Program-made: the position numbers and the translations under genes | Notes under the pieces: generated by a model | The model's database searches: none | The model's input: only the letters and a program-made list of their open reading frames with translations | What the model was told of the DNA's origin: nothing | Part shown: positions 1-32,000 of the stretch, one piece after another | Layout of the letters: every line of letters begins with the position of its first letter | Position numbering within the stretch: the first letter of the stretch is position 1 | Assembly (NCBI RefSeq): GCF_000039765.1 | Contig: NC_004460.2 | Coordinates: forward strand, 630,001-662,000 | Reading direction: 5' to 3' | Source of the DNA: Vibrio vulnificus CMCP6 | GTDB taxonomy: Bacteria > Pseudomonadota > Gammaproteobacteria > Enterobacterales > Vibrionaceae | Length of the DNA stretch: 32,000 nt

Positions 1-382
1 GGTTGAGATCGTCGCTAGCGATGCCTTTCAGTTCGATAAAGCGGCTGAGTACCGCAGCACCGTTAAAGGCTTTCGCTCGCTCCCATGGGAGGCCTTTTGC
101 TTTGAGATAACTTTGTGTCTGTCGTTTGGTGAGATCTAAGCCGATGCCAACCCCCGCATACTGGCCGTTTTCAATCACAAAGCAGATCTCGGCTTCATAA
201 TGAAGCGGCTCTTGATGGAAAGAATGCAATGTGCTGGTGACTGCCGACGCCGGCTTGTGAAACAGCACCATTTGTTCGGGAATTGTGTTTTGCAGCTCTT
301 CAATATGCTCAACATAATTACGCCCAACGCAGAGCACTTTGCCCGGTTGCAAGGTTTTGTTTCTGAAGTGGATATGGCTCAT
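1..382 (-). CDS. Fumarylacetoacetate hydrolase (FAH) family protein, N-terminal part; the 3' end runs off the window
   Basis: Absent from the ORF track because there is no in-window stop. A reverse-strand ATG at 382 opens a frame that stays open to base 2: MSHIHFRNKTLQPGKVLCVGRNYVEHIEELQN...LHYEAEICFVIENG...GLDLTKRQ...PWERAKAFNG. The 'KVxCVGxNYxxH' and 'E-x-E' patterns are typical of the FAH fold (YcgM-like). Confidence 0.75.
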   Translation of the reverse strand, partial: MSHIHFRNKTLQPGKVLCVGRNYVEHIEELQNTIPEQMVLFHKPASAVTSTLHSFHQEPLHYEAEICFVIENGQYAGVGIGLDLTKRQTQSYLKAKGLPWERAKAFNGAAVLSRFIELKGIASDDLN

Positions 383-484
383 TTCTCTTCCCTGAACAAA
401 CACAAAAACGCGATTCTAAACTAGCCACTGATAAAGTGCTCAGAATCCAATCACAGAATCATCCAAAATGAGAAGCTCGATCCA

Positions 485-946
485 TCAATTGAGCTTTTCG
501 AGCACTTTTTCGCACAAACTTTTCAATGTCACCAACTCGTCAATGCTGAGATCGATACGACAAAGCATGTTTTGCGGCACCTGTTGAGCTTGCTGTTTCA
601 GAGCTCTGCCTGCTTCCGTGAGAAACAGCTCTCTCACACGCTCGTCAGTTTGACCGCGGCGACGTTCAACAATGCCTTTTGCTTCTAAGCGCTTCAATAG
701 CGGGGTTAAGGTGCCAGAATCAAGATGAAGCTTGACGCCTAAATCTTTCACATTGATGCCGTTTTGCTGCCACAAGACCAACAACACCAGATATTGTGAG
801 TAGGTCAGATCCAACGCTTCAAGTAATGGTCGATAGGCACGGATCACTGCATTAGCCGCACTGTATAACGGGAAACATATTTGATTTTCCAGCAAAAGTT
901 GCGCTTCAGAATCCCCTTGGCAACGGATAGTTTGTTCAGACATCAC
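485..946 (-). CDS. ohrR: MarR-family organic hydroperoxide resistance regulator OhrR
   Basis: 153-aa ORF with a winged-helix MarR core (LTYSQYLVLLVLW...VKDLGVKLHLDSGTLTPLLKRLEAKGIVERRR) and an N-terminal sensing Cys in 'QICFPLY'. It is divergent from an Ohr gene. Confidence 0.9.
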   Translation of the reverse strand: MMSEQTIRCQGDSEAQLLLENQICFPLYSAANAVIRAYRPLLEALDLTYSQYLVLLVLWQQNGINVKDLGVKLHLDSGTLTPLLKRLEAKGIVERRRGQTDERVRELFLTEAGRALKQQAQQVPQNMLCRIDLSIDELVTLKSLCEKVLEKLN

Positions 947-962
947 TCACCTCACAAAATAA

Positions 963-1033
963 ATTGTGCACAATATACTTGCAAACAACAAAAGGATCGA
1001 TATAAGATTGCAAACAATTAGATTGCACACAAC
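963..1033. promoter_or_regulatory. ohrR/ohr divergent control region with four related 12-mers, likely OhrR operators
   Basis: The four 12-mers are ATTGTGCACAAT (963-974, perfect palindrome), CTTGCAAACAAC (978-989), ATTGCAAACAAT (1007-1018) and ATTGCACACAAC (1022-1033). All lie between the two divergent start codons. Confidence 0.6.
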
Positions 1034-1057
1034 TCAAATAACAAAGGAACATCGACC

Positions 1058-1480
1058 ATGAAAACACTTTACCAAACTTCCGCAACCGCTTCTGCTGGAC
1101 GAAACGGCCTTGTCAGTACTGACGACAAACTGCTGGAACTCAACCTAAGCTACCCGAAAGAAATGGGCGGAACAGGTGCTGCCACCAACCCAGAGCAGCT
1201 CTTCGCCGCAGGTTATGCCGCCTGTTTTTCTAATGCGATTTTGCATGTCGCCCGCGAAGGAAAAATAGCGATTAAACAAGCGCCTGTCACTGCGACGGTA
1301 GGCATTGGCCCGAATGAACAAGGCGGTTTTGCCCTAACGGTCTCACTGGCAGCAGAAATCGACCTGCCTGCGGATCAGGCGGTGAAATTAGTCGCCACGG
1401 CTCACCAAGTGTGTCCTTATTCTAATGCCGTTCGTGGCAATATTGACGTTCAGTTGTCAGTCAATGGCGTCGCAATTTAA
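1058..1480 (+). CDS. ohr: Organic hydroperoxide resistance protein (Ohr, OsmC/Ohr family thiol peroxidase)
   Basis: 140 aa. Both catalytic cysteines are in their usual contexts (AAGYAACFSNA and HQVCPYSNA). It is paired with ohrR. Confidence 0.93.
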   Translation: MKTLYQTSATASAGRNGLVSTDDKLLELNLSYPKEMGGTGAATNPEQLFAAGYAACFSNAILHVAREGKIAIKQAPVTATVGIGPNEQGGFALTVSLAAEIDLPADQAVKLVATAHQVCPYSNAVRGNIDVQLSVNGVAI

Positions 1481-1514
1481 GTAAGGCACGCACTGCGAAT
1501 CACGCTTCAACATA

Positions 1515-1547
1515 TAAAAAAGCCAGCAGTGACACTGCTGGCTTTCC
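1515..1547. terminator. Bidirectional intrinsic terminator between the convergent ohr and porin genes
   Basis: Stem agccagcag (1521-1529) pairs with ctgctggct (1535-1543). An A-run lies upstream, giving a U-run for the minus-strand porin transcript. Only a short T-containing tail is present for the plus strand. Confidence 0.7.
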
Positions 1548-1586
1548 ACATGAGTGGACAATTGGACGGCTAAAAAATGTTAGCGC

Positions 1587-2633
1587 TTATAGGTAGTAGC
1601 GAGCACCTAGCATCCATTTGTCGTCTGCTTTTTCTTTGTAGTCACCAGAACCTTGTAGGTCAAACTGGTAGCCAGCAAAACCAACGAACTTCGGCGTGAA
1701 GTTGTACTCAGCTTGAACCGCTGACGTGCTGTATACACGCTTGCTTAGCTCTTCATCAATCACAGATTCGTAGTTAACGCTTAGGTTGATGCCGTTGTTT
1801 AGCGTGTAAGCCGCTAGCGCTTCGTAAGCTGACGTGTCTTTCAGTAGGTTACCGTCGCCAGAGTTCATGTACTCATTCATTGCGTAAACGCCCGCTAGGT
1901 ATAAGCCCTTGCCGTATGAGCCGTAAGTGGCACTGATAACATGAGATTCAGACGTTTTCGTGCCTACACCACCACCGTAGTTCACGTCACCCGTGTTGTA
2001 CGCGTAGTTTGCAGTCACATTGGCAATGCTGTAGTTCAATGCGATTTGCGCACGGTTGCCGTAGTTATTTTTTATCGTGTTCGTTTCAGACAACTTTAAT
2101 TCGCCTGTTTTACGACCTTGCCAGCCAAGACCTAAGCCAATCTTGCCCGCTTCACCTAGTTCAAACGCCTTAGCGTAGCTGACCATCTCTTCTGCACGAC
2201 CGGTACCTAGGTTACCATGGTCTTGGTAGATGAAATCGTTCGCGAACGCGATTGGCATATCCGCCACGCCTGCAACGCTGTAGTAAGGTGCCCATTGAGT
2301 ACCAACAACACCGCGGCCAAGGCTTTCATGCGTCAGGCCAATGTAACCTAAGCGAGTAGAAAGTGCGTTTTCACCACCATCTAGGTAGTTGATAGACCAC
2401 TCACCTTTTGCATCAGCCGTAAAGCCATTGCCGAGATCTTGAGTCGCATTGAAGTTAATACGCGGAGAAACCGCTGTCACACCTAGGTCACCTTGCTTGG
2501 AGTCTTCCAACGCAACTGAAACGTGGCCGCCAATAGAGAAAGTCGTACCATCGTTGTTGTAAACTTCCACTGCAACTGCTTGAGTGCCGAATGTTGCGCT
2601 AGCAACAGCAAGAGCCAAAATGTTTTTGTTCAT
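1587..2633 (-). CDS. Outer-membrane general porin (Gram-negative porin family, OmpU/OmpT-like)
   Basis: 348 aa. It has a signal peptide MNKNILALAVASATFGTQAVA, alternating beta-strand pattern, and is Gly/Tyr/Asn-rich with a C-terminal ...GARYYL. Confidence 0.88.
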   Translation of the reverse strand: MNKNILALAVASATFGTQAVAVEVYNNDGTTFSIGGHVSVALEDSKQGDLGVTAVSPRINFNATQDLGNGFTADAKGEWSINYLDGGENALSTRLGYIGLTHESLGRGVVGTQWAPYYSVAGVADMPIAFANDFIYQDHGNLGTGRAEEMVSYAKAFELGEAGKIGLGLGWQGRKTGELKLSETNTIKNNYGNRAQIALNYSIANVTANYAYNTGDVNYGGGVGTKTSESHVISATYGSYGKGLYLAGVYAMNEYMNSGDGNLLKDTSAYEALAAYTLNNGINLSVNYESVIDEELSKRVYSTSAVQAEYNFTPKFVGFAGYQFDLQGSGDYKEKADDKWMLGARYYL

Positions 2634-3099
2634 TTTTAAGTTCCATTAGTTATTACACATAACATGTATATTCCAACCAGGTAGAGAACCTTAGAATTCA
2701 GCTACTTCTGGTTAACATCTGGCGAGAACTTTATGCGATGGCACAACAAACCACCCAGTGAAATAATATAAATTGACCATAAAGATAATAAATCATTAAT
2801 TTTCAATTGTTTAAATTTAAAAACACAAAAACAAAATGAGTTATTTTGATGTTACAAATAGTTACACCCCATCAAAAGCAAACCGAGTAAACGATTGGCA
2901 AAATCAGAAAAACAACCGAAATGTTAATAATGATGTTACAAACAGAAATACTTTCTCCCTTCTTTAATGAAGAGAAATTGGAAAACGCCGGTCTTATACC
3001 CAAGTAACCTCGAGATGTAAGTTTCAGAGAGATTGAATCCATATCGTAAAGCGCACGCAATCCATGAGGCCCATGTAACAGCTCAATGAGAAACCCATT

Positions 3100-3591
3100 A
3101 TGAAAATCGTCAAAATCCTAAAAGAGTGGCTACCCGTGCTGGCGGTGGTATTGATTGTCTCCATCGCTCTTGATTTCTACTATTCGAGAAATCTGCCAAA
3201 AGACAACGCGCTCCCCCTTTCCGCCATGACAACACTTGGGACACAAGTTGACTTGCTGAGCGCCAGTCAAGGCTCCCCTGTGGTTGTCTATTTTTGGGCA
3301 ACCTGGTGTGGTCCTTGCAAACTCGTTAGTCCGACGATCAACCAGATCGCAGATTCCTACCCCGTTATCAGTGTGGCGATGCAGTCGGGAGACGAAGGAA
3401 GCGTTAATCAGTATTTGCAATCACAACAGTATGATTACGACACCATCAATGATCCAACTGGCAAAATTAGCCGTGATTGGGGGGTACAAGTCACCCCGAC
3501 CGTTGTGATTGTGCGTAATGGAAAAATTGAGTTTATTACCTCAGGCGTCAGTTCTCCGATTGGCCTATGGCTCAGATTATGGTTGAGCTAG
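3100..3591 (+). CDS. Membrane-anchored thioredoxin-fold thiol:disulfide oxidoreductase (TlpA/ResA-like)
   Basis: 163 aa. One N-terminal TM helix (LPVLAVVLIVSIALDFY) is followed by VVVYFWATWCGPCK (WCGPC active site) and the cis-Pro region 'VTPTVVIV'. Confidence 0.88.
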   Translation: MKIVKILKEWLPVLAVVLIVSIALDFYYSRNLPKDNALPLSAMTTLGTQVDLLSASQGSPVVVYFWATWCGPCKLVSPTINQIADSYPVISVAMQSGDEGSVNQYLQSQQYDYDTINDPTGKISRDWGVQVTPTVVIVRNGKIEFITSGVSSPIGLWLRLWLS

Positions 3592-3743
3592 CTATTCTTT
3601 CGTCCTCATCATTCATTGAACTGCAATACAAGCACAACGAAAGCGTCATGAAATAGAAATCGTTTGTTCATTTTTAATCAGTACCTTAGCTGCATCAGGA
3701 ATCGGGCATGTAAGCCCATTGAATATAAAAAGGTAATTGAGAA

Positions 3744-4721
3744 ATGAAAAAGGCAGCTTTAGCAACCGCAATCCTATCCGCAGTGGTCACCGGGTCATCT
3801 TTCGCAGCAACCGTTTATAAAACAGACGGTACTGAGCTAAAAATTGGTGGGCGCGTTGAGTTCCGTGGTGATTTCATTGGTACCGACAAAGGTGTTGAGA
3901 TCGACGGCACCATGGAAGACAGCACTCGTGCGCGTCTTAACGTAAAAGGCACCACTGACCTTGGTAACGATCTACAAGCCTTTGGTTTTTACGAAGCTGA
4001 GCAGAAAACAGGCGAAAGCAGTTTCAAAAACCGTTACATGTACGCAGGTGTGAAGACAAACGCAGGTGCGTTTTCTGTTGGTAAGCAAGATATGGCTTCT
4101 GTCATCGTTTCAGACCTGACGGATATTACCGAGTTTTCTGGCGTGCAGCAGTTCATTGATGCGTCATCAGACAAAACAGACAGCACGTTTGCCTATCGCG
4201 GCAGCTTCGATGCTCTACAAATTGAAGCCACTTATTCAGCAAGCGACGCTGACAATAGCGACCTGATGGGCATCAGTGGCCTTTACTCTCTTCCTATCGG
4301 TCTGGATCTGGGTTTGGCTTACTCCACAGGTGATAACGGTGCTGGCAACGGTAGCCAAAACCAGATCCTTGTCGGTGCAGGCTATACCTTAAACGATCTT
4401 TATCTAGGTGCGACTTTCTCGACGGGTGATCTCGATGACAAAGCGAAACAAGAATTCACCGCCTACGAAATTGCGGTTCAGTACAAAATCAGCAAACCAT
4501 TTAGCGTTGCCGCGATGTACACTTTCGCCGAAGAAGACGATAACGGTACTAAATCGGACGCAACTAAAGGTCTCGAGTTGGTGGGTTACTACAAGCTAAA
4601 CAGCAACTTTCGCACTTACTTGTCTTACTACCTCAACAAGCTTGATGATGTAAAAGACGTAAACGGCAAAGTCACTTCTGGGGAAGACACACTTCGACTT
4701 GGCGTACGCTACGATTTCTAA
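3744..4721 (+). CDS. Outer-membrane porin (second paralogue-like porin)
   Basis: 325 aa. It has a signal peptide MKKAALATAILSAVVTGSSFA, the N-terminal 'TVYKTDGTELKIGGRVE' porin start and a C-terminal 'LRLGVRYDF' beta-signal. Confidence 0.88.
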   Translation: MKKAALATAILSAVVTGSSFAATVYKTDGTELKIGGRVEFRGDFIGTDKGVEIDGTMEDSTRARLNVKGTTDLGNDLQAFGFYEAEQKTGESSFKNRYMYAGVKTNAGAFSVGKQDMASVIVSDLTDITEFSGVQQFIDASSDKTDSTFAYRGSFDALQIEATYSASDADNSDLMGISGLYSLPIGLDLGLAYSTGDNGAGNGSQNQILVGAGYTLNDLYLGATFSTGDLDDKAKQEFTAYEIAVQYKISKPFSVAAMYTFAEEDDNGTKSDATKGLELVGYYKLNSNFRTYLSYYLNKLDDVKDVNGKVTSGEDTLRLGVRYDF

Positions 4722-4746
4722 ATGCTTGTTTTCATCGAGCCTTTTC

Positions 4747-4773
4747 AAGCCGGTATCCCTACCGGCTTTTTTT
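4747..4773 (+). terminator. Intrinsic terminator of the porin gene
   Basis: A 9-bp stem, aagccggta (4747-4755) with taccggctt (4760-4768), has loop tccc and is followed by a T-run through 4773. Confidence 0.85.
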
Positions 4774-4786
4774 CTTCCCTAGACTT

Positions 4787-4912
4787 ATACCCTTCCTACT
4801 TGAAGCTGCAGCGGTGTTGGCTGCATTCGTTCACCCCAATCACATAGCGTATCTATGCTCATGGGGATTCACTCATTTGCCGCCTACCTGCAACTTCAAG
4901 TTGTTTGGGTAT
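4787..4912. repeat. ERIC/IRU-like intergenic palindromic repeat (~126 bp)
   Basis: The reverse complement of 4826-4875 reads GTGAATCCCCATGAGCATAGATACGCTATGTGATTGGGGTGAACG. This closely parallels the ERIC core GTGAATCCCCAGGAGCTTACATAAGTAAGTGACTGGGGTGAGCG. The outer arms atacccttcctacttgaagctgcag (4787-) and ctgcaacttcaagttgtttgggtat (-4912) are imperfect inverted repeats. Confidence 0.8.
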
Positions 4913-5130
4913 ATCTTGTGTGAATCGACTCGAATTAATTTGTAATTGTGAAGTTAATTATATTTATCGCGATAATAACAGTGCTAGTTTAGAGGTGATT
5001 TTCATTTTGTTTTATATACTTAATGGAAATCTATCAATCATCTTGTCTGAGCGCCGACCAGATAGAGATAAAAGCGTTTTGATATAGCACAACAAAACAC
5101 CATACTATATAATCCAAACCGAGGATATTT

Positions 5131-6906
5131 ATGGTAGATGGCAGAAGTAAAATCGTGGCAAACTCGAAAGTAGTATTGATATTAAAGGCCGCCTATATTG
5201 TGGCGGTATTGTTGATCACGCAAACCTTGGTGAACGAACACACCCTATTGCCTTGGTCTTACGTGTTGTTTGCCATTACCATGATTGTGGCGCTCTTTTC
5301 TCCATCCCACAAAATCAAATATGTGTGCGCTTTGATCGCCACGAGTTACCTTTTTGTCGGCGGCATCGTCGATCCTCTCGATATTGACGTCATTGAAGAG
5401 ACATTTATTCTCCTCCCGCTTTGCTATCTTTTATTGTTCCCCGGAACCATTTGGGCATTTGTCGTCGCCTTATTATTGACGGCAAGCTATTTTTATACGG
5501 TTCCACCAGAGGGCTTGGATGAGCTCATTGAAGATGCCATTGAATTGTTGGTGATTTCCACCTTCGCGTCCATCATGGTCTACTATCAGCAGAAGTTTTA
5601 CCTGCAATTAACCAAATACCGAGAAGACAGCCGAACGGATTACTTGACGCAACTGCCAAACCGCCGAGCCTTTTACTCGGATCTGAATCAGGTCGAAAGT
5701 TTGGCTCAGCAAGGGCGAAACTGTGCGCTCCTCAAAATAGATATTGATGCCTTTAAAGAGATCAACGAGAGCTTTGGCCACGAACAAGCGGATCTCCTGT
5801 TAAAACGCTTTTCTCGTCGTTTGCGAAAAAACACCCTTGGCTTTGGCCAAGTCTATCGTATGGAAGGGGACGAATTCGCTGTGCTGGTGTACGAGAAACA
5901 CAGCATTAATGATGAAGTCGATGCGCTGCTCGATAAACTCAAAAGAGCACTTACAGCAGCGTTTGAACTGGAACGAGGCTCTTATCAAATCTCCTACGCG
6001 ACCGGTATTGCTCTGTTTAATGAGTCCATGACTAACCTCGATATATGGCTAAGAAACAGCGACATTGCGGCGCAAAAAGCCAAGACACGTGGCCGCGGCC
6101 AAGTCCGTTGGTACGACGAAGCCCTATTGGACGAAACCATCCGTCAACACCAGATTGAACGAGAGCTCGACAAAGCCATTGAACTGAAACAGTTTTCCTT
6201 GGTTTATCAGCCAAAAGTATCCATCACAACAGGAGAAATTACCGGCGCTGAAGCGTTAATTCGCTGGCAACATCCAGAACTAGGCACCATAACACCTTTT
6301 GAATTCATCACCATTGCCGAGAAAACCAAGCAGATCATTCCAATTGGTCGCTGGGTGATTCTCGAGGCGTGTCAACAAGCCAAGAAATGGTTGGATTTGG
6401 GCTACAAGATCCCTGTCTCGGTCAATGTCTCAACCGTACAATTTGCTCATGACGATATCGAACTGCAAGTCAGAACCGCTCTGGCGGAGTCTCACCTTCC
6501 CGCCAGTTATCTGCAACTGGAGATCACCGAAACGGTACTAATGAAGGAGCCGAAGAAGCTCATCGAGATTTGTCATAATTTGCGGTGTGAAGGAGTCACC
6601 GTTGCAATCGATGATTTTGGCATCGCCTACTCCTCGTTGAACTATCTCAAACAACTGCCCATTGACGTGTTGAAAATCGACAAAGCCTTCATTGATGATT
6701 GTGTCGACAATCACCACGATCACATGCTGGTCAGAACCATTGTTCAACTTGGCCACAACATGGACAAAAAAGTCATCGCAGAAGGCGTGGAAACCGAAGA
6801 GCAGCGCTTATTGCTTGTCAGCGAGCAATGCGATGAGTTCCAAGGTTATCTCTACTCCAAACCCCTTGATGTGGAAGAGTTTAACCGCCAGTTACTGCAA
6901 ATTTAG
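5131..6906 (+). CDS. Membrane-bound GGDEF-EAL c-di-GMP turnover protein (degenerate 'EGDEF' A-site, intact EAL); likely a phosphodiesterase
   Basis: 591 aa. The N-terminal ~150 aa is hydrophobic with several TM helices. The GGDEF domain carries 'YRMEGDEFAV'. The EAL domain has EALIRW, EITE, DDFGIAYSSLNYL, KIDKAF, EGVETEEQ and QGYLYSKP. Confidence 0.9.
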   Translation: MVDGRSKIVANSKVVLILKAAYIVAVLLITQTLVNEHTLLPWSYVLFAITMIVALFSPSHKIKYVCALIATSYLFVGGIVDPLDIDVIEETFILLPLCYLLLFPGTIWAFVVALLLTASYFYTVPPEGLDELIEDAIELLVISTFASIMVYYQQKFYLQLTKYREDSRTDYLTQLPNRRAFYSDLNQVESLAQQGRNCALLKIDIDAFKEINESFGHEQADLLLKRFSRRLRKNTLGFGQVYRMEGDEFAVLVYEKHSINDEVDALLDKLKRALTAAFELERGSYQISYATGIALFNESMTNLDIWLRNSDIAAQKAKTRGRGQVRWYDEALLDETIRQHQIERELDKAIELKQFSLVYQPKVSITTGEITGAEALIRWQHPELGTITPFEFITIAEKTKQIIPIGRWVILEACQQAKKWLDLGYKIPVSVNVSTVQFAHDDIELQVRTALAESHLPASYLQLEITETVLMKEPKKLIEICHNLRCEGVTVAIDDFGIAYSSLNYLKQLPIDVLKIDKAFIDDCVDNHHDHMLVRTIVQLGHNMDKKVIAEGVETEEQRLLLVSEQCDEFQGYLYSKPLDVEEFNRQLLQI

Positions 6907-6915
6907 CTTTCCCTT

Positions 6916-6984
6916 TCACCATGTTTCCTTTTGCACCATGTTTCCTTTGCACCATGATTGTCGCCTTTTGAATGGTTATGGTGC
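6916..6984. repeat. Cluster of (T)GCACCAT motifs (three direct, one inverted); candidate enhancer/UAS for the sigma54 promoter downstream
   Basis: Direct copies are tcaccatgtttcctt (6916-6930), tgcaccatgtttcctt (6932-6947) and tgcaccatgattg (6948-6960). An inverted atggtgc lies at 6978-6984. The direct copies are 16-17 bp apart. Confidence 0.55.
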
Positions 6985-7036
6985 GGCTTTGGGATACTCA
7001 AAAATCCAAAACTAACAAAATCAACAACTTAAAAAC

Positions 7037-7052
7037 TGGCACAGCTTCTGCA
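7037..7052 (+). promoter_or_regulatory. Sigma54 (RpoN) -24/-12 promoter
   Basis: TGGCACagcttcTGCA has GG and GC at the canonical spacing of the consensus TGGCAC-N5-TTGCA. An exact match to the IHF consensus WATCAANNNNTTR (AATCAACAACTTA, 7019-7031) lies just upstream. Confidence 0.65.
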
Positions 7053-7062
7053 ATGATAGATG

Positions 7063-7163
7063 TACAAATGCATGGCAGCGTTTGTGCTTCTCGTTCTTAT
7101 CCTCCTCACCGAGGTACGTCCTTTAATCCGCATTTGCGCCCCTGAATTCAGGGGCTTCTTTTT
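7063..7163 (+). ncRNA. Candidate ~100-nt sigma54-dependent small RNA; the 5' end is inferred, not observed
   Basis: The interval is bounded by the sigma54 promoter (7037-7052) and the terminator (7138-7163). It contains a C/U-rich CCUCCUC tract (7101-7107). The 5' caaatgc (7065-7071) is complementary to gcatttg (7130-7136). No convincing SD-led ORF is present. Confidence 0.45.
7138..7163 (+). terminator. Intrinsic terminator (18-nt perfect palindrome plus U-run)
   Basis: gcccctgaattcaggggc (7138-7155) is followed by ttcttttt (7156-7163). Confidence 0.85.
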
Positions 7164-7243
7164 ACCCCGTTCGCCGCAAAACATTTGGCTTCGCCATGCA
7201 GAAAACGTATGATTCTCGGACTTTTTTGTGAATTCGATTATCT

Positions 7244-8122
7244 ATGCAATCTCAACACCACCCAATTCTTGGCGCGTCGTGGATGCTGACCGCTGGTTTA
7301 GCTTTCGCTATCGTCAACAGCCTGGCGCAAGTTGCCAGCATTCAATTTGCCATTCCGTCAACCACTGTTGCGCTGATTCAATATGGCATCGCTTTAATTG
7401 TGATTTTGCCGTACTTAAAAACGCTGGGCATTCGCCAATCGCTGCGCACCTCTCATTTTGGCTGGCATGCACTGCGAGTCTTTTTGTCGGTTATCGGTAT
7501 CCAGCTTTGGCTTTGGGCACTCGCTTATCCGGTGCCGATTTGGCAAGGCATCGCGCTATTAATGACTTCCCCACTCTTTGCGACGATCGGCTCAGGGCTG
7601 CTTCTGAAAGAGAAAGTGGGTGTGGCACGCTGGGGCGCGACGCTGTTCGGTTTCATTGGTGCGATGATCATTCTTGAGCCTTGGGCGGATGATTTTCATC
7701 TTGCGACCTTACTGCCTGTCGGCGCTGCCTTCTTTTGGGCATGTTATTCACTGATGGTTAAAAAGCTCTCGGTCAACGATCCACCCTCCACCATGGTGGT
7801 TTATCTGCTGCTGTTGATTACGCCATTCAACATCATGCTGGCGATTCCTGATTTCACAATGCCGAGCAGTACGACCATTTGGCTGATCCTTTTTGCCGCG
7901 GGCTGCATGACTGCACTGGCACAATGGGCCATCGTCAAAGCTTATGCCAGTGCCGATGCCTCCTTTGTTCAGCCTTTTGATCACGCTAAACTGCCATTGA
8001 ACGTACTTGCAGGTTGGCTTGTATTTGGTTGGGTGCCACCGGGCAGACTTTGGCTTGGTGCCTTCATCATTATTGCTTCTGTCGCCTTTATTACTCATTG
8101 GGAAACCAAAAAAACAAAATAG
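7244..8122 (+). CDS. EamA/DMT-superfamily transporter (10-TM, RhaT-like)
   Basis: 292 aa. It is uniformly hydrophobic with two EamA-like halves. The overlapping 7228-7677 ORF is in another frame and is not membrane-like. Confidence 0.85.
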   Translation: MQSQHHPILGASWMLTAGLAFAIVNSLAQVASIQFAIPSTTVALIQYGIALIVILPYLKTLGIRQSLRTSHFGWHALRVFLSVIGIQLWLWALAYPVPIWQGIALLMTSPLFATIGSGLLLKEKVGVARWGATLFGFIGAMIILEPWADDFHLATLLPVGAAFFWACYSLMVKKLSVNDPPSTMVVYLLLLITPFNIMLAIPDFTMPSSTTIWLILFAAGCMTALAQWAIVKAYASADASFVQPFDHAKLPLNVLAGWLVFGWVPPGRLWLGAFIIIASVAFITHWETKKTK

Positions 8123-8186
8123 CGTGAAAGGAAAACATCGCCAGTGCGTTCTACTACACTAATAGAGCGATTTTGAGGAATATTTA

Positions 8187-8792
8187 ATGAGTGAAGCGAT
8201 TAAAATCACCCTGTACCGTTGGGCGGGAAGTTGGGGACCATTTAAAGTCAACATCCCATGTGGTGAGTGTACGTTAACCAAAGATATCTTAACCGATACG
8301 TTTGCCAATGAACTTAACGGTATTCCTGTTGAATTGGAAGTCAAAGACTGGCTTTCTCACTGGTGGGAGCCGTTAAAGCTCGGCGCTTGGCATGCGCCTA
8401 TTTTGGTGGTTGAAGGCAAAGTGATTAGCCAAGGTGAAGCCCTTAACCGTGGCGTGCTCATTCAATCTGTGATCAAAGAGTGGACAAAGCGCGACACCCT
8501 TAAAGGGAATATTGTTTTTGGTAAAGCGACCTGCCCTTACTGTGTAAAAGCCAAGCAGCTTTTGGATTCGGCGGGCATTCACTACCAATATCACGATGTC
8601 GTCAAAGAAAGCGCCGCGCTGTATCGTATGATTCCAGAAGTCAAAGCCATTATTGGCGAAAAAACGCCCGTCACCGTACCACAAATTTGGTTAGATGGTT
8701 CGTACATTGGGGGTTGCGACAAGCTGGAAGTCTATCTTAAAGAGCGTGGGCTTGATGTCGTTCCGAACAATGTGGTGGAGATGGCAAACTGA
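8187..8792 (+). CDS. Two-domain glutaredoxin-family protein (N-terminal CGEC domain plus C-terminal CPYC glutaredoxin)
   Basis: 201 aa. The C-terminal half is classical Grx (IVFGKATCPYCVKAKQLL...TVPQIWLDGSYIGGCD). The N-terminal ~100 aa carries a second CxxC (NIPCGECTL). A GAGGA SD lies 8 nt upstream. Confidence 0.88.
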   Translation: MSEAIKITLYRWAGSWGPFKVNIPCGECTLTKDILTDTFANELNGIPVELEVKDWLSHWWEPLKLGAWHAPILVVEGKVISQGEALNRGVLIQSVIKEWTKRDTLKGNIVFGKATCPYCVKAKQLLDSAGIHYQYHDVVKESAALYRMIPEVKAIIGEKTPVTVPQIWLDGSYIGGCDKLEVYLKERGLDVVPNNVVEMAN

Positions 8793-8820
8793 TTAAGTTG
8801 ACCATAGATAAGCAGATAAG

Positions 8821-8849
8821 AAAAAACCTGGCGATGCCAGGTTTTTTTT
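8821..8849. terminator. Bidirectional intrinsic terminator
   Basis: aaaaaacctggc-gat-gccaggtttttttt is a GC-rich stem flanked by an A-run and a T-run. It serves the grx-like gene (+) and the 44-aa gene (-). Confidence 0.88.
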
Positions 8850-8885
8850 GAAACTTTACTACAAAATAACGCTTTAAGCTTGCTG

Positions 8886-9020
8886 TTATTTTGCCATTTT
8901 CTTTAGCATGCGGCTGATAAATGACGCTTTCTTCTTCGCTGTCTTGCCATACATAGCTTTGTGCATTGCGTCTTTTGCCATCATTTGACCGATGTAAGCA
9001 CCGCCTAATTCATAACCCAT
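8886..9020 (-). CDS. Small basic protein, 44 aa (below the ORF-track cutoff), function unknown
   Basis: Hand translation gives MGYELGGAYIGQMMAKDAMHKAMYGKTAKKKASFISRMLKKMAK*. A GGAGA SD lies 7 nt upstream of the ATG (reverse complement of 9021-9035 is cattggagaatcaag). The bidirectional terminator is ~40 nt downstream. Confidence 0.55.
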   Translation of the reverse strand: MGYELGGAYIGQMMAKDAMHKAMYGKTAKKKASFISRMLKKMAK

Positions 9021-9152
9021 CTTGATTCTCCAATGTTTTCTCTTCTGTTTTCATGTGTAATATTACTACAAAACCATCAGATAACAAGACGAAGATCACG
9101 TTTATTTGGTAATTTTATTTCATGAAAAGATAAAAAACATTTATCACGAAAA

Positions 9153-9184
9153 CAAAAAAACGGCAGTAACATTGCCGTTTTTTG
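9153..9184. terminator. Bidirectional intrinsic terminator downstream of the 116-aa gene
   Basis: aaaaaaacggca-gtaacat-tgccgtttttt has a 7-bp stem flanked by A- and T-runs. Confidence 0.75.
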
Positions 9185-9213
9185 AGCGTTCTAAAAAAGC
9201 GATTCCGCTAGCG

Positions 9214-9564
9214 TTAGCTACGCTTCGGTTGCTGATAGGTTTTTCCTGCAGCTTGGTAGGTCTCTTTGGCCTTGATCTCGAACATGACATCAAAGAACCA
9301 AGCGGCAAACTTCACCAAGTGCTCACCTTCGTTCATTACATGCTCAACGTATTCCGTCTCTTCACCTGCTTCGTTTTCTTGTAACGTCACGTGATAGATT
9401 CGTTTTTCGCCATCCACTTCTGCCAAAGCAAATTGCCCTGAAAGCGATGCTGCCGCTTCTGCAACTTCCTCATCGTCACACGCTTTTAGAAGCTCTAGTG
9501 CTTTAGGTAAGTTCTCTTGCTGGCAAACCTGCTTAACCAACTGTTCAAATTCATTTTGTTGCAT
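9214..9564 (-). CDS. Acidic hypothetical protein, 116 aa
   Basis: The ORF has a GAGGG SD upstream and a terminator downstream. It is rich in Glu/Asp (…QENEAGEETEYVEHVMNEGEH…). I recognise no motif. Confidence 0.7.
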   Translation of the reverse strand: MQQNEFEQLVKQVCQQENLPKALELLKACDDEEVAEAAASLSGQFALAEVDGEKRIYHVTLQENEAGEETEYVEHVMNEGEHLVKFAAWFFDVMFEIKAKETYQAAGKTYQQPKRS

Positions 9565-9622
9565 GGGTAACCCTCATTAACTGCTGCGCGGCATTGTAGT
9601 GACGGGGGGTGAGATAATCAAG

Positions 9623-10816
9623 TTAGACTTTCTGTACCTCCGGCGTCGTCATCACTTTGCCCTTGAGCAGCAACACCGCAAAACATCCCATCGCAACTAG
9701 AATATAAAACAATCCTAATTGAGCCTGAGTTCGAACGCAGTGTTCAACCAAAAATCCACCGAGCAGAGCTGCCATTACCATCTGCACTGAGCCAGACAAC
9801 GCAGAAACAGATCCCGCATTTTGCTTGTGAGGGGCAAGGAGCAAGCTGATCGACAGAGGGAATGACATTCCTTGAGCAAAACTCATCACGGTAAAGGCAG
9901 CGATCAAGCTAACGCTACTAAAAGGCGCCCAAATGAGCCCACAACCAGACAGAGCCACAAGAACAAAACTGGCGGCAAGCAGCCTCTTCACCTCGAAATA
10001 GCGTAACAAGACATTGACTGTAACACTACCAAGCAAAAGACCAGCAGATGGAATGATCATCATGCTGCCATAATCAGCAGCAGAAAATCCAAGCTCTCCT
10101 TGCATCATGAAAGGGAATACCGAGAGCGAAACAAGGCTAACAAGGTAGCTCATCCAGTTAAAACTGGCACTGCCGATCACTTGCGGATTAGTCGCCAAAG
10201 TGCGATAAGTCGCCAACACGGTTAAAGGACGAAAACGTCTCTTGGCGTAAGGCAAGGTTTCTGGCAACACAAAATAGCCCAACGTAAATATCGCCAATAA
10301 GTAGCACAACACAAAAACGAACACCGCTTGCCAACTGACATGAAAGGCGATCCAGCCGCCAAAAACCGGGGCAATGATCGGCATGATCGATGCGGTAATC
10401 GAAATATAAGAGAGCGCTTTGGTCAATTGTGCCCCTTCGTAGCTGTCTCGCAATACAGAACGCCCCAACACCGATGCGCTACCCGCCCCTAATCCTTGCA
10501 ACAATCGACCTAACTCTAACGCTTCAATACTGGATGAAAACGCGATACAGATGACAGTGCCAACTAAGTAGATCCCTTGGCCAAGAATGAAAACTGGACG
10601 TCGACCAATCGCATCAGACAAAGGGCCATAAAAGAGTTGTGATGCACCAAAGCCAACAAGAAAGAAAGTCACGACATTTTGTACGTCAGCTTGTGTCAAT
10701 CCGAGATCGTGACTAATAAGGGGAAGAGACGGTAAATAAATGGCCACGCCCACTTGCCCTGTCGCGATGATCATCATCGCTAAAAGCAATGGCATTTTTT
10801 GTAACGACTTCAGCAT
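9623..10816 (-). CDS. MFS transporter, Bcr/CflA-type drug:H+ antiporter family
   Basis: 397 aa with 12 predicted TM helices. It has the MFS motif 'GPLSDAIGRRPV' between TM2 and TM3 and a strong SD (GAGAGGAGAGGGGA). Confidence 0.88.
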   Translation of the reverse strand: MLKSLQKMPLLLAMMIIATGQVGVAIYLPSLPLISHDLGLTQADVQNVVTFFLVGFGASQLFYGPLSDAIGRRPVFILGQGIYLVGTVICIAFSSSIEALELGRLLQGLGAGSASVLGRSVLRDSYEGAQLTKALSYISITASIMPIIAPVFGGWIAFHVSWQAVFVFVLCYLLAIFTLGYFVLPETLPYAKRRFRPLTVLATYRTLATNPQVIGSASFNWMSYLVSLVSLSVFPFMMQGELGFSAADYGSMMIIPSAGLLLGSVTVNVLLRYFEVKRLLAASFVLVALSGCGLIWAPFSSVSLIAAFTVMSFAQGMSFPLSISLLLAPHKQNAGSVSALSGSVQMVMAALLGGFLVEHCVRTQAQLGLFYILVAMGCFAVLLLKGKVMTTPEVQKV

Positions 10817-10919
10817 TCCCCTCTCCTCTCTTACATCAAATTATTTACAGTTTATATTGGCCTTTGATTGATGATAATCTCCCCAATCGGAAAGAGATTA
10901 ATTCCCTAAAGGAAAGAAT

Positions 10920-11807
10920 ATGGATTGGTTTCAAAGCGTAAACAGCTACATCAGAGTGGTGGAAGAAGGCAGTTTTAACGCGGCAGCGCGTAAAATGAAC
11001 ACCACCAGTTCCGCCATCAGCAAGCGGATACAGTGGTTAGAGGAGAAAATTGGTGTTCAGTTGCTTAAGCGCACCACACGATCCATCAGCCAAACCGAAG
11101 CGGGCGCTCTGTTTTATCAGCGCGCAAAGTTGCAACTCGATGGCTGGCAATCGGTTTTAGATGAGACGCGATCCGTCAACCTAAGCCCAGCTGGATTACT
11201 GAAAATTGGCGCAACCCTTGCCGTCGGATCTAAGTTCTTAGTTCACTATCTGGATGATTTTCTAGAAAAATACCCAGATATTAAAATCCAGCTCTTTACC
11301 ACATTACCAGGGCAACTGCCTGAGCTGAGCCTAGATCTTTTTATCAGCCGAGAGTTGGAACAGCTGAACTCCCTGAGCTTTAAAGCAACCGCGCTTTTTG
11401 AACATAAAGCGACGTTTTTTGCGGCCCCCAGCTATATTGAAAAATACGGTATGCCGGAGAACGCAGAGCAGTTGGTGAATCACAATATCCTGATCTGGGG
11501 AGAAAAGCCGAGTCGAGAACTGAAACTCAACAATGGTAAACGCATGACTTTGCGTGGCAACTTCTCGACAACCAATCCAGAAGCGCTTTTCCACGGTGCA
11601 AAACGAGGCATGGGCATTCTGCTCAGTAATAACGTGATGATCAAAGAAGAGCTGCGTACTGGCGCTTTGGTTCCTGTTCTGCCAAACGTGCACGCAGACG
11701 AAGCCACCGTTTACGCTTACTACCCCAAACTGGACTATCAGCACACAAGAACAAAACTGTTTTTGGATTACCTTAAAGAGCGGCTACAGCAAGAAAAGTC
11801 CGTATAG
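10920..11807 (+). CDS. LysR-family transcriptional regulator, divergent from the MFS gene
   Basis: 295 aa with an N-terminal HTH (VVEEGSFNAAARKMNTTSSAISKRIQWLEEKIGVQLLKR) and a C-terminal LysR substrate-binding fold. Confidence 0.9.
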   Translation: MDWFQSVNSYIRVVEEGSFNAAARKMNTTSSAISKRIQWLEEKIGVQLLKRTTRSISQTEAGALFYQRAKLQLDGWQSVLDETRSVNLSPAGLLKIGATLAVGSKFLVHYLDDFLEKYPDIKIQLFTTLPGQLPELSLDLFISRELEQLNSLSFKATALFEHKATFFAAPSYIEKYGMPENAEQLVNHNILIWGEKPSRELKLNNGKRMTLRGNFSTTNPEALFHGAKRGMGILLSNNVMIKEELRTGALVPVLPNVHADEATVYAYYPKLDYQHTRTKLFLDYLKERLQQEKSV

Positions 11808-11950
11808 AGCAAAAAAGTGCTAACTCTTTCTGCTCAGTAACTGGCTATGAGATAACACTTTCCTAGCAAATCTGATTTTTCTTCATTGCAAACTTCTACT
11901 ACCTGAACGATATTTAACGTGATGCATATCTAGATTGTTTTCGCAACGTT

Positions 11951-13840
11951 ATGCAACAAAAGTGTCACTATTATAATAATCAGGTAGAGAAACGTCAGAT
12001 GAATGATTCAACGCTCCAAGCTTGCATCGATTTAGATGAGCTTATTCATACTCTATCTCTCGACGGTAGCGAGCTGCTCAATCAAGTTACGCTCAAGCTG
12101 CATTCCACTTTAAGCTCGTACTGCACCTGTATCGTAGAGATAGATCTGCACCACAACCATGCCAATACCTTGGCTTATGCAAAAGAGGGAAGCAACGTTA
12201 ACGCTGCGCGTTATAGCTTAGAAAATACGCCATTTGAACGCATCGCTCTCAAGGTGATCGAGCACTGTCATCTGATTCAAGACAACGTCCCTGACAGCTA
12301 TTTCTCACTAGAAGAAGGGCTAGAATTTACCGAAGCGGGCGTGCATGCGTTTGTCGGCATTCCACTGCGCGGCCATAATGGCGATATTTTGGGTATTCTG
12401 GTTTCCACATTTGGATTTAAACCTCACGACCCTCAGTTAATACTCAAATATCACCGCATATACGCCAACATCATTATTCACGGTTTACGAGAAAAGTGGC
12501 TAAGTGATCGCTCTGATCAGTTGGTGAATCAACTCAGTTACGAAGTCTCACACGATAATTTGACCGGATTACTTAACCGCAGTTGCCTTTCGGATACCTT
12601 GGAAACCCTTACCCAGCAATCCGATCGCCCATTTAGCCTCGTTTGCATCGATATCGATAACTTCAAATTAATCAACGACATTCACGGCACCTACATTGGT
12701 GACCAAATCATCAAGTTTACTGCGCATGCCATTCAATCCGCACTGCCCACCCCTGCCTTGGCGTACCGAGTGGCGGGTGATGAGTTTGCTTTTATCACTT
12801 ATTCCGAAACGCCAGAGGAGGTGTGCGAGCACATACTGAATAAGATTGCGTTTGGCTATCAAGACAACGCCAATCACGTTCGATTTGACATCAGCATCGG
12901 CATCGCCAAAGCAAGCCAACGTCTTATTACGAGTGATGAGTTATTTCTCAACGCCAGCCTTGCGATGAAAGAGTGTAAAAAGCACCCTAACAATCGTATT
13001 CGCTGCTATGACACCCATTTAAGCGCGCTATACCATCGAAAAACACAGTTAATCGAAGCCATACGCGAGCAACTGGCGAAGCCTATCGATGAGGTAACAG
13101 AGATTTACGTGGCGATTCAGCCGATCGTCAACGTGCATAAACCACGTTGGGATTATTTTGAAGTGTTGGCGCGTTGGGACAGTGCCGAATATGGCTCAAT
13201 TTCGCCCGTTGAGTTTATTGATGCCGCCGAGCAATCAGGGCTCATTGTTCAGTTAGGAGAGCGGATCATCGAGCTCGCTTGCCGAGCAAAAAACTACTTG
13301 GAAGAATCGTTAGGTTATCGGGTGAAACTTGGCGTCAACTGTTCTGCGTATGAACTGAATGATGAAGAGCGATACCTTAATTACCTCAATAAGATGATGC
13401 AAAAGTATCATCTCGATCCCCGTGATTTCGTGATTGAACTTACAGAAACGGTGTTACTGACTCAAACGGGTAAAGAGCACATGGTGCTGGATGCACTAAG
13501 AGATCGCGGTTTCAAAGTGGCACTCGACGATTTCGGCACGGGTTACTCAAGCTTGAATTACATTCACAGCTACCCCATCGACACGATAAAAATCGACGCC
13601 AGCTTTATACGTAATATGCTTTGTAACGACACCGCTGAGCGCGTGGTGTGGCTTATCACACAACTGGCCTTACAACTTAAGGTGAATTTAGTCGCTGAAG
13701 GGGTTGAAGAAGAGCTGGCGTTGAAAAAATTGGTCGATATGGGATGCGAGCAGATCCAAGGCTATTACTATTCTCGTCCAATGAAACCAAGCCGAATCGT
13801 AGACAAACTGAGTGCCAAGCAGATCAAAAGCGCCTCTTAG
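11951..13840 (+). CDS. Cytoplasmic GAF-GGDEF-EAL protein (degenerate 'AGDEF'; EAL motif reads 'EVL'); likely a c-di-GMP phosphodiesterase
   Basis: 629 aa as tracked. It has a GAF-like N-terminus (…AFVGIPLRGHNGDILGILVS…), a GGDEF domain with 'YRVAGDEFAF', and an EAL domain with EVLARW, ELTE, DDFGTGYSSLNYI, KIDASF, EGVEEE and QGYYYSRP. The true start may be the ATG at 11999 (MNDSTLQ), which has aGGtAGAG ~10 nt upstream. Confidence 0.88.
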   Translation: MQQKCHYYNNQVEKRQMNDSTLQACIDLDELIHTLSLDGSELLNQVTLKLHSTLSSYCTCIVEIDLHHNHANTLAYAKEGSNVNAARYSLENTPFERIALKVIEHCHLIQDNVPDSYFSLEEGLEFTEAGVHAFVGIPLRGHNGDILGILVSTFGFKPHDPQLILKYHRIYANIIIHGLREKWLSDRSDQLVNQLSYEVSHDNLTGLLNRSCLSDTLETLTQQSDRPFSLVCIDIDNFKLINDIHGTYIGDQIIKFTAHAIQSALPTPALAYRVAGDEFAFITYSETPEEVCEHILNKIAFGYQDNANHVRFDISIGIAKASQRLITSDELFLNASLAMKECKKHPNNRIRCYDTHLSALYHRKTQLIEAIREQLAKPIDEVTEIYVAIQPIVNVHKPRWDYFEVLARWDSAEYGSISPVEFIDAAEQSGLIVQLGERIIELACRAKNYLEESLGYRVKLGVNCSAYELNDEERYLNYLNKMMQKYHLDPRDFVIELTETVLLTQTGKEHMVLDALRDRGFKVALDDFGTGYSSLNYIHSYPIDTIKIDASFIRNMLCNDTAERVVWLITQLALQLKVNLVAEGVEEELALKKLVDMGCEQIQGYYYSRPMKPSRIVDKLSAKQIKSAS

Positions 13841-13895
13841 CTTGCCTTATTCAACCGCTGGCGAACTCGCAACAGGGCTATGAAAACAGAGTTGT

Positions 13896-13924
13896 GAAAA
13901 AGGGACGATATTTCGTCCCTTTTC
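13896..13924. terminator. Bidirectional intrinsic terminator between convergent genes
   Basis: gaaaa-agggacga-tatt-tcgtccct-tttt has an 8-bp stem at 13901-13908 and 13913-13920. Confidence 0.85.
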
Positions 13925-13974
13925 TCATGGAGAAACCTTTGTGGATTTCGCCTTGCTAAGTCAGCACTCAGCGA

Positions 13975-14337
13975 TTATTGAAATGCTTCACCCGCTGCCG
14001 CGACAAAGGTCATTTCAACCAAGTAGTCTGGGTCAGCAAGCTCTGCTTTGACACAAGCACGGCTTGGTGCACAGCCTTCAGGAAACCAGTTGTCCCATAC
14101 TTCATTGAGCGCATCAAAGTTGGCAAAATCAGTCACATAAATGGTCACCGAAAGAATACGCGAGCGATCACTGCCGATTTTCGCCAATTGCGCTTCTGCT
14201 TGAGCAAAAATCTGCTCCACTTGGCCTTTCATGTCCGCGTTGGTATCACTGTCAGCCACTTCCACAAAATGCGCAATGCCATTGAAGACGGTAATATCAG
14301 ACCAGCGTTTACATGGGTTAATGCGGTGAATTGTCAT
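13975..14337 (-). CDS. RidA/YjgF/YER057c-family protein (enamine/imine deaminase-like)
   Basis: 120 aa of typical Rid length, with the '…ILSVTIYVTDFANFDALNEVWDNWF…PSRACVKAEL…VEM' pattern. Confidence 0.82.
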   Translation of the reverse strand: MTIHRINPCKRWSDITVFNGIAHFVEVADSDTNADMKGQVEQIFAQAEAQLAKIGSDRSRILSVTIYVTDFANFDALNEVWDNWFPEGCAPSRACVKAELADPDYLVEMTFVAAAGEAFQ

Positions 14338-14363
14338 CGTATTTTCTCTTTATCAGATTGATT

Positions 14364-15404
14364 TTATTTAAAGGGTTCTTGATGCTCGACTAAGCAAACC
14401 GGGCTACCAATTTGGCAGCTGAAGCCCGTTGCGGTTAATCGGCCCGTGTGGCGGTCGCGACGATAGCTGACCACATTATGGCTATGCTGGTTCGCCACCA
14501 GCAACCATTTGCCATTGCGCGACAACACAAAGTCTCGCGGAAAATCTCCAAGAGAATCCACCGCCTCTAACCATTTAGGCTCGCTTTGGCTAACATCAAA
14601 AACCGTGATTTTATTTTGTCGGCGGCAGGATGCATAGAGAAATTGCTCATCGGAAGACAATCGAATGGCAGAAGCCGCAGCGCCATTTTCTTCACCCGGC
14701 AGCAAAGGTTGCTCTGAAACCATCGCCCAACGTTCGTTTGCTCGTTCTAGCGTCAGCAAAGTTTCGGTCAATTCGCACAGCAAATAGGCACGAGTTTCCG
14801 CCTGATTAAAGACTAGGTGACGAGGGCCGGTGCCTGCAGGAAGTTTAAGTGACTGATGCAAAGTAAAGGCTTGCTGCTGATCATTAATTTGATAGAAATG
14901 CACCTGATCGGTACCCAAATCCACCACAGCTAAAAAAGGGCTATGGCGTAGAAACGTCGCTTGGTGCGCGTGTGGTGATGTTTGTCGCTCTCGATTTGGG
15001 CCATCACCTTCCACATAAAGCTCAGCAATGCACTCTGACGGCGCACCTAACACATCGAGCGTATATATGGAGGTGTTGCCTGAACCATAATTTGCGACGG
15101 CACAAAACGTCTGGGTCGGGTCAATATCTAAATGACAAGGGTAGCTACCGTTGATCGCCATTGCGCTACTGTCGACACAACCAAGTTGCATCAACTGTGG
15201 GTTCTCTTCAACCGCCACTTCATTGAAGGTATATAAGCCTCGCGAAGTTTGTGTGAGATAAGACGGATTGCGTAGCGTCGCCAGCTCGTTAAATGGGATC
15301 AACTCACCCGTTTCAGTATTGAGTTCCAGTTGAGCCACGCCGTCACTCATACTGGGTTCATCGGTATAGGTGCCAACGTAAAAATGTAAGATACCTTGTG
15401 TCAT
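14364..15404 (-). CDS. Seven-bladed beta-propeller lactonase (YbhE/Pgl-like family), no signal peptide
   Basis: 346 aa. It has the N-terminal 'FYVGTYTD' and the repeated motifs 'PSYL', 'PCHLDIDP', 'GPRHLVF' and 'FPRDFVLS' characteristic of this lactonase family. Confidence 0.8.
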   Translation of the reverse strand: MTQGILHFYVGTYTDEPSMSDGVAQLELNTETGELIPFNELATLRNPSYLTQTSRGLYTFNEVAVEENPQLMQLGCVDSSAMAINGSYPCHLDIDPTQTFCAVANYGSGNTSIYTLDVLGAPSECIAELYVEGDGPNRERQTSPHAHQATFLRHSPFLAVVDLGTDQVHFYQINDQQQAFTLHQSLKLPAGTGPRHLVFNQAETRAYLLCELTETLLTLERANERWAMVSEQPLLPGEENGAAASAIRLSSDEQFLYASCRRQNKITVFDVSQSEPKWLEAVDSLGDFPRDFVLSRNGKWLLVANQHSHNVVSYRRDRHTGRLTATGFSCQIGSPVCLVEHQEPFK

Positions 15405-15443
15405 TCTTTTTGCGCTTCCTTTGCGTTAAGCCATCTTGTTACC

Positions 15444-15469
15444 TTGCCGCCTGTCGTCACAGGCGGCAA
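15444..15469 (-). other. Intercistronic GC-rich hairpin (GH20-lactonase junction)
   Basis: ttgccgcctg (15444-15453) pairs with caggcggcaa (15460-15469). There is no U-run on the transcribed (minus) strand. Confidence 0.5.
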
Positions 15470-15482
15470 CGGCTTTTCTACA

Positions 15483-17954
15483 CTAAGGTGCAATTTTGTG
15501 AAGTAGCTGCTCGGTTGGTCTTACTATCGCCACAATGGTTTCATCAAAAATGACCGCATTCTTATCCAATATCGCTTGATAAGTCGCTCGCTCAGCAGCT
15601 GAAAGCACTTGTCCCTGTTGCGCTTTTTCCACCAACTCAAGACCCAGCTCTGCTAACGCTATGGTTGCCTCTGCGATCGCCACACTCTCACGTGAGGCCA
15701 CATTGGCAGCAAAAATCCCACGAGATTGGCGCGCCGCACCTTTCACCGCCTGATAATGCTCAGAAAGCTCCTCAAGCGCCTGCTTGCTTTGCGGACTTTG
15801 CGCATTGCCATTTGGCTGATAGCCACGCACCCACGCTTCCATGTCATACACCGCATAGCTTTCTACCACGAGGGCATCGGCGAACCGATTTAAGCGTTCA
15901 TATTGGTTGTACAAATCCCCTTTGTTTGGCGTAGAAATCCATTTCTCCCAGTGCCTCGCATAATATTGTGCAGGCTCCGTGTATTTGGCTAACGTGATGA
16001 GCGGCGCAACATCTGCCCCATTGGCTAAACGCTGAAGCATCATCCGAGCATCCGCATGATGACGCAGGCCAAGAGAAATTTCCGACCAACTATCCAGCGC
16101 GCGCATTCGACGGTACATACTGGCTTCATCAGTGAGCGATTCACTTGACCAAAGTCGTTCGGCAATCGCATAGCTGCGTGGCCATAAGCGCTGTTCTATG
16201 GTCATCGAATCGAGATTTTCACCCCAAATGGTCACTTCACCACCGAGGATCAATGGCTCCTCTTGTTTGGTCAGTTGAGCAGGATAACCGCCATTGGGTT
16301 GCGGAATGCTCGTCACTTCTCTCTCGCTAGAGGCCACCAAATTGCCAGTTGCTGGCCAACGCACATTGCCAATACGCTGATAGCTGCCTTCTTTTAGTTG
16401 ATCACCAGCAAACTGATAATTGAATTCAGTGTAGGACATGAAGTTGTCAAAATGGCCACGGAATAGCACTCCGGGGACGTATTCCAATACATACACTTCT
16501 TCACGCGATTTACCATTGTAATCGGTAAATGCACGCACTTTGCCGTCAGCACCCTCGATGATGGTGAGATTCCCTTTGCGCGGGCCTCCTTTATTGCGAG
16601 GCTTCACCCAATCGTAGGTGACAAATTTTTCCCCTTGATGCAGTTGATCATCGACGGTGATCCCCTTCGGCATCGGGTCATTACGATAATGGTAGCTGGT
16701 GGGTTGAGGCTGATCGAGATAATAACCCGTCGACAAAATGCCTTGATAGCCCTCTTTGGCCGCTCGGCCAATACTGTCATGCCCCTGCCAACTCTGAATC
16801 ACCACCGATTTCGGCAGATCTTTATGCCAAATTTCATCCCAGCCTGTGATTTTCTTGCCGCGCTGGTTCAGCATCTGCTCGACTCGGCTATTCAGGTACG
16901 ATTGCAGCCCTCGTTCGCCGTCCAATTGATGCTGTTTGATAAACGCTTGGATTTTCGGGTTGTCACGCCACTGTTGATAGTTCGGCTCATCCCCGCCGAT
17001 GTGAAAATACTCATCTGGGAAGAGCTCGACCACTTCATCGAATACGCTTGCCAACATGGTGTAGAGTTCTGGATTGGTTGGGTCCATCAAAGGTTCAAAC
17101 ACACCCCAACCACGCTGCTGAGGGTAAGACTGTTCACCAAGGCCAGACATCAATTCCGGATAGGCGTGCGCGACCGCCGAAGCATGGCCAGGCAGCGAGA
17201 TTTCAGGGATCACACGAATACCAAGATTACGCGCGTACTCAACCACTTGGCGAATTTCATCTTTGCTGTAGAAATCACCATCCGCGGTGGCTTGCCATAA
17301 GCGAGGGTAGTTTTCCAGTTGAATACGAATGCCTTGGTCATCCCAGATATGCCAGTGGAAGACGTTCATTTTCGCTGAGGCCATGGCATCCAATTGGCGC
17401 AAAATCACCGGCAGTTCGATGTAATGACGCGCAGTATCGTACGACACCCCACGCCATTTAAAACGCGGCGCATCAGAGATAGCAACGGCGGGAACGAAGT
17501 AGCCATTGGCATCCGTCGAAACCAGTTGCAGTAAGGTTTCTAAGCCATGAAACGCGCCATAAGGCTCAGTGGATGAAAGCAAAATCTTGCCATTTGCAAC
17601 CTTCAATTGGTATGACTCATCGCTGTCGATATTTTGCACCGCACTGCTTGGGGCACGTTGAATATCTATCACCAACGTTGCTTCTTGTTCGGATTTTGCC
17701 TGCCAATTCAGCATCGGCAAGCCAGTTTGTCGATAGAGCCGCTCCATGGTGCGCTTAACGTTAAACGCCACGCGCGGTGAGTCGTAACCTTTGATATAAA
17801 TACTGAACGCTTTATCCAGCGTCACCTTGCCTTCGCTTAACTCAACGTTTTGCGGGTAAGGCATTAAAACCAAATCGGTATTGGGAGCCATTGCCATCGT
17901 TATCGGTGCCATCAGTACGCCTGAAATCAGTAGAGCCAGTGTAGCTTTGTTCAT
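15483..17954 (-). CDS. Secreted or periplasmic GH20 beta-N-acetylhexosaminidase (chitobiase-like) with an extra C-terminal region
   Basis: 823 aa. It has a signal peptide MNKATLALLISGVLMAPITMAMA, the GH20 catalytic-domain motifs 'FHWHIWDDQG' and 'FHIGGDE' (D-E pair), and a 'W…ERLW' C-terminal GH20 motif. Confidence 0.92.
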   Translation of the reverse strand: MNKATLALLISGVLMAPITMAMAPNTDLVLMPYPQNVELSEGKVTLDKAFSIYIKGYDSPRVAFNVKRTMERLYRQTGLPMLNWQAKSEQEATLVIDIQRAPSSAVQNIDSDESYQLKVANGKILLSSTEPYGAFHGLETLLQLVSTDANGYFVPAVAISDAPRFKWRGVSYDTARHYIELPVILRQLDAMASAKMNVFHWHIWDDQGIRIQLENYPRLWQATADGDFYSKDEIRQVVEYARNLGIRVIPEISLPGHASAVAHAYPELMSGLGEQSYPQQRGWGVFEPLMDPTNPELYTMLASVFDEVVELFPDEYFHIGGDEPNYQQWRDNPKIQAFIKQHQLDGERGLQSYLNSRVEQMLNQRGKKITGWDEIWHKDLPKSVVIQSWQGHDSIGRAAKEGYQGILSTGYYLDQPQPTSYHYRNDPMPKGITVDDQLHQGEKFVTYDWVKPRNKGGPRKGNLTIIEGADGKVRAFTDYNGKSREEVYVLEYVPGVLFRGHFDNFMSYTEFNYQFAGDQLKEGSYQRIGNVRWPATGNLVASSEREVTSIPQPNGGYPAQLTKQEEPLILGGEVTIWGENLDSMTIEQRLWPRSYAIAERLWSSESLTDEASMYRRMRALDSWSEISLGLRHHADARMMLQRLANGADVAPLITLAKYTEPAQYYARHWEKWISTPNKGDLYNQYERLNRFADALVVESYAVYDMEAWVRGYQPNGNAQSPQSKQALEELSEHYQAVKGAARQSRGIFAANVASRESVAIAEATIALAELGLELVEKAQQGQVLSAAERATYQAILDKNAVIFDETIVAIVRPTEQLLHKIAP

Positions 17955-17976
17955 CTTGAGGTTCCTGTGCTAACAC

Positions 17977-18010
17977 GATGAGTTTCAGAGCAAGATCACT
18001 GAAACTCATC
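17977..18010 (-). other. Intercistronic 12-bp perfect hairpin (symporter-GH20 junction)
   Basis: gatgagtttcag (17977-17988) pairs with ctgaaactcatc (17999-18010), with a 10-nt loop and no U-run on the minus strand. Confidence 0.5.
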
Positions 18011-18033
18011 GAACAGAGATTAGAAGAGGGAGA

Positions 18034-19551
18034 TTACAGCTCGCGCGCCGCTTGACGATTTGCCAGCGATTCGTCGCGATCCAGCTCGCCTTTGTCGGAG
18101 AGTTCCATTTCCATCAAAGCGCGTTCATCGTCTAAGATGGCGCGTGCCATTTCGGCAGAGACTTGATTTGCTGGCGTCAGCAGGCTCACGACGACACCGG
18201 CAGTTAATGCCACCAAACACGATGGGATCACCGGGTTGCCCCAAAACGTGGTCAGGCTCGGACTCATCATCACCGTCACGGAAGCAGCAGACGCACCCGC
18301 CAGTGTTGCTAAGGCTCCTTGCCAGTTATAACGAGACCAAAAACGCCCCAACATACCGCAGACAAACATGCCAGACATGACTGTAGAAATCATTTTGGTG
18401 ATGTAGCTGATGATGTCGTTTGAGGTGAGAGCAAACAGCAAGGCGAAACCAATCACCACCACTAACGCCAGACGCGAGTAGTTGAGCATCGACTCTTTGT
18501 TTGGCACACGGCCTGTGAACATCACATACACATCACGCAGCAGGATGGACACGCCCGCAATCGCATCAGAACTGGCACTCGACATGGTGGCCGAAAGGCC
18601 AGCAATAAGCACAATCATCCCCACACCGACAGGCAACACCGTGGCAGCCACGTAAGGGAACGCATAGTTTGAGTTGGTCAACTCTGGGTTAATCGCATGC
18701 GCTGCCATACCGATAATGGCAGGGATAATTGAGAAGAACAGGTACAACACGCCCGAGCCAACAAACGAACGACGGATGGTTGAAACATCTTTGCCCGAGT
18801 AGATACGCTGACGGAACGACGGCGTTGCTAACACGCCCACACCAATCACGACAGACAATGAAATCGCCGGGATCAACCCGAGTTTGTCGATGGCCAAAAA
18901 GCTGACTGCCGCTGGGTCCATCGCGCTATAGAGATTATCTAGGCCCCCAATGTGCTGCACAGACAAGACCGCCATGAGAATGAAGCCAACAAACAAGATC
19001 ACGGCTTGAATGGTATCGGTCCATACCACGGCGGTATAACCGCCAATCACCACGTAAATAGTAAAGGCCGCCGCAATCACAATTTTCGCGGTGCTTAGTT
19101 CAATGTCGGCAATCCACGCAAGGTACATGCCACCGCCAAGAATGTGCGCGCCAAGCCAACCAATCGATGCAATGAAAATCAACAAGCCGACCACATTTTT
19201 GACGATGCGGTTCGCACCGACATAGTAGGCCAACTCCTCACTCATGGTCATAAAGTTGAGTTTACGAACAGGGGCAAACCACAAAGCGAGAAGAAGAATG
19301 CCCACGGCACCACCAATGCCATAGAGCGCTCCCGCCCAACCATTGGCATAACCAAAGCCTACCGCTCCCATACTGGAACCCGTTCCCACCATGGTGGCAA
19401 CTGTGGTGCCTAAGACGAGAAATAACGGTAAACCTCGACCACCTAATAAAAAATCTTCTCCTGATTTTTGATTACGTGAAACAAACCAGCCGAGCCAAAT
19501 AAGGAAAAGCACATATATTCCAAATCCGGTTAAAAAAAGTGTGCTATTCAT
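18034..19551 (-). CDS. Sodium:solute symporter (SSF family)
   Basis: 505 aa with ~13 TM helices and SSF-type N-terminal 'FLLGGRGLP' and 'GSSMGAVGFGY' segments. Confidence 0.88.
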   Translation of the reverse strand: MNSTLFLTGFGIYVLFLIWLGWFVSRNQKSGEDFLLGGRGLPLFLVLGTTVATMVGTGSSMGAVGFGYANGWAGALYGIGGAVGILLLALWFAPVRKLNFMTMSEELAYYVGANRIVKNVVGLLIFIASIGWLGAHILGGGMYLAWIADIELSTAKIVIAAAFTIYVVIGGYTAVVWTDTIQAVILFVGFILMAVLSVQHIGGLDNLYSAMDPAAVSFLAIDKLGLIPAISLSVVIGVGVLATPSFRQRIYSGKDVSTIRRSFVGSGVLYLFFSIIPAIIGMAAHAINPELTNSNYAFPYVAATVLPVGVGMIVLIAGLSATMSSASSDAIAGVSILLRDVYVMFTGRVPNKESMLNYSRLALVVVIGFALLFALTSNDIISYITKMISTVMSGMFVCGMLGRFWSRYNWQGALATLAGASAASVTVMMSPSLTTFWGNPVIPSCLVALTAGVVVSLLTPANQVSAEMARAILDDERALMEMELSDKGELDRDESLANRQAAREL

Positions 19552-19647
19552 TGAACACCTCTCAGGTAATTTAAGTCCATCTTTCAGATAAAATATCCCT
19601 GTCCTTCTACTTTGGCAGGCATGATTATTTTTATTTCAGGGAGTGAA

Positions 19648-19689
19648 GGTGCCGAATAAGAATAACAAGGAGAGTTCAAATTCGGCACC
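19648..19689 (-). other. 10-bp stem hairpin in the 189-bp RidA-symporter spacer
   Basis: ggtgccgaat (19648-19657) pairs with attcggcacc (19680-19689), with a 22-nt loop. Confidence 0.4.
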
Positions 19690-19740
19690 GTGTGAGTTTG
19701 TCTTTGTGACGATTAACTCAAATAAGTGCGTTGATATTTA

Positions 19741-20133
19741 TTAGCGACGGTCGGCTCGATAACACGTGACGTCGACTTCCACTTTGACATCCACCACAAG
19801 GTCACACACCATGCAAATACGCGCAGGTGGATGCTCGCCAAAAAACTCTTTAAACACTTTATTGAACGACTGGAAATAGCGTGCATCGGTCAACACAACC
19901 TTAACGTGTACTACATCTTCTAGCGTATAGCCCGCCTCGCTCATGATGTCGACACAGTTTTGAATTGCGAGGCGAGACTGATCAACAATGCCACCTTCAA
20001 CCACTTCACCATCAATCATCGGTGTTTGGCCAGAGACGTAAAGGAAACCACCCGCTTCGGTTGCTCGTGCAAAGGGTAAATGCTGACCACCTGTGCCCAC
20101 GCCGCCTTCTACGCCATATCGTTTAATTGACAT
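19741..20133 (-). CDS. RidA-family reactive-intermediate (enamine/imine) deaminase
   Basis: 130 aa with 'FLYVSGQTP…', '…VKVVLTDARYFQSFNKVFKEFF…PARICMVC' and a C-terminal 'VEVDVTC', the canonical RidA layout. Confidence 0.88.
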   Translation of the reverse strand: MSIKRYGVEGGVGTGGQHLPFARATEAGGFLYVSGQTPMIDGEVVEGGIVDQSRLAIQNCVDIMSEAGYTLEDVVHVKVVLTDARYFQSFNKVFKEFFGEHPPARICMVCDLVVDVKVEVDVTCYRADRR

Positions 20134-20208
20134 TATTTTTCTCCATTACTTTCTTACTTAATTTCATTAATTTAATATTTATCAAATAACTTTATTTGAA
20201 TTAAATCG

Positions 20209-21642
20209 TTATTTATTTCGATAAATAAAAACACCGTTTCTGTGTTTTGAAACCTGACCATTAAAATAAGCCAGTATTCCATTCACGAATACCCGTTCAA
20301 TACCTTGCGCTAACGAAATGGGATTTTCAAAAGTTGCGGTATCTTTCACTGTTCTCGGATTAAATAAAACCAAGTCAGCAAATGCACCTTGTTTTATAAC
20401 CCCTCGTTCACTGAGGTTATATCGTTTAGCAGACATTCCCGTCATTTTGTGAATCGCTTCTTGCAGGGAAAAGAGTTTTTCTTCTCGGCAATAATGCCCG
20501 AGCACTTTCGGGAAAGTGCCCCACAAGCGCGGGTGTGGATGAGGATCGTTCGGCAATCCATCCGAACCCACCATGGTTAAGCGGTATTTCAACACTCGCT
20601 TAACATCTTGTTCGTCCATGCAGTGATACACCGCTCCAGCAGGTTGTAGCGCTTTGGCTGCTTCCATGAGAGGTAAGCCCATCTCCTTAGCGATCTGCTT
20701 AAGCATCTTGCCGGCAAACTGTGGCTGGCTTTTCGACCAAGTAATAAAAATGTCGATCTCTTCTGTCACTTGAGTCAGATCTAAAGTGGAAGAGCTGGCC
20801 GAATAAGGGTAACAATCGCAAGAGACATCTTGATGTTGAGCGGCTTTTTCCATCAGATCCACCACTTCAACAGTGCGTCCCCAATTGCCCGCGCCCGCGC
20901 ATTTAAGATGGGAGATCACCACAGGTACCTTAGCAAACTGGCCCGTTTCAAAGGCTTCCGCCATCGCACTGAGTATCTCTTCAAATTCGGTACGCATGTG
21001 GGTGGTATAAATGCCCTCATACTCGCCGAGCACTTGTGCTAAGCGCATCACTTCATCGGCGGTCGCCTGCTTAGCACTGGCATAAGCCAAACCTGAACTT
21101 AGCCCCAGCGCCCCCTGCTCCATCGCTAAAGCGAGCGCTTGTCGCATCTGCTCGATTTCTTCATCGGATGCGGCGCGTAACAAATCATCCATAACATTGT
21201 TACGCAGTGTCGTATGGCCAACCAACGCCGCCACATTCACGGCAGGTTGCGCGCGTGTTACCGCTTCAGCGTAATGAGCAAAAGTCGGGTATTTAAAATC
21301 GGCTTGCTCGCCAAGCAAGTTCATCGGGTCAGGCGGATCACCCGCTAAAATCGTCGGGCTGGCACTAATACCACAATTACCCACAATCACGGTTGTCACC
21401 CCTTGGCTGACTTTAGCCAAACACTCTGGATAACGAATCACATTGGTATCGTCATGAGTATGAACATCGATAAATCCCGGTGCTAGCGCCAAGCCCTGGC
21501 CATCAATCACACAAGCCGCAGACGCATATTGACTATCACCAATTTGAGCAATTCGCTGCCCTTGAATGGCGACATCAGACACAAATGGCATCCCACCGGT
21601 GCCATCAAAAATTTCCACATTTCGAATTATGGTATCGAACAC
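20209..21642 (-). CDS. N-acyl-D-amino-acid deacylase (D-aminoacylase) family amidohydrolase
   Basis: 477 aa. It has the N-terminal beta-sandwich 'IIRNVEIFDGTG…DVAIQGQRIAQIG', the metal motif 'GFIDVHTHDD', and 'MVGSDGLP…HPRLWGTFPKVLG', typical of D-aminoacylases. Confidence 0.85.
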   Translation of the reverse strand: MFDTIIRNVEIFDGTGGMPFVSDVAIQGQRIAQIGDSQYASAACVIDGQGLALAPGFIDVHTHDDTNVIRYPECLAKVSQGVTTVIVGNCGISASPTILAGDPPDPMNLLGEQADFKYPTFAHYAEAVTRAQPAVNVAALVGHTTLRNNVMDDLLRAASDEEIEQMRQALALAMEQGALGLSSGLAYASAKQATADEVMRLAQVLGEYEGIYTTHMRTEFEEILSAMAEAFETGQFAKVPVVISHLKCAGAGNWGRTVEVVDLMEKAAQHQDVSCDCYPYSASSSTLDLTQVTEEIDIFITWSKSQPQFAGKMLKQIAKEMGLPLMEAAKALQPAGAVYHCMDEQDVKRVLKYRLTMVGSDGLPNDPHPHPRLWGTFPKVLGHYCREEKLFSLQEAIHKMTGMSAKRYNLSERGVIKQGAFADLVLFNPRTVKDTATFENPISLAQGIERVFVNGILAYFNGQVSKHRNGVFIYRNK

Positions 21643-21740
21643 TCTACGTCTCTCTACTGCTCAACTCTTTAACCTGATGTCATAGTAAATCTTGCTAAAA
21701 ATTAATCAGTGACAAAACACACAAATAAACACGAAAAGTT

Positions 21741-21755
21741 TGATACTTTCTATCA
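21741..21755. promoter_or_regulatory. 15-bp palindrome in the divergent promoter region (candidate RpiR operator)
   Basis: TGATA-CTTTC-TATCA is the only clear dyad I saw in the 182-bp spacer between the D-aminoacylase operon and the deaminase/rpiR genes. Confidence 0.4.
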
Positions 21756-21824
21756 CAAGATCTATTTTAGAAACAAACAAACTCAAAATATCAATCACTT
21801 AAATCATGTTAGAAGTAGATAACC

Positions 21825-23090
21825 ATGAAAAAACCTTATGAAAATCATGATAGAAACTATCATAACTTTGTTGTTAAACGCCCCGCTGTTGGTGAAAAAA
21901 GCCAAGCAATTCAACCTCAAGCATGCAATTTATCGTTGGACGAAGTGAGCCTGCCGAGTGCGGTGATTCACGCGTCTGCACTCAACAATAACCTTAAGTG
22001 GATGCAACAGTTTGCCAATCACCACCACGTGAAACTGGCCCCACACGGCAAAACCTCCATGACGCCCGATTTCTTCCGCCAACAACTTGAACATGGCGCG
22101 TGGGGCATCACCGTTGCCACCGCGGCGCAGGCGGAAGTGGCTGCCATGGCTGGGGCGAAAAACATCATCATCGCGAATCAACTGGTGGGCAAAGCCAACA
22201 TGGCCATCATCAGTCAACTCATCGAAGATCCTGAGATTCACCTGTACTGCTGCGTGGATTCATCACGGAACATTCGCGCCCTTTCGCACTTTTTTGCCCA
22301 ACGCCAGCAAACACTTCATCTTTTCATTGAATTGGGAGTGAATGGCGGCCGTTGTGGTTGTCGAAGCGAAGCACAAGTGCTTTCACTCGCTAACGAAATC
22401 CACTCACTGCCTCATTTGGCGTTGGCAGGCATCGAGGTGTACGAAGGGGTGATTCATGGTGAAAATGCCGAGGAAGAGATTTGCCATTTCTTGCAGAATG
22501 CGATCTCTTTGGCTCGCAAGCTCAAAAGCACTCAATTGATCGCATCACAGCCAATCATCACTGGTGCGGGCTCAGCTTGGTATGACGTTGTGGCGGAGCA
22601 ATTTAGCGGCCTTACCGATCTCACCCCCGTCATTCGCCCTGGCTGCTACGCCATCCATGACACAGGAATTTACCAAACCGCACAGCAAAACGTGATGCAA
22701 AGAGCCCAACAAAATCAGGGCGTCGCGTGCGATCTTGGTGGGGATTTGCTCTCTGCGCTTGAGCTATGGGCACATGTTATTTCTCGCCCAGAACCAACGC
22801 GTCTTGTGGTGGGCATGGGTAAACGCGATGTGGCATTTGATGCTGGCCTGCCCACGTTAGAACGCGCGTTTCGCGACGGTCAGCCGTTGCCAATAGCTGC
22901 TGGCGTGACATCAATCGCGATCATGGATCAACACACGTTTGTCGAGATCCCGGCAGAGTGCGAACTCGATGTCGGCGATATTCTGGTTTTCTCCACCTCT
23001 CACCCTTGCCTCACCATCGACAAATGGCGCGCGTTGGCCATTCGCGATGAACACTATCAAGTGAGCCATTGGGTAGAAACCCGCTTCTGA
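21825..23090 (+). CDS. PLP-dependent D-serine-dehydratase-like / D-threonine-aldolase-like enzyme (alanine racemase N-terminal fold; DSD1 family 'amino acid deaminase')
   Basis: 421 aa. It has a PLP-lysine context 'LAPHGKTSM' and a C-terminal 'FSTSHPCLT' (H-x-C metal motif of the DSD1 family). The SD before 21825 is weak, so the exact start is uncertain. Confidence 0.8.
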   Translation: MKKPYENHDRNYHNFVVKRPAVGEKSQAIQPQACNLSLDEVSLPSAVIHASALNNNLKWMQQFANHHHVKLAPHGKTSMTPDFFRQQLEHGAWGITVATAAQAEVAAMAGAKNIIIANQLVGKANMAIISQLIEDPEIHLYCCVDSSRNIRALSHFFAQRQQTLHLFIELGVNGGRCGCRSEAQVLSLANEIHSLPHLALAGIEVYEGVIHGENAEEEICHFLQNAISLARKLKSTQLIASQPIITGAGSAWYDVVAEQFSGLTDLTPVIRPGCYAIHDTGIYQTAQQNVMQRAQQNQGVACDLGGDLLSALELWAHVISRPEPTRLVVGMGKRDVAFDAGLPTLERAFRDGQPLPIAAGVTSIAIMDQHTFVEIPAECELDVGDILVFSTSHPCLTIDKWRALAIRDEHYQVSHWVETRF

Positions 23091-23186
23091 TGAATTTGTG
23101 CGATGTGAAAGCAGCAACTTAGAGCAAATTACGCTATTCTTGCGACCGCAGTTTTACTGCGGTCATTGGCAACGTAGGACAATCCC

Positions 23187-24050
23187 TTGAGTTTAGAAGT
23201 CGATATTATTTCTCAAATTACCGAACGTTTTAGCGCATTACGCGAGGCAGAAAAGAAAGTCGCCAAATTGGTGATGGATGACATTGAAACCGCCGCCAAT
23301 GCGAGTATTACTGAACTGGCCCAGAGCGCCGATGTCAGCGAGGCCACCATTACGCGCTTTGCCAAAGCGATTGGTTGTAAGAATGTGCGCGAAATGAAGA
23401 TCAAACTGGCGCAATCACTCACCGTGGGCCAACGATTTATTCTCGAACCGCCTGATCAAAGTGGCTATCAAGTGATTTACGAATCCATCAAACAATCACT
23501 CGATATCAACCGTGCTTTGATTAATGAACAAGATATTGATCAAGCCGTTGAGTGGCTCTATGGTGCAAGACAAATCATCAGTGTCGGCATGGGTGGTGGT
23601 TCCACCATTGCGTCTCAGGAACTGCAACATCGCCTGTTTCGTTTGGGCTTTGCCATTGTTGCCTACCACGATGGTTTGATGACACGCATGGTCGCCGCTA
23701 CCGCTGATGCTAATGACGTCATGGTGTTGATTTCAGCGACAGGCTACACCCCAGTGATCGTTGAGACGGCGCAACTGGCTCGCGATTACGGCCTGAAAAT
23801 CATTGCCATCACCCCAAAAGGCACTCCATTGGCTGAACAAGCAAACGTGGTTTTGCCGATAGAGCATCACGAAACGGATTTTATCTACAAGCCTTCCGCC
23901 TCACGTTACGCCATGCTGGCCCTTGTCGATGTACTTTCTATGGCGTTAGCGGTGAAAAACAAACGCCGCTCACGTGACAAACTGCGCCGCTTAAAAGTGG
24001 CATTAGACTCACATCGTGGCGGCGGGGATAGGCAGCCTTTGGGTGATTAG
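23187..24050 (+). CDS. RpiR-family regulator (HTH_6 plus SIS sugar-phosphate/sugar-acid sensing domain)
   Basis: 287 aa with a TTG start per the track. It has 'LREAEKKVAKLVMDD…ASITELAQSADVSEATITRFAKAIG' (the RpiR HTH) and an SIS 'ISVGMGGGSTIASQ' loop. Confidence 0.85.
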   Translation: MSLEVDIISQITERFSALREAEKKVAKLVMDDIETAANASITELAQSADVSEATITRFAKAIGCKNVREMKIKLAQSLTVGQRFILEPPDQSGYQVIYESIKQSLDINRALINEQDIDQAVEWLYGARQIISVGMGGGSTIASQELQHRLFRLGFAIVAYHDGLMTRMVAATADANDVMVLISATGYTPVIVETAQLARDYGLKIIAITPKGTPLAEQANVVLPIEHHETDFIYKPSASRYAMLALVDVLSMALAVKNKRRSRDKLRRLKVALDSHRGGGDRQPLGD

Positions 24051-24068
24051 GCACAGCCAGTAAATCAG

Positions 24069-24100
24069 ATAGAGCGACATTCGGTGTCGCTCTATTTATA
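24069..24100 (+). terminator. Intrinsic terminator after rpiR
   Basis: atagagcgaca (24069-24079) pairs with tgtcgctctat (24085-24095), followed by a T-rich tail. Confidence 0.7.
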
Positions 24101-24187
24101 TTCCTCCTGCGAGCTTAATCCCGTTTCTCACCTTAAAAATCACATTAATTCAAACCCTTACTATACTCATGAGGGCAAATGCATTTA

Positions 24188-24205
24188 ATTCATCACTTGA
24201 TGAAT
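24188..24205. promoter_or_regulatory. 18-bp palindrome upstream of the HlyD/ABC operon (candidate operator)
   Basis: ATTCATCA-CT-TGATGAAT has perfect 8-bp arms and sits ~90 bp upstream of the 24296 start. Confidence 0.45.
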
Positions 24206-24295
24206 ATTTGCAGAATTAAGTTGCTAGAGCAGCAACCACACCCAGCGTTACACTGTTGATTGATTAACCACTACCGTTACTGTTAGGACGATCGC

Positions 24296-25246
24296 ATGCG
24301 AAACCGACTGATCTGCGTATGGGCTCTACTTGCCCTCACCGCTTGTACGACCGAATCCACGCCTCAAGCACTTGGTACACTTGAGCGTGACCGCGTCACC
24401 TTTACCACCACCGCCAATGAGATCATTCGAGAGCTTCCCGTCAAGGAAGGTCAGATGGTTTCGCAAGGCGATGTGCTGGTTAAGCTCGATAGCAAAAATC
24501 AACAAGCCGTCTTAGCCCGCGCCCTCGCTGAACAAAGCAAAGCGCAAGCCTATCTACTCAAACTCACTAACGGTGAACGACCAGAGGACATTGCTTCAGC
24601 ACAAGCTCGCGTTGCCCGCGCCGAAGCGCAGTTAATCGAAGCGCAGAAAACCTTCAAACGTAAATCGGAACTGGTGGCGAAAAAGCTCATCAGTCAGTCA
24701 GAAAAAGACACCGCTCTCGCACAGCGAGATTCGGCAAGAGCGGAACTGGATTCCGCCAATGAGGAGTTCAGCAAGCTGACCGCTGGCTCACGTCCAGAAG
24801 ACATCGAACAGGCCAAGGCACAACTGGCCGCCACTCAAGCCGATGTGGTCTTACAGCAGCAGAAACTCGACGAACTCACCATCGTCGCGACCCGAGATGG
24901 CATTCTCGACAATCTGCCCTATAACCTAGGGGAGCGCGTGCCTGTCAGTGGCATTGTGGCGGTCATTCAAGCCAATCGCATTCCTTATGCGCGCGTCTAT
25001 GTGCCTGCCACTTATCGAGTGAACTTCGTGCCCGGCAAACAAGTGACGGTCCATGTCGATGGCGTGAGCGATCCTCAGCAAGGCACGGTGCGTTGGGTGG
25101 CGAACGAAGCCTCTTTCACACCCTATTACGCCCTCACCGAGGAAGAGCGTTCACGCTTGATGTATTTAGCGGAAGTGGATCTTACTGAAGCTGCGCGCGC
25201 CCTCCCTTCCGGCGTGCCAGCACAGGTTGATCTCAACGGAGAGTAA
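24296..25246 (+). CDS. HlyD-family membrane-fusion (periplasmic adaptor) protein, lipoprotein-type signal
   Basis: 316 aa. It has a lipobox-like 'LLALTACTT', a long coiled-coil (…AQARVARAEAQLIEAQK…AKAQLAATQADVVLQQQKL…) and a beta-barrel C-terminus. Confidence 0.88.
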   Translation: MRNRLICVWALLALTACTTESTPQALGTLERDRVTFTTTANEIIRELPVKEGQMVSQGDVLVKLDSKNQQAVLARALAEQSKAQAYLLKLTNGERPEDIASAQARVARAEAQLIEAQKTFKRKSELVAKKLISQSEKDTALAQRDSARAELDSANEEFSKLTAGSRPEDIEQAKAQLAATQADVVLQQQKLDELTIVATRDGILDNLPYNLGERVPVSGIVAVIQANRIPYARVYVPATYRVNFVPGKQVTVHVDGVSDPQQGTVRWVANEASFTPYYALTEEERSRLMYLAEVDLTEAARALPSGVPAQVDLNGE

Positions 25247-25249
25247 GCC

Positions 25250-26176
25250 ATGGTTGAATACGCAATTCAGGCGCAAAACGTGGTGAAAAAATTTGGCGAT
25301 TTCACTGCCATCGACAACATCACGCTGAACGTGCCGAAAGGCAGCATCTACGGCTTTCTTGGCCCAAATGGTTGTGGAAAATCGACCACCATCCGTGTTC
25401 TCACCGGGCTACTCAGCCCGAGCGAAGGCAACGTTGATGTGCTCGGTTTGGAGATTCCCAAGGAATCAGAAAAACTCCGCTTGAAGATCGGCTACATGAC
25501 GCAAAAGTTCTCTCTTTATGATGACCTCACTGTGGAAGAAAACTTGCAGTTCATTGGCCAGATTTTTGGTATGGACAAGAAAACCCTAACTCAGCGGATC
25601 AATGAGCAGCTCGCCACTTATGGCTTGGATCAACGCCGCAAGCAACGGGTTTCAGGCATGAGTGGCGGCCAAAAGCAGCGCCTTTCTTTGGCCGCAGCGA
25701 CCATGCATAAACCCGAGCTGCTGTTTCTTGACGAGCCCACCTCGGCGGTTGACCCCGAAAACCGCCGCGAGTTCTGGGAGCAGTTGTTCGATCTTTGTGA
25801 CCAAGGCACCACCATCTTGGTGACCACACACTATATGGATGAAGCGGAACGCTGCCACCGACTTGCCATTATGGAAGCAGGTTTGATTCGCGCAGATGGA
25901 GCCCCTGAAGAGCTCATGGCGCAAATGGGCGTTAACATTGTTGAGGTCAAAGCGGACAACTTACGTTCGTTAAAAGAGCAGTTATTGCCTTTGGCAGAAG
26001 TGCGTTCTGCAGCGCAATTAGGCATTCGCTTACGCGTCTTGATCGATCAACGCGTGGCAGACCCAATAGCGTGGCTAAGAGCCACGTTTCCTCGTTTACA
26101 AAACGCGGAAATGAATCTTGCCAGACCAAGTTTGGAAGATGTGTTTGTGTCCGTAACAGGAGAAGGCCGCCAATGA
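25250..26176 (+). CDS. ABC transporter ATP-binding protein (ABC-2/DrrA-like)
   Basis: 308 aa with Walker A GPNGCGKST, signature MSGGQKQRLS, Walker B LLFLDEPTSAVD and H-loop TTHYMDE. It starts 4 nt after the HlyD stop. Confidence 0.93.
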   Translation: MVEYAIQAQNVVKKFGDFTAIDNITLNVPKGSIYGFLGPNGCGKSTTIRVLTGLLSPSEGNVDVLGLEIPKESEKLRLKIGYMTQKFSLYDDLTVEENLQFIGQIFGMDKKTLTQRINEQLATYGLDQRRKQRVSGMSGGQKQRLSLAAATMHKPELLFLDEPTSAVDPENRREFWEQLFDLCDQGTTILVTTHYMDEAERCHRLAIMEAGLIRADGAPEELMAQMGVNIVEVKADNLRSLKEQLLPLAEVRSAAQLGIRLRVLIDQRVADPIAWLRATFPRLQNAEMNLARPSLEDVFVSVTGEGRQ

Positions 26177-27270
26177 ATGCGCTCTATCGAATGAAAGCGA
26201 TTATGGTCAAAGAATTTCGCCAACTCTCGCGCGATCGTATTACCTTTGGAATGGTGGTGATGATTCCCCTGATCCAACTGCTATTGTTTGGCTATGCGAT
26301 TAATACCGACATTCGCGACATTCCTGTCGCGGTGGTGGATCAAAGCGAAAGTACTGCAGGGCGTATTCTTACCGAGTCGGTCAAAGTCACGCAAGTGGTC
26401 AGTGTGACTCAACGCTACGCCACCGCAGAAGAAGCCGAGCAAGCGATTCAAGATGGCATCGTACGTGCGGCGTTGATTTTGCCGAATGATTTAACGCAAC
26501 GCATGGCGCAAGGCCGACCGTTAGGTCAATGGATTGTCGATGGTTCAGATACCATGATCAGCGCGGCGATTCTTGGCTTACAAACGATGCCGCTGACAGA
26601 TTTTGATTTTCAGATCCGCCCGAAACTAACACAAACCTTTGAAGTGGCGCTCTACTACAACCCAAGCCGTCGCTCAGCAGTAAACATTGTTCCCGGGCTA
26701 CTTGGGGTCATTCTCACCATGACGATGATTTTGTTCACCAGCGCCGCCATTGTGCGTGAGCGAGAACGCGGAAACTTGGAACTGCTGATCACAACGCCGG
26801 TGCGTTCGTTTGAACTGATGGTGGCAAAGATCGTCCCTTACATATTTGTCGGTTTGATTCAGGTGTTCATCATCTTAGGGCTTGGACACGTTATTTTTGG
26901 CGTTCCTATCAATGGTTCCGTTGCGCAAATATTGTTGGGTACCTTGTTGTTTATTGCCGCGAGTCTTACCTTGGGGCTGGTGATTTCCACCATCGCCAAC
27001 ACACAGTTGCAAGCCATGCAAATGACGGTTTTCATCTTGCTGCCTTCCATCCTACTTTCGGGTTTCATGTTCCCCTACGAGGGCATGCCCGTGGCGGCCC
27101 AATGGATTGCAGAAGTGCTCCCCGCCACTCACTTCATGCGGATGATTCGCGGCATTGTCTTGCGAGGCGCTGATTTGTTCGACCTGTGGCGTGACACTTT
27201 ATGGATGATTGGCTTTACCCTGCTTGGGCTGATCATTGCCTCGACACGCTTCAAGAAATCGTTGGATTAA
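26173..27270 (+). CDS. ABC-2 type transporter permease
   Basis: I place the start at the ATG at 26173 (MNALYRMKAIMVKEFRQLSRDR…), which overlaps the ABC stop as ATGA. The tracked 26071 start would overlap the ATPase gene by 100 nt with a non-membrane-like extension. Six TM helices lie in the C-terminal half. Confidence 0.88.
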   Translation: MNALYRMKAIMVKEFRQLSRDRITFGMVVMIPLIQLLLFGYAINTDIRDIPVAVVDQSESTAGRILTESVKVTQVVSVTQRYATAEEAEQAIQDGIVRAALILPNDLTQRMAQGRPLGQWIVDGSDTMISAAILGLQTMPLTDFDFQIRPKLTQTFEVALYYNPSRRSAVNIVPGLLGVILTMTMILFTSAAIVRERERGNLELLITTPVRSFELMVAKIVPYIFVGLIQVFIILGLGHVIFGVPINGSVAQILLGTLLFIAASLTLGLVISTIANTQLQAMQMTVFILLPSILLSGFMFPYEGMPVAAQWIAEVLPATHFMRMIRGIVLRGADLFDLWRDTLWMIGFTLLGLIIASTRFKKSLD

Positions 27271-27350
27271 TACGCGACATGGTGTTCAATTGTCACGAGG
27301 GGCGCTCGTTCCCCTCGTTCTAACGACCGCGACCAACAACAAGGATTACC

Positions 27351-28292
27351 ATGAAAATTGCAATGATTGGCTTAGGGGATATTGCGCAGAAAGCGTATTT
27401 GCCCGTGATCACTCAAATGGCGGATATCGAGCCGGTGCTCTGCACACGCGATGGCGCGCTGCTTGAACAATTGGCCAAACAATACCGAATTGCGGAATAT
27501 TGTAGTGATTACCGTCAGCTCACCAAAATGGGCATTGATGCGGTAATGATTCACGCGGCTACCAGCGTGCACGCCGACATTGCAGGCTATTTTCTTAAGC
27601 AGGGCATCCCAACGTTTGTCGACAAGCCACTGGCAGACAACGCTCACGATGTTGAAACGCTGTATGAAATCGCTCATCAGCACGGTCAGCCTCTGTATGT
27701 CGGGTTTAACCGTCGTCATATTCCACTCTTCAATCAAACCATCCCTGAACTCGACACCACAAATAGAGTAGGCAAGGGATTTGAGGCGCTGCGTTCGCTG
27801 CGCTGGGAAAAACATCGCCTCGATCTTCCAGGTGAGCTGCGTACTTTTCTGTTTGATGATTTCATCCACCCTCTCGACAGCGTGAATCTCAGTCGCCAAG
27901 CCGATCTGCAAGATGTTTACCTAACCTACCAAATGGCGGGCACTCAACTCGCACGAGTGGATGTGCAATGGCAAGCTGGAGAAACCTTGTTACACGCGTC
28001 GATGAACCGTCAGTTTGGCGTCACCACAGAACGTGTGGCGGCTAGCTACCAAAACCGCGCCGTTGAATTTGACTCATTTTGTGAAGGCCACCTTTGGCAG
28101 CAAGGCCAGCAAACCAAATTGGCGTTAAAAGATTGGACACCAATGCTCACCAGTAAAGGCTTTACACCGATGCTTGGAGATTGGGTCAAGGTGGTGGAAC
28201 GTGGTCAACTGGCCAGTGAGATTGTGGAACGGAATATCGCTAGCCATCAATTGGCAGAGGCGATCTACCAAAAGATCGCCAAAGCGTTGTAA
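27351..28292 (+). CDS. Gfo/Idh/MocA-family NAD(P)-dependent oxidoreductase
   Basis: 313 aa with an N-terminal Rossmann 'MKIAMIGLGDIAQKAYLPVI' and 'VDKPLA' plus 'VGFNRRH' motifs. Confidence 0.85.
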   Translation: MKIAMIGLGDIAQKAYLPVITQMADIEPVLCTRDGALLEQLAKQYRIAEYCSDYRQLTKMGIDAVMIHAATSVHADIAGYFLKQGIPTFVDKPLADNAHDVETLYEIAHQHGQPLYVGFNRRHIPLFNQTIPELDTTNRVGKGFEALRSLRWEKHRLDLPGELRTFLFDDFIHPLDSVNLSRQADLQDVYLTYQMAGTQLARVDVQWQAGETLLHASMNRQFGVTTERVAASYQNRAVEFDSFCEGHLWQQGQQTKLALKDWTPMLTSKGFTPMLGDWVKVVERGQLASEIVERNIASHQLAEAIYQKIAKAL

Positions 28293-28372
28293 CACGCGTA
28301 CACGCTAAAGTCTGCTGACCCTATGAATCTGCGGCGATCGTATCGCCGCCTTAACGTGCGGAAATCTCGCCT

Positions 28373-29002
28373 TTACTTACCGTGCTCTTCACTCACCGCA
28401 TAATGACTTAAAAACAGTGCTGCGGTGTTTTTTGCCAGTGCTTCTCCTTGCTCAGCCGTGAGCGGTTCGGCGCTGCCAATAAGCTGCGGCCAAAAGGCGC
28501 TGCCTTTGATCAAACTGTGAAGCTGGGTTCGAGCGAGTTCCACGCTCTCTAGCTTCAAACGACCTTTTTTATCTTGCTCTGCTAGCCACGTGTAGAGTGC
28601 GGTGTCTTGTTTTGACATGCTGCTGGTTTGCGCTTTCAGCTCTTCTGGCTTAAACAAGAAATGGCCTAATGCCACCTTCGCCATATCCAAATAACTGGGC
28701 TGAGCAATCACATTGATTTCTTGGCACAGCAAACTCACCAGTTGTTCCTGCAAAGGTCGTTTACTGAGCGCAACCAACTCATCCTCCGTGATCGTGCTCT
28801 TCCATAAAACGGATAGCAGCTCCATCACCAAGGCTTCTTTTGAGGAAAAATGGTTATAAACGGTTCGTTTCGACACCCCTGCTAACGCAGCCAGTTTATC
28901 CATACTGGTGTTTTGTACACCAAATTCCAAAAACGCTTGTTTAGCCGCCGTGAGTATCGCCTCTCGCTTTTCTTCACTTCGCGTCTTTTTCTTTTCAATC
29001 AT
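28373..29002 (-). CDS. TetR/AcrR-family transcriptional repressor
   Basis: 209 aa with the N-terminal HTH 'REAILTAAKQAFLEFGVQNTSMDKLAALAGVSKRTVYNHFSSKEAL'. Confidence 0.92.
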   Translation of the reverse strand: MIEKKKTRSEEKREAILTAAKQAFLEFGVQNTSMDKLAALAGVSKRTVYNHFSSKEALVMELLSVLWKSTITEDELVALSKRPLQEQLVSLLCQEINVIAQPSYLDMAKVALGHFLFKPEELKAQTSSMSKQDTALYTWLAEQDKKGRLKLESVELARTQLHSLIKGSAFWPQLIGSAEPLTAEQGEALAKNTAALFLSHYAVSEEHGK

Positions 29003-29029
29003 GGTGTTACTGCTCAGGTTGTCGAAAGA

Positions 29030-29099
29030 TGTGATTATTTTACACCAAGTAGTTTACTTTTCACGCCCAAAATGTAAACTACACCGAGTAGTTTACATT
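29030..29099. promoter_or_regulatory. TetR operator pair in the divergent promoter region
   Basis: A perfect dyad aatgtaaactac-accga-gtagtttacatt spans 29071-29099 with 12-bp arms. A second, imperfect copy carries a 15/16-identical half (acaccaagtagtttac, 29042-29057). Confidence 0.7.
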
Positions 29100-29140
29100 A
29101 AATCACTCTCTTTTGTGGTGAGAAGGACGATGAAAACACA

Positions 29141-30214
29141 ATGAACAAACGACTTATCAAAATCACTTTTTTGACTGTGTTAGGAGCTATTGCCATGAGT
29201 TCGATCTTCACCGCCTGCTCGACTGCTGAGGCAGAGAAATCCCTTTATCCAAAGACATTTCGTAATAGTGACCCCAATTTCAATGGCGGTTCTGACCTCT
29301 TTGAAATCGTCAAAGCGTACTTCACGACGAAACGAGCTTTACCGAAACCCACATTTGCACTGCCAGTGCATAGCATCACGACGGAACAGTTGCTTGAGGA
29401 GCAGCAAGATGTGCTCTATCGTCTTGGTCACTCAAGTGTGCTGATGAAGTTGGACGGTCAATTGGTAATGACGGATCCGGTATTCAGTAAACGCGCCTCA
29501 CCTGTACAGTTTTTTGGCCCTGCCCGCTTTCACCCAACTCCAATTGAGCTCGATGGGCTGCCAAACATCGATGTGGTTCTCATTAGTCATGACCACTATG
29601 ATCATCTCGACAAAAACACGGTCAAAACCCTGGCGAGCAAAGTGGGCGTTTTTCTTGTGCCATTGAAAGTGGGCGTGATCTTGCAAGAATGGGGCGTGGA
29701 CAAGCACAAAATCGTTGAGTTTAATTGGTGGGAAAGCCACGTAGTCAACGGAACTGAGTACGTGTTCACGCCTACCCAGCACTTTTCAGGCCGAGGATTA
29801 ACCGACAGTAACAGCACCTTGTGGGGAAGTTGGGTCATTCGTGGCCGTGAGAAAAACCTCTTCTTCAGTGGTGACTCTGGCTACTTTGATGGGTTCAAAA
29901 CCATTGGGGAAAAATACGGCCCGTTCGACCTCACCATGATCGAAACTGGCGCGTACAACAGTTTGTGGTCGAACATTCACATGTTCCCTGAAGAGAGCGT
30001 TCAAGCGCATCTTGATTTGCAAGGCCAGAAAATGATGCCGATTCACAACAGTACCTTTGATTTAGCAATGCACGATTGGCATGAACCGATGGAAAAAGCG
30101 CGACAGATCAGCGAAGAAAAAGGCGTGACGATGATCAGCCCAGAGATTGGTCAGCGCCTTGTGCTTAATGAAGAATCACCACTCAAACCCTGGTGGTTAG
30201 AAGATAACGGCTAA
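29141..30214 (+). CDS. MBL-fold metallo-hydrolase lipoprotein (NAPE-PLD-like / Zn-dependent hydrolase family)
   Basis: 357 aa. It has a signal peptide with Cys in 'SSIFTACST', the metal motif 'LISHDHYDHLD' (HxHxDH), and later 'HF…G' and 'SGDSGY' motifs. Confidence 0.82.
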   Translation: MNKRLIKITFLTVLGAIAMSSIFTACSTAEAEKSLYPKTFRNSDPNFNGGSDLFEIVKAYFTTKRALPKPTFALPVHSITTEQLLEEQQDVLYRLGHSSVLMKLDGQLVMTDPVFSKRASPVQFFGPARFHPTPIELDGLPNIDVVLISHDHYDHLDKNTVKTLASKVGVFLVPLKVGVILQEWGVDKHKIVEFNWWESHVVNGTEYVFTPTQHFSGRGLTDSNSTLWGSWVIRGREKNLFFSGDSGYFDGFKTIGEKYGPFDLTMIETGAYNSLWSNIHMFPEESVQAHLDLQGQKMMPIHNSTFDLAMHDWHEPMEKARQISEEKGVTMISPEIGQRLVLNEESPLKPWWLEDNG

Positions 30215-30337
30215 AGCCACACATGGAGGATGCAGGCACACGCGACCAAAGTGACTGCATCGCACCTTAGCCAGCATGCCAAGCGTAAGCAGGGAGTGCT
30301 AGGCGTACCAAGCCTCTCTGAAACGCCTTGTATGCCA

Positions 30338-30826
30338 TTATTCTTCAGTAACTTTTTCAAATAAGCCTAATACATCAAAAGGCTTTGAAAAAAAGTCATT
30401 CGACAAAATAAACGCTTTGGATTCTTGGTCTAGTGATTCAAAGTTGACTTTTTGAGAATGGTCTACACTAAACGTCAATTTTTCAGTTGATTTTATTAGA
30501 TTGATTGTTGTTTCTCTAGAAGAGTTGCTTTTCACATAAAGCAGTACATAGGCCAAATTTTTCTTTTGCTCCAACGTGCATTTTTCCATCGCCAAATAAT
30601 TTACGTAGGGCAATATTGAAAAGAAAGAATCCGATTTATCTTTTAAGTATGAAATCGTACTTTCACTTGGCTTGTTTTCTAACGCTATTTTTCTACAATG
30701 CTCAATTTTTTCACCTAAGGTTGAAATTGATAAATTCAAGTCAGAATACATTTGATCTTCTATATCCGCTTTTGCAAAAAACGGCAAAAACATCAATAAA
30801 AAACCCAAAAACAAAACATTCCTCAT
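30338..30826 (-). CDS. Hypothetical exported protein, 162 aa, in an AT-rich islet
   Basis: It has a signal peptide MRNVLFLGFLLMFLPFFAKA. The mature part is Lys/Ser/Glu-rich and predicted helical. Composition is visibly AT-richer than the neighbours, and I recognise no motif. Confidence 0.65.
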   Translation of the reverse strand: MRNVLFLGFLLMFLPFFAKADIEDQMYSDLNLSISTLGEKIEHCRKIALENKPSESTISYLKDKSDSFFSILPYVNYLAMEKCTLEQKKNLAYVLLYVKSNSSRETTINLIKSTEKLTFSVDHSQKVNFESLDQESKAFILSNDFFSKPFDVLGLFEKVTEE

Positions 30827-31298
30827 AGTTTACACCCATCAGAAATAGCTTTCCAAAATCTGTATTGCTTCCTATCAGAAGTGTGAATTACTGCTTGATA
30901 AGTCGCTATATCATATATTTGATTTAACTTAATCGTTTCAAGTTCACGGTTCGATTTTGTTTATTTATTCTTATACATCACAGTTCGAAACACAGATATT
31001 TTTCTGATATAAACTGAACCACTTACATCTTAAATAAACTCACATCAAATACTTTGAATATAAAAATACCACATTGCTATCTAATTAATAGATTTCATTA
31101 ATGATAAATTATATTCAAGATCTCACATCGAAAACTATAACTACAACAGCTGGACACTTTTCCATTTAATATATCCTCTATAAATTTTGAGGATAATATG
31201 TTACTACACTTTAAGGGTGATTATTTGTTAATAAATGCGAATGCGATCGTAAATGCACTTTATTGCATAAATTGCACCTCAACCACCGATAACCTGAC

Positions 31299-31333
31299 CA
31301 ACAAGCCACACAGTGTGGCTTGTTGCGTTTTCT
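31299..31333 (+). terminator. Orphan plus-strand intrinsic terminator
   Basis: caacaagccac (31299-31309) pairs with gtggcttgttg (31315-31325), followed by cgttttct. There is no plus-strand ORF in the preceding ~1 kb. Confidence 0.6.
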
Positions 31334-31349
31334 GCACGCAACAAATCGT

Positions 31350-31404
31350 TGACTTACTTTGACAATCAAACTAAATTGATTTTCAAATATTTTGACTATC
31401 AAAC
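31350..31404 (+). promoter_or_regulatory. Predicted sigma70 promoter of the CDF gene with two repeated dyad boxes
   Basis: TTGACT (31350-31355) is separated by 17 nt from TAAATT (31373-31378). TTTGACAATCAAAC (31359-31372, inside the spacer) is repeated as TTTGACTATCAAAC (31391-31404). Each contains TTTGA-N3-TCAAA. Confidence 0.5.
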
Positions 31405-31420
31405 AAATGGATTTTCTTTT

Positions 31421-32000
31421 ATGTCTGCTTGCTCTCAAAGCCACCGATTTACCACACACAATCAACAGGGTGAAAAACGCACTTTTTACGTTCTTTTACT
31501 CACCCTTTTTACAATGGTGGCGGAAATTGTTGCGGGTACCCTTTACGGCTCCATGGCACTACTGGCTGACGGTTGGCACATGGGGACGCACGCGGCGGCC
31601 TTTTGCATCACCCTCTTTGCGTATCGCTATGCGAAAAAACACGCGCACAGTGCTCGTTTCTCTTTTGGCACGGGGAAAGTCAGCGTGCTTGGTGGTTTTA
31701 CCAGCGCGATTGCTTTAGGAATCGTCGCCTTGCTGATGGTGGTGGAATCGGTTCACCGCCTGTTTAATCCTGAAAGTATTCAATTTAATGAAGCGATCTT
31801 GGTGGCAGTGGTTGGATTATCCGTCAATGTCGCCAGTATGTTCTTGCTGCATGATCACCATCATCACGATCACGGCGATCATCATCATGACCATCACCAC
31901 GAACATGCGCATGAGCACCATCACGACCACAATCTGCGCGCCGCTTATCTTCATGTTTTGGCGGATGCCCTCACTTCAATCTTGGCCATTGCGGCCCTCA
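31421..32000 (+). CDS. Cation diffusion facilitator (CDF) metal exporter, ZitB/CzcD-like, N-terminal part; the 3' end runs off the window
   Basis: Absent from the ORF track because there is no in-window stop. Hand translation gives MSACSQSHRFTTHNQQGEKRTFYVLLLTLFTMVAEIVAGTLYGSMALLADGWHMGTHAAAF…, containing the CDF signature 'SMALLADGWHM'. A His-rich loop HDHHHHDHGDHHHDHHHEHAHEHHHDH follows, then 'AAYLHVLADALTS'. Confidence 0.88.
   Translation, partial: MSACSQSHRFTTHNQQGEKRTFYVLLLTLFTMVAEIVAGTLYGSMALLADGWHMGTHAAAFCITLFAYRYAKKHAHSARFSFGTGKVSVLGGFTSAIALGIVALLMVVESVHRLFNPESIQFNEAILVAVVGLSVNVASMFLLHDHHHHDHGDHHHDHHHEHAHEHHHDHNLRAAYLHVLADALTSILAIAAL

Follow-up and report, generated by a model that had tools for sequence, protein, structure and literature searches.

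A predicted sigma-54-type small RNA gene preceding an EamA transporter gene in Vibrio vulnificus and related vibrios

Organization of the locus

The intergenic region in front of an EamA transporter gene on chromosome II of V. vulnificus is probably a gene in its own right, encoding a regulatory sRNA of approximately 100 nt that would act in trans and be transcribed from a sigma-54-type promoter. Comparison of homologous loci showed that this unit is conserved as a whole, with invariant promoter dinucleotides and covarying stems, and that its conservation does not depend on EamA. The region is a 337-bp gap between the stop codon of an EAL gene (6906) and the ATG of the EamA gene (7244) within the window, namely the whole 32-kb stretch of DNA that was analysed. 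The repeats, IHF site, promoter and terminator that the original prediction had placed in this gap were all found there. The features, in positions of the window unless another accession is given, are as follows.

6908..6959, + strand: tandem 16-17-bp unit (TTTCCTTTGCACCATG; three copies, the first degenerate) bearing the TGCACCAT boxes, from repeat analysis
6948..6985 (about -115 to -78), no strand assigned: constant core of the upstream activator region, TGCACCATGATTGTCGC and TGAATGGTTATGGTGCG, from inverted-repeat analysis
7019..7031 (about -44 to -32), + strand: predicted IHF site AATCAACAACTTA, an exact match to the consensus WATCAANNNNTTR, from motif search
7037..7052, + strand: predicted sigma-54 (-24/-12) promoter TGGCAC-AGCTT-CTGCA, its GG lying at 7038-7039 and its GC at 7050-7051, from motif search
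7063..7163, + strand: predicted sRNA of approximately 101 nt, its start placed 12 nt past the -12 C and its 3' end at the last U of the terminator tract
7062..7087, + strand: hairpin 1 at the 5' end, GUACAAAUGC-AUGGCA-GCGUUUGUGC, from alignment, fold and covariation
7088..7100, + strand: conserved single-stranded C/U-rich stretch UUCUCGUUCUUAU (consensus GUGCUUCUyKUUC), from alignment
7101..7114, + strand: hairpin 2, CCUC-CUCACC-GAGG, from alignment; pairing is kept while the sequence varies
7116..7124, + strand: another conserved single-stranded motif, ACGUCCUUU in the window and AUGUUCUUU in other clades, from alignment
7138..7163, + strand: predicted intrinsic terminator GCCCCUGA-AU-UCAGGGGC followed by UUCUUUUU, from terminator prediction
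7185..7213, + strand: predicted promoter of sigma-70 type for EamA (TTGGCT-N17-TATGAT), outside the sRNA, from promoter prediction
about BA000038.2:1,258,887-1,258,987, + strand: expected position of the sRNA in V. vulnificus YJ016

Distribution and structure of the RNA

The complete unit, consisting of the upstream boxes at -130 to -85, AT-rich or IHF-like DNA, the promoter, the three-hairpin RNA of approximately 100 nt and the terminator, was detected in 32 Vibrio loci. The homologs were taken at EamA loci (13 GTDB species genomes and 18 metagenome contigs), and the carriers were V. vulnificus/V. floridensis, the Harveyi clade, V. anguillarum/V. aestuarianus, V. plantisponsor-like species and V. 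paucivorans. The covariance model R1 gave the 32 homologs scores of 46-114 bits, and detected no divergent copy of the RNA in the other EamA loci besides a deletion relic (L065, 28.8 bits) and a borderline match (L005, 15.8 bits, E 0.95). The distribution was patchy: among the EamA loci examined, those of the cholerae, coralliilyticus and Splendidus clades and of Aliivibrio lacked the RNA. Ten V. vulnificus strains had an identical RNA except for one base in the terminator loop.

The RNA of the window folded with an MFE of -32.9 kcal/mol (z = -4.3). The original prediction had named covariation among the orthologous intergenic regions as a check; the alignment gave 96% of cells paired and 8 pairs with compensatory double changes, which none of 500 shuffles equalled, and the signal vanished when the pairing partners were slid. 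Helix 1 was 95.7% paired and the terminator helix (helix 2 of the covariation test) 96.4% paired, with double changes in 4 pairs each, and all three stems held their pairing through compensatory base changes. The sequence of hairpin 1 was invariant in 31 of the 32 homologs, with a different hairpin in its place in V. paucivorans. Hairpin 2 occurred in at least 8 sequence versions, all of which pair, the others including CCUAC/GUAGG, CCUGC/GCAGG, CCUGU/ACAGG, CAGUG[U/C/A]U/A[A/G/U]CACUG and CGUCAC/GUGACG. Of the 7 pairs in the terminator stem (7138-7155), 6 are G-C, and TTCTTTTT comes next, up to 7163. The predicted RNA has features of Hfq-dependent trans-acting sRNAs of the enterobacterial/Vibrio type, namely a terminator, conserved single-stranded stretches, its own predicted promoter and a separate one for the gene downstream.

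A CCUCCUC tract had been put forward as the part that could pair with ribosome-binding sites. The tract does exist (7101-7107), but it forms the 5' arm of the variable hairpin 2 and is replaced in other clades, so that it was rejected as a seed. The seed is most likely the C/U-rich stretch at 7088-7100, which most of the 19 distinct MFE folds leave unpaired, and the motif at 7116-7124 may serve as a second seed or contact Hfq. When the 23 ORFs of at least 150 aa in the window were scanned for targets, the longest seed matches fell within the null distribution. A porin gene adjoins the RNA gene in most loci; its mRNA was rejected as a target, as duplex energies with the translation-initiation region at 13 loci were no better than those of shuffled controls (z -1.1 to +1.3).

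The extreme conservation of hairpin 1 is not fully explained by a model of an sRNA, because a sigma-54-like string and the start of a short ORF lie inside it. The DNA of the hairpin holds TGGCAG-N5-GTGCT at 7073-7088, looser than the promoter upstream; the search for a second string of this type matched TGGCA-N7-TGC at 7073-7087. There is a slim chance that hairpin 1 has a role beyond seed pairing, either as part of a dual-function RNA with the AUG of a peptide MAAFVLLVL... in its loop, or as a second sigma-54-binding site (7073-7088) through which sigma-54 holoenzyme would gate or auto-limit transcription from the promoter upstream. In both cases the design would be unusual for an sRNA under sigma-54 control. 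Taken most conservatively, this reading comes down to the RNA being the non-coding arm so far missing from the Ntr (nitrogen) regulon of pathogenic vibrios.

Relation to the EamA gene

Because EamA follows the unit directly, in the same orientation, in 30 of the 32 loci, the sigma-54 promoter might instead produce the leader of an EamA-glutaredoxin operon, in which the hairpin at 7138-7163 would be an attenuator and the RNA a cis-acting 5' UTR. The U-tract of the terminator is also interrupted in the window, so that some read-through would be possible, although terminators of the other species have 6-8 consecutive U. Against such a leader, conserved -35/-10 elements of EamA lie between the terminator and the ATG, and the -10 motif (cGTATGAT) precedes EamA in most loci examined, including most that lack the sRNA; variants of it occur at the Splendidus-type and a few other loci. 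Furthermore, the RNA was kept in two loci without EamA in the expected arrangement, one in which the downstream gene is convergent (L164) and one from which EamA has been lost (L122). An alternative anti-terminator pairing was not conserved either. The 7-nt complementarity between the 5' and 3' ends of the RNA (7065-7071 with 7130-7136), which had been noticed originally, does exist, but is specific to V. vulnificus, being absent outside the V. vulnificus/floridensis group, and end pairing was rejected for this reason. We therefore regard the leader, which the original prediction had raised as a counter-possibility, as unlikely; a promoter of EamA past the terminator, together with the two loci mentioned above, argues for a separate sRNA gene. 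A leader of this kind would add sigma-54-dependent expression to the transporter.

Predicted sigma-54 promoter

The pattern TGGCACN5YTGCW matched only once in the 32 kb, when compared with 0.07 matches expected. All 30 distinct homologous upstream regions had the form TGGCA[CT]-N5-nTGC[AT], in 19 sequence versions, among which GG-N10-GC was invariant while the spacer and flanks varied, and the distance from the promoter to the RNA core was nearly constant (22-27 nt). We infer from these patterns that transcription of the RNA would depend on sigma-54. As this dependence rests on sequence, a real RNA might be made by another sigma factor or by processing of a longer transcript, the -24/-12 match not being its promoter. 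We consider this unlikely, and slightly less probable than the leader of EamA: GG-N10-GC is invariant in 30 distinct regions amid varying bases and at a set distance to hairpin 1, no sigma-70-like -35/-10 was predicted upstream of the RNA, and the upstream gene (porin or EAL) has its own terminator in other species. The invariant dinucleotides and covarying stems in the 32 homologs support the free-standing sRNA gene with a sigma-54-type promoter and enhancer that had been proposed.

The least probable of the explanations is that the unit encodes a small mRNA or dual-function RNA for the short hydrophobic peptide MAAFVLLVL..., the AUG of which (7072) is located in the loop of hairpin 1 and which is 18 aa long in the Harveyi clade. 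The M(Q)AAFVLL frame is indeed open in most homologs, and a 1-nt loop deletion in the plantisponsor-like group puts an upstream AUG in the same frame, but the AUG lacks a Shine-Dalgarno sequence and stands only approximately 9 nt past the predicted 5' end, the peptide would be anywhere between 11 and 50 aa long with the V. vulnificus frame crossing the terminator, V. aestuarianus has ACG in place of the start codon and V. paucivorans lacks the frame. Moreover, the 5' region is without any synonymous variation, and the changes in hairpin 2 compensate the pairing while being non-conservative in the peptide (YFG to CYN). Coding was thus rejected as the main explanation on the evidence of start, frame, length and hairpin 2.

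Upstream activator region

Returning to the sRNA gene, the TGCACCAT boxes were by themselves not rarer in the window than chance would give (3 seen, 1.55 expected), and their weight lies in clustering and cross-species conservation rather than in the raw count. Copies are located at 6932-6939 and 6948-6955, the first repeat copy (6916-6922) reads TCACCAT with T in place of G, and an inverted copy, ATGGTGC, is found at 6978-6984. The repeat array had been described as three direct copies and one inverted copy; the copies are present, but not as a fixed three-copy enhancer, as the tandem unit occurred in 1, 2 or 3 copies among ten V. vulnificus strains, and in 2 copies in V. floridensis (L001). 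The tandem unit is the distal, copy-number-variable portion of the putative upstream activator region. The constant core was kept in all ten strains; it consists of two 17-mers, TGCACCATGATTGTCGC and TGAATGGTTATGGTGCG, spaced 20 bp, the outer arms of which (GCACCAT/ATGGTGC) form a perfect 7-bp inverted repeat. TGCAC-type candidate activator boxes were conserved in position (about -130 to -80) in all clades, and boxes of the TGC-N11-GCA type stood at an equivalent distance in every clade.

The predicted IHF site sits in AT-rich DNA that separates the promoter from the putative activator sites. The match is not significant alone, as WATCAANNNNTTR occurred twice in the window when 2.0 matches were expected. 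Of the 30 distinct upstream regions, 10 had the exact consensus at -43, these being from the vulnificus and Harveyi clades, and an eleventh (L098) had a match on the reverse strand at -56; the clades without an exact site were only AT-rich there (60-88% A+T).

The core boxes resemble half-sites of NtrC; in the upstream region, TGCACCA (twice) and TGGTGCG are perfect half-sites. The original prediction had likened the repeats to the half-site of NtrC-type proteins. When compared with the 17-bp NtrC dyad, (T)GCA(CC)AnnnT(GG)TGC(A), of the E. coli NtrC box (PMC8743547), the best full 17-mer of the window matched at 10/14 positions, and none with at most 3 mismatches was found in the upstream region of the window. 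NtrC-box-like 17-mers (9-11/14 over the clades) occupied fixed positions at -124, -113 and -107/-103 and scored above shuffles in most clades. No LuxO-type site (TTGCA-N3-TGCAA, at most 2 mismatches) was found in 6880-7040. No sigma-54 activator domain was detected in the window ORFs of at least 150 aa, in agreement with the original statement that the window encodes no enhancer-binding protein, and no gene for such a protein lies nearby. NtrC is the leading candidate for the activator, tentatively and as a lead only.

A possible course of events is as follows. A bacterial enhancer-binding protein would occupy two or three boxes of the TGCAC type between about -130 and -80, and the AT-rich DNA would bend, together with IHF in the Harveyi and vulnificus clades, so that the activator meets sigma-54 RNA polymerase, which would sit on TGGCAC-N5-CTGCA (7037-7052) in a closed complex. 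The activator would hydrolyse ATP and thereby open the promoter, and the RNA would start near 7063 and stop at 7138-7163. It would then fold into the 5' hairpin, the variable middle hairpin and the terminator hairpin, leaving GUGCUUCUCGUUCUU and ACGUCCUUU unpaired; these, and possibly the invariant 5' hairpin too, may pair with target mRNAs, probably assisted by Hfq bound at the 3' U-tail.

Comparison with known sRNAs

The window and five homologous loci matched no family and no Qrr in Rfam 15 at the gathering threshold or at E <= 10. The best sub-threshold match was anti-hemB (18.8 bits, against a gathering threshold of 49.5), and was driven by the terminator. Our search of the full-text literature found no report of this RNA sequence or of a matching Vibrio sRNA dependent on sigma-54/RpoN/NtrC. 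The only sRNA mentioned in a V. cholerae RpoN ChIP-seq paper is flaX, which is RpoN-independent; a V. alginolyticus RpoN paper is without ChIP-seq or sRNA data; and a review from 2023 on the sRNAs of V. cholerae (PMC10335731) mentions sigma-N or LuxO only in connection with the Qrr RNAs. The RNA gene is apparently undescribed so far.

Like Qrr1-5 of Vibrio (LuxO/sigma-54- and Hfq-dependent), the predicted gene is free-standing and approximately 100 nt long, has upstream sites and a sigma-54-type promoter, and ends in an intrinsic terminator. As the original prediction had said, it is not Qrr; the Rfam match and LuxO-type site are missing, sequence, fold and location differ, and the RNA is single-copy at one locus and absent from the V. 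cholerae-clade loci examined. It would share with GlmY/GlmZ of Enterobacteriaceae (GlrR/sigma-54) the combination of sigma-54 promoter, IHF site and upstream activator sites. GlmY and GlmZ have overlapping sigma-70 promoters and TGTC-N10-GACA sites; neither was noticed when the upstream region was read by eye, and no Rfam match was found.

NtrC/sigma-54-dependent sRNAs are represented by NrsZ of Pseudomonas aeruginosa (PMC4253122), EsrF of E. coli O157 (PMC8092317) and GlnZ from the glnA 3' UTR (PMC9731577). The candidate would likewise be an sRNA transcribed from a sigma-54 promoter that has boxes of the NtrC type upstream, here half-sites, and a non-coding arm of the regulon of an enhancer-binding protein. 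Unlike these, it has no sequence or Rfam similarity to them, lacks a full NtrC dyad (at best 10/14 in the window, 11/14 in other clades) and is not beside ntrBC or glnA. Processing of tandem repeats gives rise to NrsZ, and processing of an mRNA 3' end to GlnZ; the RNA predicted here, in contrast, would be a primary single-unit transcript.

A porin neighbour in most loci recalls RybB, MicV and VrrA, and GUGCUUCUCGUUCUU contains UGCUU-U of their sigma-E seed CRCUGCUUUU (PMC6694218). However, only 6 of the 10 seed positions match and the predicted promoter is of the sigma-54, not the sigma-E type, so that this likeness is a lead only.

Qrr RNAs, central to quorum sensing, are the only sigma-54-dependent sRNAs of vibrios described in the literature examined. 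The present RNA, if real, would be a second, unrelated one and an unstudied post-transcriptional output of an enhancer-binding protein, which could be NtrC, linking the RNA to nitrogen status. The RNA is conserved in several pathogens of aquaculture and humans (V. vulnificus, the Harveyi clade and V. anguillarum). Natural variants of the unit include its absence in cholerae-clade loci, a deletion relic in Vibrio sp. AND4, and enhancers with 1-3 repeat copies.

Locus organization and distribution of the RNA

Comparison across Vibrionaceae gave good support to the prediction that the gap upstream of the EamA gene holds an apparently undescribed sigma-54-type small RNA (sRNA) gene with its own terminator.

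Features of the locus and of the predicted RNA (window positions)
3744-4721, porin gene
4790-4914, minus strand, repeat element matching Rfam V_AS5
5131-6906, GGDEF-EAL gene
337-bp gap between the GGDEF-EAL gene and EamA, holding the predicted sRNA unit
7063-7163, predicted RNA, about 101 nt
7062-7087, hairpin 1 (5' hairpin)
7088-7100, unpaired stretch UUCUCGUUCUUAU
7101-7114, hairpin 2 (middle hairpin)
7116-7124, unpaired stretch containing ACGUCCUUU
7138-7155, stem of the intrinsic terminator, then UUCUUUUU (terminator scan)
7244-8122, EamA gene
8187-8792, glutaredoxin-domain gene

The EamA locus was taken from 80 Vibrionaceae species genomes, and metagenome contigs were scanned for the 18-nt core GGCAGCGTTTGTGCTTCT, which returned mostly chance matches together with 18 true homologs. 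A search with a covariance model, for which 13 sequences were used, gave 32 homologs scoring 46-114 bits; the other loci yielded no more than a deletion relic in Vibrio sp. AND4 and one borderline hit (locus L005, 15.8 bits, E 0.95). The RNA was present in V. vulnificus/floridensis, the Harveyi clade (V. harveyi, V. owensii, V. rotiferianus and relatives), V. anguillarum, V. aestuarianus, V. plantisponsor-like species and V. paucivorans, and was absent from the EamA locus of the cholerae clade (V. mimicus, V. metoecus), the Splendidus and coralliilyticus clades, and Aliivibrio. Between its porin gene and EamA promoter, the AND4 relic (locus L065, 1268-1372) retained nothing but the terminator and the 3' linker, which suggests that the patchy distribution arose at least partly from loss.

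The EamA protein was identical in V. vulnificus YJ016 chromosome II (BA000038.2) and many other V. vulnificus assemblies, and that of the V. floridensis representative was 100% identical to the protein of the window. The porin gene adjoins the sRNA gene in most loci and lies immediately 5' of the unit in the Harveyi and anguillarum clades, the GGDEF-EAL gene being inserted between the two in V. vulnificus/floridensis only.

Predicted sigma-54 promoter and putative upstream activator region

The near-consensus -24/-12 element of the original prediction, TGGCAC-AGCTT-CTGCA at 7037-7052, was confirmed as the sole TGGCACN5YTGCW match in 32 kb, with 0.07 expected. The form TGGCA[C/T]-N5-nTGC[A/T] was found in all 30 distinct upstream regions, in 19 sequence versions and 22-27 nt ahead of the RNA core. 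Across these regions the GG and GC dinucleotides were invariant while spacer and flanks differed, as a functional -24/-12 promoter would be expected to show. Upstream of the RNA, no promoter of the sigma-70 type was predicted. Taken with the 32 homologs and the compensatory changes in the stems described below, the invariant GG/GC positions support the original prediction of a sigma-54-type unit and show the unit to be conserved.

The repeats predicted further upstream were found in place, with TGCACCAT at 6932-6939 and 6948-6955, a first "copy" reading TCACCAT (6916-6922) and an inverted ATGGTGC at 6978-6984, but they do not form a fixed array. The direct copies are part of a 16-17-bp tandem unit (6908-6959), and the 16-bp unit occurred once, twice or three times among ten V. 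vulnificus strains and twice in V. floridensis. The constant part of the region consists of two 17-mers 20 bp apart, the proximal TGCACCATGATTGTCGC and TGAATGGTTATGGTGCG.

TGCAC-type boxes were located at -130 to -80 from the predicted start in every clade. The E. coli NtrC box is TGCACCAnnnTGGTGCA, with GCAnnA and TnnTGC as its most conserved positions (PMC8743547), and activator regions were scored against it as 17-mers over 14 positions, with shuffled controls. The best 17-mers matched 9-11 of the 14 positions, exceeded the shuffled controls in most clades, recurred within clades at constant positions (-124, -113, -107/-103) and were typically paired 20-21 bp apart. The boxes are like NtrC half-sites; the upstream region of the window, however, contained no full NtrC site with three or fewer mismatches (best 10/14), nor any LuxO-type site. 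The activator is likely to be an NtrC-family protein; NtrC itself would be the leading single candidate, with a chance of roughly one in three. As had been noted, the window appears to encode no enhancer-binding protein, since no sigma-54 activator domain was detected among its ORFs of at least 150 aa.

The predicted exact match to the IHF consensus AATCAACAACTTA is present at 7019-7031, though by itself it is no more than chance, the window having two matches where 2.0 are expected. Of 30 distinct sequences, 10 (vulnificus and Harveyi clades) had an exact consensus at -43, and one further locus (L098) had an eleventh match, on the reverse strand at -56; in the other clades the tract was just 60-88% A+T. 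One V. vulnificus locus (L204, GCA_043696935.1) carried a 9-bp duplication, AACAAAATC AACAAAATC, beside the IHF-like site in the region equivalent to 7012-7030, which makes the spacer between enhancer and promoter almost one helical turn longer.

Predicted RNA structure and covariation

The predicted start near 7063 lies 12 nt after the -12 C and coincides with the foot of hairpin 1, and the strong intrinsic terminator anticipated about 100 nt downstream was recovered by the terminator scan. The minimum free energy of the predicted RNA was -32.9 kcal/mol (z = -4.3 against shuffles), and the three-hairpin fold was the minimum-energy structure or near it in all 19 distinct homologs. On the model-based alignment, which was fitted to the covariance model and leans somewhat towards structure, 96% of cells were paired and compensatory double changes were seen in 8 of 15 pairs. 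No shuffle out of 500 reached these values, and sliding the partners destroyed the signal. Evidence for the predicted structure independent of this alignment is provided by hairpin 2, which occurred as CCUC/GAGG, CCUAC/GUAGG, CCUGC/GCAGG, CCUGU/ACAGG, CAGUGUU/AACACUG, CAGUGCU/AGCACUG, CAGUGAU/AUCACUG and CGUCAC/GUGACG. Across the ten V. vulnificus strains the RNA was identical except for one terminator-loop base.

Two details of the original prediction were not sustained. The CCUCCUC tract proposed to pair with ribosome-binding sites forms the 5' side of hairpin 2, and unrelated sequences stand in its place elsewhere. The 7-nt complementarity between the ends (7065-7071 with 7130-7136) was restricted to the vulnificus/floridensis group, and its 5' partner is already engaged in the conserved hairpin 1.

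The sequence of hairpin 1 was invariant in 31 of 32 homologs; V. paucivorans had a different hairpin, GUUAUC/GAUAAC. A looser sigma-54-like string, TGGCAG-CGTTT-GTGCT (GG-N10-GC), lies inside hairpin 1 at 7073-7088, 36 nt downstream of the main promoter, and was likewise invariant in 31 of 32. The loose pattern TGGCA-N7-TGC occurred eight times in the window against 2.3 expected, and the string may therefore be due to chance; it might also contribute to the unusual invariance of hairpin 1.

Independent sRNA gene, EamA leader or coding transcript

A free-standing sRNA gene, as originally proposed, is favoured over a leader of the EamA mRNA. A separate promoter, TTGGCT-N17-TATGAT (7185-7213), follows the terminator ahead of the EamA ATG, and terminators of other species carry 6-8 consecutive U. 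Locus L164 lacks EamA as well as the glutaredoxin gene, and there a convergent small gene follows the RNA; in L122 EamA is deleted. The comparison revealed no conserved alternative pairing that might serve as an anti-terminator. Some read-through from the RNA into EamA may occur. The EamA -10 motif, cGTATGAT, recurred before EamA in most loci displayed, including those lacking the RNA and whatever lies upstream, with variant forms in Splendidus-type loci and a few others. As this conservation is stronger than a plain -10 box needs, the region may also be a regulator binding site.

That the transcript encodes a short hydrophobic peptide, M(Q)AAFVLLVL..., is very improbable. Most homologs have this frame open, with its AUG (7072) in the hairpin 1 loop and a length of 18 aa in the Harveyi clade and 11-50 aa elsewhere, but it has no Shine-Dalgarno sequence, varies in length and runs through the terminator in V. 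vulnificus, has lost its start codon in V. aestuarianus and is absent in V. paucivorans, while the 5' region is without synonymous variation and the hairpin 2 changes are compensatory for pairing and non-conservative for the peptide.

Possible targets and relation to known sRNAs

Seed-type complementarity to the 23 larger ORFs of the window (at least 150 aa) fell within the null distribution, and in 13 loci the duplexes computed with the adjacent porin gene's translation-initiation region had energies no better than those of shuffles. The unpaired C/U-rich stretch matched CRCUGCUUUU, the seed of sigma-E sRNAs (PMC6694218), at 6 of 10 positions. Because of this likeness and of the porin gene adjoining in most loci, envelope or porin mRNAs would be a fair first guess at targets, as a lead only.

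In Qrr, GlmY/GlmZ, NrsZ and EsrF, each sRNA gene is under a sigma-54 promoter, giving an enhancer-binding protein a post-transcriptional output. The present unit shares this design but belongs to none of them by sequence or structure, in agreement with the original view of a Qrr-like architecture that is not Qrr; no Rfam family matched at the gathering threshold or at E <= 10. A review of sRNAs in V. cholerae from 2023 mentions sigma-N and LuxO for Qrr1-4 only (PMC10335731). In the full-text literature searched, which covers few subscription journals, neither the sequence nor any sigma-54-dependent Vibrio sRNA other than Qrr was reported; an earlier description may exist.

Other features of the locus

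The V_AS5 ("Vibrio RNA AS5") match between the porin and GGDEF-EAL genes was full-length (110 bits). This block of about 130 bp is missing from the otherwise same intergenic sequence of V. floridensis (L001; GACTTAT|CTTGTG), and so appears to be a repetitive, MITE/ERIC-like insertion, not an antisense RNA gene specific to the locus. Two GGDEF-EAL genes (5131-6906 and 11951-13840) lie less than 7 kb apart in the window. A conserved lysine-rich small ORF of 44-50 aa (MGYELGGAYIGQMMAKDAMHKAMYGK...; 8886-9020, minus strand), called as a gene in NCBI records and assigned to no Pfam family, converges on the EamA-glutaredoxin operon, and in L164 it comes directly after the sRNA.

Follow-up and report, generated by a model that had tools for sequence, protein, structure and literature searches.

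Our analysis of a 32 kb window of Vibrio vulnificus DNA (the whole stretch that was examined) points to an eight-gene locus that would be the ong cluster of this species, serving the use of C1-oxidised chitin fragments; we put the probability of this reading, based on sequence, at about 0.87. The ong (oxidised N-acetylglucosamine) cluster was worked out by experiment in Pseudoalteromonas prydzensis, and enables marine bacteria to use as food the oxidised sugar acid that oxidative chitin cutting releases (Jiang et al., 2022, Nat Commun; PMC9537276). The core pathway in the window is already known, and the locus is ordinary apart from two extra genes at its 3' end, coding for a lactonase and a second Rid protein (RidA2). 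Its features are as follows, with Pfam families and E-values for the genes.

13895-13927, minus strand: hairpin (-17.3 kcal/mol, z = -5.0) with a U5 tract, an intrinsic terminator closing the ongIT-ongA-lactonase-RidA2 unit
13975-14337, minus strand: RidA2, second Rid protein, Rid2-like (Pfam Ribonuc_L-PSP (Rid), 9.5e-21)
14364-15404, minus strand: seven-bladed beta-propeller lactonase, cytoplasmic (Pfam Lactonase PF10282, 5e-92)
15441-15473, minus strand: strong GC-rich hairpin between ongA and the lactonase gene (-25.7 kcal/mol, z = -6.8)
15483-17954, minus strand: ongA, predicted periplasmic GH20 hexosaminidase splitting GlcNAc-GlcNAc1A (Pfam GH20 catalytic and N-terminal domains, 1.5e-89)
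18034-19551, minus strand: ongIT, Na+/solute symporter, predicted inner-membrane GlcNAc1A importer (Pfam SSF (sodium:solute symporter), 3e-46)
19648-19689, minus strand: hairpin in the 190-bp ongD-ongIT spacer (-18.9 kcal/mol, z = -7.1)
19741-20133, minus strand: ongD, RidA-type protein, RidA1 (Pfam Ribonuc_L-PSP (Rid), 7.8e-23)
20209-21642, minus strand: ongB, predicted OngB-type GlcNAc1A deacetylase (Pfam Amidohydro_3, 7.7e-41)
21741-21755: dyad 1, TGATACTTTCTATCA, TGATA-N5-TATCA in the ongB/ongC divergent promoter, candidate OngR operator
21825-23090, plus strand: ongC, predicted fold-type III PLP D-glucosaminate deaminase, GlcN1A to KDG and NH3 (Pfam Ala_racemase_N and D-ser_dehydrat)
21848-21862: dyad 2, TGATAGAAACTATCA, TGATA-N5-TATCA inside the first 13 codons of annotated ongC, second candidate operator
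23187-24050, plus strand: ongR, predicted MurR/RpiR-family repressor (Pfam HTH_6 (RpiR) and SIS)

An open reading frame check and Pfam searches confirmed the eight-gene layout of the initial annotation, with its coordinates, strands and every domain call. Gene order is the same in six of six independent V. vulnificus assemblies, which excludes an assembly accident. The route proposed at that stage fits the experimentally established ong pathway both in its substrate, N-acetyl-D-glucosaminate from C1-oxidised chitin, and in its steps: trimming by GH20, uptake through the symporter, deacetylation, deamination to KDG by a PLP enzyme and control by RpiR. The marine Pseudoalteromonas precedent mentioned in the initial annotation is indeed the ong cluster of P. 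prydzensis (PMC9537276). Supplementary Data 2 and 3 of Jiang et al. list V. vulnificus strains with lpmo, ongC, ongR, ongB, ongD, ongIT and ongA (ongIT being entered in Supplementary Data 2), and with '-' for ongOT-1 and kdgK (PMC9537276). The content of the window matches this listing, with kdgK and the outer-membrane receptor missing. As had been noted before, neither a PfkB kinase nor a KDPG aldolase is found among the open reading frames of the whole 32 kb, so local genes alone cannot complete the pathway. Of the arrangement that the initial annotation singled out for testing, GH20, RpiR and one RidA belong to the known cluster and are therefore no novelty, while the lactonase and the second Rid protein do not appear in the ong papers. 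Across genomes, the ongR/ongC/ongB/ongD core is kept in about 70 of 80 species; ongC adjoins ongB in nearly all of the 80, ongD directly follows ongB in about 70 of them, and ongR is syntenic in almost all loci compared.

The amidohydrolase at 20209-21642, judged by its sequence, is an OngB-type GlcNAc1A deacetylase. In a PDB sequence search it scored 634 bits against KleDacyl (9g5m; 60% identity) and 579 bits against PpOngB (9kb1), versus 450 bits against the D-aminoacylase 1m7j. The alignment with PpOngB runs without gaps at 56.6% identity; for comparison, PfOngB, experimentally GlcNAc1A-specific, is 57% identical to PpOngB. All 17 of the 17 metal, catalytic and substrate-contact residues of PpOngB are kept (H61, H63, C90, H215, H245, D361, L109, Y187, E219, K247, Y278, S283-S285, Q291, L363 and R372), including every GlcNAc1A contact of the crystal complex (Wang et al., 2025, JBC; PMC12017989), S285 and Q291 among them. 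Changing S285 to Thr in PpOngB brings activity down to 1.3%. The bit scores and the conserved pocket thus uphold the earlier rereading of this 'D-aminoacylase' as a GlcNAc1A deacetylase.

The same genes could in principle serve D-amino-acid salvage, through an N-acetyl-D-amino acid deacylase, a D-Ser/D-Thr dehydratase and RidA, with the chitobiase and the symporter as unrelated neighbours. Automatic annotations (D-aminoacylase, D-serine deaminase) go in this direction, D-aminoacylase-type enzymes have the amidohydrolase fold and metal ligands in common with the window OngB, and the chemical logic is alike (deacetylation, PLP elimination, Rid). OngC deaminates D-Ser and D-Thr as well (PMC9537276), and KleDacyl, the closest solved homologue of the window OngB, hydrolyses N-acetyl-D-amino acids (Ac-D-Met, Ac-D-Phe and Ac-D,L-Trp), although weakly, so some D-acylase side activity is possible for the window OngB. 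Yet the D-acylase efficiency of KleDacyl is very low and GlcNAc1A was outside its substrate panel, while none of ten N-acetyl-D-amino acids is a substrate of PpOngB, PaOngB or PfOngB. The window OngB is also 130-180 bits closer to OngB-type sequences than to D-aminoacylases, and its pocket has the polar SSS/Gln/Glu sugar-binding set of the OngB type (S283-S285, Q291, E219). A GH20 lies within the operon, and sister Vibrio clusters include kdgK and KDPG aldolase, which ties the cluster to KDG metabolism. Altogether, we regard salvage as very improbable.

The remaining core genes fit the ong reading. OngC finds its best PDB match in 3gwq, a 'D-serine deaminase' (374 bits), carries HGKT at residue 74 and SHPC at residue 392, and is described as a D-glucosaminate deaminase in PMC9537276. 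OngD is essential in P. prydzensis, its role being left without assignment by the authors (PMC9537276). An Arg equivalent to RidA R105 is present in both Rid proteins of the locus, and OngD is a probable enamine/imine deaminase for the OngC product. OngIT is syntenic in other Vibrio ong clusters at 88-92% identity. OngA has the catalytic motif HIGGDE at residue 318. Alone among the soluble proteins of the locus, it begins with a hydrophobic stretch that resembles a signal peptide, MNKATLALLISGVLMAPITMAMA, as earlier predicted for the GH20. Synteny of the gene extends across Vibrio (66-78% identity) and to the ong clusters of Cellvibrionaceae (36-37%), and the function of OngA has been shown in P. 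prydzensis (PMC9537276).

A further possibility is that the main substrate is monomeric: GlcNAc-lactone, GlcNAc1A or D-glucosaminate that sugar oxidases or dehydrogenases, the bacterium's own or a host's, form from GlcNAc or GlcN, and not LPMO oligomers. This would explain a cytoplasmic lactonase, and we found no signal peptide at the N-terminus of that enzyme, in line with its first placement in the cytoplasm. The ongRCBD core occurs widely in Burkholderia, Achromobacter, Ralstonia and Enterobacteriaceae, where no GH20 was found in its 10-kb flanks; the core can therefore do without a neighbouring GH20 that processes oligomers. A GFO/IDH/MocA oxidoreductase is encoded 3 kb away (27351-28292), but is not conserved beside ong in other species. 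Since a secreted GH20 sits inside the V. vulnificus operon, V. vulnificus carries an lpmo gene according to Jiang et al., and OngA is required in P. prydzensis for growth on GlcNAc-GlcNAc1A (PMC9537276), we consider a mainly monomeric substrate unlikely.

With oxidised oligomers as the substrate, the P. prydzensis steps can be tentatively transferred to V. vulnificus by orthology. An AA10 LPMO encoded elsewhere in the genome would cut chitin into oligomers ending in GlcNAc1A or its lactone. Periplasmic OngA would split GlcNAc-GlcNAc1A, the Na+ symporter OngIT would import GlcNAc1A, and OngB would take off the acetyl group to give D-glucosaminate. The PLP enzyme OngC would then eliminate water and ammonia, yielding 2-keto-3-deoxygluconate (KDG), with OngD probably accelerating hydrolysis of the enamine/imine intermediate. 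KdgK would then phosphorylate KDG and Eda would carry out the cleavage, both being encoded outside the window. OngR would repress the divergent ongC-ongR and ongB-ongD promoters until substrate is present, probably through the two dyads. The OngA, OngIT, OngB and OngC steps, KDG phosphorylation by KdgK and the role of the repressor were shown experimentally in P. prydzensis, where OngR represses ongCRBD; aldolase cleavage after phosphorylation is a hypothesis of the same authors (PMC9537276).

The TGATA-N5-TATCA dyad proposed in the initial annotation is real, and has a second copy. Dyad 1 overlaps a -35-like TTGATA, and its columns are invariant or nearly so in an eight-species alignment. Both dyads are conserved in the equivalent intergenic region of seven other Vibrio species, dyad 2 being at the equivalent place in V. 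coralliilyticus, V. harveyi, TBV020, M260121, RE88 and V. cidicii; V. penaeicida has a further copy upstream of ongB. The two dyads are candidate OngR operators. As for transcription units, the hairpin at 19648-19689 probably marks the boundary between two of them; P. prydzensis has ongCRBD and ongIT-kdgK-ongA as two distinct operons (PMC9537276). The hairpin at 15441-15473 has no U-tract on the coding strand; it may stabilise the RNA, serve as a processing site or act as a partial terminator.

The lactonase and RidA2 are absent from the descriptions in the ong papers and are accessory genes. The lactonase falls far under the NCBIfam 6-phosphogluconolactonase cut-offs (155.6 vs 500 and 99.7 vs 370), and GlcNAc-1,5-lactone or another aldonolactone is its proposed substrate; the best PDB matches of RidA2 are PA5083 and PSPTO_0102. 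Together they form a two-gene module, in which RidA2 follows the lactonase in ong-linked and ong-free loci alike. In the window, the pair comes immediately 3' of ongA and shares its strand; the spacers are short, and the sole canonical terminator stands after RidA2. Other genomes with the lactonase gene directly 3' of ongA include those of V. harveyi, V. coralliilyticus, V. cholerae and Photobacterium GB-56. The pair follows ongA in many Vibrionaceae, and this position is kept in at least eight species of two genera and in 9 of 14 informative metagenome loci. Exactly two steps of the pathway proceed spontaneously, the opening of the lactone and the hydrolysis of the imine, and the two activities of the pair correspond to them. 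Gene linkage suggests that the lactonase and RidA2 most likely speed these two otherwise spontaneous steps.

The linkage on which the lactonase step is based is not obligatory, and the step is not in the published pathway. The pair could instead be a self-contained module with its own function (e.g. a general aldonolactonase with an imine deaminase) that merely sits beside ong in some Vibrionaceae, to which we give somewhat less than an even chance. The pair occurs with no ong gene within 10 kb in V. ordalii (locus L094) and at metagenome locus L095, and is retained at two loci (L009 and L093) where ong is partly deleted or decaying. The lactonase stands alone and intact in V. parahaemolyticus, beside the same HlyD-ABC genes and with no ong remnants at the locus, and alone in P. 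sanctipauli, whose ong cluster is elsewhere in the genome; in a neighbour-joining tree, such solo lactonases nest within the ong-linked clade. Lactonases are only 48-58% identical between species with OngB about 80% identical. Moreover, the P. prydzensis pathway functions without a lactonase (PMC9537276), and GlcNAc-lactone opens spontaneously at alkaline pH, so that the need for a cytoplasmic enzyme is not obvious. Because V. ordalii and V. parahaemolyticus keep the pair or the lactonase intact although ong genes are missing there, a role dedicated to opening GlcNAc-lactone is only plausible, and the pair, being kept in loci or genomes without ong genes, may not belong to the pathway.

Compared with the ong cluster of P. 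prydzensis ACAM 620, the V. vulnificus locus has the same set of OngA (GH20), OngIT (SSS), OngB, OngC, OngD (RidA) and OngR (RpiR), with the same OngB active-site residues. It differs in lacking the TonB-dependent receptor ongOT-1 and kdgK, in having ongC-ongR divergent from ongB-ongD where a single ongCRBD operon is reported, and in carrying the lactonase and second Rid genes after ongA. V. harveyi, V. coralliilyticus and non-O1 V. cholerae share the order ongR-ongC / ongB-ongD-ongIT ... ongA-lactonase(-RidA2), with proteins 76-94% identical except for OngC (61-64%) and the lactonase (48-58%). In these sister clusters, ongIT and ongA are separated by kdgK (PfkB) and a KDPG-aldolase gene, whereas the spacer of V. 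vulnificus measures only 79 bp; its relative V. cidicii lacks ongIT, and about 1 kb separates ongD from ongA there. The Salmonella dga operon for D-glucosaminate (PTS uptake, the ammonia-lyase DgaE and the aldolase DgaF) also ends in a KDG(-6-P) intermediate, but uses phosphorylative PTS uptake and an unrelated lyase and is not known to contain a deacetylase, GH20 or Rid protein. As for the lactonase, a fungal aldonolactonase is related to the CMLE / 6-phosphogluconolactonase propeller family. According to PMC3268779, which cites Beeson et al. 2011, an extracellular fungal aldonolactonase takes part in oxidative cellulose breakdown and relieves lactone inhibition of glycosidases. The likeness lies in a lactonase that accompanies an oxidative polysaccharide pathway and opens its aldonolactone product; the fungal enzyme is a secreted one with glucono- and cellobiono-lactone as substrates, whereas the Vibrio lactonase is cytoplasmic and its substrate is a proposed one.

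The 10-kb locus at 13975-24050 holds an oxidised N-acetylglucosamine (ong) cluster, the core of which is already known, in a species that is itself part of the listing in the original description of the system (Jiang et al., 2022; PMC9537276). The ORF map coincided exactly with the layout proposed in the initial annotation, six minus-strand genes and a divergent plus-strand pair, and its domain calls for all eight genes were upheld by Pfam. The same annotation had given the GH20 enzyme a signal peptide and placed the lactonase in the cytoplasm; of the soluble proteins, the GH20 enzyme alone begins with a signal-peptide-like segment, and no such segment was seen in the lactonase.

Genes of the locus, with the names assigned here and their Pfam domains
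13975-14337, minus strand: RidA2, a second Rid protein
14364-15404, minus strand: lactonase, seven-bladed beta-propeller, PF10282 (Lactonase, 5e-92)
15483-17954, minus strand: OngA, GH20 with its N-terminal domain
18034-19551, minus strand: OngIT, sodium:solute symporter
19741-20133, minus strand: OngD (RidA1), Rid (Ribonuc_L-PSP)
20209-21642, minus strand: OngB, Amidohydro_3
21825-23090, plus strand: OngC, Ala_racemase_N and D-ser_dehydrat
23187-24050, plus strand: OngR, HTH_6 and SIS (RpiR)

In Pseudoalteromonas prydzensis, the ong cluster was defined by RNA-seq, knock-outs and enzymology as eight genes: ongOT-1 (TonB-dependent receptor), ongA (GH20, splitting GlcNAc-GlcNAc1A, where GlcNAc1A is N-acetyl-D-glucosaminate), ongIT (SSS importer), ongB (deacetylase), ongC (PLP deaminase turning D-glucosaminate, GlcN1A, into 2-keto-3-deoxygluconate, KDG, and NH3), ongD (RidA, essential in that species), kdgK and ongR (RpiR repressor) (PMC9537276). 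For V. vulnificus strains, Supplementary Data 2 and 3 of that paper list lpmo (with locus tags), ongC, ongR, ongB, ongD, ongIT and ongA, with '-' for ongOT-1, the single non-conserved ong gene, and for kdgK, which is also '-' in several Pseudoalteromonas. The ong content of the window matches this listing exactly. Adjacent to OngB, Pfam places a PLP fold-type III deaminase (OngC), a RidA (OngD) and an RpiR regulator (OngR), and the cluster includes an SSS transporter and a signal-peptide GH20 (by domains and by the ongIT and ongA entries in PMC9537276). No TonB-dependent receptor corresponding to ongOT-1 was found in the 32-kb window. Nor does the window encode a PfkB protein, so that kdgK does not lie inside the cluster; given the '-' entries for V. 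vulnificus and several Pseudoalteromonas (PMC9537276), kdgK is not universal in ong clusters. The initial annotation had rightly put KDG kinase and KDPG aldolase outside the window, as neither gene occurs within the 32 kb. Its substrate and reaction scheme, from GlcNAc1A through GlcN1A to KDG, was correct, the gene content being that of the published cluster, and the Pseudoalteromonas precedent it named is the right one (P. prydzensis, PMC9537276). The core finding adds nothing to the 2022 description, where V. vulnificus is already listed; it does show that a real pathway can be rebuilt from raw sequence without tools.

Gene order was the same across 21 kb in six V. vulnificus assemblies, the amidohydrolase at 20209-21642 was 98-100% identical to V. 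vulnificus proteins, and an Rfam scan of 13000-25000 returned no structured RNAs. Two neighbours, the HlyD/ABC-2 transporter (24296-27270) and the GFO/IDH/MocA oxidoreductase (27351-28292), were rejected as parts of the system, since conservation of either beside ong does not extend beyond the V. vulnificus, V. cidicii, Vibrio sp. M260121 and V. parahaemolyticus neighbourhoods. Elsewhere in the window, a pair of genes less than 7 kb apart (5131-6906 and 11951-13840) codes for GGDEF-EAL (c-di-GMP turnover) proteins, and the latter gene converges on the 3' end of the ong operon. A low-GC stretch (30001-31000, GC 0.37) contains an ORF of 162 aa (30338-30826) without a Pfam hit; three V. vulnificus assemblies have this ORF (L002-L004) and three lack it (L001, L005, L006), which marks a strain-variable islet.

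By its sequence, the product of 20209-21642 is OngB and not a generic D-aminoacylase, because every metal, catalytic and GlcNAc1A-contact residue is conserved. Comparison with characterised GlcNAc1A deacetylases, a check proposed in the initial annotation, bore out the assignment: the protein scored 579 bits against P. prydzensis OngB (PpOngB, 9KB1), with all contacts conserved, and 634 bits against KleDacyl, an OngB-type homologue from Klebsiella pneumoniae (9G5M), versus 450 bits against a genuine D-aminoacylase (1M7J) and 363 against an N-acyl-D-glutamate deacylase (3GIP). It aligns with PpOngB at 56.6% identity with zero gaps and a numbering offset of +7, matching the 57% identity that PfOngB, an enzyme acting on GlcNAc1A only, shares with PpOngB (PMC12017989). 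The metal ligands, catalytic residues and GlcNAc1A contacts, as established by a crystal complex and mutagenesis (Wang et al., 2025; PMC12017989), are kept as H61, H63, C90, H215, H245, D361, L109, Y187, E219, K247, Y278, S283, S284, S285, Q291, L363 and R372; PpOngB L116, Y194, E226, K254, Y285, S290-S292, Q298, L370, R379 and the catalytic D368 are all identical in the window enzyme.

[quoted passage not shown] Salvage of D-amino acids as the function of the cluster is likewise very unlikely, because the window enzyme has the OngB-specific pocket, kdgK and an aldolase gene sit in sister clusters, and three characterised OngBs are without D-acylase activity (PMC12017989). A 2025 paper presented KleDacyl, which has the OngB-type SSS and Gln motif, as a D-acylase with weak activity on N-acetyl-D-amino acids (PMC12149444); since the window OngB shares 60% identity with KleDacyl, slight D-acylase promiscuity of the window enzyme is possible. 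KleDacyl is itself probably a GlcNAc1A deacetylase. Neither OngB nor GlcNAc1A is named in its paper (PMC12149444), and the two literatures appear unconnected.

Transferring the P. prydzensis experiments by orthology, OngA would hydrolyse oxidised oligomers in the periplasm, OngIT would take up the product, OngB would deacetylate it and OngC would deaminate it to KDG, under repression by OngR. The enamine/imine released by OngC would be hydrolysed by OngD and possibly also by RidA2. Rid enamine/imine deaminases require an Arg equivalent to R105 of S. enterica RidA; both RidA1 and RidA2 match PF01042 and keep this residue in a P-x-R-x-C motif. The best solved relatives of RidA1 are archetypal RidA-like proteins, and those closest to RidA2 are the Rid2-type PA5083 and PSPTO_0102. 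KDG would be processed further by the products of kdgK and eda at other places in the genome; this human pathogen, which has a GbpA-type LPMO, would need both from outside the cluster. The monomer may also come from a non-LPMO source, which would help explain a cytoplasmic lactonase, but the secreted GH20 within the operon points to oligomers.

Unlike the core, the lactonase and RidA2 at the ong operon are absent from the literature that we found on this pathway: a lactonase is never mentioned in the text or supplements of the 2022 paper (PMC9537276), and none of the papers found ties a lactonase to GlcNAc1A. The Pfam match (5e-92) fixes the fold of the lactonase, which can be placed no more narrowly than in the broad PF10282 family; its scores for 6-phosphogluconolactonase fell far below the NCBIfam cut-offs (155.6 bits versus 500 for NF050136, 99.7 versus 370 for NF008258). 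An orthologue with at least 48% identity comes directly after ongA in V. harveyi, V. coralliilyticus, V. cidicii, one V. cholerae strain, Vibrio spp. RE88, TBV020 and M260121, and Photobacterium GB-56, and the lactonase has this position in 9 of 14 informative loci from a metagenome collection. The other five, together with three isolate genomes, carry members of the same clade (at least 48%) without ong neighbours. In V. ordalii (L094, 10001-11428) and a second locus (L095) the lactonase-RidA2 pair stands alone, with no ong gene within 10 kb; by eye, it sits just 3' of two tRNA-like genes. P. sanctipauli has the lactonase alone, as does V. parahaemolyticus (L092), beside V. vulnificus-type HlyD/ABC-2 genes and with no ong remnant. 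At L092, and also at L097, L100, L107 and L114, the orthologue is 57-58% identical and adjoins these transporter genes, the ong genes are all missing and a chemoreceptor gene takes their place. These loci look like cases in which ong was lost and the lactonase retained. Solo copies nest inside the ong-linked clade. Homologues of at most 45% identity (V. splendidus, Enterovibrio, Endozoicomonas) occupy unrelated housekeeping contexts, which, with the ong-free loci of the closer clade, rules out a strict linkage. The lactonase and RidA2 form a small module, usually though not necessarily docked to ong.

A dedicated role in the Vibrionaceae oxidative chitin pathway, with the lactonase and the Rid2-like protein as accessory steps, is a tentative reading to which we give a probability of roughly 0.3. 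The lactonase would then be a GlcNAc-1,5-lactone (N-acetylglucosaminonolactone) hydrolase, speeding the entry of LPMO products into OngB and removing a lactone of the glycosidase-inhibiting kind, while RidA2 would remove the 2-imino/enamine intermediate that OngC leaves behind; the module would persist after loss of ong because any chitin-degrading Vibrio stands to gain from such detoxification. The lactone/acid equilibrium is emphasised in the OngB paper (PMC12017989), and PMC3268779 describes many glycosidases as inhibited by lactones and lactonases as relieving this inhibition in oxidative cellulose systems. That the pair is instead an independent module with no dedicated ong role is a somewhat likelier reading, if short of even odds: it persists without ong and the lactonase is cytoplasmic, although opening of GlcNAc-lactone is a chemically sensible task for such an enzyme. 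Many Vibrio ong operons have this conserved module docked to them, and if it does act on GlcNAc-lactone it would fill the one step that is taken as spontaneous in the published pathway.

The divergent ongB/ongC promoter offers a further lead. The dyad reported in the initial annotation, TGATACTTTCTATCA at 21741-21755, is real, and a second one, TGATAGAAACTATCA at 21848-21862, falls inside the annotated ongC, among its first 13 codons; the true start of that gene may be further downstream. Both are perfect TGATA-N5-TATCA dyads, 107 bp apart. A search allowing one mismatch gave 2 matches where 0.62 were expected, a count that 14 of 100 shuffles also attained; as this is weak alone, the case rests on conservation across species, both dyads being conserved blocks in an alignment of the region from eight Vibrio species and recurring in V. 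cidicii. We regard them as candidate OngR operators, since an operator, a binding site or an EMSA for OngR does not appear in the 2022 paper (PMC9537276); they are concrete and new. With the lactonase-Rid2 module and the missing kdgK, they make up the residual interest of the locus, as modest testable leads.

An OngB-alignment scan with one genome per species yielded 80 loci (L007-L086). Nearly all of these have the ongR/ongC/ongB/ongD core, its adjacency being kept in about 70, and they range from Vibrionaceae to Burkholderia, Achromobacter and Enterobacteriaceae. The core has a wide distribution among soil Betaproteobacteria (Burkholderia, Paraburkholderia, Ralstonia, Achromobacter, Bordetella), and some Acidobacteria MAGs carry it too; GH20 and SSS homologues were not found in the 10-kb flanks of these cores. 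ABC ATPase-like matches adjoin the core instead in Achromobacter and Bordetella. All organisms with the complete pathway (ong cluster and lpmo) were described as Gammaproteobacteria except for one Achromobacter (PMC9537276), and the range of the core looks broader than that statement.

Within Vibrio, the ongIT-ongA interval holds kdgK (PfkB) and a gene for KDPG aldolase in the clusters of other species, whereas in V. vulnificus it is a 79-bp spacer only. V. cidicii lacks ongIT and has only about 1 kb between ongD and ongA; at this locus (L093, 3186-6062) the matches to ongB, ongC and HlyD are each split over two frames, with ongA, lactonase and RidA2 intact, reflecting either decay of the cluster or frameshifts in the assembly. 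In Vibrio sp. M260121 (L009, 13985-16165), kdgK is truncated (225 versus 314 aa), kdgA and ongA are missing, and the lactonase-RidA2 pair still comes directly after.

As for transcription, a canonical terminator lies 3' of RidA2 (hairpin of -17.3 kcal/mol and U-tract), a GC-rich 11-bp hairpin of -25.7 kcal/mol without a coding-strand U-tract lies in the ongA/lactonase spacer (15441-15473, minus strand), and a further hairpin lies in the 190-bp spacer between ongD and ongIT. The 15441-15473 hairpin, which is very stable, is followed by a T-run on the other strand, which has no gene there in need of a terminator. The positions of terminator and hairpins fit two predicted minus-strand units, ongB-ongD and ongIT-ongA-lactonase-ridA2, an arrangement that would be comparable to that of P. 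prydzensis, in which ongCRBD and ongIT-kdgK-ongA are separate operons (PMC9537276).
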